From: Chloroflexota bacterium
Lineage (GTDB): Bacteria > Chloroflexota > Limnocylindria > Limnocylindrales > CSP1-4
DNA: 64,000 nucleotides
Reading direction: 5' to 3'
Assembly: GCA_034435355.1 (NCBI GenBank)
Contig: DAOTXE010000024.1
Coordinates: 7,017 to 71,016 of the forward strand
In this document: positions 1 to 64,000 of the stretch, in pieces
Layout of the letters: the number at the start of each line of letters is the position of its first letter
Position numbering within the stretch: position 1 is the first letter of the stretch
Notes under the pieces: generated by a model
Database searches by the model: none
Seen by the model: only the letters and a program-made list of their open reading frames with translations
What the model was told of the DNA's origin: nothing
Made by a program: the position numbers and the translations under genes

Positions 1-318
1 TGGTTCCGGGTCGTTGCCTGGGCGCAGCTGGCCGAGCGCACCGCCGAGAACCTGCGCAAGGGGATGAAGGTCTACGTCGAGGGCCGCCTCCAGACCCGGC
101 AGTGGGAGGACCAGCAGGGCCAGAAGCGGTACACGACCGAGCTCGTCGCCAACCAGGTCACGAACCTCGATCGCCGGCCGCGCGAGGAAGGCGCGGACGC
201 TGCCCCGCCGTTTCCCGGGGACTCTCGACCGGCAGGTGCCACCGTCTCGCCGATCCGTCGCTCCGAGCCGGCTGGCGTGGACGACTCCCCGTCCGACATC
301 GACGACCTCCCGTTCTGA
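1..318 (+). CDS. ssb: Single-stranded DNA-binding protein, C-terminal part (5' end upstream of window)
   Basis: Frame 1 is open from base 1 ([18 protein letters not shown]...). OB-fold end [26 protein letters not shown], Pro/Gly-rich linker and acidic tip SDIDDLPF are typical of bacterial SSB. Followed by rpsR as in rpsF-ssb-rpsR clusters. Confidence 0.9.
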
Positions 319-375
319 CGCACATTCCGGGCGCCCGCCGAGACGGTCCCGCCCGCGACCACAGGAGTTGAACTC

Positions 376-645
376 ATGCCCCCAGCAGCACGCAGCAAGA
401 AGCGCGACGACTACTACCGCGACCGGCGCCGCCGGAAGGTGTGCGCCTTCTGCGCCGACAAGACGGTGCAGATCGACTACAAGGAGGTCAGCCGCCTTCG
501 CCGCTACCTCTCGGAGCGGGCGAAGATCGAGCCGCGCCGCAAGACCGGCACGTGCGCAGCACACCAGCGCGAGCTGTCGGTCGCGCTCAAGCGGGCCAGG
601 CTCGTCGCGCTGCTCCCGTATGCGCCCCAGCACCTTCGCCCCTGA
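376..645 (+). CDS. rpsR: 30S ribosomal protein S18
   Basis: 89 aa; [60 protein letters not shown] matches the S18 signature; AGGAG-like SD upstream. Confidence 0.95.
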
Positions 646-726
646 CCGGGTCGTAAGGTCGAACACGCAACCGGCCCCCGGCCGGCGGGCGTCGTGACGG
701 CGGCCCAGCGCGCGGCGGCCTAGGGG

Positions 727-1770
727 ATGGACCTGCTCGTCCTGCTCGTGGCGCTCGTCGTCATCCTCGCCGGGGCCGAGCTGTTCACGAACGGGATCGA
801 GTGGTTCGGCCGCTCGCTTGACCTCGCCGAGGGCGCCGTTGGATCGGTCCTTGCGGCGGTCGGCACCGCGCTCCCGGAGACGATGATCCCGCTGATCGCG
901 ATCGTCTTCGGCACCCGCCACGCCTCGACGGAGGTCGGCGTCGGGGCGGTGCTCGGGGCGCCGTTCATGCTCGCCACCCTGGCGATGTTCGTGACAGGGC
1001 TGGCGATCGTCGGCTTCCGCCGGCGCCGGCGCCAGGGCCTCGACCTCGCGGTCGACAGGCGGGTCCTGCTCCTCGACCTGCGCTGGTTCGGGCTGAGCTA
1101 CGGCCTCGCCATCGCAGCGGCGTTCCTGCCCTCCGGCACGGAGCTGGTCAAGGCCGGGGTGGCGGTCGCCCTGCTCGCGCTCTACGGCTGGTACGTGCGG
1201 GCTCACCTGGCGGGCGGACCGGGGCAGGATGCCGAGCTGGCGCCCCTCCGCCTCCGCCACCTCGATCGAGGGCGAGGCGGCCACCCGGTGCCGCGCCTGC
1301 GCGTGGTGGGCGTCCAGGTCGCGGTGGCGCTCCTGTGCATCGTGGGCGGCGCGGCGCTGTTCGTGGGATCGGTCCAGGATCTCGCGACATCGCTCGGGGT
1401 GAGCTCCGCGCTTCTCGCCCTCGTGGTCGCCCCGATCGCGACAGAGCTCCCGGAGAAGGCGAACAGCGTCATCTGGGTCCGGCAGGGCAAGGACACGCTG
1501 GCGCTCGGGAACATCACCGGGGCGATGGTCTTCCAGAGCGCGATCCCCACGTCGATCGCGCTGATCTTCGCCCCGGCCGCGTGGTCCATCCTCCCCGGCT
1601 CGGAGCTCAGCTTCCTGTCCGCGGCGATCGCCGCGGGCTCGCTGCTGGCGATCTTCGTCCCGTTGTGGCGCCGGGGCCGACTCACCGGTCGCGGCCTGCT
1701 GGCGGGAGGCCTCTTCTACGCTGCCTACGTGGGGCTCGTGGTCGGGAGCCTGGCCGGCTCGGCCGCCTGA
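727..1770 (+). CDS. Sodium/calcium exchanger (CaCA family) membrane protein
   Basis: 347 aa, about 10 hydrophobic helices in two halves. Alpha-repeat-like motifs GAVGSVLAAVGTALPE and VAPIATELPEKANSV fit YrbG/NCX-type antiporters. Confidence 0.75.
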   Translation: MDLLVLLVALVVILAGAELFTNGIEWFGRSLDLAEGAVGSVLAAVGTALPETMIPLIAIVFGTRHASTEVGVGAVLGAPFMLATLAMFVTGLAIVGFRRRRRQGLDLAVDRRVLLLDLRWFGLSYGLAIAAAFLPSGTELVKAGVAVALLALYGWYVRAHLAGGPGQDAELAPLRLRHLDRGRGGHPVPRLRVVGVQVAVALLCIVGGAALFVGSVQDLATSLGVSSALLALVVAPIATELPEKANSVIWVRQGKDTLALGNITGAMVFQSAIPTSIALIFAPAAWSILPGSELSFLSAAIAAGSLLAIFVPLWRRGRLTGRGLLAGGLFYAAYVGLVVGSLAGSAA

Positions 1771-1830
1771 CGGGGCCGCCCGGCGGCCCGAGCCGGGTGC
1801 CCGGCCGTGGGCCGGACGCACCACGGACGG

Positions 1831-1836
1831 TATACT
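1831..1836 (+). promoter_or_regulatory. Putative -10 element TATACT upstream of ilvE
   Basis: An AT-rich hexamer in a very GC-rich intergenic region, 60 nt upstream of the ilvE ATG. Member of the recurring TAnnCTC(C/G)G motif. No convincing -35. Confidence 0.4.
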
Positions 1837-1895
1837 CGCGGAGTCCGCCGGGCCCGTCGGGCCACCGCCGGACCCCGTTTCAGGAGCCCCGCCGG

Positions 1896-2876
1896 ATGCT
1901 TACCGAGAAGCCCGTCCCGGCGCCCGCCGATCGTGCTGCTGGCGCCCCCGCCGATCCTGCCACGCTCGTCTGCCTCTTCGAGGGACGGTACGTCCCCCTC
2001 GCCGAGGCGAACGTCAGCATCATGACCCACGCCTTCATGTACGGAACGGCCGTCTTCGAGGGGATCCGGGCCTACTGGAACGTGGACCAGGGCCGGCTCT
2101 ATGCGCTCAAGGTTCGCGCGCACATGGAGCGCATCCGCAACTCCTGCAAGATCCTGCTCATGGACGACATCCCGTCGGTGGACCAGCTCACGACCGAGGT
2201 CGTGGAGGTGCTCCGGCGCAACGCGTTCCGCGAGGATGCCTACATCAGGCCGTCGTTCTACAAGAGCACCCAGGCGATCGGGGTCAAGCTCCACGGCCTC
2301 GAGCATCGCTACTACATCCTGGCAGTCCCGTTCGGCGACTACGTCGACACGAACGTCGGCGTGAACGTGGGCACGGTTTCGTGGCGGCGCACATCGGACC
2401 CGGCGATCCCGTCGCGCGCGAAGATCGTGGGCTCGTACGTCAACCCGGCCTTCAGCAAGTCCGAGGCGATGCTCAACGGCTTCGACGAGGCGCTGGTCCT
2501 GTCCGACGACGGCCACGTCTCGGAGGGATCCGCCGAGAACATCTTCGTCATCCGCGATGGCGTCCTGGTGACGCCCCCGGTGTCCGACGACATCCTCGAG
2601 GGGATCACGCGAGCCGGGATCATGGAGATCTGCGTCGAGCTCGGCCTGCCCGTCGTGGAGCGATCCATCGACCGCTCCGAGATCTACATCGCCGACGAGG
2701 CGTTCTTCTGTGGCACCGGTGCCCAGATCAGCCCGATCATCTCGGTTGATCACCGGCGCGTGGGGTCGGGCCACGTGGGCCCGATTACCAGGCGCGTGAA
2801 GGACCGCTACTTCGAGATCGTGCGCGGCAACGTGCCTGCGTATCGCCACTGGGTGACGCCGATCGACCCCGCCTGA
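1896..2876 (+). CDS. ilvE: Branched-chain amino acid aminotransferase (PLP fold type IV)
   Basis: Internal ATG at 1896 of track ORF 1335..2876, preceded by CAGGAG. MTHAFMYGTAVFEGIRAYW, RAKIVGSYVN, EGSAENIFVIRDG..VTPP, LEGITR are class IV aminotransferase motifs. Confidence 0.9.
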   Translation: MLTEKPVPAPADRAAGAPADPATLVCLFEGRYVPLAEANVSIMTHAFMYGTAVFEGIRAYWNVDQGRLYALKVRAHMERIRNSCKILLMDDIPSVDQLTTEVVEVLRRNAFREDAYIRPSFYKSTQAIGVKLHGLEHRYYILAVPFGDYVDTNVGVNVGTVSWRRTSDPAIPSRAKIVGSYVNPAFSKSEAMLNGFDEALVLSDDGHVSEGSAENIFVIRDGVLVTPPVSDDILEGITRAGIMEICVELGLPVVERSIDRSEIYIADEAFFCGTGAQISPIISVDHRRVGSGHVGPITRRVKDRYFEIVRGNVPAYRHWVTPIDPA

Positions 2877-2903
2877 CGGCCCTCCGTGCAGCCCGCCGAC
2901 GCG

Positions 2904-4688
2904 TCAGGGAAGGGCGGGCGCCGCCAGGGTCGGCGTCTTGAGGCCGGTCGTCACGATGACGTCCGCGCGCACGGTCGGGTCCGTCACGGGCACGGCCTGG
3001 ACCCCGAACACGTTGGCCAGCAGGGCAAGGGTGAGCGGGAGCTTTGCCTGCGCACCGTTGTAGACCCGGATGATCGTGTTCGCGGGCACTGCGCCGGCCG
3101 GGGGCCGCTGGTTGGGCGCCGACGCCGCAACTCCGCGGAAGTCGAGATAGCCGGCGACGGCTTCGGCGCTCCCGGCCGCGCCGGTGCCGTTGAGGACCCA
3201 GACCTGGGCGCCTTCCTGGGCGATGGCCTGGCGCTGCGCCTCGACGGTCGGGTCGAAGTTGAACGCACCGGCAACGGCCGCCCGGATCCGGGCGACGTTC
3301 GGAGTCAGCTCGTAGATGCCCCCCGGGTATCCCTCGGTCCCGTAGTACGGCGGCGCGAAGACGAACGAGCGAACGTTCGCGATGTCGATCCGGCTGGCGA
3401 GGTCGATGAGCGCCGGGAGCTTGTCGATCGGGAAGTCGGTCTTGACCGCGCTCGACGTGCTCTGGACAAGGGCGGGCAGGCGCTGGATCAGGGTCGCGAA
3501 GTTGGCCTGCTGGCGCAGCGAGAGGAGCACCCGCTGCTGGCGCGCGGCCCGGTCGAAGTCCGATGAGCCGTGACGTGAGCGGGCGTAGATGAGGGCCTGG
3601 CTGCCGTTCATGCGCTGGACCCCCGTCTGGATGTAGACGCGGAGCGCCCCGTTGTCGCCCGGATAGTCGTCGTCGACCACGGGGACCTGGACGTTGATGG
3701 TGACCCCGCCCAGGGCGTCGACCACGGTCTTGAAGCCGCTGAAGTCGACCTCGACGTAGTAGTTGATCGGGATCCCGTAGAGGTAGCCGAGGGTGTCCTT
3801 GAGCGCCTCGTGTCCGCCGCCCGGGAACAGGTCGGGACGTGCCTGCGCCTGCAGGTAGAGCGAGTTGATCTTCGAGGCGTAGGTCGCCCCGAAGACCGTC
3901 CGGGCCGGGATCGGTGGGAGCGGCACGCCGACCGTGTCGCGCGGGAGGCTGAACAGGGCGACCTGTCTCGACGTGGGGTCGATGCTCGCCACGATGAGGG
4001 TATCGGTGTTCCAGGTTCCCTCGGCGGGCCGCTTGTCCGTGCCGATCAGCAGGATGTTGAGGCGCCCGGTCCCGTTCCACGGGACCAGGGATGGTGCGGC
4101 CACCGGTGCTCCCGATGCCGGCGGCGGCAGCGATGGCTGGGGGCTGGCGGCACCAGCGGAGGCGCTCGGCCCGGCCGAGCCGGCCGGCGACGCCGGCACG
4201 CCGCCCGTGTCGCTCGGGTTGAAGATGTTCTCGACCGCCGTCAGCGCCTGGAGGTCGTAGTAGGCGACCGCTGCGTGGGCCCCGCCCATCACGAGGAGGA
4301 CGGCGAGGAGCCCGGCGAGCGAGATCGGAGCAAGGGGCGCGCGCGCCGGGCCGAGCCCCCCGGAGCCGCTCTCGGCGACGCGGTTCAGGTAGCGGACGAC
4401 CCGATATGCATCGACTGCCGCGACGATCCGGTACAGGTACGCGACGACGTTGCCGACCAGGATCGCCACGAGCACCGGTGGCTGGAGCGCCACCCCGAGG
4501 ACCTCGATCCTGTAGCTGAGCACCGCTCCCGCGAGCAGGGCGAGCAGCAGGAAGGGTGCAGCCGCGAACCCGACTGCCCGGTACCACGCCCGCGCGTAGG
4601 CGTGCCCGAGCCCGGGGAACATCAGGCTCAGGAATGCCGCGCTGAAGGCCGAACGGGCTCGCGGGCGTGGTTCCTGCGGCTGCTGCAT
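2904..4688 (-). CDS. LytR-CpsA-Psr (LCP) family cell-envelope phosphotransferase with N-terminal membrane domain and LytR_C-like C-terminus
   Basis: LNILLIGTDKR....DTLIVASIDP..R.VALFSLPRDT and ARSRH.SSDFDRA.RQQ are LCP core motifs; several N-terminal TM helices. Start placed at MQQPQ (ATG 4688). The track ORF extends to 4820 but would overlap the ileS start. Confidence 0.85.
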   Translation of the reverse strand: MQQPQEPRPRARSAFSAAFLSLMFPGLGHAYARAWYRAVGFAAAPFLLLALLAGAVLSYRIEVLGVALQPPVLVAILVGNVVAYLYRIVAAVDAYRVVRYLNRVAESGSGGLGPARAPLAPISLAGLLAVLLVMGGAHAAVAYYDLQALTAVENIFNPSDTGGVPASPAGSAGPSASAGAASPQPSLPPPASGAPVAAPSLVPWNGTGRLNILLIGTDKRPAEGTWNTDTLIVASIDPTSRQVALFSLPRDTVGVPLPPIPARTVFGATYASKINSLYLQAQARPDLFPGGGHEALKDTLGYLYGIPINYYVEVDFSGFKTVVDALGGVTINVQVPVVDDDYPGDNGALRVYIQTGVQRMNGSQALIYARSRHGSSDFDRAARQQRVLLSLRQQANFATLIQRLPALVQSTSSAVKTDFPIDKLPALIDLASRIDIANVRSFVFAPPYYGTEGYPGGIYELTPNVARIRAAVAGAFNFDPTVEAQRQAIAQEGAQVWVLNGTGAAGSAEAVAGYLDFRGVAASAPNQRPPAGAVPANTIIRVYNGAQAKLPLTLALLANVFGVQAVPVTDPTVRADVIVTTGLKTPTLAAPALP

Positions 4689-4694
4689 CGAGGG

Positions 4695-4700
4695 TAGGAT
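4695..4700 (+). promoter_or_regulatory. Possible -10 element TAGGAT upstream of ileS
   Basis: The only AT-rich hexamer in the divergent LCP/ileS intergenic region, about 110 nt before the ileS ATG. Confidence 0.25.
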
Positions 4701-4810
4701 ACGGGGAACCTCCGTGGGGCGCGTCCGGGGCCCCGCACCGGCCCGACCGGGCCGGCTCGTGAAGCCCATGCACCCCAAGCCCGCCAGATCCACTCCGCAA
4801 CCGAGGCCCG

Positions 4811-7800
4811 ATGTTCGCACCCGTCTCCAGCAAGCCCGACCTGGTCGCCCAGGAGCACGAGATCCTCGCGCTCTGGCGTGACCGCCGGACGTTCGCCCGC
4901 CTCCGCGCCCAGAACGCAGGTGGGAGGCGCTGGAGCTTCCTCGACGGACCGATCACCGCCAACAACCCGATGGGCGTCCACCACGCCTGGGGTCGAACCT
5001 ACAAGGACCTCTTCCAGCGCTTCCACGCCATGCTCGGGGACGACCAGCGCTGGCAGAACGGCTTCGACTGCCAGGGTCTATGGGTCGAGGTCAACGTCGA
5101 GCGCGACCTCGGCTTCACCTCGAAGCGCGACATCGAGGAGCACGGGATCGCCGAGTTCGTGCGGCTGTGCAAGCAGCGGGTCCTCACGTTCGCCGCGCGC
5201 CAGACCGAGCAGTCGATCCGGCTCGGCTACTGGATGGACTGGAACGATCCGGACGAGCTCCGTCGCCTGCGCGACCTCCTGGGGGCCGATCCGGGCGCCG
5301 AGGCCACCCTCGCCGGTCCCGGCGGGCCCGTCACGGACGGGGTCGAGATGCTCGTCGGCAGGCTCGGGATGCCCGAGCTGGGCGGCTCGTACTTCACCTT
5401 CAGCAACGAGAACAACGACCTGATCTGGGGCTTCCTCGCCGAGTGCCACCGGCGAGGCTGGCTGTACAAGGGGCACGACACGATGCCCTGGTGCGCCCGC
5501 TGTGGGACCGGCATCAGCCAGCACGAGATGACCGAGGGCTACGCGGACCGCACCGACCCCGGCCTCACGGTCCGCTTCCCGCTGCTCGACCGACCCGGCG
5601 AAGCGCTCCTGGTCTGGACCACGACGCCCTGGACGCTCACCTCCAACGTGGCCGCGGCAGTTGGACCGGCGCTGCGCTACGTCAAGGTCCGCCAGGGTGA
5701 CGATGTCTTCTGGCTGGGCCGGGGCAACCTGCGCAAGGCGCTCGTCGGGCCGTTCGAGATCCTTGAGGAACGGGCCGGCTCCGAGCTTGCCGGCTGGCGG
5801 TATCGCGGCCCCTTCGACGAGCTGGCGGCGGTCCGGGCGGCATTCCAGCGCGGCGGCGCGGACGGCGCGCCGTTCATCCACGCCGTCGTCGCCTGGGACG
5901 AGGTCGGCGAGGACGAAGGGACGGGCATCGTCCACATCGCGCCGGGTTGCGGCGCCGAGGATTTCGCGCTGGGACTGGCGCTCGGACTTCCGATGCTGGC
6001 GCCGCTCGACGAGAGCGGGATCTTCATCGATGGGTTCGGCTTCCTCACCGGGCGCGACGTCCGCGACAGCGTCGAGCCCGTGGTCGAGCACCTCAAGCAC
6101 CACGGCCTGTTCTACCGGCTCGAGCCGATCGTGCACCGCTACCCGCACTGCTGGCGGTGTGGGACGCCCCTCGTCTTCCGGCTCGTCGACGAGTGGTTCA
6201 TCAGCATGGGACCGGTGTACGACATGCCGCGCGAGCAGCTGTCCAGGGAGCAGGTGGACGCCAGCCTCCGCTACCAGATCATGGAGGTCGTGGACGACAT
6301 CCGCTGGCTGCCGTCGTTCGGGTACGAGCGGGAGCTGGACTGGCTGCTCAACATGCACGACTGGATGATCAGCAAGAAGCGCTACTGGGGGCTGGCGCTC
6401 CCGATCTACGACTGCGCCGCCTGCGGGTCCTTCGACGTCGTCGGAAGCCGGGACCAGCTTCGCGAGCGCGCCGTGGAGGGCTGGGCCGAGCTCGACGGGC
6501 ATACGCCGCACCGGCCGTACGTCGACGCTGTCAGGATCGCCTGTGCGACCTGCGGGGAGCCCGTGTCGCGGATCGCCGATGTCGGGAACCCATGGCTCGA
6601 CGCCGGGATCGTGCCCTTCTCGACGCTCCACTACCGGGAGGACCCGGCTCACTGGAACGAGTGGTTCCCGGCCGATTTCGTCACCGAGAGCTTCCCCGGT
6701 CAGTTCCGGAACTGGTTCTACTCGATGCTCGCGATGAGCACGGTCCTCCGTCGCGAGGCTCCCTTCCGGTCGATCTTCGGCTACGCGACGCTCTTCGGCG
6801 AGGACGGTCGCCCGATGCACAAGAGCTGGGGCAACGCGATCGAGTTCGACGAGGCGGCGGAACGGATGGGCGTCGACGTCATGCGCTGGATGTACGCCAA
6901 GGCCCGGCCCGACGACAACATCCTGTTCGGCTGGCATGCCGCGGACGAAGCCCGCCGGGAGCTGCTGGTCCTGTGGAACGTCTACGCGTTCTTTGTCACC
7001 TACGCCCGACTCGCCGGCTGGTCACCGGGCCAGGGAGCAGCGACGGCCCCCGTCCCCTCGGGGGTCGTGGGGCGCCCGCCGCTCGACCGCTGGATCCTGT
7101 CGCGCCTTGCCGGCCTCGCCGCGCACGTCGAGGACCGGCTCGCGAGCTTCGACCCGGATGCCGCGGCCGGCGCGATCTCCGCGTTCATTGACGAGCTGTC
7201 CACGTGGTACCTGCGACGCAACCGGAAGCGTTTCTCGCGCGCGGATGATCCGGCCGACCGGGACGCCGCCTTCGCCACGCTGCACTCGACCCTCACCGGG
7301 CTGGCACGGGTGATGGCGCCGATCCTCCCGTTCCTGACGGAGGCGATGCACCAGAACCTGGTCGTGGCCGGCGGGCTGGAGGCGCCCGACAGCGTCCACC
7401 TGACGCGCTGGCCGACCGCCGAGCTCGCCGCCCTGCGCGACCCGGCGCTGGAGGCGGCGACGGCGCTGGCACAGCGGGCGGTGGAGCTGGCCCGAACCCT
7501 GCGCTCGCAGGCCGGCCTCAGGACGCGCCAGCCGCTGGCCCGGCTCTGGATCGCCATCCCCTTGGCCGGGCACCCGGACCTCGACGCCCTGCTCGGCGTG
7601 ATCGCGGACGAGGTCAACGTCAGGCAGGTCATCCGGATCGGTGATGAGTCCGAGCTCGTCGAGCGGCGGATCAAGCCGCTCCTGCCGAAGATCGGCCGGA
7701 AGCTCGGCGCCGCGATCCCGGCGGTGATGGCGGCAGCGCGGGCCGGCGCCTTCACCATCGGTCCCGACGGGAGCGTGGAGCTCGCCGGCGTGGTGCTTGC

Positions 7801-8194
7801 GCCCGATGAGGTCGAGATCATGGCCTCGCCCCGTCCGGGGACGGCGGTCGCCCACGACGACGGACTCGTGGTGGTCATCGACACGGAGCTCACCGACGCG
7901 CTCCGCGCCGAGGGCGACGCGCGGGAGATCCAGCGCGCGGTCCAGGATCTCCGCCGGGAGGCTGGCCTGGAGCTTGCCGACCGGATCGCACTGGTCGTGG
8001 AGCTTGGCCCCGCGGCGGGTCCCATCGGCCCCTACCTGGCAGCCGTCGCGACGGAGACTCTGGCGGACGACATCACGATCGGCGCCCCGCCGGCCGGCTG
8101 GCCCCAGGTGAGCGTGCGGCTCTCCGGCGGCGAGGTCCGCGTCGCGCTTCGCCGCACGGCACGCGGCGACGGAGCGGAGCCGGCAGATGCGTGA
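4811..8194 (+). CDS. ileS: Isoleucyl-tRNA synthetase (type 2, long form)
   Basis: 1127 aa. GP.TANN.MGVHHAWGR (HIGH-region variant of type-2 IleRS), GFDCQGLWVE, CP1 editing region, WFISM, PMHKSWGNAIEF (KMSKS variant), RWMY. Confidence 0.93.
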   Translation: MFAPVSSKPDLVAQEHEILALWRDRRTFARLRAQNAGGRRWSFLDGPITANNPMGVHHAWGRTYKDLFQRFHAMLGDDQRWQNGFDCQGLWVEVNVERDLGFTSKRDIEEHGIAEFVRLCKQRVLTFAARQTEQSIRLGYWMDWNDPDELRRLRDLLGADPGAEATLAGPGGPVTDGVEMLVGRLGMPELGGSYFTFSNENNDLIWGFLAECHRRGWLYKGHDTMPWCARCGTGISQHEMTEGYADRTDPGLTVRFPLLDRPGEALLVWTTTPWTLTSNVAAAVGPALRYVKVRQGDDVFWLGRGNLRKALVGPFEILEERAGSELAGWRYRGPFDELAAVRAAFQRGGADGAPFIHAVVAWDEVGEDEGTGIVHIAPGCGAEDFALGLALGLPMLAPLDESGIFIDGFGFLTGRDVRDSVEPVVEHLKHHGLFYRLEPIVHRYPHCWRCGTPLVFRLVDEWFISMGPVYDMPREQLSREQVDASLRYQIMEVVDDIRWLPSFGYERELDWLLNMHDWMISKKRYWGLALPIYDCAACGSFDVVGSRDQLRERAVEGWAELDGHTPHRPYVDAVRIACATCGEPVSRIADVGNPWLDAGIVPFSTLHYREDPAHWNEWFPADFVTESFPGQFRNWFYSMLAMSTVLRREAPFRSIFGYATLFGEDGRPMHKSWGNAIEFDEAAERMGVDVMRWMYAKARPDDNILFGWHAADEARRELLVLWNVYAFFVTYARLAGWSPGQGAATAPVPSGVVGRPPLDRWILSRLAGLAAHVEDRLASFDPDAAAGAISAFIDELSTWYLRRNRKRFSRADDPADRDAAFATLHSTLTGLARVMAPILPFLTEAMHQNLVVAGGLEAPDSVHLTRWPTAELAALRDPALEAATALAQRAVELARTLRSQAGLRTRQPLARLWIAIPLAGHPDLDALLGVIADEVNVRQVIRIGDESELVERRIKPLLPKIGRKLGAAIPAVMAAARAGAFTIGPDGSVELAGVVLAPDEVEIMASPRPGTAVAHDDGLVVVIDTELTDALRAEGDAREIQRAVQDLRREAGLELADRIALVVELGPAAGPIGPYLAAVATETLADDITIGAPPAGWPQVSVRLSGGEVRVALRRTARGDGAEPADA

Positions 8195-8732
8195 ACCGGG
8201 GGCCCCGACGGAGCCCGGCGCGATGCTGCCGCAGGCAGCTCCCCGCACGTCCCGCCACTGGGTGGCCTTCCTCATTCTTGCGGCGTCCATCGTCGTGGCC
8301 GACCAGCTGACCAAAGCGTGGGTGGTGGCCAACGTTCCGTACGGATCCTTGCGCACGGTGGTCGGCGACTACGTCCGCATCTGGCCGGTCCACAACACCG
8401 GCGCGCTCTTCGGGCTCTTCGGGAACCAGGCCGTGCTGTTCGCCGCGCTGAGCGTCGGCGTGGTCGCGGTCATCATCTGGTTCCACAGCCGTTCGCTCGT
8501 CACGAACGGCTGGTTCGCGACGCTCGCCCTCGGTCTCCTCCTGGGCGGCGCCGTCGGCAACCTGATCGATCGCCTGCGGCTCGGGTACGTCGTCGACTTC
8601 GTGGACATGGGTCTGGGCGACCTGCGCTTCTACACCTACAACCTGGCCGACGCGGCGATCAGCACCGCGCTCGTCCTGCTGATCCTGATGGCCGTCTGGC
8701 CCTCGCGTCGGCGGCCCTGGATCGCCGGATGA
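8187..8732 (+). CDS. lspA: Lipoprotein signal peptidase (signal peptidase II)
   Basis: ADQLTKAWV, VHNTGALFGLF, GGAVGNLIDRL..GYVVDF, YNLADAAIS motifs and 4 TM segments. Overlaps the ileS stop by 8 nt; an alternative ATG lies at 8223. Confidence 0.9.
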   Translation: MREPGAPTEPGAMLPQAAPRTSRHWVAFLILAASIVVADQLTKAWVVANVPYGSLRTVVGDYVRIWPVHNTGALFGLFGNQAVLFAALSVGVVAVIIWFHSRSLVTNGWFATLALGLLLGGAVGNLIDRLRLGYVVDFVDMGLGDLRFYTYNLADAAISTALVLLILMAVWPSRRRPWIAG

Positions 8733-9679
8733 CCGAGCTCCGCCTGGTCGTCCCGGAGGGCTCAGGCGGACGCGCGGATCGCGTCGCCTCGGACCTCTCG
8801 GGGCTCTCGCGGACCCGGATCCAGCGCCTCATCGCCGCCGGCCACCTGATGGTCGAGGGTGTCCCGCTCAAGGCCCGCTCGCTGGTCCGGGCGGGCGACG
8901 CGATGCTGCTCGACGTTCCGCCCGTCGCGCCGTCGGACGTGGAGGCCGAGGCGATCCCGCTCTCGGTCGCCTACGAGGATGCCGACGTGCTCGTGATCGA
9001 CAAGCCGGCCGGCCTCGTCGTGCACCCCTCGCCGGGCCACTGGAGCGGGACGATGGTGAACGCGCTGCTCGCCCGCGGCACGCACTACGGCGGCATCTCG
9101 GGCGTCGCCCGGCCGGGGATCGTGCACCGCCTGGACCGTGACACGTCCGGGCTGATCATGGTCGCCAAGACCGATGCCGCCCAGGCCGGGCTCATGGCCC
9201 AGTTGAAGGCGCGCCGGGTCAAGAAGACCTACCTCGCGCTCGTCGAGGGCAGCGTCGGCGCGGCGGCCGGCCGGATCGAGGCGCCGATCGGGCGCGATCC
9301 GCGCCAGCGAACGCGGATGGCCGTGGTGCCCGATGGCCGGCCATCGGTGACCGCGTACCGGGTTCGCGAGCGCTTCCAGCGCTGGACTCTGCTCGAGGTG
9401 GACCTGGTGACGGGCCGGACGCACCAGATCCGCGTGCACCTGGACGCCCTGGGACACGCTGTCGCGGGTGATCCGGTCTATGGCACCGGGACGTCGCGGC
9501 GCGGCCCGGAGGGCCTGGGGCGGCTCTTCCTCCACGCCTGGCGGATCGTCTTCACCTCCCCCTCGACCGGCGACCTCGTGAGGGTGGAGGCGCCCCTGCC
9601 GGACGCCCTCGAGTCGGTGATCCTGGGGCTGCGTGCGAGCGCCACCGGGGCGCCGGGTGGCGCGGGCCCCGACCGGTGA
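8729..9679 (+). CDS. rluD: 23S rRNA pseudouridine synthase, RluA/RluD family with S4 domain
   Basis: Internal ATG 8729 (ATGA overlap with lspA stop). S4-like RADRVASDLSGLSRTRIQRLI, catalytic HRLDRDTSGLIMVAK, GRTHQIRVH. Confidence 0.9.
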   Translation: MTELRLVVPEGSGGRADRVASDLSGLSRTRIQRLIAAGHLMVEGVPLKARSLVRAGDAMLLDVPPVAPSDVEAEAIPLSVAYEDADVLVIDKPAGLVVHPSPGHWSGTMVNALLARGTHYGGISGVARPGIVHRLDRDTSGLIMVAKTDAAQAGLMAQLKARRVKKTYLALVEGSVGAAAGRIEAPIGRDPRQRTRMAVVPDGRPSVTAYRVRERFQRWTLLEVDLVTGRTHQIRVHLDALGHAVAGDPVYGTGTSRRGPEGLGRLFLHAWRIVFTSPSTGDLVRVEAPLPDALESVILGLRASATGAPGGAGPDR

Positions 9680-10356
9680 CCGGCGGCATGAAGGAGCGGC
9701 CGCCGGCTCCTGCGCCTGCCGCGGACGACCCGCTGTCGGGTGCCCCGAGCGCGGGTGCGCCGGGTGCGCTGCTCGTGGTCGTGTCGGGGCCGTCCGGCGT
9801 GGGCAAGGACACGATCATCGCGGCCCTCCGCGCCCGGCCCCGCGATCCGGATTACCACTACGTCGTGACGTGCACGACGCGGGCCCCGCGGCCGGGCGAG
9901 GAGGATGGCCGGAGCTACCATTTCCTCTCGACGGAGCGTTTCCGCGTCCTCCGGGAGTCGGGTGCGTTCCTTGAGTGGGCAGAGGTCCACGGGAACCTCT
10001 ACGCCACGCCCAGGGCCGACGTGCGTCGCGGCTTGGCGACGGGCCACGACGTCATCCTGAAGATCGACGTCCAGGGCGCTGCGGCGGTCAAGTCCTCGGT
10101 TCCCGACGCGCTCCTCGTCTTCGTCGTGCCGCCGTCCCTGGAGGCTCTCTTCCGACGCCTCCGCGCGCGAGCCACGGAGTCGGCCGGAGAGCTGGAGATT
10201 CGCCAGCGCAACGCCGCCGTCGAGCTTGCTCGCCAGGGCGACTACGACGAGGTCGTGCTCAACGAGGACGGCCAGGTGGAGCGGACCGCAGAACGGATCG
10301 ACGACATCATCCGCGCCGAGCGGCTGAAGCACCCCGATCGCCGGGTGGTCGTCTAG
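9676..10356 (+). CDS. gmk: Guanylate kinase
   Basis: P-loop VVSGPSGVGKDT, TTR.PR.GE.DG..Y.F, LEWAEVHGNLYAT. GTGA overlap with rluD stop; alternative ATG at 9688. Confidence 0.92.
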   Translation: MTGGMKERPPAPAPAADDPLSGAPSAGAPGALLVVVSGPSGVGKDTIIAALRARPRDPDYHYVVTCTTRAPRPGEEDGRSYHFLSTERFRVLRESGAFLEWAEVHGNLYATPRADVRRGLATGHDVILKIDVQGAAAVKSSVPDALLVFVVPPSLEALFRRLRARATESAGELEIRQRNAAVELARQGDYDEVVLNEDGQVERTAERIDDIIRAERLKHPDRRVVV

Positions 10357-10360
10357 GCCG

Positions 10361-12889
10361 ATGGCGGACGGCGCGCCGCGGGTCCCGGGGATCGGTTCCG
10401 ACGACCTCGGCCTCGTCGAGCGTCCGCCAGCTGCACGACACGTCGAGGTCGCGGTGGATGCCGCGGGCGTTGCGGGCGGCCGGACGTGGACGTACCGTGT
10501 CCCCGAGGAGCTCGCGGACATCGCCCCGGGCGAAGCGGTGCTCGTGGAGTGGGGTCGGCGGCGTGCGGTCGGGATCGTCATGGGCGAGGCACCGCCGCCC
10601 GACGACGTCTCGGCGCGGCCCCTGGGGGCTCGGATCCGGGCCGACGGGCCGCTTCTCCCGCCCCTGGCGCTGGCGCTTGCGCGCGAGATCGCGGCGCACT
10701 ACCTGGCACCGCCGGCGCTGGCCGTCCGGGCGATGCTGCCACCCGGCCTCCTCGAGAAGCTCGAGCTGATCGCGCGGCCGCTCGAGCCGTCGACCCCGGC
10801 CGCACGCGGGGGCCGGGGTGGGGAGTCCGCCCCCGACCGGGCGACCGAGGACCTGCTCGCGGCGCTGGCCGCCGGCCCCCGGACCGTCCGGGATCTCCCT
10901 GCGCCGGACGGTCGCGCGGCCCTCCTCCGGCGCCTGCGGGCACTCGAGGCGGACGGCAGGGTGGGGCTCGAGTGGACGCTCACGGCGGCCGGTGCCGGGC
11001 CCCGCCACGAACGGATCGCGCGACTCACCGACGCCGGCCGGGCGGTCGTCGCCGGGGCCCGTGCCCCGGACGCCCGTTCGGTCGGGCCGCGCCAGCGCGC
11101 CCTCCTCGTCGATCTCGCCGGGCTGACGCCCGACGTCCCGGGGATCGCGGCCTCGCTGCTCCGGCGCCGTCACGGCCCATCGGCCGCTGCGACGCTCGCG
11201 CGTCGCGGGCTCGTCGTGCTGGCGACCCGTGAGGTGGCCCGGGATCCGCTCGCAGCGCGCCATCGGGCGGGCCGCCCGGGCGCCCGCCCGATGGGGTCCG
11301 ACCTGACGCCCTCCCAGGCCGATGCGGTGAACCTGGTCGTCGGCGCGCTCGCCGCGCGCGACCCGACTCCGCTCGTCGTGGACGGGCCGACCGGTTCCGG
11401 CAGGACCGCGGTCTACGCCGAGTCGATCGCAGCATGCGTTGCCGGGGGCCGGCCGGCGCTCGTGCTCGTCCCGGAGATCGCGCTCGCGCTGCCCCTCGTC
11501 GACCGCCTCCGCAGCGAGCTCGGGGTCGAGGTTGCGATCCTCCACTCGGGCCTGGCCGAAGGCGAGCGCGCCGACGCCTGGCGGCGGATCCGGGCGGGCG
11601 CGATCGAGGTCGTGGTCGGCACGCGGCTCGCGGTGCTGGCCCCGCTCCCGGACGTCGGCCTCGTCATCGTCGACGAGGAGCACGACGCCGCCTTCAAGAG
11701 CGATCGCACGCCCCGGATCCAGGCGCGCGACCTCGCGATCACGCTCGGCAGGCTGGCCGGGGCCGCCGTGGTCCTGGGCAGCGCGACTCCCTCGGTCGAG
11801 ACGTACGGCCAGGCCCGTGCCGGGAGGTACTGCCGCTCGACGCTGGTCGACCGCGCGTCCGGCGCCGCTCCCGAGGTGGAGCTGATAGACCTGCGCGCCG
11901 AGCTCGCCGCAGGCAACCGGGGTCTGCTGTCACGGCGACTGGCCGGCCTGCTCGAGGGGCTCGACCCGGGCGCCGGCGAGCGCGCGATCCTCTTCATCAA
12001 CCGGCGGGGGGCCGCGTCGGCCGTCCTGTGCCGCGACTGCGGCTCCGTCCAGGCATGCCGGGAGTGCACGCGGCCGCTCGTCTACCACCAGGCGGGAATG
12101 ACGCTCCGCTGCCACCACTGCGGGGCGGCGGCCCCGATGGCAACGCGCTGCCCGGCGTGTGGCTCGCCCCGGATCCGGTTCCTGGGCGGAGGCACGGAAC
12201 GCCTGGAAAGTGAGGTCCGGGCCCGGTTCCCAGCGCTTCGGGTGGGCCGCCTCGACCGGGACGTCGTTGAGCGCCGCGGGGCTGCGGAACGGCTGATCGA
12301 CGCGTTCATCGAGGGCCGGGTCGACGTGCTCATCGGCACCAGCCTGGTGACGAAGGGCCTCGACGTGCCGGAGGTGACGCTGGTGGGCATCGTCTCGGCC
12401 GACATCGGGCTGACGCTGCCCGACGAGCGCGCGGCCGAGCGCACGTACCAGCTGCTGGTCCAGGCAATCGGGCGGGCAGGGCGCGGCGGGCGACCCGGGC
12501 GCGCCGTCATCCAGACCTACCAGCCGGACCACCCGGCGATCCAGTCCGTCGTCGCGGGCGACGCGGATGCGTTCTACGCTGCCGAGCTGGCACTCCGCAA
12601 GCAGTTCGGCGCGCCGCCCTTCGGGCGCACGGTCAAGTTGACGGTGGGCGCCGAGGATCGCGAGGCCGCGCGCCGCGAGGCGCATGTGATGGCGGAGCGG
12701 CTCCGCGCCCGCGCCGGTGCCCAGTCGCCGCCGGTCATGGTCGCCGGGCCGGCGCCCGCGTACGTTCCGCGCCGAGGCGGGCGCTGGCGGTTCAATCTCG
12801 TCCTGCGGGGCGTGGACCCGGTGGCGATCCTCGAGGGCGACCCCGGCCCGCCCTGGTCGGTGGACGTCGACCCGGAGAGCCTGCTCTGA
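10361..12889 (+). CDS. priA: Primosomal protein N' / replication restart protein PriA (Walker A lysine replaced)
   Basis: 842 aa. DGPTGSGRTAVY, VIVDEEHD, GSATPS, Cys-rich CRDCG..CREC......CHHCG....CP.CGS zinc module, GTERLE, GTSLVTKGLD. Confidence 0.9.
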   Translation: MADGAPRVPGIGSDDLGLVERPPAARHVEVAVDAAGVAGGRTWTYRVPEELADIAPGEAVLVEWGRRRAVGIVMGEAPPPDDVSARPLGARIRADGPLLPPLALALAREIAAHYLAPPALAVRAMLPPGLLEKLELIARPLEPSTPAARGGRGGESAPDRATEDLLAALAAGPRTVRDLPAPDGRAALLRRLRALEADGRVGLEWTLTAAGAGPRHERIARLTDAGRAVVAGARAPDARSVGPRQRALLVDLAGLTPDVPGIAASLLRRRHGPSAAATLARRGLVVLATREVARDPLAARHRAGRPGARPMGSDLTPSQADAVNLVVGALAARDPTPLVVDGPTGSGRTAVYAESIAACVAGGRPALVLVPEIALALPLVDRLRSELGVEVAILHSGLAEGERADAWRRIRAGAIEVVVGTRLAVLAPLPDVGLVIVDEEHDAAFKSDRTPRIQARDLAITLGRLAGAAVVLGSATPSVETYGQARAGRYCRSTLVDRASGAAPEVELIDLRAELAAGNRGLLSRRLAGLLEGLDPGAGERAILFINRRGAASAVLCRDCGSVQACRECTRPLVYHQAGMTLRCHHCGAAAPMATRCPACGSPRIRFLGGGTERLESEVRARFPALRVGRLDRDVVERRGAAERLIDAFIEGRVDVLIGTSLVTKGLDVPEVTLVGIVSADIGLTLPDERAAERTYQLLVQAIGRAGRGGRPGRAVIQTYQPDHPAIQSVVAGDADAFYAAELALRKQFGAPPFGRTVKLTVGAEDREAARREAHVMAERLRARAGAQSPPVMVAGPAPAYVPRRGGRWRFNLVLRGVDPVAILEGDPGPPWSVDVDPESLL

Positions 12890-12953
12890 CGGTTTCGCAG
12901 CGATGTCCGGAGGAGAGGACCGACGGCACTTGGCCTGCGGCGCGCGGGGCGGC

Positions 12954-12959
12954 GACAAT
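12954..12959 (+). promoter_or_regulatory. Possible -10 element GACAAT upstream of the 134-aa hypothetical gene
   Basis: AT-rich hexamer 29 nt upstream of ATG 12988; a strong AAGGAG SD lies between them. Confidence 0.3.
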
Positions 12960-12987
12960 AGCGAGACCAGCCGCAAGGAGATCAGCC

Positions 12988-13392
12988 ATGACCGACGACC
13001 AGATTCCCCCCGCGGGGCCCGATGCCGGCGAGCCGAACGCCGGCGGGGAGGCGCCGCCCGAGACGCACTCGGCGTCGCAGGGCCGTGAATGGCTCGCCCA
13101 GCTCCAGCAGATGATCGACCAGGTCGCGGCGCACGCGGGCCCGGTCGCTCGCGACGTCGCCGCGAAGGCCGCGGAGCTCGCCGCCGTTGCCGGCGAGAAG
13201 GCCGGACCGCTCGCGAAGCGGGCCGCGGAGAAGACCGAGGAGGTCGGTGCGCGCGTCGCGGATCGGTCGCGCCGCTTCGCCGACGAGATCCGTCACCATG
13301 CGGAGGGAGACGCTTCCTCGGCTGAGGCCGGCGGGCCCGGGCCGGCTGACGACGCCGCCGCCCCGCACGACGACGACATCGCCGGCGCCTGA
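12988..13392 (+). CDS. Hypothetical protein, Ala/Glu-rich predicted helical (134 aa)
   Basis: ORF with canonical AAGGAG SD 7 nt upstream. Disordered Pro/Gly/Asp ends flank an amphipathic core (WLAQLQQMIDQVAAHAGPVARDVAAKAAELAAVAGEKAGPLAKRAAEKTEEVGARVADRSRRFADEI). No family recognised. Confidence 0.6.
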   Translation: MTDDQIPPAGPDAGEPNAGGEAPPETHSASQGREWLAQLQQMIDQVAAHAGPVARDVAAKAAELAAVAGEKAGPLAKRAAEKTEEVGARVADRSRRFADEIRHHAEGDASSAEAGGPGPADDAAAPHDDDIAGA

Positions 13393-13479
13393 CGCGCTCC
13401 GTCCCGCTCGTCCGCCGGTCGGCACGCCGCCGTCCGCGCACGTCCGCGTCGGCAGGCGGGCGCAGACGGGAGGCTCTCG

Positions 13480-13485
13480 TATACT
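13480..13485 (+). promoter_or_regulatory. Putative -10 element TATACT, 6 nt before the def ATG (leaderless transcript predicted)
   Basis: TATACTCGGCGCATG: the hexamer ends at 13485 and the ATG starts at 13492. No SD is possible in that gap. Confidence 0.5.
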
Positions 13486-13491
13486 CGGCGC

Positions 13492-14052
13492 ATGAGCGTG
13501 CTCCCGATCCTCACCCTCGGTGACCCCCGGCTTCGCCTCCGGGGCCAGCCGGTGGAAAGCTTCAACAAGTTCCTGCACGGGTTGATCGACGACCTGACCG
13601 ACACCATGCGCCATGCACCGGGCGTGGGACTGGCCGCCCCGCAGCTCGGCGAAGCCCTGAACGTCGCCGTGGTCGAGGTCGAGGACCGCCTCTTCGAGCT
13701 CGTCAATCCGAGGATCGTTCGTGCCGACGGGGAGAACCGGGACCTGGAGGGCTGTCTCTCGATCCCGGGCTATGTGGCCTACGTGACGCGCAACGAGAAG
13801 GTCTGGGTGGTCGCCCAGAACCGGGTCGGCAAGAAGTTCAAGGTCGCAGGGTCGGGCTTCCTCGGACGCGCCTTCCAGCACGAGCTGGATCACCTGAAGG
13901 GGAAGCTCTACATCGACTACCTCGCCTCGCCGGACGAGCTGATCCCGGTCGGGCGGGGCGGAATGGACGACGAGGAGGACCGGGCCGCAGACGCGGCGCT
14001 CGAGCAGCGCGGGATCGACCCCGAGCTTGCGAAGGCTGCGTCCCGCGGCTGA
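13492..14052 (+). CDS. def: Peptide deformylase
   Basis: GVGLAAPQLG, EGCLSIPG, HELDHL metal-binding motifs; followed by fmt. Confidence 0.95.
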   Translation: MSVLPILTLGDPRLRLRGQPVESFNKFLHGLIDDLTDTMRHAPGVGLAAPQLGEALNVAVVEVEDRLFELVNPRIVRADGENRDLEGCLSIPGYVAYVTRNEKVWVVAQNRVGKKFKVAGSGFLGRAFQHELDHLKGKLYIDYLASPDELIPVGRGGMDDEEDRAADAALEQRGIDPELAKAASRG

Positions 14053-14989
14053 GCGCGCGCGGGTCGTCTTCTTCGGGTCCGGGTTGTTTGCCGTCCCGGT
14101 GCTGGAGGCGCTCCTCGCCGCACCCGAGGCGACCCTGGTCGGGATCGTGACCGCGCCACCGCGCCCCGCCGGCAGGAACGCGACCCCCAGGCCAACCCCG
14201 GTTGGGGAGCGCGCGCGCGGGCTCGGTCTCCCCGTCCTGGCGCCGCCGCGACTCCGTGACGACGCATTCGCCGGGCAGCTGGCGGAGCTGCGTCCAACGC
14301 TCGGCGTCCTCGCCGACTACGGGAAGCTGGTGCCGGCGGCGATCCTCGACCTTCCGGACCGCGGCATCGTCAACCTCCACCCGTCACTGCTCCCGCGTCA
14401 TCGCGGGGCGACGCCCGTCACGGCGGCCATCCTGGAGGGCGCGGCGGAGACGGGCGTGAGCCTCTTCCGGATGGACGCCGGGATGGACACGGGCCCGATC
14501 ATCGCCGCGGAAACGCTTGCCCTCTCGGGCGAGGAGGACGCGCCCGAGCTCGAGGCGCGCCTGGCGGCGATCGCGGCCGGGCTGCTGCGCCGGACGCTGG
14601 GGCCGTGGCTCGACGGCGCGCTGCCGGCCGTCCCGCAATCCGAGGACGGCGCCAGCGTGACCCGACCGCTGCGACGCACCGATGGGCGGCTCGACCCGGC
14701 GCTTCCGGCCGCCACCCTCGAGCGGCAGGTGCGGGCGTTCCGGCCGTGGCCGGGCACGTTCCTGGAGTGGCCGGCCGGCCGGGTCGCCGTCCTGCGGGCC
14801 GGGGTGGCCCAGGGGCGCGCCGGCGACGAGCCCGGGCTCCTCGTCCGCGACGAGCCGGTGGGCCTCGCGCTCGCGACCGCGCACGACCGCCTCCGGATCC
14901 TGGAGGTCCAGCCGGCGGGCGGGCGGGCGATGGATGCCGCGACGTTGCTCCGGGGTCGCCCCGGGCTGATCGGCACCCGGGTGGGATAA
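14027..14989 (+). CDS. fmt: Methionyl-tRNA formyltransferase
   Basis: VVFFGS..FAVPVLEAL, NLHPSLLPRHRGATPV, C-terminal Fmt domain. TTG start at 14027 overlaps the def end by 26 nt. Confidence 0.9.
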   Translation: MRRLRPAAERARVVFFGSGLFAVPVLEALLAAPEATLVGIVTAPPRPAGRNATPRPTPVGERARGLGLPVLAPPRLRDDAFAGQLAELRPTLGVLADYGKLVPAAILDLPDRGIVNLHPSLLPRHRGATPVTAAILEGAAETGVSLFRMDAGMDTGPIIAAETLALSGEEDAPELEARLAAIAAGLLRRTLGPWLDGALPAVPQSEDGASVTRPLRRTDGRLDPALPAATLERQVRAFRPWPGTFLEWPAGRVAVLRAGVAQGRAGDEPGLLVRDEPVGLALATAHDRLRILEVQPAGGRAMDAATLLRGRPGLIGTRVG

Positions 14990-14990
14990 T
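14985..14990 (+). promoter_or_regulatory. Possible -10 element GATAAT (over the fmt stop) 9 nt before the rlmN ATG
   Basis: GGGATAATCACGCCTCCATG; no SD between hexamer and ATG 15000. Weak evidence for a short or leaderless start. Confidence 0.25.
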
Positions 14991-14999
14991 CACGCCTCC

Positions 15000-16400
15000 A
15001 TGAGCGACCTCCCCGGCGCACACGTCCCGCTGCCGACGCGCCTCCCCGCGGCGCCCCGCGACCCCCGTCCGGGCGTGGCGGGTCTCGAGCCGGCCGCGCT
15101 GGCCGCCATCCTCGCCGGGATGGGCGAGCCGGCGTTTCGCGCCCGGCAGGTGGGCACGTCCGTGTGGCGCACCGAGGCCGCCTCGTGGGACGAGGTGACA
15201 ACCCTCGGGCTGCCCCTCCGCGCCGGTCTGGCCGAGCGTCTCCGTTTCGACACGCTCGCGGCGAGCGAGACCCGTCCCTCGGACGACGGTGCGACGGAGA
15301 AGGCGCTCCACCGGCTGTCCGACGGGAGGCTGGTCGAGAGCGTCCTCATGCACTACCCCGCGCGCGGCGAGCGGCGCGAACGGAACACCCTGTGCATCAG
15401 CAGCCAGGCGGGCTGCGCCGTCGGTTGCCCGTTCTGCGCCACGGGCGAGCTCGGGTTCGAGCGCGATCTCGACGTGGCCGAGATCGTCGACCAGGCCCGC
15501 CATGCCCGGCGCCGCCTCGCAGCCCGAGGCCGCCACCTGACGAACCTCGTCTTCATGGGGATGGGCGAGCCGCTCCTCAATCTCGATGCCGTGCTGGCGG
15601 CGGCCGGCGTGATCACGGACGCGGATCGCTTCGGGCTGGGTGCCCGCCACGTGACGATCTCGACGTCGGGGGTGGTGCCGGGCATCGAGCGTCTCACGGC
15701 CCTTCGTCCCCAGTGGACGCTCGCGGTGAGCCTCCACGCCGCGCGCGACCCGCTCCGCGATCTGCTCGTGCCGCTCAACCGGCGCTGGCCCGTGCGCGCG
15801 GTGGTGGCTGCCGCGGCCGGCTACGCTGCGGCGACCGGGCGCCGGGTCAGCTACGAGTACGTGATGATCGACGGCCTGAACGACGCGGCTGCCGACGCGG
15901 ACGCGCTGGCGCGTCTCCTGGCCGGGACCGGGAGCCACGTGAACTGCATCCCAATGAACCCCGTCGCCCACACGCCGTGGCAGGCGAGCCGACCCGAGCG
16001 GATCGAGGCGTTCGCCGGACGCCTGCAGGCGTCCGGGATCGGGGTCACGATCCGGCGGAACCGGGGCCAGGAGGTCGGCGCAGCGTGCGGCCAGCTGGCG
16101 GCCGAACGGTCCGCAGAGCCCCCGGCCGCGGTCGTCGCGCGGCGCCAGGCCCTCCTCGTGGCTGCCTCTGCGTTCGCACTCGCCGGCGAGCGAAGCCGGG
16201 AGCTCGGCCCGGCCGGCCAGCCCGCCGGATCGCCGGAGCGGGCGGAGCCCCCGCCGGCGCGGTCCGCGCTGCCGTCACGCGCGGCGGAACCCCGCCCGGC
16301 GGCTGCGCGCGCCCGCCCGCCGGGCTCGGATGCGCGACCGTCTCGCCGCCCGCCGGCCGGACGACGCCCGCCCGGTCCATCGCGGCGCAGGAGCGGCTGA
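15000..16400 (+). CDS. rlmN: 23S rRNA/tRNA (adenine-C2)-methyltransferase RlmN (radical SAM) with ~97-aa low-complexity C-terminal tail
   Basis: CISSQAGCAVGCPFCATG radical-SAM cluster motif, MGMGEPLLN, ISTSG, SLHA, CIPMNP, GAACGQL. Tail from about 16107 is Pro/Ala/Arg-rich. Confidence 0.9.
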   Translation: MSDLPGAHVPLPTRLPAAPRDPRPGVAGLEPAALAAILAGMGEPAFRARQVGTSVWRTEAASWDEVTTLGLPLRAGLAERLRFDTLAASETRPSDDGATEKALHRLSDGRLVESVLMHYPARGERRERNTLCISSQAGCAVGCPFCATGELGFERDLDVAEIVDQARHARRRLAARGRHLTNLVFMGMGEPLLNLDAVLAAAGVITDADRFGLGARHVTISTSGVVPGIERLTALRPQWTLAVSLHAARDPLRDLLVPLNRRWPVRAVVAAAAGYAAATGRRVSYEYVMIDGLNDAAADADALARLLAGTGSHVNCIPMNPVAHTPWQASRPERIEAFAGRLQASGIGVTIRRNRGQEVGAACGQLAAERSAEPPAAVVARRQALLVAASAFALAGERSRELGPAGQPAGSPERAEPPPARSALPSRAAEPRPAAARARPPGSDARPSRRPPAGRRPPGPSRRRSG

Positions 16401-17395
16401 TGGGCGAGGGACGGGCCCGGATCGCCGCGAGCATCCTGAACGCGAACCTCGGCAACCTCGCCTACGAGGTCCGCCGGGTGATCCGGGCCGGCGCTGACCG
16501 GATCCACCTGGACGTGATGGACGCGCACTTCGTCCCGAACTTGACGTTCGGTGCAAGCACGATCCGGGCGCTCCGTCCGGTGACGAAGGTCCCGTTCGAC
16601 GCGCACCTGATGATTGCCGAGCCGGGTCGCTGGCTGGACGAGTTCCTCGAGGCCGGCTGCGACTCGATCACGATCCATGTCGAGGTGTCGGAGCCGATCG
16701 AGCCGGTGTTGCGCCGGATCCGGGCGGCCGGCCGGGCGGCCGGCCTGGCGCTCCGCCCCGGCACGCCGCTCGGCGCGCTCGAGCCGTACCGCGAGCTGCT
16801 CGACATCGTGATGGTGATGACCGTGGAGCCGGGCTTCGGTGGGCAGGCGTTCATGCGCGACGTCGCGCAGGCGAAGATCCTCCCGGCCCGCGACCTGCTC
16901 TCCCACAAGCCATGGGGCGGCGAGGTCCACGTGGACGGGGGCGTGAGCCGCGAGACGGCCGAGCTCGTCGGAGGCCTCGGGGCCGATGTGCTCGTGGTCG
17001 GATCAGCGCTCTTCACGAAGGGCCGCGACCAGGCCCGGGAGGTGCGCCTGGTCCGCACGCTGGCCGACGAGGGTTTCGCGAACGAGCGCAATGCTGGTGT
17101 CGCGCCGCGACCACGGGACGAGATGGTCCGATTCGCACAGCTTCCGCGGCACCTCGCGGGTCCCCTCAGCGATGCGATCGAGCATGGCAGGGTGCCGGTC
17201 GTGATGCTTCGGGGAGAGGGTCAGGTCAACCCTGACGGCATACGAGACTACGATCTGCTGATCCCGCGCGGTGCGGAAGGGTGGGCCACCGCCAACTTCG
17301 GCGAGGCCCGTGACGCTGCCATGGCCGAAGCCGAGTCCTGGCGGGCCCGTCTCCGTGCCGGCGGAGGCGACCCTCCGCGCGAGGGCCGAGCCTGA
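16400..17395 (+). CDS. rpe: Ribulose-phosphate 3-epimerase fused to ~105-aa C-terminal region of unknown function
   Basis: ATG 16400 (ATGA overlap with rlmN stop). IAASILNAN, HLDVMDAHFVPN, MTVEPGFGGQ.F, VDGG, VVGSALF are Rpe motifs within aa 1-225. The frame stays open to 17395. Confidence 0.88.
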   Translation: MGEGRARIAASILNANLGNLAYEVRRVIRAGADRIHLDVMDAHFVPNLTFGASTIRALRPVTKVPFDAHLMIAEPGRWLDEFLEAGCDSITIHVEVSEPIEPVLRRIRAAGRAAGLALRPGTPLGALEPYRELLDIVMVMTVEPGFGGQAFMRDVAQAKILPARDLLSHKPWGGEVHVDGGVSRETAELVGGLGADVLVVGSALFTKGRDQAREVRLVRTLADEGFANERNAGVAPRPRDEMVRFAQLPRHLAGPLSDAIEHGRVPVVMLRGEGQVNPDGIRDYDLLIPRGAEGWATANFGEARDAAMAEAESWRARLRAGGGDPPREGRA

Positions 17396-17399
17396 GGCC

Positions 17400-17812
17400 G
17401 TGCGTGCGCTCCTTCAGCGCGTCAGCCGGGCAGAGGTCCGGGTCGCCGACGAGCCGGTCGGCGCGATCGGACGGGGCGTGCTCGTCTTCGTGGGGGTGGC
17501 GCCCGGGGACGACGAGGCCGTCGCGGACGCGCTCGCACGCCGCGTCGTGGAGCTCCGGATCCACGAGGATCGCGACGGACGGACCAACCTGTCCCTCGGT
17601 GAGGTCGGGGGCGCCGTGCTGGCCGTGAGCCAGTTCACGCTCTACGCGGACACGCGCCACCGCTCCAAGCACGCGCGCTGTACGAGCGCTTCTGCCGGAC
17701 CGTCGAGTCGACCGGCACGCGTGTCGAGCGTGGCCGGTTCGGGGAGTCGATGGCGGTCGAGCTGGTCAACGACGGGCCGTTCACGATCTGGCTCGACAGC
17801 GCCGACCGCTGA
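17400..17812 (+). pseudogene. dtd: D-aminoacyl-tRNA deacylase disrupted by internal deletion and frameshift
   Basis: GTG 17400: VRALLQRVSRAEVRV...SQFTLYADTR in one frame. The conserved C-terminus APPLQARALYERF...GRFGESMAVELVNDGPFTIWLDS continues in another frame to TGA 17810-17812. Total 413 nt (not a multiple of 3), and about 10 residues spanning the G.RPSF segment are missing. Confidence 0.75.
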
Positions 17813-17832
17813 GCACCCGCCGGACATGCGAT

Positions 17833-17853
17833 GGCCCGGCGCACGGCCGGGCC
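17833..17853. terminator. GC hairpin between convergent dtd and rpmB (possible bidirectional terminator)
   Basis: GGCCCGGC-gcacg-GCCGGGCC, 8-bp stem; no U-tract on either strand. Confidence 0.3.
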
Positions 17854-17896
17854 AGGCGGGCGGCGCACCGGGGCGGGCGTGGCCCCGGCGATCGGA

Positions 17897-18094
17897 TCAG
17901 CGGCTCTGCTTGGTCTGCGTCCGGCGGCAGCGGGTGCAGGCCAGCTTGCGCACGGCAAGCCCGCCTTCGACGACCGTCAGCGGCTGGAGGTTCGGTTGAT
18001 ACCGGCGGTGGGCACGAACGCGGTTCATCCCGCTCGACTGCGGGTTGAAGCCGCCCATCGAGATCTTGCCGCAGATCGCGCAGCTCCGGGCCAT
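17897..18094 (-). CDS. rpmB: 50S ribosomal protein L28
   Basis: MARSCAICGK....G.N.......R..RRYQPNLQ matches L28; 65 aa from ATG 18094 with GAGGA SD. The track ORF extends further upstream. Confidence 0.9.
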   Translation of the reverse strand: MARSCAICGKISMGGFNPQSSGMNRVRAHRRYQPNLQPLTVVEGGLAVRKLACTRCRRTQTKQSR

Positions 18095-18193
18095 CGAATT
18101 CCTCACGTGCGGGTATCCGGCCGGCGGTGCGACCGCCGACCCCGTTCCTCCCGGCACGCCGAAGGACCGCCGGGAAGGGGTCCGGGGAGGCTG

Positions 18194-18199
18194 TATGCT
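18194..18199 (+). promoter_or_regulatory. Possible -10 element TATGCT upstream of the asp23-DAK2-recG module
   Basis: AT-rich hexamer in the divergent rpmB/asp23 intergenic region, 47 nt upstream of ATG 18246. Confidence 0.3.
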
Positions 18200-18245
18200 A
18201 GCACATCGTTCGCAGCAAGCCGTCGATTCGCGAGGTGTTGACCCG

Positions 18246-18662
18246 ATGCCCGAGGAGCCGTTGCGTCCCGTGCCGGGTCGCGCCGTCGTGGCGCGGCGGG
18301 CGCTCCGCGAGATCGTCCACGATGCGGTCCTCGGCAGCTACGGCGTGACGGGACTTGCCGAGCCGACCCGCTGGGCGCGACTGCGGGCGCGCCTGGGACT
18401 CGGGAGCCGCGCGATCCGGGTGACCGTGCGACCGGCCGTGACGGCCGAGGTCTGGCTGACCGTGGCGTACGGCGTGCCCGTCGCCGAGGTCGCCCGGCAG
18501 GTCGATTCCGCCGTGCGTTACGCGCTCGAGCGCGCGCTCGAGCGCGCCGTCGGGCCGGTGGCGATCCACGTCCAGGGGCTGGCAGGCCGGCCCTGCACGT
18601 CGGGCACGCCCGCCCGCGCGTCGAAGGGTGCGGACTCAGGACCCGGGAGCGGGGCCGCCTAG
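18246..18662 (+). CDS. Asp23/Gls24 family envelope stress protein
   Basis: Internal ATG 18246 with GAGGTG SD. VARRALREIVHDAVLGSYGVTGL...V.V...V.V.L.V.YGV...VA..V...V. pattern. Sits upstream of a DAK2 protein as in the yloU-yloV pair. Confidence 0.8.
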   Translation: MPEEPLRPVPGRAVVARRALREIVHDAVLGSYGVTGLAEPTRWARLRARLGLGSRAIRVTVRPAVTAEVWLTVAYGVPVAEVARQVDSAVRYALERALERAVGPVAIHVQGLAGRPCTSGTPARASKGADSGPGSGAA

Positions 18663-18663
18663 C

Positions 18664-20349
18664 GTGATCAGGCTCGCCTGTGATGGCGTGGGGCTGCTCG
18701 GCGCAGTCCGGGCCGCGGTCGCCAACCTCGAGATCCACGTCGACGAGATCAACGCCCTCAATGTCTTCCCCGTCCCGGACGGAGACACGGGCTCCAACAT
18801 GTTCGCGACCTGCACGGAGATGCTCCGCTACGTGCGGGATGATTCGAGCGTGGAGAGCGTTGCCGATCGGCTGCGGGAAGGCGCGCTCTTCGGTGCCCGC
18901 GGGAACTCCGGGGTCATCCTGAGCCAGATCGTGCGCGGGCTCGCCGAGGGCTTCGCGGGCCGGCGCCGCTTCAACGGTCTCGATCTCGCGCATGCCCTCG
19001 ACTCAGCCAGCACGGCAGCGTACGGCGCGGTCCCCCGGCCGGTCGAGGGCACGATGCTCACCGTGATGCGCGAGGCTGCCGGGGCCGCGGTCGCAACGGC
19101 AGAGCGCGAGAACGACATCCGGGCCGTGCTGGCCGGCGCCACGGACGCGGCCGAGCGGGCGCTCGAGCGGACGCCGAGCCTGCTCCCGGTCCTCCGCGAC
19201 GCGGGCGTCGTCGACTCCGGTGGGGCGGGCCTCGTGCGACTCCTGGAGGGGGCCCTCCGCTTCCTCCGCGGCGAGGCCCTCGAGCCCGCGACGCAGGTCC
19301 GCGCGATCCCGAGCCCGGTTCCCGCAGGGATCGCCCAGGGCCGGACCGCCCACGGGTATGAGACCGTCTATCTGATCCGTCCGTTTCCCGGCCAGCTCCT
19401 CGACCTGGACCGGATCGCGGCCTATCTCGTGCGCACCGGCGAGTCGGTCAACGTGGCGGGCGACGCGAAGGCAGCCAAGATCCACGTTCACAGCGGGCGC
19501 CCGGACCTGGTCATGCGCCACGCGCTGCGGCTCGGCCGGATCGTCAATGCGACCGTCCTCGACCTCGATCACCAGGTGGACGAGGCGCGCGAGGCGCGGG
19601 CCGGCAGCCTCGCCGGATGCGAGGTCCCGGCGGCGAGGCCCGGCGAGATGCCCCGCGAGCCCGACGCATCCCGGGTACCGCTCGGAATCATCGCGGTCGT
19701 GCCGGGCGACGGGTTTGCGCCGTACTTTGAGGAAGCGGCGCTCAGCGGGGAGGTCGCGGTGACGATCGTGCGCGGCGGCCAGGCGGAGAACCCGAGCGCC
19801 GGGCAGATTCTCGACGCGATCCAGCGCTCGCCGGCCGAGGAGATCCTCATCCTCCCGAACAACCCCAACGTGAAGCTGGCAGCCGGGCAGGCTGCCGAGA
19901 TGTCGGACCGCCCGACCCGTGTCGTGGCCACGCGGAATGCCGGGGAGGGTCTCGCGGCCCTGCTGGCCCTGCACGTGGTCGACGGCGCGAGCGGCAACGC
20001 GGACCGGATGCTGCGCGCCAGCCGCGAGATCCAGACGATGCTCGTCACGGCGGCGGTGCGCGATGCCACCATCGGTGGCCGGCATGTGCGGCTCGGACAG
20101 ACCATGGTGCTGGACCCCGACGACGGCCTGCTGGCCGTCGGCGACGACCGAGAGGCGGCCATCCTTGATGGGCTGGGCTCGTTCGCGCCCGGCTTCGGCC
20201 TGGTGACGCTCTGGTACGGGGAGGATGCCTCGCTCACCGAGGCCGAAGGGCTCGCGCGCCGGATCCACGCGCGCTGGCCGGCGCTCGACGACGTCGAGGT
20301 CAGGACCGGCCTCCAGCCTCACTACCGCTACCTGATCAGCGCGGAGTAG
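18664..20349 (+). CDS. DAK2 domain fusion protein (YloV family)
   Basis: INALNVFPVPDGDTGSNM, GARGNSGVILSQ, DAGVVDSGG motifs (DhaL-like N-domain) plus DegV-like C-terminal half. GTG 18664 follows the asp23 stop; the track start is 18628. Confidence 0.88.
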   Translation: MIRLACDGVGLLGAVRAAVANLEIHVDEINALNVFPVPDGDTGSNMFATCTEMLRYVRDDSSVESVADRLREGALFGARGNSGVILSQIVRGLAEGFAGRRRFNGLDLAHALDSASTAAYGAVPRPVEGTMLTVMREAAGAAVATAERENDIRAVLAGATDAAERALERTPSLLPVLRDAGVVDSGGAGLVRLLEGALRFLRGEALEPATQVRAIPSPVPAGIAQGRTAHGYETVYLIRPFPGQLLDLDRIAAYLVRTGESVNVAGDAKAAKIHVHSGRPDLVMRHALRLGRIVNATVLDLDHQVDEAREARAGSLAGCEVPAARPGEMPREPDASRVPLGIIAVVPGDGFAPYFEEAALSGEVAVTIVRGGQAENPSAGQILDAIQRSPAEEILILPNNPNVKLAAGQAAEMSDRPTRVVATRNAGEGLAALLALHVVDGASGNADRMLRASREIQTMLVTAAVRDATIGGRHVRLGQTMVLDPDDGLLAVGDDREAAILDGLGSFAPGFGLVTLWYGEDASLTEAEGLARRIHARWPALDDVEVRTGLQPHYRYLISAE

Positions 20350-20356
20350 GGGAGGC

Positions 20357-22618
20357 GTGGGGACCGCGCGGCCGCAGGCCCCCGCGCCCCTGCCCGCGGA
20401 CCCGTTCGGCGTCGCGCTGGCGGCGAGCGGGCTGCCCGGTGCGAGCGTGCTCCGGCGGGTCGGGCCGCGCATCGGCCTGCGCACCGTCCGCGACCTCCTG
20501 CTCTGGCTGCCGCGCCGCTACGACGACCTGCGGGTCGCCCACGAGCTGCAGGCGCTCCGCTTCGTCGCACCTGACACGGTCGTGAGCACACGCGCAACCG
20601 TCACCCGGATTCGGGCCGGTCGCACGGCCCGGCGTGGCATCCGAGTCGTGACGGCGGACCTCGCGGACGCGACCGGGACGGCCGAGGCCCAGTGGTACGG
20701 GCGCCAGTTCGTGGAGCGGCGGCTGCACGAGGGGGACGAGCTGCTCTTCTCCGGCAAACTGAAGATCCGGGGCGCGACGGTGCTGCTGGACAACCCGGCC
20801 TTCCAGCCCCCCGAAGGCGACCTCCTCCACGTCGGCCGGATCGTGCCGGTCTACCGCCTGACTGCAGGGCTCCCGGTCCGCACCCTCCGCGCCGCCGTCC
20901 GCGCAGCGCTCGATCGCCCTCCCGGCTACCGCGAGTATCTCCCGTCGTCGATCCGGCGCGACCTTGGGCTGATGGGGATCGCGGAGGCGCTCGCCCAGGT
21001 GCACTTCCCGGACGACTTCGAGCGGCGCGACGCGGCGCTTCGGCGCATCGCCTTCGACGAGCTGCTCGCCCTCCAGGTGGGCATGGTCGGAAGGCGTCGC
21101 GAGCGAGCGGTGGCGGCGTCCGTCTCGATCGCGACCGCCCGAGGACGCGACGCGGACGTGCGGCGGGCCCTCGCCGAGGGGCTCGCGCTCCGCCTGGGCC
21201 GCGTGGCGGCGCTCACGGCCGACCAGGAGCGCGCGATGGACGCGGTGCGCGACGACGTTGCCGGACCCCACCCGATGCTGCGCCTCCTCCAGGGTGACGT
21301 CGGGTCGGGCAAGACTGCGGTTGCGGCGTACGCCCTGGCCCTCGCAGCCGGCGCCGGCGTCCAGGCTGCGATGCTCGCGCCGACGGACCTCCTGGCGCGG
21401 CAGCACGCGGCGACCCTCGACGACTTCCTCCGACCGCTGGGGATCGCGGTTGAGCTTCTCACCGGCTCGCTCGCGGGCCCAGAGTCGCGCCGCGTCCTGC
21501 AGGCGCTCGCCGACGGGCGGGCCCAGGTGGTCGTCGGGACGCACGCGCTCTTCGCCGAGCGCGTCGCGTACGCGCGTCTCGGCCTGGTGGTGGTCGACGA
21601 GCAGCACCGCTTCGGGGTGGAGCAGCGCAACGCGCTCGAGGCGAAGACCCGTGGCGGGGCAGCGCACGTCCTGCTCATGACCGCGACGCCCATCCCGCGC
21701 ACGATCGGGCAGGTGCTGTACGCGGATCTCGACGTCACCGACCTGCGGACGGCACCGTCCGGACGCCTCCCGATCCGCACCGGGCTCCGCCACCCGGACC
21801 ACCTCGACCGCCTCTGGACGTTCGTGGTCCACGAAGCGGCGGCCGGAAGACAGACGTTTGTCGTCGTCCCGCACATCGACGAAGCCGACGAGTCCGCGGG
21901 TGATGCCGCCGCCGACGTCGCCGGGGCGGAGGCCGAGGCAGTCCGCCTGCGTTCGCTCCTGAACGACGCCGAGCGGCGCGCGGCGGCCGGCCTCACGCGC
22001 GAGACCTCCGTGGACGTGGTCCACGGCCGGCTTCGCCCGGCCGAGCGCGACGCCGCCATGTCCCGGTTCCGCGACGGAGCGGTCGACGTGCTCGTCGGCA
22101 CGACGGTCGTGGAGGTCGGGGTTGACGTCCCGGCGGCAAGCGTGATGGTGATCGAGGGCGCCGAGCGCTTCGGGGTGGCCCAGCTCCATCAGCTCCGTGG
22201 CCGCGTCGGCCGGGCATCCGACCAGGGCTGGTGCGTCCTGGTGAGCGACCAGCTGCCGGCGGACGAGCGTCGAGCCGCGGAGCTGGAGCGCGGCGAGATC
22301 GAACCGCTCGGCCCGGAGCAGGCGCGCCTGGCCGCCGTCGCGCGGCTGAACGACGGCTTCGCGCTCGCAGAGGTCGACTTCGCGCAGCGGCGCGAAGGTG
22401 ACGTGCTCGGCTACGCCCAGCACGGGTTGCCGCGCCTTCGGGTCGCCACGCTCGCCCGCGCCGACCATCGGGCCCTCGCCGTGGAAGCCCGGCGGCGGGC
22501 GGAGGCCTTCGTGCTCGCCGACGGTGGCGTTGCGCGTGCCGGTGCCGCGTTCGCGGACGAGATCGATCGCGGGTGGCTTCGCGATCTCGCGGCAGGCGAA
22601 CCGGCGACGGGCGCGTAG
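20357..22618 (+). CDS. recG: ATP-dependent DNA helicase RecG
   Basis: Wedge/OB N-domain, LLQGDVGSGKTAVA, VVDEQHRFGV, MTATPIPRT, VVEVGVDVP, QLHQLRGRVGR. Confidence 0.93.
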   Translation: MGTARPQAPAPLPADPFGVALAASGLPGASVLRRVGPRIGLRTVRDLLLWLPRRYDDLRVAHELQALRFVAPDTVVSTRATVTRIRAGRTARRGIRVVTADLADATGTAEAQWYGRQFVERRLHEGDELLFSGKLKIRGATVLLDNPAFQPPEGDLLHVGRIVPVYRLTAGLPVRTLRAAVRAALDRPPGYREYLPSSIRRDLGLMGIAEALAQVHFPDDFERRDAALRRIAFDELLALQVGMVGRRRERAVAASVSIATARGRDADVRRALAEGLALRLGRVAALTADQERAMDAVRDDVAGPHPMLRLLQGDVGSGKTAVAAYALALAAGAGVQAAMLAPTDLLARQHAATLDDFLRPLGIAVELLTGSLAGPESRRVLQALADGRAQVVVGTHALFAERVAYARLGLVVVDEQHRFGVEQRNALEAKTRGGAAHVLLMTATPIPRTIGQVLYADLDVTDLRTAPSGRLPIRTGLRHPDHLDRLWTFVVHEAAAGRQTFVVVPHIDEADESAGDAAADVAGAEAEAVRLRSLLNDAERRAAAGLTRETSVDVVHGRLRPAERDAAMSRFRDGAVDVLVGTTVVEVGVDVPAASVMVIEGAERFGVAQLHQLRGRVGRASDQGWCVLVSDQLPADERRAAELERGEIEPLGPEQARLAAVARLNDGFALAEVDFAQRREGDVLGYAQHGLPRLRVATLARADHRALAVEARRRAEAFVLADGGVARAGAAFADEIDRGWLRDLAAGEPATGA

Positions 22619-22620
22619 CC

Positions 22621-23220
22621 GTGGCCGAGGCGGGTCGCGTGATCGCGGGCACGGCGCGTGGAACCCGGCTGCTCGCGCCCGGCCCCGGGACCAGGCCGCT
22701 GGCAGACCGCGTGAAGCAGGCCGTCTTCGGGTCGCTCGAGCCGTCGCTCCCTGGGGCGTGCGTGCTCGACCTCTGCGCCGGGAGCGGTGGCGCGGCGATC
22801 GAGGCGCTGTCGCGCGGCGCCGACAGCGCCGTCCTGGTGGAGCGGGACGCCGGCACCTGTCGCGTGATCGCGGAGAACCTCCGCCGTGCGAGCCTGGCGG
22901 AGCGAGCGCGGGTCGTCCGCGCCGACGCGCTCGTCTACCTGCGTCGCGGGGCGGACGGCGACGGCCCGTTCGGGCTCGTCGTCCTCGATCCGCCGTATGC
23001 CGACGTCGAGCTGCGGGAGGCGTGTCTCCGCGCGCTGGGGTCGCCGGATGGACCGCTCCTGACCGAAGCCCTGGTCGTCGCCACGAGCTTCGGAAAGCGG
23101 CCTCCGCCGGCTGCCGTGGGGCTGCTACGATCGACCCGGGTGCGCCGGTTCGGCGAGACCCTCGTCGTCTTCTACGTTCGTGCCGCGGCGGACCAGGCGT
23201 TCCCGCCCTCCGGTGCCTGA
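22621..23220 (+). CDS. rsmD: 16S rRNA (guanine966-N2)-methyltransferase RsmD
   Basis: VIAGTARGTRL, R.LADRVKQA.F, VLDLCAGSGGAAIEALSRGA, VVLDPPYA. Start uncertain (GTG 22621 or 22639; track 22573 overlaps recG). Confidence 0.85.
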   Translation: MAEAGRVIAGTARGTRLLAPGPGTRPLADRVKQAVFGSLEPSLPGACVLDLCAGSGGAAIEALSRGADSAVLVERDAGTCRVIAENLRRASLAERARVVRADALVYLRRGADGDGPFGLVVLDPPYADVELREACLRALGSPDGPLLTEALVVATSFGKRPPPAAVGLLRSTRVRRFGETLVVFYVRAAADQAFPPSGA

Positions 23221-23233
23221 GGTGGAGCGTGTC

Positions 23234-23752
23234 ATGCGCGTGGCGATCTACCCGGGTTCGTTCGATCCCATCACGATGGGCCACGTGGACGTGCTGTGTC
23301 GCGCGCTGGGTGTCTTCGACCGGGTCGTCGTCGCCGTCCTCCTCAACCCGAAGAAGCTCCCGATGCTCGACATCGACGCGCGGGTCGCGGCGATCAGGTC
23401 CGGCGTCGGCGAGGTGCTCCCCGGCCTCGCCGACCGCGTCGACGTTCGCCCCTTCGCCGGCCTGACGGTCGATGCCTGCCGTCAGACGGACGCGCGCTTC
23501 ATCGTGCGCGGGCTGCGTGCCGTGAGCGATTTCGAGGCGGAGCTCCAGATGGCCCACATGAACCACCGTCTTGCCCCGGAGATCGACACGGTCTTCTTCA
23601 TGACCGCGCTCGAATACAGCTACCTGTCGTCGAGCCTGGTGCGGGAGATCGTGCGCTTCGGCGGCGACCCGACGGGGATGGTCCCGCCATCGGTGGCGGA
23701 CCGGCTGTCTGCCGCGGCGGCGGCCGAGGGCGCGCCCGGCCGCGTGCGATAA
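23234..23752 (+). CDS. coaD: Phosphopantetheine adenylyltransferase
   Basis: MRVAIYPGSFDPITMGHVDV, RGLRAVSDFE.E, SSS.VREI. Confidence 0.94.
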   Translation: MRVAIYPGSFDPITMGHVDVLCRALGVFDRVVVAVLLNPKKLPMLDIDARVAAIRSGVGEVLPGLADRVDVRPFAGLTVDACRQTDARFIVRGLRAVSDFEAELQMAHMNHRLAPEIDTVFFMTALEYSYLSSSLVREIVRFGGDPTGMVPPSVADRLSAAAAAEGAPGRVR

Positions 23753-23753
23753 T
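23748..23753 (+). promoter_or_regulatory. Possible extended -10 element TGcGATAAT over the coaD stop
   Basis: TGCGATAAT at 23745-23753, 58 nt upstream of ATG 23811. Confidence 0.3.
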
Positions 23754-23810
23754 CCGCCCCATACCGGGCGGCCTCGACGCCCGCGCGCGGAGGGCGATCC
23801 CATCGACATC

Positions 23811-24329
23811 ATGTTCTTCGTCGAGCGGCTCGAGGCGATGATCGCCAACGGGCGGAAGCTCCCCCTGACGTCGAACGTCGTCGTCGACCAGGCGGCTGCG
23901 CTCGACCTCGTGGACGAGCTCCGCCACGCCGTGCCGGAGGAGGTCCAGTCGGCTCGCCGGATCAATGCCGAGGGCGAGCGAATCCTCGAGCGAGCGCAGC
24001 AGGAATCCGAGCGGATCATCGCCAAGGCACAGGAGCAGGCGGCGTTCCTGATCGACGAGCGTGGCCTGACCGAAGCGGCGGAGGCGGAGGGTCGGCGGAT
24101 CGTCGAGGACGCCCTTGCCGAGGCGGCCGACGTCCGGCGTGGCTCGGACGAGTACGCGGCGGACGTCCTGGTGCACCTCGAGGGCGAGATCGTCAAGGCG
24201 CTCCAGAGCATCCGCCGGGGGATCGAGATGCTCGACGAGCGCCGCGTCCCGGCCGATGATCCGACCAGGGGCGAGCTCGACGACGAAGACTCGGATGGCG
24301 CAGCCAGGGACCCCGGTTCCGGCAGGTGA
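23811..24329 (+). CDS. Hypothetical coiled-coil protein (ATP-synthase-b/DivIVA-like heptads), conserved position between coaD and yceD
   Basis: 172 aa; a long Glu/Ala/Arg helical stretch (AEGERILERAQQESERIIAKAQEQAAFLIDERGLTEAAEAEGRRIVEDALAEA). No catalytic motif recognised. Confidence 0.6.
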   Translation: MFFVERLEAMIANGRKLPLTSNVVVDQAAALDLVDELRHAVPEEVQSARRINAEGERILERAQQESERIIAKAQEQAAFLIDERGLTEAAEAEGRRIVEDALAEAADVRRGSDEYAADVLVHLEGEIVKALQSIRRGIEMLDERRVPADDPTRGELDDEDSDGAARDPGSGR

Positions 24330-24883
24330 GCGCGGCGCCGGACGAGCAGCCGCTCCTCTACAACGTCTCGGGGCTCCTCGGCGAGGCGCCGGGATCGGTA
24401 CGTGACATCGCGTTCGCAGCCGTTACGCTGGACCTGGGGGAGGACCTCGTCCTCGCGGAGCCGGTCGCCGGCTCCGCGCACCTGGCGCGGACGAATCGCG
24501 GGCTCCTGGTGACCGGCCATGTCGCCGCCGTGCTTGCAGACACCTGCGGGCGCTGCCTGGTCCCCGTTCGCATTCCGCTCGCGCTCGACTTCGACGAGGA
24601 GTTCCTGCCGAGCGTCGACCTCGGGTCCGGTCAGCCGCTCGACAGGGCCGTTGAGCCCGAGGTCCCACGCCTCACCGATCACCACGAGGTCGACCTGGAG
24701 ACGCCCGTCCGGGAGGCGATCCAGCTCGCGGCGCCGATCGTCCCGCTCTGCCGCCCCGACTGCCTGGGCCTGTGCCCGCTGTGCGGCGCCGACCGGAACC
24801 TCGGCCCGCACGTCCACGCCGACACCGGCGGCGACCCCCGCCTCGAGGCGTTGCGCGACTTCCACCCGGACGCGGAAGGCTGA
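24326..24883 (+). CDS. yceD: YceD/DUF177 family ribosome-maturation protein
   Basis: CGRCL.P, acidic middle, C..DC.GLCP.CG..N Cys pairs; lies immediately upstream of rpmF as in yceD-rpmF-plsX. Confidence 0.88.
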   Translation: MSAAPDEQPLLYNVSGLLGEAPGSVRDIAFAAVTLDLGEDLVLAEPVAGSAHLARTNRGLLVTGHVAAVLADTCGRCLVPVRIPLALDFDEEFLPSVDLGSGQPLDRAVEPEVPRLTDHHEVDLETPVREAIQLAAPIVPLCRPDCLGLCPLCGADRNLGPHVHADTGGDPRLEALRDFHPDAEG

Positions 24884-24890
24884 AACCCGC

Positions 24891-24896
24891 TACACT
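24891..24896 (+). promoter_or_regulatory. Putative -10 element TACACT upstream of rpmF-plsX
   Basis: TACACTCGGC, a member of the recurring motif, 8 nt after the yceD stop and 105 nt before the rpmF ATG. Confidence 0.35.
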
Positions 24897-25001
24897 CGGC
24901 CCTCGGCTCGTCGCGCGGTGTGCGACGACGCGCCACGGACCCGATGAGCCGGCGGTCACCGCGCCCGCCTGCCGCCCGACACCAGAGGAGCGACCACCCC
25001 G

Positions 25002-25202
25002 ATGGGTCTCCCCAAGCGCAAGGTCTCGCATGCCCGCCAGGGCGACCGCCGCGCGCACCTCGCGCTGACCGCGCCCAGCCTCGTCGAGTGCTCGCACTGT
25101 CACCAGATGCGGCGCTCCCACCACGCCTGTCCGAACTGCGGCTACTACCGCGGACGCCCTGTGGTGGAGATGAAGACGAAGGGCGGCGAGGCCGCCTCCT
25201 GA
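25002..25202 (+). CDS. rpmF: 50S ribosomal protein L32
   Basis: MGLPKRKVSHARQGDRRAH...C..C......H..CP.CG.Y.GR. Confidence 0.95.
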   Translation: MGLPKRKVSHARQGDRRAHLALTAPSLVECSHCHQMRRSHHACPNCGYYRGRPVVEMKTKGGEAAS

Positions 25203-25250
25203 CGGCCGGCCCGGCGCCGCGAGCCCGGCGCCCCATCACGGAGTCCGCCG

Positions 25251-26363
25251 ATGGATCTCGCGACCGTCCGCGGCGTCGAACGAACCCGGAAGGTCCGCCT
25301 CGCGATCGACGCGATGGGCGGCGACTTCGCGCCGGACGAGGTCGTGGCCGGCGCCCTGCTGTACGCCGCCGAGTTCGCCGACGACGAGCTCATCCTGGTC
25401 GGTATCCCCGACCGGATCCGCGCGCTGGCCGGGGCCACGCTTCCTGCGAACGTCCGGCTCGAGCCGGCGGCCCAGGTCATCGAGATGGACGAGCACCCGG
25501 CCCTGGCTCTCCGGGAGAAGCGCGAGGCCTCGATCCTGGTCGCGTGCGACCTCGTGAGGCAGGGTCGAGCGGATGCCGTGATCACGGCCGGGCACACCGG
25601 CGCGGCGATGGCGGCCGCGGTGCTCCGGCTCGGCCGCGTCCGGGGGGTCGACCGGCCGGCGCTGGCGATCCAGCTCATCACGGACTCGGGTCCGTTCGTG
25701 CTCCTCGATATCGGTGCGAACCCGGATTCGACGCCCGAGAATTTGCTCCAGTACGCCCACATGGGATCGCTCTTCGCCGAACGCGCCCTGGGCGTGACGA
25801 GCCCGCGCGTCGCCCTCCTCTCCATCGGCGAGGAGAAGGGGAAGGGTGACGCCCGGATCCAGGCGGCGACGGTGCTGCTCGACGAGTCCGGCCTGAACTT
25901 CACCGGGAACGTGGAGGGCAAGGACCTCGTCCACCACCCGGCCGACGTGGTCGTGTGCGACGCGGTGCTTGGCAACGTGACGATCAAGTTCTTCGAGGGC
26001 CTCTCGGGGTTCATCTTCGACCAGTGGCGGAAAGAGTTCGCGGCCGGCCTGCGCGGGCGCATCGCCTACCTGCTCATGCGGCCGGGGATCGACCGGATCC
26101 GCGCCACCTTCGACTACGAGGCCCTCGGCGGGTCGCCGCTCCTCGGCGTGCGGGGCACCGTGATCATCACCCACGGCCGGGCGAAGCGGCGGATGATCAC
26201 GCACGCGATTGCCGTTGGAGCGGCGGCGGCCCGCGTCCAGCTGCCAGACCTGATCGGCGAGACCTTCCGGAGCCCGCGCGCGGCGGGACCCGGTGTCGCG
26301 GGCGACGGGGTGGATGCGGGCACTGTTCCGGTGTCGCCCCATGCCAGCGGAGCGAGGCCGTGA
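25251..26363 (+). CDS. plsX: Phosphate acyltransferase PlsX
   Basis: IAIDAMGGDFAP, DAVITAGHTGA, GANPDS, LLSIGEEKGKG, GNVEG.D, GTVIITHGRA. Confidence 0.94.
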   Translation: MDLATVRGVERTRKVRLAIDAMGGDFAPDEVVAGALLYAAEFADDELILVGIPDRIRALAGATLPANVRLEPAAQVIEMDEHPALALREKREASILVACDLVRQGRADAVITAGHTGAAMAAAVLRLGRVRGVDRPALAIQLITDSGPFVLLDIGANPDSTPENLLQYAHMGSLFAERALGVTSPRVALLSIGEEKGKGDARIQAATVLLDESGLNFTGNVEGKDLVHHPADVVVCDAVLGNVTIKFFEGLSGFIFDQWRKEFAAGLRGRIAYLLMRPGIDRIRATFDYEALGGSPLLGVRGTVIITHGRAKRRMITHAIAVGAAAARVQLPDLIGETFRSPRAAGPGVAGDGVDAGTVPVSPHASGARP

Positions 26364-26674
26364 GCGGCCCCGGGCTCGCGGTCAGCCACCCCGTCATTCG
26401 CGACGTGGTGCGGCGAGCTGCGCTCGAAGTGCCCGGTGTGATGCGGGTCGGGCGAGGCGGCCCGGCGTGGCGACGCGCCCTGTCCGGTCGACCGGTCCGG
26501 GTCCGGCTCCGAAACGGTGCCGTGGACGCGCGCATCGTGGTCGTGGCGCGCGCCGCACAACCACTGCCGGACCTGGCGACCGAGGTGCAGGCCGCGGTGG
26601 GTGCCGCGATCGTGCGCCTGCTCGGGCTCGAGCTGGGGGCCGTCAGCGTCGTCATCGACGGCGTCGGTGCCTGA
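26360..26674 (+). CDS. Asp23/Gls24 family protein (second paralogue, 104 aa)
   Basis: GTG 26360 (GTGA overlap with plsX stop). VIRDVVRRAALEVPGV......V.V......VD..IVVV......LPDLATEVQAAV..A. Directly precedes nusB as in yqhY-nusB. Confidence 0.7.
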   Translation: MSGPGLAVSHPVIRDVVRRAALEVPGVMRVGRGGPAWRRALSGRPVRVRLRNGAVDARIVVVARAAQPLPDLATEVQAAVGAAIVRLLGLELGAVSVVIDGVGA

Positions 26675-27233
26675 GCCGGGGACGCGGCACGGGGCGGGGC
26701 GGGCGCCGCGAACGGGGCTGCACAACGACCTGCCTCGCGCTCGCCATGCGGCACGACGCCTCGCGCTCGCGTCACTCTTCGAAGCCGAGTTCGGTCAGCG
26801 GACTGCCGGGGCGATCCTGGAGCGGCACCTCGCCGAGACGGAGGGCGACCCGGAGACCGCGATCTATGCGCGCTTCCTGGTGGGCACCGCGGCCGCGCAC
26901 CGGGTCGCGGTGGACGCGCGGATCGAGGCGGTCGCGCCGCAATACCCGCTCACCACGCTTGCGCGGATGGACCGCGTCCTGCTCCGTCTGGGCCTGACCG
27001 AGGTGCTACACTCGCCCGCAACGCCGGCCCGCGTGGCGATCGCCGAATGGGTCGAGCTGGCAAGGGTCTACGGAGGTGACCCGGCCCGTCGCCTGGTGAA
27101 CGGTGTCCTCGGACGAGTCGCCAGGGAGACCGATGCCGGTGCTCTCGACGGGCCCATCGACAACCCGGACCCCGTCGAACCCGCAGGACTCCAGGAGGGT
27201 GCAGGCAAGTGGCGACCACCTACGAGCGGCTGA
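26667..27233 (+). CDS. nusB: Transcription antitermination factor NusB
   Basis: [58 protein letters not shown]. Start uncertain: GTG 26667 is the only canonical in-frame start near the domain. The 3' end overlaps acpP by 25 nt. Confidence 0.8.
27007..27012 (+). promoter_or_regulatory. Possible internal extended -10 element TGcTACACT inside nusB, upstream of acpP
   Basis: TGCTACACTCGCC matches the recurring motif, about 200 nt upstream of acpP. It lies in coding sequence, so chance occurrence cannot be excluded. Confidence 0.2.
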
Positions 27234-27445
27234 AGAAGATCGTCGTCGAGCAGCTCGGCGTCGACGAGACAGAGGTCACGCCCGAAGCCTCGTTCGTCGA
27301 TGACCTGAACGCGGACTCGCTCGATCTCGTCGAGCTCATCATGAGCCTCGAGGAGGAGTTCGGGATCGAGATCTCGGACGAGGAAGCCGAGAAGATCCGG
27401 ACCGTGCAGGACGCCTCCGACTACATCGACGAGCACGCCAGCTGA
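27209..27445 (+). CDS. acpP: Acyl carrier protein
   Basis: 78 aa. [33 protein letters not shown] carries the phosphopantetheine DSL motif. GTG start with AGGAGGG SD 9 nt upstream. Confidence 0.95.
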
Positions 27446-27458
27446 CGTCCCCCGGCCC

Positions 27459-28223
27459 TTGCCGGGAGACGATCCGCTCGCTTCGCACGCCTCGGCGGCG
27501 CTCTCCGCCCGCCTCGGACTCGCCTTCGATGACCAGTCCCTGCTCGAACGCGCCCTGGTGCATGGCAGCTGGCTGCACGAACACCCGGGCGGGGCCCCGG
27601 GGCACAACGAGCGTCTGGAGTTCCTCGGCGATTCGGTGATCAGCCTGGTCGTCTCGGAGGCGCTCCATGCCCGCCACCCGCAGGACGACGAGGGCGTCCT
27701 GTCTGCGCGCCGCGCGGCGATCGTGAGCGCAAACGGGCTCGCCCGCCTGGCGCGGCGCATCGACCTGGGCGACGCGATCCTCCTCGGCGAGGGCGAATCC
27801 CAGCGCGGTGGCCGGGCCCGGGAGGCCCTGCTCGCGTCCTCCTTCGAGGCGCTGGCCGGCGCGATCTTCCTCGACGGCGGATGGGACGCGGCGCGCTCGT
27901 GGCTCCGCGCCCTCGCCGGACCGGAGCTCGAAGCGAATTCCCCTGTCGGCACCCTCAAGAGCCCGAAGAGCCGCCTCCAGGAGCTGACCCAGCGGTCGGG
28001 CTCGCGCCCGGCTTACCACGTCGTCCAGTCCTCCGGACCGGACCACGCGCGGGAGTTCGTCGTGGAGGTCTCCGTCGACGGGGACGTCATCGGGACCGGC
28101 ACGGGCAGCTCGCTCCGGCTGGCGCAGACGGCCGCGGCCCAGGCGGGCCTGGCGGCGCTCGGAAGGAGGCCTGGTGTCAACGCGGAGGCGAACGGAGGCC
28201 AGCGGGGGAGCCGCCACGTATGA
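27459..28223 (+). CDS. rnc: Ribonuclease III
   Basis: NERLEFLGDSVISLVVSEAL signature, SFEALAGAIFLDGG, C-terminal dsRBD (KS.LQE......P.Y.......GPDH...F.V.V). Confidence 0.94.
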   Translation: MPGDDPLASHASAALSARLGLAFDDQSLLERALVHGSWLHEHPGGAPGHNERLEFLGDSVISLVVSEALHARHPQDDEGVLSARRAAIVSANGLARLARRIDLGDAILLGEGESQRGGRAREALLASSFEALAGAIFLDGGWDAARSWLRALAGPELEANSPVGTLKSPKSRLQELTQRSGSRPAYHVVQSSGPDHAREFVVEVSVDGDVIGTGTGSSLRLAQTAAAQAGLAALGRRPGVNAEANGGQRGSRHV

Positions 28224-31200
28224 GCGCGCGGGCACGCCTTGTCGCGCTCCGTCTGCAGGGCTTCAAGTCGTTTGCCGAACGGACGGTGGTTGAGTTCGCG
28301 CCGGGGATCAACGCGGTCGTCGGCCCGAACGGCTCCGGCAAGAGCAACCTCGCGGATGCCCTCCGCTGGACGCTTGGCGAACAGGGCCGCGCAATCCGGT
28401 CGCGGCGTTCGGAGGACGTGGTGTTCGCGGGGTCCGAACGGCGCCCCGCGCTCGGGATGGCGGACGTCTCGCTCCTCCTCGACAACGCAGACGGGCTCGT
28501 CCCGGTCGACTTCTCGCAGCTCGAGCTGGGGCGGCGCCTGTACCGGTCGGGCGAGAACGACTACCTGGTCAACCGGCAGCGCGTCCGCCTGCGCGACCTG
28601 GTGGACCTGCTGGATGCCGCGCACCTCGCGGAGAACGCGTTCCTCTTCATCGGGCAGGGCATGGTCGATCAGGCGCTGGCCCTGCGGCCCGAGGAGCGGC
28701 GACCACTGTTCGAGGAGGTGGCCGGGGTTCGGCGCCACGAACGCCGGCGCCGCAGAGCCGAGGAGCAGCTGGAGGAGGCGACCGGGAACCTGGCCCGCGT
28801 GGAGGATGTCCTGGGCGAGCTGCGCCCGCAGGCACGCCGCCTGGCCGCCCAGGCCGAGCAGCAGGCGACCCGCGCCCGGGCGGGCGAGGAGCTGGCGGCC
28901 GCCCTGGTCGCCCGGATCGGCACCCGCTGGCACGGGGCCACGAAGGAGCACCGCCACACGGAGCGCGAGCTGGCCGACGCCAGGCAGGCCGCCGCGCTCG
29001 CCCTCGATGCGCTGCAGGTAGCCGAGAAGGGCGCAGCCGACGCGGCACGGGACCTCTCGGCGCGCGCGGACGCAGAGCGGGAGGCGCGCGATGCGCACGA
29101 GGCGGCCCGGGCCGCGCTCGCCGTCCTTCAGCTCGACGCCGCGCGGGCATCGGCCGAGGCAGCCGGGATCATCCGTGACAGCGATCGGCTCGCAGCGGAG
29201 CGCGCGGCGGCCGAAGCGGAGCTCGCGGCACGGCGGCGCGAGCTCGCCCTCCCGATGCCCGGGCCCGAGCCTGCGCTCGACGACGAGATCGCCGAACTCG
29301 AGCGTGCGCTCGCCGAGGCCCGCAGCGAGGCGCGGGCGCTGCTGACCGAGACGGCGGCTCGCTCGGAAGCCGAGGCTGCCGTCCGGCGCGCCGGACTGGC
29401 CCGGGTCGCGGAGGCGGAGGGGCTCGAGCGCCGCCTGGCCGATGTCGAGCGCCGCCATGCCGAGGAGCGGGCCGCGGCCGAGAAGGCAGCCAGGCGGGCC
29501 GCGGAGCTCGAGGGGGCAGCGGCAACCGCGCGGGCCGTGACGGATGCGGCCCGGGAGGCCGAGATTGCCGCCCAGGCGGCGCGCGATGCTGCCCAGGCGC
29601 ATGCTGCGACTGCCGACGCCGAGCGGCGTGCCGCCGCCGAGGCCGCCGAGGTGGCCGGATCCCGCGCGGCGACCCTCCGCGGGCGGCTCGAGGCGCTCCT
29701 GGACCGGCTCGCGGAGGACGAGACGCGGGGCATCGGCCGGGCGGCCCGCCGGCTCGGTGGCCGAGCCCTCGCAGCCGGCCTCGACGTCGATCCCGCTCTG
29801 CGGGTCGGGGTCTCGGGCGCGCTCGGCGAGCTGGCACGGGCGTTCGTGCTCCGCCGTGAGCGGGTGGGCGGCCTCACGGACGAGCGCGGCGTTGTCGTGA
29901 TCGACGACAGCGCGGGTCCCGGCGCCCGCCCGCCTGCCGCGACCGAGGCGGCCGCGGTCCGTGCCCTCGCCGGGGGGTTCGGGGGCGGTCTCCTGGCGGA
30001 CGCGGTCCGCGTGGATCCTGCGGCGGCCGCCTCCCGGCTCCTCGCCCGGTGCGCGTGGGTGCCCGCTCTCGCGGATGCGCTCGAGGTCGGGGCCCGGCTT
30101 CCCGCCGGGTGGAGCGTTGCGACGCGCACGGGTGCGGTTGTCAGCGCGGCCGGCGCCGTCAGCCTCGGGATCGTGGATGCACCGCTGGAGCGTCGCGCGG
30201 AGGCGGAGGCAGTCCGGCGTGACCTCGCTGCGGCCGAGGCGGAGCGCGATGCGTCCGCCGGTCGGCTGGCCCGCGCCGCCGGCGTGGCCGACGCTGCCGG
30301 GGCAGCCCAGGAGGCGGCGCGTCGCACGGAAGGCGAAACGGCGGCGCATCGCCGCGCGGCCGAGGAGGACGAACGCCGCGCCGCTCGCGGCGCGGAGCAG
30401 ACGGCGCGTGAAGCGGGCTGGCACGCATCGCGCGCCGTGGCGGTGGCCGCCGAGCGCGACGCCCTGGCAGACCGGCTCGCCTCCCTGGAGCGCAGCGCGC
30501 CGGGCACGGCAGATGTCGCGCCGACCGGAGGGCACGACGCGCAGGCCACGCCCGGCGCAGCCGCGACGGCTGACGCGGCGACCTCGCCGGAGGGAGCCGG
30601 CGCGCTGGCCGCCTGGGATGCGCGCGCAGCCGACCTGCAGACCAGGCGCGATCGTCTCGCTGCCGATCGAGCCGGGCGCGAGGCTCGGCGGCGCGCCGCC
30701 GAGGATCGGCGGGCGCGTGCCGACGCGGCGGCCACGGGTGCCGAGGAGCGGGTCGCCCGGGCGGACGCCGAGGCGTCGGCGCTGGCGCGGCGCGAGGAAG
30801 CGCTGGCAGCGCAGCGCATCGCCCGCGAGCGCGAGCTGGCCGAGGCGACCGTGCGCGAGGGGAGCGCCCGGGCGGTGCTCGAACGGTGCCTCGCCGCCGA
30901 CACTGCTGACCGTGAACGGCTTCGGCGCGCCGAGTCGTCCGTCGGTGGAGCGCGCGAGTCGCTCCGGCGTGCCGACGAGATCGTGCGGGAGGGGACGGTG
31001 GGCGAGCTCGAGGCGCGGCTCGGGATCGATGCGGTGCGGGAGCAGGCCCTGGTCGAGTTCGCGGGCCTCGGCGACGCCGGAGTCGACGCGCTCGAGGCCG
31101 TCGCTGCCGATGCTCCCGGGGGCACCCGGCCGACGACGCTCGCCGCGCCGGCGGAGACGGAGCCGGATGCCGACGATGGGGCGCGGCTGGCGGCGGCCCT

Positions 31201-31966
31201 TGCCCGAGCCGGCGAGCGGTGGGGGGCGCATGCTCCGGCCGACGAGGGCCCGCCGGCGGGTCGGCTCGCCGGTCTGCGGCGACGCTTCCACGAGCTCGGC
31301 GCATCGAACCCGTTTGCGGCGGAGGAGTACGCGACGGTTCGCGCGAGGCTCGAGGAGCTCGAGGCGCAGCGCCGGGATCTCGACCGCGCGATCGAGCGGA
31401 CTCGCGGGCTCATCACCGAGCTCGACAGCCTCATCGCGGGTCAGTTCAGGGCAACCTTCCGTGCGCTCGAAGCGGCCTTCGACCGCCGCTTCGGGCAGCT
31501 CTTTGGCGGCGGCTTCGCGCGGCTCAGCCTGACGGACCCCACCGATCTCGCGGCCACGGGCGTCGAGATCGTGGCGCGCCCACCCGGCAAGAAGGCCCAG
31601 TCGCTCTCGATGCTGTCGGGCGGTGAGCGCGCCCTGACGGCAGTCGCCCTCCTGTTCGCCATGCTGGAGGTCCGGCCGGTCCCGTTCTGCGTCCTCGACG
31701 AGGTGGACGCGGCACTCGACGAGGCGAACGTGGGCCGGTTCGTGGAGGCGCTCCGGGGTCTCGCGGCGACGACCCAGTTCGTGGTGATCACGCACAATCG
31801 CGGGACGATCGAGGCGGCGGACGCCCTGTTCGGCGTCACGGTCGGCGACGACGCGGTGAGCCGCGTGATCAGTCTCCGCCTCGACGAGGCGACGGCGATC
31901 GCCGAGCGCGTGACGGGCGACGGTTCGAGCGCGCGTACGACCACGGCCCCGGCGACGGCCAACTGA
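28220..31966 (+). CDS. smc: Chromosome partition protein Smc
   Basis: ATG 28220 (ATGA overlap with rnc stop). LQGFKSF, Walker A GPNGSGKSN, long Ala/Glu/Arg coiled coils with a central hinge, LSGGERALTAVALLFA, Walker B FCVLDEVDAALD, ITHN. Confidence 0.94.
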   Translation: MSARARLVALRLQGFKSFAERTVVEFAPGINAVVGPNGSGKSNLADALRWTLGEQGRAIRSRRSEDVVFAGSERRPALGMADVSLLLDNADGLVPVDFSQLELGRRLYRSGENDYLVNRQRVRLRDLVDLLDAAHLAENAFLFIGQGMVDQALALRPEERRPLFEEVAGVRRHERRRRRAEEQLEEATGNLARVEDVLGELRPQARRLAAQAEQQATRARAGEELAAALVARIGTRWHGATKEHRHTERELADARQAAALALDALQVAEKGAADAARDLSARADAEREARDAHEAARAALAVLQLDAARASAEAAGIIRDSDRLAAERAAAEAELAARRRELALPMPGPEPALDDEIAELERALAEARSEARALLTETAARSEAEAAVRRAGLARVAEAEGLERRLADVERRHAEERAAAEKAARRAAELEGAAATARAVTDAAREAEIAAQAARDAAQAHAATADAERRAAAEAAEVAGSRAATLRGRLEALLDRLAEDETRGIGRAARRLGGRALAAGLDVDPALRVGVSGALGELARAFVLRRERVGGLTDERGVVVIDDSAGPGARPPAATEAAAVRALAGGFGGGLLADAVRVDPAAAASRLLARCAWVPALADALEVGARLPAGWSVATRTGAVVSAAGAVSLGIVDAPLERRAEAEAVRRDLAAAEAERDASAGRLARAAGVADAAGAAQEAARRTEGETAAHRRAAEEDERRAARGAEQTAREAGWHASRAVAVAAERDALADRLASLERSAPGTADVAPTGGHDAQATPGAAATADAATSPEGAGALAAWDARAADLQTRRDRLAADRAGREARRRAAEDRRARADAAATGAEERVARADAEASALARREEALAAQRIARERELAEATVREGSARAVLERCLAADTADRERLRRAESSVGGARESLRRADEIVREGTVGELEARLGIDAVREQALVEFAGLGDAGVDALEAVAADAPGGTRPTTLAAPAETEPDADDGARLAAALARAGERWGAHAPADEGPPAGRLAGLRRRFHELGASNPFAAEEYATVRARLEELEAQRRDLDRAIERTRGLITELDSLIAGQFRATFRALEAAFDRRFGQLFGGGFARLSLTDPTDLAATGVEIVARPPGKKAQSLSMLSGGERALTAVALLFAMLEVRPVPFCVLDEVDAALDEANVGRFVEALRGLAATTQFVVITHNRGTIEAADALFGVTVGDDAVSRVISLRLDEATAIAERVTGDGSSARTTTAPATAN

Positions 31967-31982
31967 AGGAGCGCGGGCACCG

Positions 31983-33035
31983 ATGTTCTGGCGACGGCGG
32001 CCAACCGACCCCGACGGACCCGGGGTCGAACGCGCGCCCACGGAGGCCGGTCCCGGTGACGAACCCGACAGCGGCGACGCGCCCGGAGAGGGCGCCGCGC
32101 CATCCGCCGATGCCGCGACGGCGGACGCGCCGGGCGCGGGCCCGGACCCGACCCTGGGCCACGCGATGGAACGGAGCCGGAGCGGCTTCGTGGCGCGTCT
32201 CAAGGGACTCCTGGGCCGGGGCGACGCGGATGCCGCGACCTGGGAGGAGGTCGAGGAGACCCTGATCGCCGGCGATGTGGGAGCGACACTCGCCCTCGAG
32301 GTGGTCGAGCGGGCGCGCCGCCGTCGCGACGGCTCGGGCCCGATGGAGGCCGTGCGGGCAGAGCTGACGGCGCTGCTCGTCGACCGCGACGCCGACTGGG
32401 CACCGCGGCGGTCGGCCCCCGACGCCCCTGCGATCGTCCTCGTCGTGGGCGTCAACGGGACGGGCAAGACAACCACGATCGGGAAGCTCGCGTCCCGCTA
32501 TCGCGCCGAGGGGCAGACCGTCCTGCTCGCCGCGGGCGACACGTTTCGGGCCGCCGCCATCGAGCAGCTGCGGACCTGGGGCGACCGGTCCGGCGCGGCA
32601 GTGGTGGCGCACGCGCCCGGTGCCGATCCATCGGCGGTAATCTTCGACGCCATGGACGCGGCCGTCGCGCGGCGCGTGGACGTCCTGATCGCCGACACCG
32701 CGGGACGGCTGCACACGAAGGCGAACCTCATGGACGAGCTGGCGAAGATGCGCCGGGTGATCGATCGGCGGCTTCCCGGTTCGCAGCCCGAGGTCCTGTT
32801 CGTCCTCGACGCCACGACCGGGCAGAACGGCCTTGCGCAGGCGAAGGCGTTCCACGAATCGACCGGCCTGACCGGGATCATCCTCACGAAGCTCGACTCG
32901 ACGGCCAAGGGCGGCATCGTGTTCGCGATCGAACGGAGCCTCGGGGTGCCGGTTCGCTTCGTCGGGGTGGGGGAGAAGGTCGGTGACCTCGTCCGTTTCG
33001 AGCCGGCCGACTTCGTGAGCGCGCTCTTCGGCTGA
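31983..33035 (+). CDS. ftsY: Signal recognition particle receptor FtsY
   Basis: Acidic N-terminus; NG domain GVNGTGKTTTIGKLA, DTFRAAA, ADTAGRLH, TKLD.TAKGG. Confidence 0.94.
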   Translation: MFWRRRPTDPDGPGVERAPTEAGPGDEPDSGDAPGEGAAPSADAATADAPGAGPDPTLGHAMERSRSGFVARLKGLLGRGDADAATWEEVEETLIAGDVGATLALEVVERARRRRDGSGPMEAVRAELTALLVDRDADWAPRRSAPDAPAIVLVVGVNGTGKTTTIGKLASRYRAEGQTVLLAAGDTFRAAAIEQLRTWGDRSGAAVVAHAPGADPSAVIFDAMDAAVARRVDVLIADTAGRLHTKANLMDELAKMRRVIDRRLPGSQPEVLFVLDATTGQNGLAQAKAFHESTGLTGIILTKLDSTAKGGIVFAIERSLGVPVRFVGVGEKVGDLVRFEPADFVSALFG

Positions 33036-33061
33036 CGGGGCACGATCCCGGATCGGTGGGG

Positions 33062-33067
33062 TACACT
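33062..33067 (+). promoter_or_regulatory. Putative -10 element TACACT upstream of ffh
   Basis: TACACTCCGT, a member of the recurring motif, in the ftsY-ffh spacer 93 nt before the ffh ATG. Confidence 0.35.
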
Positions 33068-33159
33068 CCGTCTGCCTCGGTGTCGCCAGAACCCGCGCAC
33101 CGCGCGACGGCGCTCCCTGCGCCGCCAAGATCCCGGCCTGCAGGAGCCCGCACGCATCC

Positions 33160-34479
33160 ATGTTCGACGCCCTCTCCGATCGACTCCGCCGGACCCTCGG
33201 CGCGCTGACCGGCCGCGGCCGGGTCAGCGAGGCCGACGTGGAGACGGCCCTGCGCGAGGTACGGCTCGCGCTCCTGGAAGCGGACGTCAACTTCAAGGTC
33301 GTCAAGGACTTCACCGCCCGTGTTCGCGAGCGCGCGACCGGCGCGGAGATCCTGGCGTCGCTCAACGCCGGCCAGCAGGTCGTCAAGATCGTCAACGAGG
33401 AGCTGACGGCGCTCCTTTCCGGGGGCGACCGGGCGCTCCACCTCGCCGGGAGCCCCGCCGTGATCGCCCTCGTCGGTCTGCAGGGTTCGGGCAAGACCAC
33501 GACGGCCGCGAAGCTCGCACGGCATGTCGTCAAGATCGGCCGGCGCCCGCTCCTCGTCGCTGCCGACCCGTATCGGCCGGCCGCGATCGAGCAGCTCGCG
33601 ACCCTCGGGGCCGCCCTGGACCTCCCGGTCTTCGCGGCGCCGGCAGGGACGTCGGTGGCGGAGATCGGCCGGCTCGGGATCGCCCACGCCCGACACGAGG
33701 TCCGAGACACCGTGATCCTCGACACCGCCGGCCGGCTGACGATCGACGCGGTCCTCATGGCCGAGGTGACCGAGCTCGTCGAGGCCGTGCGGCCCGTGGA
33801 GACGCTGCTCGTCGTGGACGCGATGACCGGCCAGGAGGCAGTCAACGTGGCCCAGGCGTTCGCGGCCGCGGTCCCGCTCACCGGCCTGGTCCTCACCAAG
33901 ATCGATGGGGACGCGCGCGGCGGTGCGGCGCTCTCGATCAGCGCCGTCACGGGGCTGCCGGTCAAGTTCATCGGCACGGGCGAGAAGACGGACGCGCTGG
34001 AGCCGTTCCATCCGGACCGGCTCGCCGGCCGGATCCTCGGGATGGGCGACGTCCTCACGCTCATCGAACGGGCCCAGGACGCCTTCGACGCCAGCCAGGC
34101 CCAGCACGCTGCAGCCAAGATCCAGTCCGGGAGCTTCACCCTCGGGGACATGCTGGATCAGCTCCAGCAGGTCAAGAAGATGGGGCCGCTCGGACAGGTG
34201 ATGGAGCTGATTCCGGGCCTTGGCGGAATGGCGCGCCAGGCGCAGGATTCGGTCGACCGGGGTGACCTCCGGCGGACGGAGGCCATCATCCGGTCGATGA
34301 CCGCGGCCGAGCGGCGCGATCCGACCATCCTCAACGGCAGCCGGCGCCGGCGGATCGCGGTGGGATCCGGTACCTCGATCGTCGAGGTGAACCGGCTTGT
34401 GAAGCAGTTCGGCGAGATGCAGAAGCTCATGAAGCAGCTCCGTGGGGGCCGGCGGCTCCCCGGTGTCTTCGGCCGCTGA
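33160..34479 (+). CDS. ffh: Signal recognition particle protein Ffh
   Basis: MFDALSDRL, GLQGSGKTTTAAKLA, DTAGRL, TKIDGDARGGAALS, Met-rich M domain (MGPLGQVMELIPGLGGM). Confidence 0.95.
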   Translation: MFDALSDRLRRTLGALTGRGRVSEADVETALREVRLALLEADVNFKVVKDFTARVRERATGAEILASLNAGQQVVKIVNEELTALLSGGDRALHLAGSPAVIALVGLQGSGKTTTAAKLARHVVKIGRRPLLVAADPYRPAAIEQLATLGAALDLPVFAAPAGTSVAEIGRLGIAHARHEVRDTVILDTAGRLTIDAVLMAEVTELVEAVRPVETLLVVDAMTGQEAVNVAQAFAAAVPLTGLVLTKIDGDARGGAALSISAVTGLPVKFIGTGEKTDALEPFHPDRLAGRILGMGDVLTLIERAQDAFDASQAQHAAAKIQSGSFTLGDMLDQLQQVKKMGPLGQVMELIPGLGGMARQAQDSVDRGDLRRTEAIIRSMTAAERRDPTILNGSRRRRIAVGSGTSIVEVNRLVKQFGEMQKLMKQLRGGRRLPGVFGR

Positions 34480-34497
34480 GGTCGAGGGAGGCACACG

Positions 34498-36240
34498 ATG
34501 GCCGAGTTCACTCCCGTCCCGGTCGAGCCGGGAGCCCCGCGCCCGGGCGGCTCGCGACCGAGCGACGGCCGGTCAGGGCCCCGGGGGGGCCTGCTGCGCT
34601 GGGGGGTCGCCCTCGCCGTCACCGTGCTCGTGGTGGGGACAGCCTCCGCCGGCGCGATCCTGCTCGCGTCGGGGGCCACGACCTCGGCGATCGAAGGGTG
34701 GATCCCGAGCGGGACGGTCGCCTACCTCGAGGCGCGCGCGGACCTGCCGGGCGACCAGCGCCAGAACGTCGGCAACATCATCGCGACGTTTCCCGGGTTC
34801 CGGGACCAGTCGTCCCTCGACGCGAAGATCGACCAGGCGCTGGACCAGGCGCTCCAGGGGACCGGCATCAGCTGGACCGCCGATCTGAAGCCGTGGGTCG
34901 CCGGCGAGGTGGGCGTGGCGGTCACCCGCGACCTGCTCGACGCCGCCGCGGCGGCCCGGACGGCCCCCGCGAACGCCACGCCACCGGACCGCGGGTACGT
35001 CGTGCTCGCCAGCGTGAAGGACGTCGCCGCTGCCACCGCCTGGATCGCCAGGGAGGCCGGCGGCACGCCGTCGACGGTTGCCTACGGTGACGGGTCGATC
35101 ACCACCGTCACGCGCGACGGGGTGAACGTCGCCTGGGCGACCCGCGGGACGGTCCTGCTGCTGGGGGCCGAGGCGACCGTCAAGGCCGCCCTCGACACGA
35201 ACGGCGCGAGCCCGGTCGCCGCATCGAGCGCGTTCGTGGCGGCCAGGGGCTCGGCCCCCGACGCCTATCTCGGGTTCGGCTACCTCGACACCCGGACGCT
35301 CGTCGACGCGCTTCTCGCGATGTGGGGCAGCTCGGGCAACGTCCCGCAGGCCTGCCTGACCGGTGCGGTCGCGGCGCTGCCGGACTGGTCGGCCGGCTTC
35401 GTCCGCGCCGCCGCCGGCGCCATCGAGGTCGGCCAGGCGGCTCCCGCCGGGCCGGAGTCCGGCGCGTCGGGAGCCAGCGCGACGGACGCACCGAGCGCGA
35501 TCGCCGCGCACCTGCCGGCCACGACGCTCGTCGCGCTCGAGACCCGCCAGGCCGGACCGGCACTTGTCGCCCTCTGGTCGGGCCTGAAGGCCGGGATTGC
35601 CTGTGACGCCGCAGCGAAGCGCGCGCTCGACCAGGTCGACGTGGCGCTTACCGCGGTCGGCGGCATCGGGTCGCTGGCCGGCTGGGCGGGCGACGCGGCG
35701 ATCGCCCTGACCCCGGACGGCACGGCGTGGGGCGGGGGCCTGGCGGCCATCGCGACGGACCCGGCGGCGGCGACGCGCACGCTCGACCAGCTCAAGGCGG
35801 TCCTCGGGCTCGCCGGCGGCGCAGCCGGGATCACGTACTCCGAGCAGCCCTACGGCGGCGGCACGATCGGGATCGTGACGCTCCCGGCAACTCACGGCAT
35901 TGCGATCCCGCCGCTCGCCGTCTCCGTCCAGGGCGGCGTGTTCGCCCTCGGCACGCTCGATTTCGTGAAGGCCGTGATCGACACGCCGGCCGGCGGCGGG
36001 CTCGCGGCTCAATCGAGCTACGCGCACGCCATCGACCTCGCCGGCGGCGCCGGCGTCATGGACACCTATGTCAACATCACGGGCCTCCGGGCCGGGCTCG
36101 AGGCGCTGATCCCGGTGGGCGACCAGGCACGCTACGCCACGGACATCGAGCCGTTCCTCGAGCCGTTCGATTCGCTCGCGAGCGTCGTGAAGGCCCCGGC
36201 CGGCGCGCGGACGAGCCGTCTCGTCGTCGTCTTCAAGTAG
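34498..36240 (+). CDS. Membrane-anchored hypothetical protein, DUF3352-like (580 aa)
   Basis: GAGGGAGG SD; short cytoplasmic N-terminus, one TM helix ([22 protein letters not shown]), then a large Ala/Gly/Thr-rich extracytoplasmic domain. The N-terminal part ([39 protein letters not shown]) recalls DUF3352 from memory only. Confidence 0.65.
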
Positions 36241-36275
36241 GACCCCAGTCCCAGCAGGAGGAGCAGAACCAGGAC

Positions 36276-36530
36276 ATGGCAGCACGCATTCGCCTCACCC
36301 GTGTCGGCGCGACGAAGCAGCCGGCATACCGCGTGGTCGTGGCCGACAGCCGGAGCCCCCGCGACGGCCGAACGATCGAGATCCTCGGCCATTACAACCC
36401 CCGGACCGAGCCGGTCGACTTCGCGGTCGACATGGAAAAGACCAAGTCGTGGCTGGCCAAGGGGGCCCTGCCGAGCGACACGGTCGCGCGGCTCCTGCGC
36501 GATGCCGGCGTTCTGCCGGCCGCGAAGTAG
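36276..36530 (+). CDS. rpsP: 30S ribosomal protein S16
   Basis: [39 protein letters not shown]. Confidence 0.95.
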
Positions 36531-36542
36531 GAAGGGGTTCTG

Positions 36543-36776
36543 ATGGCCGCCCCGCAGCTCATCGAGTTCGTGGCCAAGTCGCTCGTCGATCACCCGGACC
36601 AGGTGGAGGTCGTCGTCAGCCAGGAGGGCGGCGCGACCATCATCGAGCTCCGCGTGGCCGAGGACGACATGGGCAAGGTGATCGGCCGGAACGGGAGCGT
36701 CGCCAAGGCGCTTCGGACGCTCCTCAAGGTCGTCGGTGCCCGTGACGGCGAGCAGGTCCAGCTGGAGATCGTCTGA
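36543..36776 (+). CDS. KH domain RNA-binding protein (YlqC/UPF0109 family)
   Basis: 77 aa; LVDHPDQVEV......ATIIELRVAEDDMGKVIGRNGSVAKALRTLL with GxxG KH motif; conserved between rpsP and rimM. Confidence 0.9.
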   Translation: MAAPQLIEFVAKSLVDHPDQVEVVVSQEGGATIIELRVAEDDMGKVIGRNGSVAKALRTLLKVVGARDGEQVQLEIV

Positions 36777-36823
36777 TCCCGGGCACTCCCTCCCCGGACG
36801 CGTCGCGACTCGTCGTCGCGCTC

Positions 36824-37492
36824 GTGCGGGGCTTTCACGGCGTGAACGGCGGCCTCCGGGTCGAGGTCCTCACCGACGATCCGGCCGCCCGGTTCGCGCC
36901 CGGTGCCCAGCTCCACGCGGAGGGCACGGCCGAGCCGTTGACCGTCGTCGAGGCATGGGCCGCGGCGCCCGGCTGGATCGTGCGGTTCCGCGAGATCCCC
37001 TCGCGCAGCGCGGCTGCCGCGTACCTCTCGACCTATCTCGAGGTCGACGCTGCCCGCGTGGACGCCCTGCCGCGAGGGCGCTACTACTGGCACGAGCTCA
37101 TCGGCTGTCCGGTCGTCGACCCGGAGGGCGAGGCGCTCGGCATCGTGCGCGACATGTACCGATCCGGCGGCGCGGAGATTCTCGTCGTCGAGGGTGGCCC
37201 GCGCGGCGCGTTCGACCTCCCGGTCGCGCGACCGTTCGTGCGGATCCTGGCGCCTCGCCGCGGCGAGATCGTCGCCGACCCGGACGCCCTCGACCTCCCA
37301 TCCGCGGACGCGATCCGTCCCGCGCGGCCCCCGCGCCCTCCCCGTCCCCGCAAGGGCGAGCAGTCGCCGAGCCGCCCGCGCCCGTCCACCGAGGATCTGC
37401 CTCCCGACGATGCCGCGCCTGGCGCGGGCGTGCCGGACACCTCCGGCAGCGACCCGGGAAGCCCGGCCCCTCCCGAGCCGGCAACGGGCTAG
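36824..37492 (+). CDS. rimM: Ribosome maturation factor RimM with Pro-rich C-terminal tail
   Basis: GFHGVNGGLRVEVLTDDP, PRGRYYWHELIGC.V, PRC-barrel region. GTG 36824 is the first canonical start, but RimM-like residues (SRLVVALV) continue upstream in frame. Confidence 0.85.
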   Translation: MRGFHGVNGGLRVEVLTDDPAARFAPGAQLHAEGTAEPLTVVEAWAAAPGWIVRFREIPSRSAAAAYLSTYLEVDAARVDALPRGRYYWHELIGCPVVDPEGEALGIVRDMYRSGGAEILVVEGGPRGAFDLPVARPFVRILAPRRGEIVADPDALDLPSADAIRPARPPRPPRPRKGEQSPSRPRPSTEDLPPDDAAPGAGVPDTSGSDPGSPAPPEPATG

Positions 37493-37504
37493 GGGTCCGC
37501 TCGC

Positions 37505-38290
37505 GTGCCGCTCGAGATCGACATCCTCAGCCTGTTCCCGGAGATGCTCGCGGGCCCGCTCGCGGCCAGCATCCCCGCCCGCATCCAGGATTCGGGGCTG
37601 GCCTCGATCCGGGTCCACGACCTCCGGGCCTGGGGCCTCGGGCGGCACCGGAGCGTGGACGACGCCCCCTACGGCGGCGGGGCAGGGATGGTGCTGCGAC
37701 CGGAGCCCGTAGCGGGGGCGCTGGCGGCCCTGCGTCGGCCGGAGTCCACCGTCATCCTGTTCGACGCAGCGGGTGAGTCGTTCCGGCATGCGCGCGCCGC
37801 CGATCTCGCGACCCGACCGCACCTGGTGCTCGTCTGCCCGCGCTACGAAGGCGTCGACGAGCGCATCCGCGCCATGGCCGACCTGGAGCTGTCGATCGGC
37901 GACTTCGTCCTGACGGGCGGGGAGCTCCCGGCGCTGGTCGTCTGCGACGCCGTGCTGCGGCTCCTTCCCGGTGCGATCGAGGCCGGCTCGCTGACCGACG
38001 AGTCGTTCACGCAGGGGCTCCTCGAGTACCCCCAGTACACCCGGCCGGCGGTGTTCGAAGGGCGTGGCGTGCCGTCCGTCCTCACCTCCGGCGATCATGA
38101 AGCGGTGCGCCGATGGCGTCTCCGCGAGTCGCTGCGGCGCACGCTCGAGCGACGCCCGGACCTGCTCGAGGGCCGCCAGCTGAGGGCGGAAGAAGGGGCG
38201 CTGCTCGAGGAGATCGCCGAGGAACGGGCCGCCGATGACGAGGGGGCCGGGTCCGTCGGGTCCCCGGCCACCCCGAGCGGGCTGCCGTGA
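37505..38290 (+). CDS. trmD: tRNA (guanine37-N1)-methyltransferase TrmD
   Basis: IDILSLFPEM, DDAPYGGGAGMVL, CPRYEGVDERI, SIGDFVLTGGELPA, LEYPQYTRP, GDH..V..WR. Confidence 0.95.
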   Translation: MPLEIDILSLFPEMLAGPLAASIPARIQDSGLASIRVHDLRAWGLGRHRSVDDAPYGGGAGMVLRPEPVAGALAALRRPESTVILFDAAGESFRHARAADLATRPHLVLVCPRYEGVDERIRAMADLELSIGDFVLTGGELPALVVCDAVLRLLPGAIEAGSLTDESFTQGLLEYPQYTRPAVFEGRGVPSVLTSGDHEAVRRWRLRESLRRTLERRPDLLEGRQLRAEEGALLEEIAEERAADDEGAGSVGSPATPSGLP

Positions 38291-38306
38291 ACAGGCTGCC
38301 GTGAAC
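38280..38306 (+). repeat. Tandem direct repeat GGCTGCCGTGAAC x2 (period 14) spanning the trmD stop codon
   Basis: Identical 13-mers at 38280-38292 and 38294-38306. The second copy lies 16 nt upstream of the rplS -10 element. Confidence 0.8.
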
Positions 38307-38322
38307 GCGTGTTGACGCGTGC

Positions 38323-38328
38323 TATACT
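38323..38328 (+). promoter_or_regulatory. Putative extended -10 element TGcTATACT upstream of rplS
   Basis: TGCTATACTCCGC in the trmD-rplS spacer, 95 nt before GTG 38424. Confidence 0.45.
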
Positions 38329-38423
38329 CCGCCGTCGGTCGCCCGTCCGCGACCGATCCATCGTGCCCAGGAACGCGGCTCGCGGGACCGTCCCGGCCGC
38401 CCAGTGCAGCAGGGGTCGACCCG

Positions 38424-38771
38424 GTGAACGTACTCGACGAGATCGTCAAGGACCAGATTCGAACCGACATCCCGGCCCTCGCGCCCGGCGACACCGTGAA
38501 GGTCAGCGCCAAGGTCGTCGAGGGCAACCGGGAGCGCGTCCAGGTCTTCGAGGGCACCATCCTGCGCCTGACGGGCGGTGGGATCACGCGTTCGCTGACC
38601 GTGCGACGGATCGCCTCGGGCGTGGGCGTCGAGCGGACGTTCAAGGTCAACAGCCCGCGGATCGAGAAGATCGAGGTCGTCCGGCACGGCGTGGCGCGGC
38701 GCGCGAAGCTCTACTTCCTGCGCCGGCGGGTCGGCAAGGCGGCGACGCTCCGGGAACGGCGCACGAGCTGA
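38424..38771 (+). CDS. rplS: 50S ribosomal protein L19
   Basis: GTG 38424: [43 protein letters not shown].....GGI..S.TVRRI..GVGVER.F...SP.I..IEV; 115 aa, the usual L19 size. Confidence 0.93.
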
Positions 38772-38810
38772 CGCCCGGAAGGGCATCGCCCGGCTGAGCC
38801 ACTCCTGACA

Positions 38811-38832
38811 CGGCCCCGCTCCGGCGGGGCCG
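38811..38832 (+). terminator. Probable terminator hairpin after rplS
   Basis: CGGCCCCGC-tccg-GCGGGGCCG, perfect 9-bp stem, followed by TT; 40 nt after the rplS stop. Confidence 0.5.
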
Positions 38833-38864
38833 TTCCGAGCCCGGCACTCCGGTTCTGGCTCGTC

Positions 38865-38870
38865 TACGCT
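38865..38870 (+). promoter_or_regulatory. Possible -10 element TACGCT 8 nt before the rnhB ATG (leaderless candidate)
   Basis: CTACGCTGTCGGGCGATG; no SD; located between the rplS terminator hairpin and ATG 38879. Confidence 0.35.
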
Positions 38871-38878
38871 GTCGGGCG

Positions 38879-39589
38879 ATGGCCCCGATCGTGCCCACCC
38901 TGCGCCGCGAACGTCTGCTCTGGAGGGCGGGCGCGTTGCGCGTGGCGGGCGTGGACGAGGTGGGCGTCGCGCCGACCTGCGGCCCGGTGGTTGCCGCAGC
39001 GGTCATCTTCCGCCCGAACTGCCGCCGCATCGCCGGCGCCCGCGATTCGAAGACGCTCTCGGCGGCTCAGCGCGAGGCGCTCGCGCCCGAGATCCGGCGC
39101 CGCGCCCTGGCCGTGGGCGTCGGTGCCGCGTCCGTCGCGGAGATCGACCGGCTCAACATCTACCACGCCACGCACCTCGCGATGCGCCGTGCGATCGTCC
39201 GGCTCGGCGGGCACGACCACGTGATGGTCGACGGCCTGCCGATTGCCGGGTTCGAGGCCGCCGTGGGCCCCTACGACGCGATCGTGGACGGCGATGCCCT
39301 GGTGTACTCCATCGCGTGCGCCTCGGTGGTCGCCAAGGTGGTCCGCGATCGCCTGATGGCCCGCCTCGCGGCGCGCTATCCGGGCTACGGATGGGAGCAC
39401 AACGCCGGCTACGCGACGGCTGAGCACCGGGCCGCGCTCCGGATCCTTGGCGTGACGCCCTACCATCGGCGGTCGTTCGCGCCAGTCCGCGAGGCGCTGG
39501 CGGGCGTCGAGCAGCTCGACTTCCAGCTCGACGAGCCGGGCGGGATCCCGCGCGGCGATGCGGGCGTGCGCGTGCCGTCGGCCGGCTGA
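38879..39589 (+). CDS. rnhB: Ribonuclease HII
   Basis: VAGVDEVG......GPVVAAAVI, DSK.LS...RE, ASVVAKV.RD..M, YPGYGW..N.GY.T..H..A....G....HRRSF. Confidence 0.93.
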   Translation: MAPIVPTLRRERLLWRAGALRVAGVDEVGVAPTCGPVVAAAVIFRPNCRRIAGARDSKTLSAAQREALAPEIRRRALAVGVGAASVAEIDRLNIYHATHLAMRRAIVRLGGHDHVMVDGLPIAGFEAAVGPYDAIVDGDALVYSIACASVVAKVVRDRLMARLAARYPGYGWEHNAGYATAEHRAALRILGVTPYHRRSFAPVREALAGVEQLDFQLDEPGGIPRGDAGVRVPSAG

Positions 39590-39617
39590 CCGCCGACACG
39601 GCCACGAGGATCCACGG

Positions 39618-40349
39618 ATGAGCGGACCCCTTCCACGACCCGGGGCAAGGCCGTCAGGCGCGGCGCTCGACGACCCGGCGATCGCCGCTGCTGTCCGGCT
39701 GTCGTTCCTGGGCCGGGTGCCGGTTGCCTCACTGCTGCAGCTGCTCGACGATGCGCTTGACGTCGTCGTCCCCGCCGGCGGCGTCATCCATCCGGAGGGC
39801 GGCGCTCCGTTCGCCATGTTGGTGGTCAGCGGTCTCGTGCGGATCGTGGCGTCATCACCCGACGGCCGCCAGGCGACCATCCGGTATGCACGGAGCGGGG
39901 CCCAGCTTGGGTTCGGGTCGCTGTTCTCGGTGCTCCCGAATGTCGTCGCGGCGGTGGCGCTGCGCGACACGCGAGTCGTCGCCCTTCGACCTGGCCGTGC
40001 GCACGAGCTGGCAACGACGGATCCCGCGATCGCCGCCGCGCTGCTGACCGAGCTCTCGGACCGCATCATCGCGTACCAGGGCGAGCTCGTCGGGAGCACC
40101 TTCTCGGGGCTCCGCCAGAAGGTCGCGCGACATCTGCTCGACATCGCTCAGCCCGCCCGAGGTGCGGGACCCCTCGTCGCGCACATCTCGCAGGCTGCCC
40201 TCGCCGATGCCGTCGGGACGAGTCGGGAGGTCGTGGTCCGGGTGCTCCGCGACCTCAGGGTTGCCGGTCTGGTCGAGACGCGACGTGACGGGGTCGTGCT
40301 GCTGGCGCCGGAACGCCTGCACGAGGAGTCGTGGCCGACGACGCCGTGA
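39618..40349 (+). CDS. Crp/Fnr family transcriptional regulator
   Basis: ATG 39618 with GAGGA SD. cNMP-binding-like beta-barrel (G.VIHPEG.....LVVSGLVRIV..S.DGR...IRYA..G...G) and C-terminal HTH (ISQAALADAVGTSREVVVRVLRDLRVAGLVE). Confidence 0.85.
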   Translation: MSGPLPRPGARPSGAALDDPAIAAAVRLSFLGRVPVASLLQLLDDALDVVVPAGGVIHPEGGAPFAMLVVSGLVRIVASSPDGRQATIRYARSGAQLGFGSLFSVLPNVVAAVALRDTRVVALRPGRAHELATTDPAIAAALLTELSDRIIAYQGELVGSTFSGLRQKVARHLLDIAQPARGAGPLVAHISQAALADAVGTSREVVVRVLRDLRVAGLVETRRDGVVLLAPERLHEESWPTTP

Positions 40350-40403
40350 GGAGCAAAGGTTCCCCGCGGCCGGTGCCAAGGTCGCTGACGCGCATGGCCC
40401 GCG

Positions 40404-40413
40404 CGTTGCAACG
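40404..40413. promoter_or_regulatory. Perfect 10-bp palindrome CGTTGCAACG flanked by TGACGC direct repeats, upstream of the FAD oxidase gene (candidate operator)
   Basis: Palindrome at 40404-40413; TGACGC at 40386-40391 and 40420-40425; lies in the 109-nt spacer downstream of the Crp-family gene. Confidence 0.3.
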
Positions 40414-40458
40414 TCCGAGTGACGCAAACACGACCAGCCGAAGTGAAGGAGCGATCGG

Positions 40459-41868
40459 ATGTCCGACCAGGAAACGACCAGCCGGGATCTGCCCAAGGGC
40501 GCCCTGGCGGCTCTCGTCAGCCAGATCTCCGGGCACCTCGTGCGCCCAAGCGACCCGGAATATGGCGACGCGCGACGCGTCTGGAACGGCATGATCGACC
40601 GGTATCCGGCCGCGATCCTGCGCTGCGACTCGAACGCCGACGTCGCGGCGGGCATCCGGTTCGCCCGCGAGACCGGGCTCGCGATCTCCGTGCGCTCCGG
40701 CGGCCACAACGTCGCCGGCTTCGGGACATGCGACAACGGGCTCGTGCTCGACCTGTCACGGATGCGGTCCGTGGACCTCGATCCGGCGGCTCGCGTTGCG
40801 CGGATCGGCGGAGGCCACACGTGGGGCTCGTTCGACGCCGCGCTCGCCGACGCCGGGCTCCACACGACGGGCGGCCTCGTCTCGACGACCGGCGTTGCCG
40901 GTTTCACGCTCGGCGGCGGGATCGGGTGGCTCCAGCGCCGCCACGGGCTCGCCTGCGACAACCTCGTCGGTGCCGACGTGGTGACTGCGGACGGCACTGT
41001 CGTCCGGGCGGGTGCGGACGGGGACCCGGACCTCCTCTGGGGCCTCCGTGGCGGCGGCGGCAACTTCGGGGTCGTCACGTCGATGACGTTCCGCGTTCAC
41101 CCGGTGACGTCGGTGACCGGCGGCATGGCGATGTTCCCGGCCGCGCGGGCGGCCGAGGTCCTCCAGGCGTTCGGAGAGCTCTCGGCGTCCGCCGACGACG
41201 ACCTGACGCTGGTCGCGGCCATGATCACCGCTCCGCCCGCGCCGTTCGTGCCGGCCGACCTCCAGGGCCGCCCGGCGATCGCAATCGCCGCCTGCCACGC
41301 CGGCGACCCGGCGGCCGGCGAGCGCGCGCTGCGGCCGGTCAAGGCACTCGGACCCAGCGCCGACCTGCTGGGGCCGATGCCCTACAACGTGCTCCAGACG
41401 ATGCTCGACCCGACTGCGCCGGCCGGCCAGCGGCAGTACTGGAAGTCCGGATACCTGCGCTCCCTCGAGCCCGCGTTCCTCACGACCCTGCTGGAGTGGT
41501 CGGACCGCAAGCCCGTCCCCTTCGGGCAGGTGCACCTGCATCAGATGGGAGGCGCGGTCGCCGGAATCGGGCGGGAGGCGACGGCGTTCGCCCATCGAGA
41601 CGCGGCGTTCACGCTCAACATCATCGGCACGTGGGACCGGGCGGACGAGGACGAGGCCGGGATCGCCTGGGCACGGGGTGCCTTCGGCGCCGTGGCTCCA
41701 TGGACCGACGGTGTCTACGTGAACTTCCTCGGCTCGGAGGGCGAGGATCGGATCCGCGACGCGTATGGGTCCGCGACGTATGCGCGGCTGGCCCAGCTCA
41801 AGCGCCGGCTCGATCCCGACAACATCTTCCACCTGAACCAGAACATCCGGCCGGCGGCGGTCGGCTGA
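40459..41868 (+). CDS. FAD-binding oxidoreductase (PCMH/vanillyl-alcohol-oxidase fold with BBE-type C-terminus)
   Basis: AAGGAG SD. P.AILRC.S..DV...I.FARE.GL.ISVRSGGHN..G, GGGNFGVVT...F..HP, C-terminal DP.NIFH.NQNI (berberine-bridge motif). Confidence 0.88.
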   Translation: MSDQETTSRDLPKGALAALVSQISGHLVRPSDPEYGDARRVWNGMIDRYPAAILRCDSNADVAAGIRFARETGLAISVRSGGHNVAGFGTCDNGLVLDLSRMRSVDLDPAARVARIGGGHTWGSFDAALADAGLHTTGGLVSTTGVAGFTLGGGIGWLQRRHGLACDNLVGADVVTADGTVVRAGADGDPDLLWGLRGGGGNFGVVTSMTFRVHPVTSVTGGMAMFPAARAAEVLQAFGELSASADDDLTLVAAMITAPPAPFVPADLQGRPAIAIAACHAGDPAAGERALRPVKALGPSADLLGPMPYNVLQTMLDPTAPAGQRQYWKSGYLRSLEPAFLTTLLEWSDRKPVPFGQVHLHQMGGAVAGIGREATAFAHRDAAFTLNIIGTWDRADEDEAGIAWARGAFGAVAPWTDGVYVNFLGSEGEDRIRDAYGSATYARLAQLKRRLDPDNIFHLNQNIRPAAVG

Positions 41869-42022
41869 GCTCGCGCCTTCCACGCCACGGTGGCCCGGTC
41901 ACGCGGAGGACGAGCCAGACCGTCCCGTCCTTCGCGACCGGCGTTCGTGGGAGGCCCCCTGGTTGCGAGACACCCCAGGGCGTGCATGGATCCGGGGTAA
42001 GGCGGCGGTGAGCCTGGCCGGG

Positions 42023-42028
42023 TAGGGT
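42023..42028 (+). promoter_or_regulatory. Possible -10 element TAGGGT 5 nt before the yraN ATG (leaderless candidate)
   Basis: GGTAGGGTGGGGCATG; no SD. Confidence 0.3.
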
Positions 42029-42033
42029 GGGGC

Positions 42034-42450
42034 ATGGCCCCGATCCCTCCGAACGCGCGGCGGACGTCCGCCCAGCGGGCCGGTGACGCGGCGGAGGCGC
42101 ACGTCGCCGCCCAGCTGGTCGCCCGGGGCTGGGTCGTCCTCGGCCGGCAGGTGCGCGCGGGACGATCGGAGCTGGACCTCGTCGCCGTCGACCCGGGCCC
42201 GGAGCGCTGCCTCGTCATCGTCGAGGTGCGCTGGCGCCGCCGGCGTGACTTCGGGCTCCCTGAGGAGACGTTGGACCATCGGAAGCTCACCAGGCTGCGG
42301 GTCGGCGTAGGGCGGCTCCTGGGTGCCGGCCGGCTCCCCGACGGGACGGCCCTGCCGGACCTCCCCGTGCGGCTGGATCTCGTTGTGATGGAGCCGCCCG
42401 CGTGGCGAGGCGGTCCGCCGCGGCTCCGTCACCATCGCGCGATTGGTTGA
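42034..42450 (+). CDS. yraN: YraN family (UPF0102) predicted endonuclease
   Basis: G..AE..VA..L...GW.VL.RQ.R....ELDLVA.........IVEV. is the YraN/Holliday-junction-resolvase-like core. Confidence 0.85.
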
Positions 42451-42524
42451 TCGCGGCGTCGCGGGGACGGCCGGCGGCCGGCGCGGGGAGCGCCCAACCG
42501 GGCGGCCGGCAGGTAGCCCTGTGG

Positions 42525-42530
42525 TAGACT
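42525..42530 (+). promoter_or_regulatory. Putative extended -10 element TGgTAGACT upstream of rpsB-tsf
   Basis: TGGTAGACTCCGC, a member of the recurring motif, 168 nt upstream of GTG 42698. Confidence 0.4.
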
Positions 42531-42697
42531 CCGCCCCGGTCGCCGGGTCGCCCGGCGCCAGCCGCCGTGCCGCGAACGCGGCCGGCGAGATCACACGCGG
42601 TGCCAGACCACGCTTCGGGTCGGTGCCGGGCGGCCACACGGCGCCCGGTCCCGGGGCAGGGCCCGCGGAGGAACAACCGAACAGGAGGTCCATCCCC

Positions 42698-43597
42698 GTG
42701 CCAACCGTCTCCATGCGGCAGCTGCTCGAGGCCGGCGTGCACTTCGGCCACCAGACCCGCCGCTGGAATCCCAAGATGCGCCCGTTCATCTTCGCGGAGC
42801 GCAACGGGATTCACATCATCGACCTGGCCCAGACCGTCAAGCGTCTCGACGTTGCCCTCGACGCCATCCGCGCGACCACTGCACGGGGCGAGCAGGTCCT
42901 CTTCGTCGGCACCAAGAAGCAGGCCCAGGAGCCGATCGTCCAGGAGGCGGATCGGGCGGGCCAGCCGTACGTCACGAGCCGCTGGCTCGGCGGGATGCTC
43001 ACCAACTTCGTCACCATTAAGAAGCGGCTCGGCCTGCTCGAGCAGCTCGAGGCACGCCAGCTCAATGGCGACTTCGAGCGGATGAGCAAGAAGGAGGCCG
43101 CGGTCCTCACCGAGGAGCTGCGCAAGCTCAAGCTCTCGCTCGGCGGCATCCGAAAGATGCGCCGCCTGCCGGGCGCGGTCTTCATCATTGACCCGGCCCG
43201 CGAGCGGATCGCGGTCGCCGAATGCATCAAGCTGGAGATCCCGATCATCGGAACCGGCGACACGAACGTCGACCCGGACGAGATCGACTACATCATCCCT
43301 GGCAACGACGACGCCATCCGGGCCATCCGGCTTCTGTGCTCGCTGATCGCCGATGCAGCGATCGAGGGGAACCGCGAGCGCGCAGCCCGCAGCGACCGCG
43401 AGCCCGAGCCCGAGATGGCTGCCGCCTTCGGTGCCGACGAGATGGCATCCGCCGACGACCTGGTCGCCCAGCTCGCGGCGGGCGGAGCCCTGACATTCGA
43501 GCCCGACGCCGAGGAGGACGAGCTCCTGCCCGGCGCCGCAGCCCTTGCCCAGGTCGACGCGGCCGCCCCAGCGGACCAGGTCATCCCGGCCGAGTGA
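42698..43597 (+). CDS. rpsB: 30S ribosomal protein S2 with acidic C-terminal tail
   Basis: GTG 42698 with AGGAGG SD 9 nt upstream. [75 protein letters not shown]. Confidence 0.94.
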
Positions 43598-43668
43598 CGC
43601 GCCGCCATCCGAACCCAGCCGGGGACGTGCACGCCGCCGGCAGCACCTGACAGGAGACGCACCAACCC

Positions 43669-44268
43669 ATGGCGAACTTCTCCGCGAGCGATGTCAAGGA
43701 GCTCCGCGAGCGCACGGGCGCCGGCTTCATGGATTGCAAGCGCGCGCTCGAGGAATCGGACGGCAACCTGGACAGAGCGGTCGTCCTCCTCCGGGAGCGC
43801 GGCCTCGCTGCGGCCGCGAAGCGGTCATCCCGCGATGCCCGCGACGGACTGGTAGCGAGCTACATCCATCCGGGCGGCCGCGTCGGGGTTCTCATCGAGG
43901 TCAACTGCGAGACAGACTTCGTCGCGCGGACCGAGCAGTTCCAGAAGCTCGTGCACGACCTGGCGGTGCAGGTCGCCGGGCTTGCCCCAGCCTGGGTGGA
44001 CGTGGATCGGATCCCGGCCGAGGCGCTCGAAGTGAAGCGGGCGGAGCTCCTGGCGGACCCCGCCACCCAGAAGAAGCCCGAGCAGATCCGCCCGCAGATC
44101 GTCGAGGGCCAGCTCAAGAAGTGGTACGCGGAGGTCTGCCTGATGGAGCAGCCGTTCCGTGACACCGACATGAGCGTCCGCGACCTCGTCACCGGGGCGA
44201 TCGCCACGATCGGGGAGAACATCCGCGTCCGGCGCTTCGTTCGCTACGCGCTCGGCGAGGAGCTGTGA
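43669..44268 (+). CDS. tsf: Elongation factor Ts (short form)
   Basis: [19 protein letters not shown]....GN.D.AV..LRE.G...[16 protein letters not shown]. Confidence 0.94.
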
Positions 44269-45038
44269 GCGAGAGCGGGGCTGGGTCCGCGGCGCGGGCC
44301 GGCGCCGCGGAGGCGCCTCTCTACGGCAGGATCCTCCTCAAGATCTCGGGCGAGGCCCTGCTCGGCGAGCGCCAGTACGGCGTGGACCCCGCCTTCTGCG
44401 CCTTCATCGCCGGCCAGGTCGGGGCCGCCTGCCGGGCGGGCGTCCAGGTCGGGATCGTGGTCGGGGGAGGCAACATCTTCCGCGGGCTCGCGGCGGCCGC
44501 CCGCGGGATGGACCGCGCCACCGGGGACTACATCGGGATGCTGGCGACCGTCATGAACGGGCTGGCGCTGCAGGATGCGCTGGAGCGAATCGGCGTCCCG
44601 ACACGGGTGATGACGGCGATCGCCATGAACGAGGTCGCCGAGCCGTACATCAGGCGCCGGGCGATTCGCCACCTCGAGAAGGGCCGCGTGGTGATCTTCG
44701 TCGCCGGGACCGGCAACCCGTACTTCACCACCGACACCGCTGCGGCCCTGCGCGCCGTCGAGATCGGCGCCTCGGTCCTCCTGAAGGCCACCCGGGTCGA
44801 CGGCGTGTACGACGCCGATCCGGCGACCCACCCGGAGGCGCGGCGCTACACGGACCTGACCTTCGCGGCCGTCCTGACCGAACGGCTGGCCGTCCTCGAC
44901 TCGACGGCCGTCTCGCTGTGCATGGAGAATGATCTCCCGATCATCGTGTTCGACCTGAACCGGCCCGACAACGTGCGCCGGGCCGTGATGGGGGAGCAGA
45001 TCGGCACCCGCATCGCCGCCGGAGGTACTCCCGCATGA
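44265..45038 (+). CDS. pyrH: UMP kinase
   Basis: [67 protein letters not shown] overlap with tsf. Confidence 0.95.
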
Positions 45039-45592
45039 GCAGCCACGTTCTGGGGGACATCGAACCGAAGATGACGCGCGCCGTGGAGGTGCTGGAGCGC
45101 GACCTGCAGGGGATCAGGACCGGACGCGCCTCGACCGCCCTCGTCGAGCGGATCCACGTGGAGTACTACGGCACGTCGACGCCGCTCAACCAGCTGGCCG
45201 GGATCAGCGTTCCGGAGCCGCACCAGATCGTCATCCAGCCCTGGGATCGGGGCGTTCTCGGCGCGATCGAGAAGGCCATCCTCAAGAGCGACGTGGGCCT
45301 GACCCCGAACGTGGATGGCACGTCGGTCCGCCTCAACATCCCGCAGCTGACCGAGGAGCGCCGGCGCGACATCGTCAAGGTCGTCCACAGGCGGATGGAG
45401 GAGGCGCGGGTCGAGATCCGCAATCTGCGCCGCGAGGCCGCCGACGCCATCAAGAAGGAAGAGCGCGACGGCACGCTGGGCACGGACGAGGCGCACCGCG
45501 AGCTTGAGATCCTGCAACGGGTGACCGACCGCCAGATCGCCGAGGTCGACAAGGTGGGCGGCGCCAAGGAGCACGAGGTCCTCGAAGTCTAG
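45035..45592 (+). CDS. frr: Ribosome recycling factor
   Basis: L..IRTGRA....VE.I.VEYYG...PLNQLA.ISVPE......[24 protein letters not shown] overlap with pyrH. Confidence 0.95.
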
Positions 45593-46369
45593 GTGTTCCC
45601 CGCCCAGCCGGCCCCGCCGATGGACGCGCCGCGCGCTGCCCCTGAGGTGGAACGGGCCGCCCAGATGGACGAGGGGCCCGACACCGGCCCCCGGCCGGCG
45701 CACGTCGCGATCATCATGGACGGCAATCGCCGCTGGGCCCGGGCGCACGGCCTGCCGGAGCTCGACGGACACGGGGCGGGCGTCGACAAGATCCACTGGC
45801 TCGTGGAGCACGCGATCCGGCGCGGGATCGGCGTCCTGTCCCTGTATGCCTTCAGCCGAGAGAACTGGGCGCGGTCCGAGGCGGAGGTCGCGGGGCTCTT
45901 CACGCTGCTCGACCAGGCGATCCGCGCCGAGACCCCCGAGCTGGTTCGCCAGGGCGTCCGCGTGCGCGTCGCGGGCCGGCTGGCGGAGGTGCCGGCGGAC
46001 ATCCGGAGCTCCATCGCGGAAGCGCTCGCCGCGACCGAAGGAGGAACCCGCCTGGTCCTCAACATCGCCTTCAACTACGCCGGCCGAACGGAGATCGTGG
46101 ATGCGGTGCGCGCGATCGTCGCGGCGGGCACGCCGGCCGACGAGATCGACGAGGCGACGATCGCGGGCCGCCTGTACACGGCCGGGTTGCCCGACCCGGA
46201 CCTCGTGATCCGCACCGGCGGAGAGCAGCGTCTCTCGAACTTCCTCATCTGGCAGTCGGCCTACGCGGAGTTCCACTCGTGTCCCGCGCTCTGGCCGGAC
46301 TTCGACGCCGAGGCCTTCGACACCGCGCTCGAGGAGTACGCGGGGCGCGGCCGCCGGTTCGGACGCTGA
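45593..46369 (+). CDS. uppS: Di-trans,poly-cis-undecaprenyl-diphosphate synthase
   Basis: HVAIIMDGNRRWA, GH..G, LSLYAFS.ENW.R, PDLVIRTGGE.RLSNFL.WQ.AY.EF. Confidence 0.94.
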   Translation: MFPAQPAPPMDAPRAAPEVERAAQMDEGPDTGPRPAHVAIIMDGNRRWARAHGLPELDGHGAGVDKIHWLVEHAIRRGIGVLSLYAFSRENWARSEAEVAGLFTLLDQAIRAETPELVRQGVRVRVAGRLAEVPADIRSSIAEALAATEGGTRLVLNIAFNYAGRTEIVDAVRAIVAAGTPADEIDEATIAGRLYTAGLPDPDLVIRTGGEQRLSNFLIWQSAYAEFHSCPALWPDFDAEAFDTALEEYAGRGRRFGR

Positions 46370-46382
46370 CCGGGGCGCGACG

Positions 46383-47234
46383 GTGCGCGAGAGAAGCCTG
46401 AGCGCGCTCGTCATCGTCGGCGTCGTCGGCGTGGCGTTCGCGGCTGGCGGCATCGGGATCGTGGCACTCGCCCTCGTCCTGGCGATCACCGCGGGCCGCG
46501 AGGAAGCTCGCCTGCAGGCTGCTGGCGGGCGGCCCACCCTGACCGGGGGCGTGGTGGCCGGCGCGGCCGCCATCGTCCTCGCCGCGGCGCTGCCCCTGCT
46601 CGCCCGGGACGCGATCCCGGGCAGCGCGGCCCAGGTCGGCCGCATCTTCCCGGCGGCGCCTGCGCTCGTGGTGGCGGGGCTCGGCGTCGCGGCCCTGACC
46701 CGCCGGGATGCAGCCGCGGGCTTTGGAGCCTGGTCGGCAACGACGTTCGGCGCGCTCTACGTCGGCCTCTTGGGCGCTCTCGCATGGCTCGCGGTATCGG
46801 CCCCGACCGGGGCGCCGCCGGCGCTGCTCGGGGATGGCCGGGCGTGGCCCGTCCTGCTCGTGGCTGCCGTCTGGAGCTTCGACACCGGCGCCTACCTCGT
46901 TGGGCGGACGATCGGGCGCCACCCGTTCCTGCCCTGGATCTCGGCGCACAAGACCGTCGAAGGAGTCGCCGGGGGTCTCGTGGCGGCGACATGCGCGACC
47001 GCCGTCGTGCTTGCGCTCCTCGGCCGGGATCCCGTCGAAGGCCTGGTTCTGGGGCCGCTCCTCGGTGCAGCCGCCCAGGGGGGAGACCTTGCCGAGAGCC
47101 TGCTCAAGCGGGCGGCCGGCGCCAAGGACTCGGGTGCTCTCATCCCTGGACACGGCGGGATCCTGGATCGCATCGATTCCTTCCTGTTCGCCGGTCCCGT
47201 CCTGGTGGCGTATGTCGCGCTCTTCGTCTCCTGA
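46383..47234 (+). CDS. cdsA: Phosphatidate cytidylyltransferase
   Basis: Polytopic membrane protein. DTGAY..GR..G.H, ISA.KT.EG, GDL.ESLLKR..G.KDSG.LIPGHGGILDR.DS. Confidence 0.92.
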   Translation: MRERSLSALVIVGVVGVAFAAGGIGIVALALVLAITAGREEARLQAAGGRPTLTGGVVAGAAAIVLAAALPLLARDAIPGSAAQVGRIFPAAPALVVAGLGVAALTRRDAAAGFGAWSATTFGALYVGLLGALAWLAVSAPTGAPPALLGDGRAWPVLLVAAVWSFDTGAYLVGRTIGRHPFLPWISAHKTVEGVAGGLVAATCATAVVLALLGRDPVEGLVLGPLLGAAAQGGDLAESLLKRAAGAKDSGALIPGHGGILDRIDSFLFAGPVLVAYVALFVS

Positions 47235-48441
47235 CCGGCCGCGCGGCGTCGCGCTCCTCGGCTCGGGCGGCTCGATCGGCCGGCAGGCGCTCGACGTGCT
47301 CGGGCGGCTCGCGCCAGACTGGCGCGTGGTGGCGCTTGCGACGGGCTCGCAGGCGGCTCTCCTCGAGACCCAGGCGCGCGAGTTCCACCCGCGGGTTGTC
47401 GCCCTGGCCGACGACGCGTCCCTCGACCTGCCCGCGGGCACGCACCGGGTCACCGGCCCGGACGCGCTGGTCGAGATCGCGACCCGGCAGGACGTCGACC
47501 TCGTCGTCGTGGGGACGGGCGGAATCGTCAGCCTCCGGGCCACGCTGGCCGCGCTCCGAGCCGGCAAGGTCGTCGCGACCGCGAACAAGGAGACCCTGGT
47601 GGCGGGCGGTCACCTCGTGTTGGCCGAAGCCCGCGCCCGCGCTGCCGAGCATGCCGCGACGGACCCGCGCGGACCGCTCGCGAGCCCGCTCGACTGGCTC
47701 AGGCCGATCGATTCCGAGCACTCCGCGATCTGGCAATGCCTGGTCGGCGAAGAGATGTCGGGAGTCGCCGGGCTGATTCTCACGGCTTCGGGCGGCCCGT
47801 TCATCGACACGCCGGCAGCCGCCTTCGGAAGCATCACGCCCGACGTGGCGCTGCGTCATCCGACGTGGAGCATGGGGGCGAAGATCACGATCGACTCGGC
47901 GACGCTCGCCAACAAGGGCCTCGAGGTGATCGAGGCCCATTGGCTCTACGGCATGGAGTACGCGGCGATCGAGGTCGTGGTCCACCCCCAGGCGGTGGTC
48001 CACTCGGCCGTGCGCTTCGTCGATGGATCGATGAAGGCGCAGATGGGCACGCCGGATATGCGGCTGCCGATCCAGTACGCGATCACGCATCCGGCCCGAC
48101 GGCCCTCACCGGTCGTGGCGCCGGACCTCGTGGCGGCCGGCCGCCTGGATTTCCGGGCGCCGGACGAAGCCCGGTTCCCGGCGCTGCGGATCGCCCGCGA
48201 GGCGGGGGCGCTCGGTTCGCGCGCGACCGCCGTGCTCATCGCGGCGGATGACGTCGCGGTGACGCGCTTCCTGCGGGGCACCCTCGACTTCCCGGGCATC
48301 CCGCGCCTCCTCGAAGCGGCCGTGGACCGCTTCGGGACGGGGCCCGGGCAGGCTCCGGGGTACGATGAGCTCGTCGCGCTGGACCGCGTCGTGCACGCGT
48401 CGTTCGGCGCGCCGGGAACGGCCGGCCCGCACCCCGCGTAG
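47212..48441 (+). CDS. dxr: 1-deoxy-D-xylulose 5-phosphate reductoisomerase
   Basis: ATG 47212 (23-nt overlap with cdsA). LLGSGGSIGRQALDV, LANKE.LV, IDSEHSAI.QCL, LTASGGPF, HP.WSMG.KITIDSAT..NKGLEVIEA. Confidence 0.93.
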   Translation: MSRSSSPDRPRGVALLGSGGSIGRQALDVLGRLAPDWRVVALATGSQAALLETQAREFHPRVVALADDASLDLPAGTHRVTGPDALVEIATRQDVDLVVVGTGGIVSLRATLAALRAGKVVATANKETLVAGGHLVLAEARARAAEHAATDPRGPLASPLDWLRPIDSEHSAIWQCLVGEEMSGVAGLILTASGGPFIDTPAAAFGSITPDVALRHPTWSMGAKITIDSATLANKGLEVIEAHWLYGMEYAAIEVVVHPQAVVHSAVRFVDGSMKAQMGTPDMRLPIQYAITHPARRPSPVVAPDLVAAGRLDFRAPDEARFPALRIAREAGALGSRATAVLIAADDVAVTRFLRGTLDFPGIPRLLEAAVDRFGTGPGQAPGYDELVALDRVVHASFGAPGTAGPHPA

Positions 48442-48448
48442 GAGAAGC

Positions 48449-49603
48449 ATGCCGATCATCCAGGGCGCCATCACGATCGTCATCTTCCTCGTGATCCTGT
48501 GCGCCCTCATCGTCATCCACGAGTTCGGGCACTTCGTGACGGCGCGCCTCTTCGGAATGCGCGTGCACGAGTTTGCCATCGGGATGGGCCCGCGGGCGCG
48601 GGTGCTGCGGGCGAAGGGCGAGACGGTCTACACGCTGCGCTGGCTCCCGATCGGCGGTTACGTGCTGCTCGAGGGCGAGGATGGCGACTCCGACGACCCA
48701 CGCTCCTTCACGGTTGCCCGGCTACCCAGGAAGGTGCTGGTCCTGCTCGCCGGTGTCGGCATGAACCTGCTCCTCGCCCTGGTCATCTTCACGGCTATCG
48801 CCTGGCTCGCCTCGCCCATCGCCGGGGCGCGCTTCTGGGAGGTCGATCCGGGGTCGCCCGCTGCGGCCGCCGGATTGCAGCCGGGCGACGCGATCGTGTC
48901 GGTCAATGGCACCGCCTACGACATGTTTGCGTCGCAGGACGTCCTGGGGGCCATCCGCGCGGATGCCGGCCAGACCGTCACGCTGGGGATCGAGCGCAAC
49001 GGCGCGCGCATCGCGGTCCCGGTCACGCTCCGGCCGGCCAGCCAGGTCGATGCAACCCACGGGACGCTGGGCATCTCGGGGCGCACGCGGCCCTTCGAGC
49101 TGATGTACCCGGGCAGCTACGACGGAAGGCCCTTCGGCGCGGCGGTTGCCCTGGGTGTCGACCTGACGGGGCGGGCCTTCGGGATGATCTGGAACGGCCT
49201 CGCGTCGCTTGTCACGTCGATCGCCTCGCATCCGACGCAGGCGCCGCCGGTGACCGGTCCGGTCGGGATCGCCGTCCAGGTTGGCGACGTGTTCTGGCAG
49301 CTCGGGCCGATCTTCACGCTCTACCTGGCAGGTCTGCTCTCGGCGAACCTCGCCCTGGTCAACGTCCTGCCGTTCCCGCCCCTCGACGGAGGCCGCATCC
49401 TCGTGCTTCTCCTCAAGTCGCTGCTGGCGCGGGGTGGCGCGCTGATGCGCCGGGCAGGGATCTCGGGCGTCGGCCCGTCGACCGAGACCGCGATCTCCGT
49501 TGAACGCCTGACCTATCTCGTCGGGTTCGTCTTCCTGTTCGGGTTCCTGATCTGGATCACGTACTTCGACATCGTGCGCCAGGTCGGCGGAGGCACCCCG
49601 TGA
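48449..49603 (+). CDS. rseP: Site-2 (M50) zinc metalloprotease with PDZ domain
   Basis: HEFGHF zinc motif in TM1, PIGGYV, PDZ ([18 protein letters not shown]), NL.L..VN.LP.PPLDGG. Confidence 0.88.
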
Positions 49604-50865
49604 CCGGGCCGGCCGACCTGCGACCCCCTCGCCGGCCGAGCGTCTCGGTCGACGTCGGTGGCGTGCTGGTCGGAAGCGCCCACCCGATCGTGGTCCAATC
49701 CATGACGAACACGGACACGGCGGACGCCGACGCGACCGCGCTCCAGGTCGTCCATCTTGCGGCCGCCGGGTCGCAGCTCGTCCGGGTCACGGTGAACACC
49801 GAGGCGGCCGCTGCCGCCATCCCCGAGATGGTCCGCAAGGTTCGCGATCTCGGCTTCGAGACGCCGATCGTCGGCGACTTCCACTACAACGGGCACCAGC
49901 TCCTCGTGGCGTACCCGGAGGCCGCCAGGGCGCTCGCGAAGTACCGGATCAATCCCGGCAACGTGGGTGGGAAGCGCCACGACGACAACTTCCAGACGAT
50001 CGTGCGCGTGGCGATCGAGCACGACCGGCCGGTCCGCATCGGGGTGAACTGGGGCTCACTGGACCCGGCCCTGCTGACCTCGATGATGGAGGCGAACGCC
50101 GCGCTCGCGACACCCCGGGAGAGCCGGGAGGTGATGATCGAGGCGATGCTCGCCTCAGCGCTCCGGTCCGCCGAGCTTGCCGAGGAGACCGGCCTGCCCC
50201 ACGATCGCATCATCCTGAGCGCGAAAGTGTCGAACGTCCGCGACCTGGTGGAGGTCTATCGGCGCCTGGCGGAGCGCTGCGACTATCCGCTCCACCTCGG
50301 CCTCACGGAGGCCGGGATGGGCATGAAGGGGATCGTCGCGTCCACGGCCGGCCTGAGCGTGCTGCTCAGCGAGGGGATCGGCGACACCATCCGGGTCTCG
50401 CTGACACCGGAGCCCGGTGCCGGGCGCGAGCTCGAGGTGGAGGTCGCCCAGCAGGTCCTCCAGTCCCTGGGTTTGCGCAGCTTCATGCCCCAGGTGAGCG
50501 CCTGCCCCGGGTGCGGCCGCACGACCTCGGTCTTCTTCCAGGAGATGGCGCGCGACATCCAGGGCTACCTGCGTGACCGGATGCCGGCGTGGCGGGAAAC
50601 CCACCCGGGCGTCGAGGACCTGCGGGTCGCCGTCATGGGTTGCGTCGTGAACGGTCCGGGTGAGAGCAGGCACGCCGACATCGGGATCAGCCTGCCCGGC
50701 ACGTTCGAGGATCCCGTCGCGCCCGTCTTCGTGGACGGCAGGCTCCACGCGACCTTCCGGGGCGACGACATCGTCGCGCGCTTCATCGACCTGCTCGAAA
50801 CGTACGTGGAGCAGCGCTACCCGGCACCCGGGGAAGCCGGCGCGCGGATCTCGGTCGGCGGCTGA
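49600..50865 (+). CDS. ispG: 4-hydroxy-3-methylbut-2-en-1-yl diphosphate synthase
   Basis: [61 protein letters not shown] overlap with rseP. Confidence 0.94.
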
Positions 50866-50934
50866 GCTCGCCGGCGCGGCTCCCCGGCGCCTGCGCCCGC
50901 GATCCCCGGCGGGGAGGCGGACTGCCGGGTGGGG

Positions 50935-50940
50935 TATACT
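50935..50940 (+). promoter_or_regulatory. Putative -10 element TATACT of the nusA-ylxR-infB operon
   Basis: GGGGTATACTCCGG in the 184-nt ispG-nusA spacer, 110 nt upstream of the nusA ATG. Confidence 0.45.
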
Positions 50941-50968
50941 CCGGCCAACTTCGACCGCGCCGCTCCTG

Positions 50969-50995
50969 ACGTGGGTGACCCCCACGTTTTTCTTT
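50969..50995 (+). terminator. Intrinsic terminator-like hairpin with U-tract in the nusA leader (candidate attenuator)
   Basis: ACGTGGG-tgacc-CCCACGT followed by TTTTCTTTC. This is the only T5-containing run I found in the window. It lies about 30 nt downstream of the putative -10 and 55 nt upstream of the nusA ATG. Confidence 0.6.
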
Positions 50996-51049
50996 CGGTC
51001 GGCTGGGACCAGCCGCCACGGTCGGACACGAGCTTGGAGGTGGACGGAC

Positions 51050-52195
51050 ATGAGCCGCGACTTCGTGGGCGCGCTCCTCCAGCTCAACGCCGAGAAAGGC
51101 GTCCCGCGGGAGCACCTGGTCCTCACCATCTCCGACGCGATCGAGTCCGCCTATCGGCGCATCCCCGGCAACGAGGACGTTCGCGTCCGGATCGACCCGG
51201 AGCGCGGCGAGATGCTCGTGACCCGCGAGCGACGCGTCGTCGACGTCGTGGAGGACCCGCTCACCGAGCTGTCCGTCGAGGAGGCGCGCGCGATCAAGCT
51301 GGACGCGGAGGTGGGCGAGGAGATCGTCACCGAGCAGCTGGGCCAGGACGCGTTCGGACGGATCGGCGCGCAGACGGCCAAGCAGGTCGTCCTGCAGCGC
51401 CTGCGCGAGGCCGAGCGTGACGTCGTCTACGACCAGTTCGCGAGTCGCGAGGGCGACCTAATCACGGGGACGGTCAACCGGGTGGAGCCCCGGGCGATCA
51501 TCCTGGATCTCGGCAAGGCGGAGGCCATCCTCGCCACGACGGAGCAGTCGCCCGTCGAGCACTACCGGATCGGTCAGAACGTGAAGGCGTTCGTGCTCGA
51601 GGTCCGGCGCGCGCCGCGGGGACCCCAGGTTCTCGTGAGCCGCACCCACAAGGGCTTCCTGCGCCGCCTGTTCGAGCTCGAGGTCCCGGAGATCCACGCG
51701 GGAACGGTCGAGATCAAGGCGATCGCCCGGGAGCCGGGAAGCCGCTCCAAGGTGGCGGTGGCGTCTCGCCAGGAGGGCCTTGACCCGGTCGGGGCGACGG
51801 TCGGCCAGCGCGGAGCCCGCGTGCAGGCCGTCGTGGCCGAGCTCGCCGGCGAGAAGATCGACGTGATCGAGTGGAACGAGGACCCGGCGGTCTTCGTCGC
51901 AAAGGCGCTCAGCCCCGCGCAGGTCGTGGCCGTGCACATCGACGAGGAGCACCGGATCGCCAACGTGGTGGTGCCCGAGAAGATGCTCTCGCTCGCGATC
52001 GGGCGGGAGGGGCAGAACGCGCGGCTCGCCGCGAAGATGACCGGCTGGCGGATCGACATCCGCAGCGACGTGCAGGCCCACGAAGCGGCGGCGCTGCCGC
52101 CCGTGGTCGCGAGCGATGCCGAGGACCTGGGGCGGGTTGCTCTGCGCGAGGCACCTCTGGCCGCCGACGAGACGGCGGCGGAGGTGACACCGTAG
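51050..52195 (+). CDS. nusA: Transcription termination/antitermination factor NusA (NTD-S1-KH1-KH2, no AR repeats)
   Basis: ATG 51050 with GGAGG SD. L..EKG......V...I..A......RID...GE, S1 (GD.ITG.V.R......I.DLGK.EAIL), KH (RE.G.RSKVAV.S...G.DPVGA.VG.RG.RV, IGREGQNARLAA..TGW.IDI). Confidence 0.94.
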   Translation: MSRDFVGALLQLNAEKGVPREHLVLTISDAIESAYRRIPGNEDVRVRIDPERGEMLVTRERRVVDVVEDPLTELSVEEARAIKLDAEVGEEIVTEQLGQDAFGRIGAQTAKQVVLQRLREAERDVVYDQFASREGDLITGTVNRVEPRAIILDLGKAEAILATTEQSPVEHYRIGQNVKAFVLEVRRAPRGPQVLVSRTHKGFLRRLFELEVPEIHAGTVEIKAIAREPGSRSKVAVASRQEGLDPVGATVGQRGARVQAVVAELAGEKIDVIEWNEDPAVFVAKALSPAQVVAVHIDEEHRIANVVVPEKMLSLAIGREGQNARLAAKMTGWRIDIRSDVQAHEAAALPPVVASDAEDLGRVALREAPLAADETAAEVTP

Positions 52196-52203
52196 CGCGG
52201 CGC

Positions 52204-52521
52204 GTGCCCGGCGGGCTGCTTCCTCGGCGGCATCCGACCCGGACCTGCGTCGCCTGCCGGACGTCGCGCCCGAAGCGCGAGCTGCTGCGCGTCGTCCGCA
52301 CACCGGCCGGCGACGTCATCGTCGACCCGACCGGACGCGCACCGGGGCGCGGAGCGTACGTGTGCGCCGACCCGGCTTGCCAGGAGGCAGCGCTGGCGAA
52401 GGGCTCACTGCGACGGGCCCTGGCCGTCTCGATCCCGGTCGGGCTGTTCGCCGGGCGGGAGTCGACAGATGCCGCGTCAACCCACATCCTGAATGACGAC
52501 GATCGAGAAGGAGGGGCCTGA
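52204..52521 (+). CDS. ylxR: YlxR/DUF448 family RNA-binding protein
   Basis: GTG 52204: [11 protein letters not shown]...PKRELLR.V........D..G...GRGAYVC....C. Conserved between nusA and infB. Confidence 0.85.
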
Positions 52522-54419
52522 TGGCCAGGAGCAGGAGCGGGACGCGCGGGCGCCGCGGGCCTCGCAAGCCACAGCGGCGCGAGGGCGGATCGTTCGCGGC
52601 CGTCTCGGTCGCCGAGCCGCGAGATCGCGCCGCAGTCGTTCTGCCGCCCACCATCACCGTGAAGGAGCTCGCGGAAGTCCTGGCGGTCAATCCCGCCGAT
52701 GTGATCCGGGAGCTGATCAAGAGCGGGATCTTCGCGACGATCAACCAGCTCATCGACCGCGACACCGCGTCGCTGGTCGCGACGGAGCTCGGCTTCGAGA
52801 CCGCGGAGGCGGAAGCGCCCGCGGCCGCGTCCGAGGAGGAGGGCACGGAGGCGCCGGCCCCGGCCACCAAGGTCACCCTCTTCGTCGACGATGACCTGAG
52901 CCTGCTCGTGCCTCGCTCGCCGATCGTCACGGTCATGGGCCACGTCGACCACGGCAAGACGAGCCTGCTCGATGCGATCCGGAGCACCTCCGTGGCGGCG
53001 GGGGAGCGCGGCGGAATCACCCAGCACATCGGCGCGTCCGAGATCGTGCGGGAGGACAAGAAGGTCGTCTTCCTCGACACGCCCGGCCACGAGGCCTTCA
53101 CGGCGATGCGTGCTCGCGGCGCCAAGGTCACGGACATCGCGATCATCGTGGTCGCGGCCGACGACGGCGTGATGCCCCAGACGCTCGAGGCGATCTCCCA
53201 CGCTCGGGCCGCGAAGGTCCCGATCATCATCGCGCTCAACAAGATCGACAAGCCGGACGCGAATCCGGACCGCGTCAAGACCGAGCTCACCGAAGCCAAC
53301 GTCGTCATCGAGGAGTACGGCGGCGACGTGCCACTCGTCCAGGTATCGGCCAAGACAGGCGAGGGCCTCGACGACCTGTTCGACATGGTCAACCTGGTCG
53401 CCGATCTCCAGGAGTTGAAGGCCAACCCGAAGCGCGAGGCGGTCGGGACGATCATCGAGGCCGAGCTCGACAAGGGTCGGGGGCCGGTCGCCACGGTCGT
53501 CGTCCAGACGGGCACGCTGCGGATCGGCAACATCGTGGTCGTGGGCAAGACGTACGGGAAGGTGAAGGCGCTCGAGAACGCGGCCGGCAAGCGCATCCAG
53601 AAGGCGGGTCCGTCGTCCGCGGCGCTCGTCCTTGGGCTGGGCGATGTGCCGGAGGCGGGCGACATCCTGCGCGTCGTCGCCGACGAGCGCACCGCGCGCA
53701 GCCTCGTGGAGCAGACGCGCAACGCCGCCGTCGCCCAGGCCGGAACGAGCCAGAAGGCAACCCTGGAGGATCTCTTCAACCAGTTCCAGGAGGGCCAGTC
53801 CAAGGAGCTCCGGATCATCCTGAAGTCGGATGTCTCCGGTTCGCTCGGGGCCATCACGCATGCCCTGGGACAGATCGTCTCCGACGAGGTGCGGATCAGC
53901 ATCCTCCACGAGGGGACGGGCGACATCACCGACAACGACATCCTCCTCGCCTCGGCCTCGAATGCCATCGTCGTCGGCTTCAACACGAAGCTCGACCCGC
54001 AGGCGCGCCGGACGGCCGAGGCCGAGAAGGTCGACGTCCGCCTGTACGACATCATCTACAAGCTCACGGACGACATCGAGGCCGCCCTCAAGGGGATGCT
54101 GGAGCCGGAGATCGTCGAGCAGGTCGAGGGTCGTGCCGAGGTCCGCCAGATCTTCCGGGTGGGCAAGAGCACGGTCGTCGCGGGCTCGTTCGTGACGGAC
54201 GGTCACATCCCACGGACGGCCGGCGTTCGCGTGTACCGCAACGGCAAGCTGATCGCCACGGACAGGCTCGACTCGCTTCGGCGCTTCCGCGACGACGTCC
54301 GCGACGTCGCCCAGGGGTACGAGTGCGGCATCGGCCTGGCAGGGTTCCATGACCTTGCCGTCGGCGACATCATCGAGGCGTTCACCCAGCAGTCGGTGAG
54401 CCGCTCGAGCCTTCGGTAG
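52521..54419 (+). CDS. infB: Translation initiation factor IF-2
   Basis: [41 protein letters not shown]-terminal beta-barrels. ATGA overlap with ylxR. Confidence 0.95.
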
Positions 54420-54428
54420 CGGTCAGCG

Positions 54429-54854
54429 ATGAGCCAGCGCACGGACCGGGTCGACGAGCTCCTTCGCCAGGAGATCGGCGCGATCCTTGCCCGCGAGGTC
54501 GCGGATCCGCGGATCGGGTTCGCGACGGTGACGGACGTGGAAACCTCACCGGACCTTCAGCACGCGAAGGTCTGGATCAGCGTGATCGGCGATGCCGCCC
54601 AGCGGCGCGAGACCCTCGCCGTGCTGGACGGGGCCATGGGGTTCGTACGGCGCGAGCTCGGGGTTCGGCTCCACCTGCGGCGGATCCCCGCGCTCCACGT
54701 CGAGCTCGACTCGTCGATGGAGCACGGGACCCGCGTGCTCCAGATCCTCGACGAGCTGGAGCGCGGCGACGTTCCCCGCGCGGCGTCCCTCGCAGACGCA
54801 CCCGTGACGGAGACGCTGCCGACGCCGGTCCCGCGGCGCATGCAGGCGGGCTAG
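54429..54854 (+). CDS. rbfA: Ribosome-binding factor A
   Basis: R..RV.E.LRQEI..IL..EV.DPRIGF.TVT.VE.S.DL..AKV..SV. Confidence 0.93.
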   Translation: MSQRTDRVDELLRQEIGAILAREVADPRIGFATVTDVETSPDLQHAKVWISVIGDAAQRRETLAVLDGAMGFVRRELGVRLHLRRIPALHVELDSSMEHGTRVLQILDELERGDVPRAASLADAPVTETLPTPVPRRMQAG

Positions 54855-55874
54855 ATGCCGATCGACCTCGGGCTCGCCGCGGCGATCGTTCCCGACGACG
54901 TGGTGGAGCGCCTGCGCGGCGCGCAGCGGGTGCTCGCGATCGGCCACGAGAGCCCGGACGCGGATGCGCTGGGGGCGGCGCTCGCCATCGGCATGCTCGT
55001 GGAGTTCCTCGGGGGCCAGGCGACCGTTGCCGCCGCGGACGCCGTGCCGGACCTGTACCGGTTCCTCGACCCCAGCAACGCGGTCCGGACGGACCCGGAG
55101 CCGGACGCGACGTACGACCTCGTCGTCCTGTGCGACTGCGGCGATCTCTCCAGGGTCGGGGCGATCCGGGACCGCAATGCGGCGCTCTTCGCCGCGACGC
55201 CGCTTCTCACCATCGATCACCACGCCAGCAACGACGGTTCGGGCGGGCTCGCCTGGATCGACCCGGACGCGGCAGCGACGTGCGAGATGGTGGCGCTTCT
55301 CGCGGTCCGGCTCGGTGTTCCTCTCGGGGCGGGGGACGGAAGGCTGGCAGCGGCCCTGGCCGCCGGCATCGTGATGGACACGGCCACCTTTGCCCATCCG
55401 AACACCACACCGCGCACGCTCCTCGTGGCCGCCGCGCTGCTGGAGGCCGGGGCGCCGTTGTCGGAGGTCAGCCGGCTGCTCTACCGGACGAAGCCGGCCG
55501 CGCAGCTTGCGCTGTTCGCGAGGGTTCTCGGGCGCCTGGAATCCCACGCCGACGGCCTCGTGATCGTCTCGACGATGGAGATCGCGGACCTGGTCGCCAC
55601 CGGCGCGCGCTCGGAGCACTCCGAGGGGATCATCGACCTGCTCGCCCAGTCCGAGACGGCCGAGGTCGCGCTCCTCCTCAAAGAGCGGGACGGTGCGACC
55701 CGTCTGTCCGTGCGCACGAAGCCCGGGGGGGTGGACGCCACGGCGCTGTGCGGGACGTGGGGCGGCGGGGGACATCCACGTGCCGCCGGTGCGTCACTCC
55801 CGCTTCCCCTGGCAGATGCGGTCGCGGCCGTCCTCCCGGAGGCGGTCCGCCACGCCCGGGCGGTCGCGCGGTGA
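54855..55874 (+). CDS. nrnA: DHH/DHHA1 family phosphoesterase (NrnA-type oligoribonuclease / pAp phosphatase)
   Basis: H.SPDADALGA, DCGD, IDHH, D....F.....T, GGGH..AAG. Confidence 0.85.
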   Translation: MPIDLGLAAAIVPDDVVERLRGAQRVLAIGHESPDADALGAALAIGMLVEFLGGQATVAAADAVPDLYRFLDPSNAVRTDPEPDATYDLVVLCDCGDLSRVGAIRDRNAALFAATPLLTIDHHASNDGSGGLAWIDPDAAATCEMVALLAVRLGVPLGAGDGRLAAALAAGIVMDTATFAHPNTTPRTLLVAAALLEAGAPLSEVSRLLYRTKPAAQLALFARVLGRLESHADGLVIVSTMEIADLVATGARSEHSEGIIDLLAQSETAEVALLLKERDGATRLSVRTKPGGVDATALCGTWGGGGHPRAAGASLPLPLADAVAAVLPEAVRHARAVAR

Positions 55875-56899
55875 GCGACGAGCGTGCCGTCGCGGACGAC
55901 GGCGGCGGCGTGCGACGCCCGGTGCGTCGCGTGGATGCGGCGCTCGACGGGATCCTCGTGGTGGACAAGCCGATCGGCCCGACGTCCCACGACGTCGTCG
56001 CTATCGTCCGGCGCCTGGCGGGCACGAAGCGGATCGGTCACGGCGGGACGCTCGACCCATTCGCCTCGGGCGTGCTCCCGCTCTACCTCGGCCGCGCGAC
56101 GCGCGTCGTGGAGTTCCACCTGGGCGCGCGGAAGGCGTACCGGGCGACCGTCTGCTTCGGGGCAACCTCCACGACGGACGACCTCGAAGGCGAGCTGACG
56201 CCGTTCGAGGGCCCGGCGCCGACGAGGGCAGCCGTCGAGGCGGCCCTGGCGGGCTTCCTGGGGACGCACCGGCAGCAGCCACCGATCTTCTCGGCGCGGC
56301 TCGTCGGCGGGAGGCGCGCGTACGTGCTCGCGCGGGCCGGGCACGCAGCGGAGCTGCCGGCTCGAGACGTCACCTTCCACGACCTGTCGCTCGAGGGTTG
56401 GGACGAGACGGACCCGGAATGCCCGGTGGCGTCTGTCGCGGTGGCCTGCTCCGCCGGAACGTACATCCGCGCCCTGGCGCGCGACCTTGGGATGGCCGTC
56501 GGCAGTGCCGCCTACCTGGGCGCGCTGCGTCGGATTGCGGCGGGCCCGTTCACGCTCGACGACGCGATCGGCCTCGACCAGGCCAGGGAAGCGGCCGCAC
56601 AGGGCCGGTTCGCGGCGCTCCTCCGGCCGGTCGGCACCGGCCTCGACGACCTTCGCGCGGTGACGCTGCGCCCCGACGAGATCGTCGTGATCGCGCACGG
56701 CGGCTGGATCGGCGACGCAGGGCGGCTCCTGACGCGGGCCGGCGCCGATGCCACCCCGGGCGCGGAGGCGTCGGGATCGGAACGCGTCCGGCTCCTGGCG
56801 GAGGACGGCTCGCTCGCGGCGATCGCGCGGCGGGTCGGCGGGCGCCTGGTACCCGACAAGGTGCTCGTTTCGCGCGAGGCGCCGACAGTGAATGGCTGA
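55871..56899 (+). CDS. truB: tRNA pseudouridine(55) synthase
   Basis: GTG 55871 (GTGA overlap). GILVVDKP.GPTSHDVV, KRIGHGGTLDP.ASGVLPL, Y.A...FG..T.T.D.EG, PP.FSA, GTYIRALARD. Confidence 0.92.
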   Translation: MSDERAVADDGGGVRRPVRRVDAALDGILVVDKPIGPTSHDVVAIVRRLAGTKRIGHGGTLDPFASGVLPLYLGRATRVVEFHLGARKAYRATVCFGATSTTDDLEGELTPFEGPAPTRAAVEAALAGFLGTHRQQPPIFSARLVGGRRAYVLARAGHAAELPARDVTFHDLSLEGWDETDPECPVASVAVACSAGTYIRALARDLGMAVGSAAYLGALRRIAAGPFTLDDAIGLDQAREAAAQGRFAALLRPVGTGLDDLRAVTLRPDEIVVIAHGGWIGDAGRLLTRAGADATPGAEASGSERVRLLAEDGSLAAIARRVGGRLVPDKVLVSREAPTVNG

Positions 56900-57758
56900 C
56901 CGACGACCGCTCGCCGGCGTCCCGGAGCGAGGTGCCTTGGGCGAGCTTCCCGCGCTGCACGGGATCGGCGCGCTCCGCCCCGAGCACGGGCCGCTCCTCG
57001 TGGTCGTGGGAGTCTTCGACGGCCTGCATCGCGGGCACGCCTATCTGCTCCGCGAGCTGCGTCGGGCCGCCGCCCGCCTGGGCGCGCGGGCGACCGTGCT
57101 GACCTTCGACCATCATCCGGACGAGATCGTGGCAGGTGCCGCTCCGCCGCTTCTGTGCGACCCCGACGAACGCCTCGTGCGGCTCGCGCGGGCGGGCGTG
57201 GCCGTCACGATCGTCCAGCACTTCGACGAGGCGCTGCGGCAGACGCCCTACGCCGTCTTCGTCGCGTCGATCACCGCGCGGACCCGGCTGGCCGGGTTCC
57301 TCATGACGCCGGATGCGGCCTTCGGCCACGAGCGCCGGGGCACGCCGGCTGCGCTCCGGAACCTCGGCGCGCGCGATGGCTTCGCCGTCGTGGAGGTCCC
57401 GCCATTCGAGATCGAGGGGAAGCAGGTCCGGAGCGCGGAGATCCGGGCGGCCATCGCGACCGGCGACCTCGTCGCTGCCCGGACGCTCCTGGGCCGCCGC
57501 GTCGCGGCAACCGGCCAGGTCGTCGAGCGGTCCCGAGCGGGACGGGAGGCCCTCCTCACCTTCGACGTCCCGGTCGCGCTCCCCCCGGTCGGCGCCTACG
57601 CGGCCACCGCCGAGCCGGCGCTCGCTGCGGCCGGACCGCGTGCGCGGCCTCGTGCGGCCGTCGTGCGGGTCGGAGCCGACGGGACGCTCGGCGTCCGGGC
57701 TCGGGCCGTGACGCTGGCGCCCCGGCGCCTGCGGGTTGCGTTCGTCGCTGCCGAATAG
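56892..57758 (+). CDS. ribF: FAD synthetase (FMN adenylyltransferase) with short, degenerate riboflavin-kinase-like C-terminal domain
   Basis: VGVFDGLHRGHAYLL, LTFD.HP, F......SAE.IR..I..GD...A..LLGR. The C-terminal about 88 aa lack the G.PTAN motif. Confidence 0.82.
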   Translation: MADRRPLAGVPERGALGELPALHGIGALRPEHGPLLVVVGVFDGLHRGHAYLLRELRRAAARLGARATVLTFDHHPDEIVAGAAPPLLCDPDERLVRLARAGVAVTIVQHFDEALRQTPYAVFVASITARTRLAGFLMTPDAAFGHERRGTPAALRNLGARDGFAVVEVPPFEIEGKQVRSAEIRAAIATGDLVAARTLLGRRVAATGQVVERSRAGREALLTFDVPVALPPVGAYAATAEPALAAAGPRARPRAAVVRVGADGTLGVRARAVTLAPRRLRVAFVAAE

Positions 57759-57784
57759 CGGAGTGGGAGCGCCGGTCGCCCTCG

Positions 57785-57813
57785 ACGCGTTTGCAGGGAC
57801 ACGCGTTTGCAGG
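57785..57813 (+). repeat. Direct repeat ACGCGTTTGCAGG x2 (period 16) in the rpsO promoter region
   Basis: Identical 13-mers at 57785-57797 and 57801-57813. Each contains TTGCAG; the second sits 17 nt from the -10. Confidence 0.8.
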
Positions 57814-57835
57814 ATGTGCCGTCGCCTGCTACGCT
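57807..57835 (+). promoter_or_regulatory. Putative sigma-70-type promoter of rpsO-pnp: TTGCAG-N17-TACGCT with TGc extension
   Basis: -35-like TTGCAG 57807-57812, 17-nt spacer, TGC then TACGCT 57830-57835, about 50 nt upstream of the rpsO start. Confidence 0.5.
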
Positions 57836-57886
57836 CCGCGGGTTTGCTAGAACGGTTGGAACAAATCTTTCGTGTCGGAGGACCGA

Positions 57887-58156
57887 GTGCCGCTCGTGCG
57901 GGAAGCCAAAGATCGGATCGTCGCCGAGTACGCGATCAGTGAAGGGGACACCGGCTCAGCGGAGGTCCAGGTCGCGCTCCTGACGGAGCGGATCAAGGAC
58001 CTCACGGGGCATCTGCGGCTGTTTCCCAAGGACAATCACTCCCGCCGCGGCCTCCTCAAGCTGGTCGGCCAGCGCCGGCGCCTTCTCGCGTATCTCGTGA
58101 AGAAGGACGCTGCGCGCTACCGCGCCGTCATCGCACGGCTCGGACTGCGCCGCTGA
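57887..58156 (+). CDS. rpsO: 30S ribosomal protein S15
   Basis: [20 protein letters not shown].....D.HSRRGLL.LVG.RR.LL.YL......RY..VI..LGLRR. GTG 57887 has a GGAGGA SD 5 nt upstream and gives the canonical 89 aa; the track start is 57872. Confidence 0.93.
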
Positions 58157-58168
58157 GCACGCGCTGAG

Positions 58169-58187
58169 GCCCGGGGAGCTCCCGGGC
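58169..58187 (+). promoter_or_regulatory. Hairpin in the rpsO-pnp spacer (partial terminator or processing site candidate)
   Basis: GCCCGGG-gagct-CCCGGGC, 7-bp stem, then TTC; 13 nt after the rpsO stop and 70 nt before the pnp GTG. Confidence 0.4.
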
Positions 58188-58256
58188 TTCGGCACCGGAG
58201 GCCGGCGCGAGCGCTGGCAGCGGTCCATCCCCGACGCGAGCGAGAAAGGAACGCTC

Positions 58257-60836
58257 GTGTCACTCACCTTCTCCGTCGAGTTCGGCGGACGCCAACTCAC
58301 CCTCGAAACGGGCAAGCTTGCGCGCCTCGCAGGCGGCGCCGTCACGGTCACCTACGGCGACACGGTGGTGCTCGGCACCGCCAACCGGTCCGAGCCCCGC
58401 CCGGGCCTGGACTTCTTCCCGCTCACGGTGGACTTCGAGGAGCGGATGTACGCCGCGGGCAAGATCCCGGGCGGCTTCATCAAGCGCGAATCCCGCCCCT
58501 CCGAGGCCGCAATCCTCGCCGCCCGCCTGACGGACCGGCCGATCCGGCCGCTGTTCCCGGATGGCTACAAGGACGACGTCCAGGTCGTGCTGACCGTCCT
58601 GTCCACCGACCAGGAGAACAACCCGGACGTCCTCGGGACGATCGCCGCGTCCGCCGCGCTCACCATCAGCGAGATCCCGTTCCTCGGCCCGATCGGTGCG
58701 CTTCGCATCGGCCGGATCGGCGGCGAGTTCGTGATCAACCCCACGATGCCCGAGCTCGCCGAGTCCGACCTCGACCTGATCGTCTCGGGAACGCGCGAGG
58801 CGATCATGATGGTCGAGGCCGGCGCGAGGATTCTCCCCGAGGCCGTGATGGCCGAGGCGATCCTGTTCGGTCACCGCGCCCTGCAGCCGCTCATCGACCT
58901 CCAGCTCCAGCTCCAGGAGGCGGTCGGCAAGACCAAGCGCATCCCGTTCCTGGATGCCGGCACCGGCTCGGTTCTCGACTTCGCCGCGAAGGCGAAGGCG
59001 GGCGCGGAGTTCGTCGTGCTGGACGTGGAGACGACCGGCACCAACCCGGAGATGGCGGACCTCGTCGAGATCGCCGTCGTGCGCGTCGCGGGTGGCGCGG
59101 TGGTGGACCGCTGGTCGACCCTCGTGAACCCGGGCCGGGCCATCTTCGGCAACCAGATGCACGGCATCACGACCGCCGACGTCGCCGGGGCGCCGAGCCC
59201 CCTCGAGGCCGCGAAGCAGGCGCTCGCCTTCATCGGCGGGGCGACCCTCGTCGGCCACTCGGTCGGCTTCGACATCGCCTTCCTCGAAGCGGCGCTCGCC
59301 GATGGGACGCGCGTCCGGCCCGGCACCTACATCGACACGCTGACGCTCGCCCGGGACGGCTACCCCGACCTCCCGAGCTACACCCTGGGCGAGCTGTCCC
59401 GCTTCTTCGGGATCGAGCTGAAGCAGGCGCACCGGGCCCTCCCGGACGCGGAGGCCACGGCAGCCCTGCTCCTGGCGATCGGCGCAGACCTGCCGGAGCG
59501 CCTCGGGGCCCTCTCGGCCGCGATCGCCGACTCCATCCGGACTGCCCGGACGTCCAAGGACGAGGCAAAGGCGAAGCTCGAGGCGGCCCGCCGAGCCGCC
59601 CGGGTCTCGAAGTCCCTCTTCGGCCTCGTGCACAAGAAGACCGCCCGCGCGCTGACCCTCTCCGAGGGGATCCGCATGGACGGACGCGGTGTCGACGAGC
59701 TGCGGACGATCACGGTCGAGGTCGGCGTCCTGCCGCGCGCGCATGGCTCCGGCCTCTTCACGCGGGGCGAGACGCAGGCTCTCACGATCGCCACCCTCGG
59801 CCCCTCCTCCGACGTCCAGCGGATCGACACGATCAGCCCGGAGACCGAGAAGCGCTACATCCACCACTACAACATGCCGCCCTACAGCACCGGCGAGAAC
59901 AAGATGATGCGGGGCCCCGGACGGCGCGAGATCGGCCACGGCCACCTCGCGGAGCGGGCGCTCCTGCCCGTGCTCCCCAGCCCGGACGAGTTCCCCTATG
60001 TCATCCGCCTCGTCTCGGAGTGCGTCACCTCGAACGGCTCCACCTCGATGGCGTCCACCTGTGGATCCACCCTGGCCCTCATGGACGCCGGCGTGCCGAT
60101 CACGGCTCCGGTCGCCGGCGCCGCCATGGGCCTCATGTCCGAGGCGGACGGGACGTTCACCGTCCTGACCGACATCCTCGGCAAGGAGGATTCCTTCGGC
60201 GACATGGACTTCAAGGTCACCGGGACCCGGGACGGGATCACGGCGCTCCAGATGGACATCAAGGTGACCGGGATCAGCGAGGCGATCATTCGGCAGGGGC
60301 TCGAGAAGGCCCACGCCGCGCGGATGACGATCCTCGACAAGATGCTCGAGGTCCTGCCGTCCGCGCGTGACACGATGAGCGACTTCGCCCCGCGCATCAC
60401 GAAGATCAAGATCAACCCCGAGAAGATCCGCGACATCATCGGCAAGGGCGGCTCCATGATCCGCAAGATCCAGGAGGAGACCGGGACCGAGATCAACGTC
60501 GAGGATGACGGGACCGTGGAGATCGCCGCCGTGTCCGGCGAGAACGCCCGCAAGGCGATCCACTGGATCGAGTCGCTCACCCGCGAAGTCGAGATCGGGG
60601 CCCTCTACCTGGGGACCGTGACCCGCCTCATGACCTTCGGCGCCTTCGTGGAGATCCTGCCGGGCAAGGAAGGCCTCGTCCGGATCGGCGAGCTGGCCGA
60701 TTACCACGTCCCGTCCGTCGAGGACGTCGTGTCGGTGGGCGACGAGGTCATGGTGGTCGTCACCGAGGTCGACCGCCAGGGCCGGGTGAACCTGTCCCGG
60801 AAGGCGGCCATGCAGCGCCACCTCGCCAAGGGCTGA
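58257..60836 (+). CDS. pnp: Polynucleotide phosphorylase with inserted DEDDh (DnaQ/RNase T-like) exonuclease domain
   Basis: GTG 58257 with GAAAGGA SD; 859 aa. PH1 (FFPLTVDFEERMYAAGKIPGGF.KRE.RPS), PH2 (IRMDGRG.DE.R......G.LPR.HGS.LFTRGETQ, NGSTSMASTCGSTLALMDAGVPI, DILG.ED..GDMDFKV.GT), KH (GKGGSMIRKI), S1 (G.V.R...FGAFVE..PGKEGLV.I.EL). The extra aa ~250-412 read FVVLDVETTG ... GHSVGFDIAFL ... HRALPDAEATA. Confidence 0.93.
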   Translation: MSLTFSVEFGGRQLTLETGKLARLAGGAVTVTYGDTVVLGTANRSEPRPGLDFFPLTVDFEERMYAAGKIPGGFIKRESRPSEAAILAARLTDRPIRPLFPDGYKDDVQVVLTVLSTDQENNPDVLGTIAASAALTISEIPFLGPIGALRIGRIGGEFVINPTMPELAESDLDLIVSGTREAIMMVEAGARILPEAVMAEAILFGHRALQPLIDLQLQLQEAVGKTKRIPFLDAGTGSVLDFAAKAKAGAEFVVLDVETTGTNPEMADLVEIAVVRVAGGAVVDRWSTLVNPGRAIFGNQMHGITTADVAGAPSPLEAAKQALAFIGGATLVGHSVGFDIAFLEAALADGTRVRPGTYIDTLTLARDGYPDLPSYTLGELSRFFGIELKQAHRALPDAEATAALLLAIGADLPERLGALSAAIADSIRTARTSKDEAKAKLEAARRAARVSKSLFGLVHKKTARALTLSEGIRMDGRGVDELRTITVEVGVLPRAHGSGLFTRGETQALTIATLGPSSDVQRIDTISPETEKRYIHHYNMPPYSTGENKMMRGPGRREIGHGHLAERALLPVLPSPDEFPYVIRLVSECVTSNGSTSMASTCGSTLALMDAGVPITAPVAGAAMGLMSEADGTFTVLTDILGKEDSFGDMDFKVTGTRDGITALQMDIKVTGISEAIIRQGLEKAHAARMTILDKMLEVLPSARDTMSDFAPRITKIKINPEKIRDIIGKGGSMIRKIQEETGTEINVEDDGTVEIAAVSGENARKAIHWIESLTREVEIGALYLGTVTRLMTFGAFVEILPGKEGLVRIGELADYHVPSVEDVVSVGDEVMVVVTEVDRQGRVNLSRKAAMQRHLAKG

Positions 60837-60881
60837 CCGTGGCGGCCCGGCGCCCGGCCGGGCCGATCGAGCCGTCCAGGC

Positions 60882-60909
60882 GCGTGCACCCGGGAGACCG
60901 GGTGCACGC
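60882..60909 (+). terminator. Strong GC hairpin after pnp, abutting the asd promoter
   Basis: GCGTGCACCCGG-gaga-CCGGGTGCACGC, perfect 12-bp stem; no U-tract; ends 3 nt before the TATACT element. Confidence 0.4.
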
Positions 60910-60912
60910 TGC

Positions 60913-60918
60913 TATACT
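60913..60918 (+). promoter_or_regulatory. Putative extended -10 element TGcTATACT upstream of asd
   Basis: TGCTATACTCCCG; GTG 60925 lies 6 nt downstream (leaderless geometry). Confidence 0.45.
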
Positions 60919-60924
60919 CCCGCC

Positions 60925-62037
60925 GTGCCCGCGAGTCCCTCTTCGAACAGCGGAGCCATGTCCACCGCCATGCGACCCCTCACGGTAGCCGTCGTCGGCG
61001 CGACCGGCGTCGTCGGACGCACGATGATGTCGGTGCTTCTCGAGCGTGACCTCCCCGTCGCGGAGCTCCGGCTCCTTGCCTCCGGTCGCTCCGTCGGCAT
61101 GAGTCTCCAGGTGGCGGGCCGGCAGGTCGCCGTGCTCGAGGCTCGCCCCGAGGCGTTCGATGGCGTGGACCTCGCGCTGTTCTCCGCCGGGGCGGACGTC
61201 TCCCGCGAGCTCGCCCCCCAGGCCGTCAGCCACGGTTGTACCGTCATCGACAACTCGAGCGCGTGGCGCATGGAGCCGCGGATCCCGCTCGTCGTGAGCC
61301 AGGTCAACCCGGGCGACCTGGAGGCCCACGAGGGAATCATCGCAAACCCGAACTGCAGCACGATGCAGCTGGCGCCCCTGCTCATGGCGCTGCGCGATGG
61401 GCCCGGCCTCGAGCGCGTCGTCGTGGACACCTATCAGGCCGTCTCGGGAACGGGCGCGGAGGCGATCGCCGAGCTCGAGACGCAGATCCGTGCCCATGCT
61501 GCCGGAGCTCCCAAGGAAGCCACCGTCTATCCGCATCCGATTGCCTTCAACGCGCTGCCGGAGATCGACACCTTCCTCCCCAACGGCTACACCAAGGAGG
61601 AGTGGAAGGTCGTCGCGGAGAGTCGCAAGATCCTCCACCTCCCGGACCTCCGCGTCTCCTGCACGGCGGTCCGTGTCCCTGTCTTCGTCGGCCATTCAGA
61701 GGCCGTGCACGTCGAGACCCGTGCGGCGATCACCCCGGACGATGCTCGTGCGCTCTTCGCGAACGTTCCCGGCGTGATCGTGCGCGACGATCCGGCCGCC
61801 CACGGCTACCCGCTCGCGACCGACGCGGCCGGCCACGACGAGATCTACGTCGGCCGGGTCCGCCGCGACGCGTCGATCCCGGATGGCCGGGGGCTCGTGT
61901 TCTGGTGCGTCTCGGACAACGTCCGCAAGGGCGCGGCGACGAACGCGGTGGAGCTCGCAGAGCTCCTGGCCGCGCGCGGCTGGGTGGCGCCCGCCTCGCG
62001 CCGCACTCCGCACGCGGAGGCGGAGACGCCCGCGTGA
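60925..62037 (+). CDS. asd: Aspartate-semialdehyde dehydrogenase
   Basis: VAVVGATGVVGR, DNSSAWR, ANPNCSTMQ, YQAVSG.G, R.VRVPV..GHS. Start uncertain: GTG 60925 (leaderless geometry), ATG 60958 or ATG 60970. Confidence 0.92.
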   Translation: MPASPSSNSGAMSTAMRPLTVAVVGATGVVGRTMMSVLLERDLPVAELRLLASGRSVGMSLQVAGRQVAVLEARPEAFDGVDLALFSAGADVSRELAPQAVSHGCTVIDNSSAWRMEPRIPLVVSQVNPGDLEAHEGIIANPNCSTMQLAPLLMALRDGPGLERVVVDTYQAVSGTGAEAIAELETQIRAHAAGAPKEATVYPHPIAFNALPEIDTFLPNGYTKEEWKVVAESRKILHLPDLRVSCTAVRVPVFVGHSEAVHVETRAAITPDDARALFANVPGVIVRDDPAAHGYPLATDAAGHDEIYVGRVRRDASIPDGRGLVFWCVSDNVRKGAATNAVELAELLAARGWVAPASRRTPHAEAETPA

Positions 62038-62726
62038 CCGCCTCCGAGCGCCGCGCGGCGCTCGACGCGATCGCGCTGGAGGTTCGGGCCTGCACCGCGT
62101 GCCGGCTCCACCGGGGCCGCACGAACGCCGTCCCCGGCGAAGGAGATCCGATGACGGAAGTCGTCTTCGTGGGCGAGGGCCCGGGCGCCAACGAGGACCG
62201 CCTCGGCCGGCCCTTCGTCGGTCGAGCGGGGGACCTCCTCGTGCGTCTGCTCGCCTCGATCGGCTGGCGCCGCGACGACATCTTCATCACGAACATCGTC
62301 AAGTGCCGGCCGCCGGATAACCGCGATCCCGAACCGGACGAAGTGGCGGCCTGCGCTCCGTACCTCCGGCGCCAGCTCGAGGTTCTCGATCCCGCGCTGG
62401 TCGTCACCCTGGGCCGTCATTCGATGGCCCGCTTCATGCCCGGAACCACGATCAGCCGGGCCCACGGGACCAGCGCGCCGGTCGACGCGGCGCTCGGCGC
62501 CGCGAGCGCCCAGGTCTTCGCCCTCTACCATCCCGCCGCCGCCCTGAGGACGGCGGCCGTGGAGGCTGCGAGCTTCGAGGACGTCGCGCGGATCCCGGCC
62601 GCGCTCGTGGAGGCGCGGCACCTGCGCGAGCGGGCGGCGGCGGCCCCGGCCCCTTCTGCGGCTGCTGCGCCGGACGGCGCGCCACCCGGATCACCCCTGA
62701 TCGATCAACTGACGCTCTTCACGTGA
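62034..62726 (+). CDS. Uracil-DNA glycosylase, family 4
   Basis: GTG 62034 (GTGA overlap with asd). C..C.L......VPGEG......FVGEGPG..ED..G.PFVG.AG.LL, NIVKCRPP.NR.P, LG......F......I...HG......A.YHPAA; Ala/Pro-rich tail. Confidence 0.88.
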   Translation: MTASERRAALDAIALEVRACTACRLHRGRTNAVPGEGDPMTEVVFVGEGPGANEDRLGRPFVGRAGDLLVRLLASIGWRRDDIFITNIVKCRPPDNRDPEPDEVAACAPYLRRQLEVLDPALVVTLGRHSMARFMPGTTISRAHGTSAPVDAALGAASAQVFALYHPAAALRTAAVEAASFEDVARIPAALVEARHLRERAAAAPAPSAAAAPDGAPPGSPLIDQLTLFT

Positions 62727-62730
62727 GGCC

Positions 62731-64000
62731 ATGACCAACCAGCAGCGCACGAACAGCGAGACGCCGCTCCGCATCATCCCGCTCGGCGGGGTGGGGGAGA
62801 TCGGCAAGAACATGTATGTCTTCGAGTATGGCGACGACATCGTCGTCATCGATTGCGGGCTGATGTTCCCGGACGAGGAGATGTTCGGGATCGACCTCGT
62901 GATCCCGGACATCAGCTACCTCAAGGAGCGCCGGGCGAACGTGCGGGCGTTCCTCATCACGCACGCCCACGAGGATCACGTCGGCGCGCTGCCGTACGTG
63001 CTCCCGGAGTTCCCGGGCGTGCCCGTCTATGCCTCGATCCTGGCCCGCGGCCTGCTGGGCAACAAGATCAAGGAGCACAGGCTCCACAACAACCCGCTGC
63101 TCGGGCTCGAGCCCGGCGACGAGGTCCAGATCGGGCCGTTCACGGTCGTCCCGTTCCGGATCGGCCACTCCATCCCCGACGCGATGGGGATCGCGCTCCG
63201 GACGCCGGTTGGCGTCGTCGTCCATACGGGCGACTTCAAGTTCGACCACACGCCGGTCGACGGCCGGCTGTCGGACTTCCACATCCTGGCCAAGCTCGGC
63301 GAGGAGGGCGTCGTCTGCCTGCTCTCGGACTCCACGCGCGCGGAGAATCCGGGCTACACGCCCTCCGAGCGGACCGTCGGCGAGGCGTTCCGGGAGATCA
63401 TGGAGCCGCTGGACGGGCGGGTCATCGTCGCGACGTTTGCCAGCAACATCGCGCGCGTGCAGCAGGTGCTCGACGCGGCGGCGAGCTTCAACCGGCGGGT
63501 GGCCGTCATCGGCCGGTCGATGGAACAGAACTTCCGGGTCGCGAGCGACCTGGGCTACCTCACCTATGACGCTGACCGCATCGTGGCCAAGGACCGGATC
63601 GGCGAGGTCGCCGCCGACAAGCTCGTGATCTGTACGACCGGCGCCCAGGGCGAGCCGATGGCGGGCCTGGCGCGGATGGCGAACCGGGACCACCGGTTCG
63701 TCGAGATCCAGCAGGGTGACACGGTGATCGTGTCGGCGAGCCCGATCCCGGGCAACGAAGAGTACGTCAACCGGACAATCGACAACCTCTTCAAGGCCGG
63801 GGCGAACGTCATCTACCACACGATCAAGCGGGCCCACGTCTCGGGGCACGCCAGCCAGGAAGAGCTGAAGCTGATGCTCGGCCTCACCAAGCCGCGTCAC
63901 TTCATCCCGATGCACGGCGAGTTCCGGATGCAGGTCCAGCACGGCCGCCTGGCGATCGAGACGGGCGTTGCGCCGGAGAACGTCTACATCCTCGAGAACG
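62731..64000 (+). CDS. rnj: Ribonuclease J (3' end beyond window)
   Basis: Not in the ORF track because no stop is reached. ATG 62731: LRIIPLGGVGEIGKNMYVFEYGDDIVVIDCG, metallo-beta-lactamase motif ITHAHEDHVGALPY, HTGDFKFD, beta-CASP region, HVSGHASQEEL, PMHGE.R. Confidence 0.92.
   Translation, partial: MTNQQRTNSETPLRIIPLGGVGEIGKNMYVFEYGDDIVVIDCGLMFPDEEMFGIDLVIPDISYLKERRANVRAFLITHAHEDHVGALPYVLPEFPGVPVYASILARGLLGNKIKEHRLHNNPLLGLEPGDEVQIGPFTVVPFRIGHSIPDAMGIALRTPVGVVVHTGDFKFDHTPVDGRLSDFHILAKLGEEGVVCLLSDSTRAENPGYTPSERTVGEAFREIMEPLDGRVIVATFASNIARVQQVLDAAASFNRRVAVIGRSMEQNFRVASDLGYLTYDADRIVAKDRIGEVAADKLVICTTGAQGEPMAGLARMANRDHRFVEIQQGDTVIVSASPIPGNEEYVNRTIDNLFKAGANVIYHTIKRAHVSGHASQEELKLMLGLTKPRHFIPMHGEFRMQVQHGRLAIETGVAPENVYILEN

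Follow-up and report, generated by a model that had tools for sequence, protein, structure and literature searches.

A bacterium of the Candidatus Limnocylindria (Chloroflexota) encodes a PNPase of 859 amino acids in which a complete DEDDh 3'-5' exonuclease domain is inserted between the two RNase PH cores. The gene is located on a contiguous stretch of 64,000 nucleotides, hereafter called the window. Few RNA-decay enzymes are as conserved and as thoroughly studied as PNPase, whose domain plan PH-alpha-PH-KH-S1 is regarded as essentially invariant. Profile searches, matches to PDB sequences and folds, and the conservation of catalytic residues predict that one polypeptide unites two 3'-5' exonuclease centres, one phosphorolytic and the other hydrolytic, as had been proposed in an earlier note made by reading the same DNA. 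On balance, these sequence comparisons and structural models incline us to regard the Limnocylindria PNPase as a dual-mode exonuclease which degrades 3' ends both phosphorolytically and hydrolytically.

A housekeeping PNPase of unusual length

The open reading frame at positions 58257–60836 of the forward strand starts with GTG and was identified as pnp by Pfam and NCBIfam profiles and by its orthologues. With 859 residues, the encoded protein is indeed longer than the usual PNPase, as the earlier note had stated; solved PNPases comprise 705–784 residues. The profile search proposed there returned the expected domains: two copies each of RNase_PH and RNase_PH_C, followed by KH_1 and S1, plus PF00929. 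The PNPase model TIGR03591 matched with 935.6 bits (cutoff 525.05) in two stretches, the second of which (residues 428–850) corresponds to profile positions 266–688, and NF008805 matched the whole 859-residue protein with 927.8 bits (cutoff 471).

The first RNase PH core spans residues 1–224 (58257–58928, forward strand, as all features below), as defined by the RNase_PH and RNase_PH_C matches and by the alignment with solved PNPases, which extends to residue 223/224. The second core (residues 471–705; 59667–60371) was delimited by Pfam and motif conservation and harbours the phosphorolytic site with the motifs GRREIGHG, NGSTSMAS (residues 593–600) and GDMDFKV (residues 648–654); the motifs of this core presumably correspond to D486, D492 and K494 of E. 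coli PNPase. It is followed by a KH domain (residues 713–772; 60393–60572; PF00013 at residues 715–772, E = 1.2e-12) with the GKGG motif at residues 729–732 and by an S1 domain (residues 778–850; 60588–60806; PF00575 at residues 778–849, E = 6.9e-18). The phosphorolytic, KH and S1 motifs, which the earlier reading had described as intact, are also conserved in 64 orthologues: those of the phosphorolytic site are invariant or nearly so, GKGG is invariant and the S1 domain is conserved.

The Limnocylindria enzyme thus has its domains, its phosphorolytic motifs and its rpsO-pnp locus in common with canonical PNPases (TIGR03591; E. coli 3GCM/3CDI, S. aureus 5YJJ, C. crescentus 4AM3), to which it is about 40–55% identical in the cores. 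It differs from them by approximately 150 extra residues forming a complete DEDDh domain where canonical enzymes have about 34 residues; in the PNPase alignment, residues 225–408 correspond to chain residues 239–272 of 8zaw. Comparison by PDB sequence search and Foldseek revealed no DEDDh insert in any solved PNPase.

Directly 5' of pnp lies rpsO, which encodes ribosomal protein S15 (57872–58156; PF00312, E = 3.5e-34). Of 80 orthologous loci, 78 have rpsO upstream of pnp in the same orientation, with a median of 114 nt between the two genes, and the wider gene context nusA-infB-...-truB-ribF-rpsO-pnp-asd is kept in 65–78 of the 80. An NrnA-like DHH/DHHA1 gene situated 2.4 kb upstream of pnp is likewise conserved (65 of 80 loci). 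Rfam and tRNA scans of the window gave no matches. Because the locus is canonical and its gene context conserved, the 859-residue protein is orthologous to housekeeping pnp; it is the housekeeping PNPase of this Limnocylindria bacterium.

The inserted domain and its relatives

The surplus block had been placed between the RNase PH cores at 59004–59492, which translates to residues 250–412, and was said to interrupt the helical linker and to resemble DnaQ along its whole length; alignment and modelling bear this out. The first core is followed by a linker with a short helix (residues 225–252, helix 237–247; 58929–59012), then by the exonuclease domain (residues 253–405; 59013–59471) and by the retained part of the all-alpha helical domain (residues 406–470; 59472–59666), with which the alignment to 8zaw resumes at chain residue 273. 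In an AF2 model of residues 225–480 (pLDDT 92.2, pTM 0.88), the helices of the all-alpha linker comprise residues 237–247, 394–429, 434–448 and 452–470, and the insert interrupts the domain near its N-terminal edge. Helix 394–429 is continuous, the last (Exo III) helix of the insert running directly into the helical bundle. The AF2 model of the full-length protein (pLDDT 53.6) was built on a shallow alignment of low diversity, with PH cores, KH and S1 poorly modelled, and is uninformative on the position of the insert relative to the ring; used as a Foldseek query, it retrieved only canonical PNPases with low TM scores.

The RNase_T profile PF00929 matched residues 253–405 over its entire length (1–164 of 164; E = 2.9e-26; 93.4 bits, gathering cutoff 24). 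All five catalytic residues of the DEDDh type are present: D256 (59022–59024) and E258 (59028–59030) of Exo I, within the motif FVVLDVETTG at residues 252–261, D339 (59271–59273) of Exo II, and H392 (59430–59432) and D397 (59445–59447) of Exo III. The numbers assigned earlier to the last three were correct, while those of the Exo I residues (D255 and E257) were one too low. In the PDB sequence search, the five residues aligned with the motifs of PolC and DinG.

Several lines of evidence specify the type of this domain. Besides PF00929, it matched NF005906 and the DinG and PolC models of NCBIfam as well as the PDB sequences 2p1j, 9qpc and 8zef. Foldseek superposed the model on the PolC exonuclease with an rmsd of 2.1 Å, on Pol III epsilon with TM scores of 0.80–0.84, and on epsilon, PolC and the S. 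thermophilus DnaQ domain with rmsd values of 2.1–2.6 Å, indicating an RNase H-like alpha/beta fold of the DnaQ type. The TM score to RNase T was only about 0.67; the PDB sequence search gave a partial match to RNase T (E = 3.6e-5) and none to Orn, and neither RNase T nor Orn models were among the best 25 NCBIfam matches. As judged by sequence and model, the insert belongs to the epsilon/PolC/DinG type and not to the RNase T or Orn type, so that of the original label "DnaQ/RNase T-type" only the first half is retained. An exonuclease-helicase of the DinG type was rejected, as the reading frame contains no helicase domains and DinG models match the exonuclease part only (118 bits, cutoff 789).

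The insert shares the DEDDh residues of Exo I–III and the fold with the exonucleases of DnaQ-epsilon, PolC and the N-terminus of DinG (2P1J, 9QPC, 8ZEF, 1J53), and domains of this type work as single domains inside larger proteins. Those proteins are polymerases, helicases or repair nucleases, whereas the insert is embedded in an RNA-decay enzyme. The nearest free-standing relatives of the insert, with 46–50% identity, are fused to GIY-YIG/UVR, DinG helicase, BRCT or FAN1/VRR-NUC modules and include a DinG-type helicase of Anaerolineae.

As these closest characterised relatives (the PolC and epsilon proofreaders, DinG, and the fusions of DEDDh domains with GIY-YIG, BRCT and VRR-NUC) act mainly on DNA, RNA cannot be taken as the default substrate. 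The module might act on DNA or on RNA:DNA hybrids rather than on free RNA, which would give the PNPase a role in DNA repair or R-loop removal: 3' tails of single-stranded DNA could be trimmed at breaks, or the RNA strand of hybrids degraded, with KH, S1 and the ring serving as a clamp for single-stranded nucleic acid. Consistent with this idea, the best sequence and structure matches are DNA enzymes (the PolC exonuclease, Pol III epsilon, S. aureus DinG bound to ssDNA, and ExoX), the exonuclease of B. subtilis DinG favours ssDNA and the RNA strand of hybrids (PMC12525004), and PNPase itself degrades ssDNA and has a repair role in B. subtilis and E. coli (PMC2709576, PMC3241651, PMC5379764). 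However, the host protein is the sole pnp detected, it is encoded at the rpsO-pnp locus in an operon context of translation and RNA processing, and its RNA-decay motifs are all conserved; moreover, DEDDh enzymes are often lax towards the sugar, and homology to DNA exonucleases therefore leaves the substrate unfixed. We regard a DNA-directed role as a serious but rather unlikely alternative to the dual-mode decay of RNA.

Distribution and conservation in Limnocylindria

This architecture is shared by at least 80 species-level genomes, each of them belonging to Candidatus Limnocylindria. The search yielded 96 matches at 80 loci, all of them in metagenome-assembled genomes of Limnocylindria/Chloroflexota from short-read and long-read projects, and at 63 loci the gene is intact, full-length and in a single frame (857–864 residues). 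With the full-length protein as query, at least 120 further protein clusters at 90% identity, intact and of 857–863 residues, were shown to have the same architecture, and an exhaustive search of 1.8 billion representatives confined the junction between PNPase and exonuclease to the PNPase family of Limnocylindria. A homology and fold survey of this kind had been suggested at the outset; it gave PolC, DinG and epsilon as relatives of the insert and this one family as carrier of the junction. Two apparent exceptions were resolved. A first homology search without matches longer than 525 residues had raised the possibility of a split gene, but the cause was fragments and frameshifted gene calls. 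Junction-spanning representatives of only 38–48% identity (P0152, P0158, P0137, P0200, P0131) do not form a separate divergent lineage; they are the same gene with frameshifted, Arg/Pro-rich patches read out of frame.

The unusual length taken alone might have suggested a chimeric assembly in which pnp was wrongly joined to a dnaQ-like gene. This explanation is refuted by recurrence, since the same junctions are present in at least 80 independent genomes which stem from many projects and from short as well as long reads, and it has practically no probability left: the gene is intact in one frame at the 63 loci mentioned, synteny is conserved, and the GC content (0.71–0.74 within the insert, 0.67–0.72 in the flanks) is uniform over the insert borders. 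Neither chance nor an artefact can account for such low E-values in combination with the repeated occurrence in dozens of assemblies of independent origin.

Among the 64 intact orthologues, which show about 55–96% identity in the insert region, this region varies within a narrow range of 254–258 residues. Without exception, the 64 sequences retain D256, E258, D339, H392 and D397 as well as the TT and HGIT motifs. Invariant positions make up 17.6% of the columns of the insert and a fraction of 0.08 in the preceding linker (residues 225–252). The dN/dS ratio is highest in the helical domain (0.46), intermediate in the insert (about 0.37) and lowest in the cores (0.14–0.19); these simple Nei-Gojobori estimates, obtained at a GC3 of about 0.9 and considerable divergence, rank the regions and are not absolute values. 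The insert is under purifying selection, and its rate of evolution is about double that of the cores. This faster evolution, and the fact that no other part of PNPases varies as much as the helical domain, would also fit an insert with a dead or irrelevant catalytic site, acting solely as a structural element or as a docking module for proteins, e.g. a platform for degradosome partners. The invariance of all five catalytic residues and of both motifs at such sequence divergence, together with the full-length profile match and the intact fold, makes a dead domain very improbable.

The literature searched contained no description of a fusion between PNPase and a DEDDh domain, and a paper classifying the RNase H-like superfamily mentions neither PNPase nor RNase PH. 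The supposition that the architecture is undescribed is therefore upheld for that literature, although the proteins are abundant in databases, where they are named either simply PNPase or "DNA polymerase III epsilon subunit family exonuclease". Current annotations thus conceal or mislabel the inserted exonuclease of Limnocylindria PNPase.

Proposed mechanism and comparison with the exosome

In the dual-mode mechanism which we favour, a DEDDh domain would have been inserted into the PNPase of Limnocylindria and since kept with its active site intact. KH, S1 and the PH ring would bind and phosphorolyse single-stranded RNA like those of any PNPase. Three DEDDh modules per trimer would be held rigidly on the face formed by the helical domains, opposite KH and S1 and beside a side pore leading to the phosphorolytic site; for this placement relative to ring and channel we rely on published work, in which the helical domain was located on the face away from S1/KH and described as contributing to a pore towards the active site (PMC2723993). 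The modules would add a metal-dependent, phosphate-independent hydrolysis of 3' ends, which would render RNA decay irreversible. Their most plausible task would be to finish or rescue substrates poorly handled by the phosphorolytic site, candidates being short oligonucleotide end products and 3' ends adjoining secondary structure. They may also be useful at low phosphate, when PNPase tends to reverse into a polymerase.

A narrower form of this mechanism regards the insert as the nanoRNase of the cell, a substitute for Orn which converts the 2–5 nt end products of PNPase into mononucleotides. Processive exoribonucleases do leave short oligonucleotides which need dedicated enzymes (PMC9779919), Orn and REXO2 are DEDDh enzymes (PMC7261184, PMC6521605), and the helical domain adjoins the pore to the active site (PMC2723993). 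The insert is, however, not of the Orn or RNase T type, as outlined above, and the idea of a mere oligonucleotide clean-up is weakened by the conserved NrnA-like gene in the same operon region, which possibly encodes a separate nanoRNase. We therefore consider so narrow a function distinctly unlikely.

Cooperation of a phosphorolytic PNPase with a hydrolytic DEDD exoribonuclease, either physical or sequential, is known from other systems: PNPase works with RNase D in trans in the Caulobacter degradosome (PMC4245959), and REXO2 acts downstream of PNPase-SUV3 in mitochondria (PMC7261184). These partners are separate polypeptides of other DEDD subfamilies (RNase D is DEDDy, REXO2/Orn a dimeric DEDDh enzyme), whereas the Limnocylindria PNPase carries an epsilon/DinG-type domain within a single chain.

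The eukaryotic exosome with Rrp6 and Rrp44 also combines a PH-type ring and an S1/KH cap with coupled hydrolytic 3'-5' exonucleases; the likeness is conceptual only. The exosome has a PH ring without catalytic activity and carries its nucleases as separate subunits, of which Rrp6 is a DEDDy enzyme bound non-covalently on the side of the S1/KH cap. In the Limnocylindria PNPase, by contrast, the ring is predicted to be active, and the nuclease is of the DEDDh type (His392 in Exo III), covalently inserted in the helical domain and probably situated on the face opposite KH/S1 (PMC2723993). An arrangement of the Rrp6 type was rejected for these reasons; of the parallel to Rrp6 drawn in the earlier note, the general concept of a PH ring with a hydrolytic exonuclease survives. 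By analogy, and without homology of the assemblies being implied, the position of the insert appears topologically nearer to that of Rrp44 than to that of Rrp6.

One can speculate further that the enzyme is a convergent, single-chain bacterial counterpart of the ring-plus-hydrolytic-nuclease design of the exosome, although we rate this extension as doubtful. The RNA 3' end would then enter via the KH/S1 cap and the central channel and be partitioned between the phosphorolytic site and the DEDDh site on the far face. Decay could thereby switch between a phosphate-dependent, energy-conserving and reversible mode and a phosphate-independent, irreversible one, possibly as an adaptation of oligotrophic soil and freshwater bacteria to phosphate scarcity.

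The PNPase plan has thus been extended by a second, mechanistically different (predicted) 3'-5' exonuclease centre which is kept by the whole class Limnocylindria. If both sites are active, phosphorolytic and hydrolytic exonucleolysis would here be covalently coupled on a PH ring for the first time, offering a natural experiment on the reasons for which exosome-like machines combine rings with hydrolytic nucleases, and the enzyme would help to explain the helical domain and its side pore, which are poorly understood. Limnocylindria are common in soils, peat and lakes. Activity of both sites would also bear on RNA turnover in abundant, uncultured oligotrophs which are possibly limited by phosphate.

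Domain architecture of the 859-aa PNPase

The pnp ORF (58257–60836, + strand) starts with GTG and is translated from the window in one long frame of 859 aa. An earlier note, made from the sequence alone, had claimed that this PNPase carries an exonuclease domain at 59004–59492, and these coordinates indeed translate to aa 250–412. Pfam analysis confirmed the insertion together with all domains anticipated there: RNase_PH and RNase_PH_C, each found twice, KH_1 (aa 715–772) and S1 (aa 778–849) form a complete PNPase set, amid which the RNase_T exonuclease profile PF00929 matches aa 253–405 over its full length (1–164 of 164; E = 2.9e-26) with 93 bits at a gathering score of 24. The PNPase equivalog model TIGR03591 reached 935.6 bits (cutoff 525) in two stretches, the second of which extends over aa 428–850 (profile positions 266–688). 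Solved PNPases, which are 705–784 aa long, align to aa 4–224 and then again from about aa 409–459; residue 273 of the 8zaw chain corresponds to residue 409, so that a stretch of 184 residues takes the place of about 34 in the canonical enzyme. The GC content shows no shift at the insert borders.

The Exo I stretch FVVLDVETTG is present at aa 252–261, so that its catalytic residues are D256 and E258 and not, as originally numbered, D255 and E257, whereas D339 of Exo II and H392-x4-D397 of Exo III were located correctly. All five DEDDh catalytic residues are thus present. Every testable feature of a PNPase was found in the 859-aa protein and every testable feature of a DEDDh exonuclease in the insert. 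It is highly probable that the architecture is real and that it encodes a catalytically competent DEDDh domain.

Recurrence, selection and genomic context

A scan of GTDB with one genome per species, using aa 201–500 as a query spanning both junctions, yielded 96 matches, from which 80 loci were retained. All of them belong to Chloroflexota MAGs labelled Candidatus Limnocylindria, Limnocylindrales, Limnocylindrus or generically "uncultured Chloroflexia", and they share 55–96% identity with the query over its full length. The gene is intact in a single frame of 857–864 aa in 63 loci; the others are cut at contig ends or show frameshifts of the kind common in long-read assemblies. Searching with the full-length protein added no fewer than 120 clusters at 90% identity (857–863 aa), all combining PF00929 with PNPase domains. 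The nearest locus, L001, is 97–98% identical to the window. The loci were recovered in both short-read and long-read projects, in habitats comprising soils, peat, permafrost, glacier-fed streams and lakes, which removes the doubt raised earlier about a chimeric assembly: the fusion is neither an artefact nor a one-off. When 1.84 billion cluster representatives were scanned exhaustively with HMMER, the junction was not found outside this PNPase–DEDDh family; a few low-identity junction-spanning matches were rejected as divergent versions, being frameshifted copies of the same gene.

Frameshifts are frequent among public copies (loci L001, L002, L034, L045, L051, L054, L060, L067, L069 and L070; database proteins P0004, P0005, P0014, P0034, P0131, P0137, P0152, P0158 and P0200), mostly in long-read 'MFD' MAGs and in some older fen MAGs. 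Gene calls from these copies are truncated and end in out-of-frame tails rich in Arg and Pro, and some such calls stand as 50%-cluster representatives. The pattern suggests indel errors of the assemblies and not pseudogenes. Five near-identical proteins (P0008, P0011, P0039, P0096 and P0315) bear labels far from Chloroflexota, namely Candidatus Acidoferrum, Verrucomicrobiae, Polarisedimenticolia, Deferrimicrobiaceae and Patescibacteria. As all derive from TPA MAGs with short contigs, mis-binning is likely rather than horizontal transfer.

None of the five catalytic residues varies among the 64 intact proteins, and the same is true of T259/T260, of H302-G303 in the HGIT motif and of G337-F338-D339, while invariant positions make up only 17.6% of the insert columns overall. 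The phosphorolytic motifs GRREIGHG, NGSTSMAS and GDMDFKV, the FFRR-loop equivalent and GKGG of the KH domain are invariant or nearly so, in agreement with the earlier reading of intact phosphorolytic and KH GxxG motifs. Rough Nei–Gojobori medians of dN/dS were 0.19 and 0.14 for the first and second PH core, 0.145 for KH plus S1, 0.37 for the insert and 0.46 for the retained helical domain; across orthologues, the region aa 225–480 stays within 254–258 residues. The conserved residues and dN/dS values indicate that both catalytic centres are maintained by selection. A purely structural role of the insert is unlikely, as its active site is invariant.

The gene order is rseP-ispG-nusA-infB-(rbfA)-DHH/DHHA1-truB-ribF-rpsO-pnp-asd-udg, with rpsO (57872–58156, +) directly upstream of pnp. 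An rpsO gene precedes pnp on the same strand in 78 of the 80 loci; conservation extends to ribF in 72 loci, to asd in 71 and to the DHH gene in 65. This conserved rpsO-pnp context identifies the gene as the housekeeping pnp rather than a paralogue. Elsewhere the window carries the usual housekeeping genes of a chromosome (ileS, priA, recG, plsX, rnc, smc, ftsY, ffh, rpsB, dxr). In other bacteria the rpsO-pnp intergenic region holds a regulatory leader, which is processed by RNase III in the case of E. coli pnp. Within the 64 kb, the 100-nt intergenic region 58157–58256 included, Rfam gave no match at or above the gathering threshold, and no tRNA genes were found. The RNase III gene rnc (27459–28223, +) lies in a plsX-rnc-smc-ftsY-ffh cluster and shows nothing unusual. 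The ORF at the ribF position (56892–57758, +; 288 aa) contains an FAD synthetase domain (PF06574, aa 31–182) and no riboflavin kinase domain reported by Pfam at E ≤ 1e-5; the C-terminal region may have diverged or become reduced. Long antisense ORFs are located opposite pnp (58260–60821, −; 853 aa), recG (20336–24865, −; 1509 aa) and smc (28013–32476, −; 1487 aa). The two scanned (20336–24865 and 36590–38647) gave no Pfam match and codon-position GC was atypical; antisense ORFs were rejected as genes, being stop-codon-poor artefacts usual at ~72% GC.

Fold and subfamily of the inserted domain

Searched alone (aa 245–418), the insert matched DEDDh families by sequence. The NCBIfam matches were NF005906 DEDD exonuclease domain proteins (152 bits), the DinG N-terminal exonuclease, the PolC exonuclease and Pol III epsilon. 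Among PDB sequences, the exonuclease of Thermotoga PolC (2p1j, 8e-22) ranked first, followed by PolC 9qpc, S. aureus DinG 8zef and the DnaQ domain 8h18, with Cas2-DEDDh, E. coli epsilon and ExoX shortly thereafter; RNase T matched only partially (3.6e-5) and Orn not at all. The AlphaFold model of aa 225–480 is confident (pLDDT 92.2, pTM 0.88). Foldseek superimposed PolC with an rmsd of 2.1 Å across 163 columns, gave TM values of 0.80–0.84 for E. coli epsilon, 0.84 for the S. thermophilus DnaQ domain and ~0.67 for RNase T, and returned S. aureus DinG with the lowest E-value (1e-11). These profile, PDB and Foldseek matches identify the insert as a bona fide epsilon/PolC/DinG-type DEDDh domain; of the earlier label "DnaQ/RNase T-type", the first part holds and the second does not. 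Membership in RNase T/Orn was rejected because sequence and fold are closer to epsilon, PolC and DinG, and membership in DinG because the protein has no helicase.

The model shows an Exo III helix that is unbroken from residue 394 to 429 and packs against helices 434–448 and 452–470 of the retained PNPase helical domain; a short helix (237–247) precedes the insert. The high pTM suggests that exonuclease and helical bundle form one rigid unit.

Possible function and relation to known systems

The helical domain of PNPase sits on the torus face opposite S1/KH, is ordered by RNA binding, forms part of a pore to the active site additional to the central channel and probably governs NDP and phosphate traffic (Nurmohamed et al. 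2009, PMC2723993). A rigid DEDDh insertion in it would place three hydrolytic sites opposite S1/KH, beside these side pores. KH/S1 and the ring would capture ssRNA for phosphorolysis, and the DEDDh sites would hydrolyse 3′ ends or released oligonucleotides independently of phosphate, which would render decay irreversible where PNPase otherwise stalls or runs backwards. We infer, with moderate confidence, an RNA-directed dual-mode 3′–5′ exonuclease as the preferred reading. PNPase acts with DEDD enzymes in trans elsewhere: RNase D is found in the Caulobacter degradosome (PMC4245959), and mitochondrial REXO2 acts downstream of PNPase–SUV3 (PMC7261184).

The main rival to this RNA-directed role is action of the insert on DNA or hybrid substrates. 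Its close characterised relatives are all DNA exonucleases, and the nearest free-standing relatives (46–50% identity) are DinG-type helicases, including one from Anaerolineae, along with GIY-YIG/UVR, BRCT and VRR-NUC fusions. The B. subtilis DinG exonuclease acts preferentially on ssDNA and on the RNA strand in hybrids, and its cleavage of ssRNA requires Mn2+ (PMC12525004); PNPase itself is active in DNA repair (PMC2709576, PMC3241651, PMC5379764). A narrow role as Orn substitute is weakened by the insert not being of Orn type and by an NrnA-like gene in the same operon region. This DHH/DHHA1 protein (54855–55874, +; 339 aa), encoded between infB/rbfA and truB, has bifunctional oligoribonuclease/pAp phosphatase NrnA as its top NCBIfam match, with 72.6 bits far under the equivalog cutoff of 350, and may already supply nanoRNase activity.

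The analogy with Rrp6 of the exosome drawn in the earlier note is loose, as Rrp6 is a DEDDy enzyme and a separate subunit on the cap side, whereas the insert is DEDDh, part of the PNPase chain and predicted to lie opposite the S1/KH cap, nearer to the position of Rrp44; the ring of this PNPase is itself predicted to be active. With this analogy, the residue numbering and the subfamily corrected, the earlier interpretation is supported.

Full-text literature searches found no paper on a DEDD exonuclease inserted into PNPase, which agrees with the earlier impression of novelty; a classification paper of the RNase H-like superfamily mentions neither PNPase nor RNase PH, and the PDB holds no entry with this architecture. 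The proteins themselves are, however, already numerous in public databases under generic or epsilon-type names: "polyribonucleotide nucleotidyltransferase" or, for fragments, "exonuclease domain-containing protein, partial" at NCBI, and "DNA polymerase III epsilon subunit family exonuclease" at JGI. The architecture is established: a highly conserved enzyme carries an inserted domain that selection maintains throughout the lineage.
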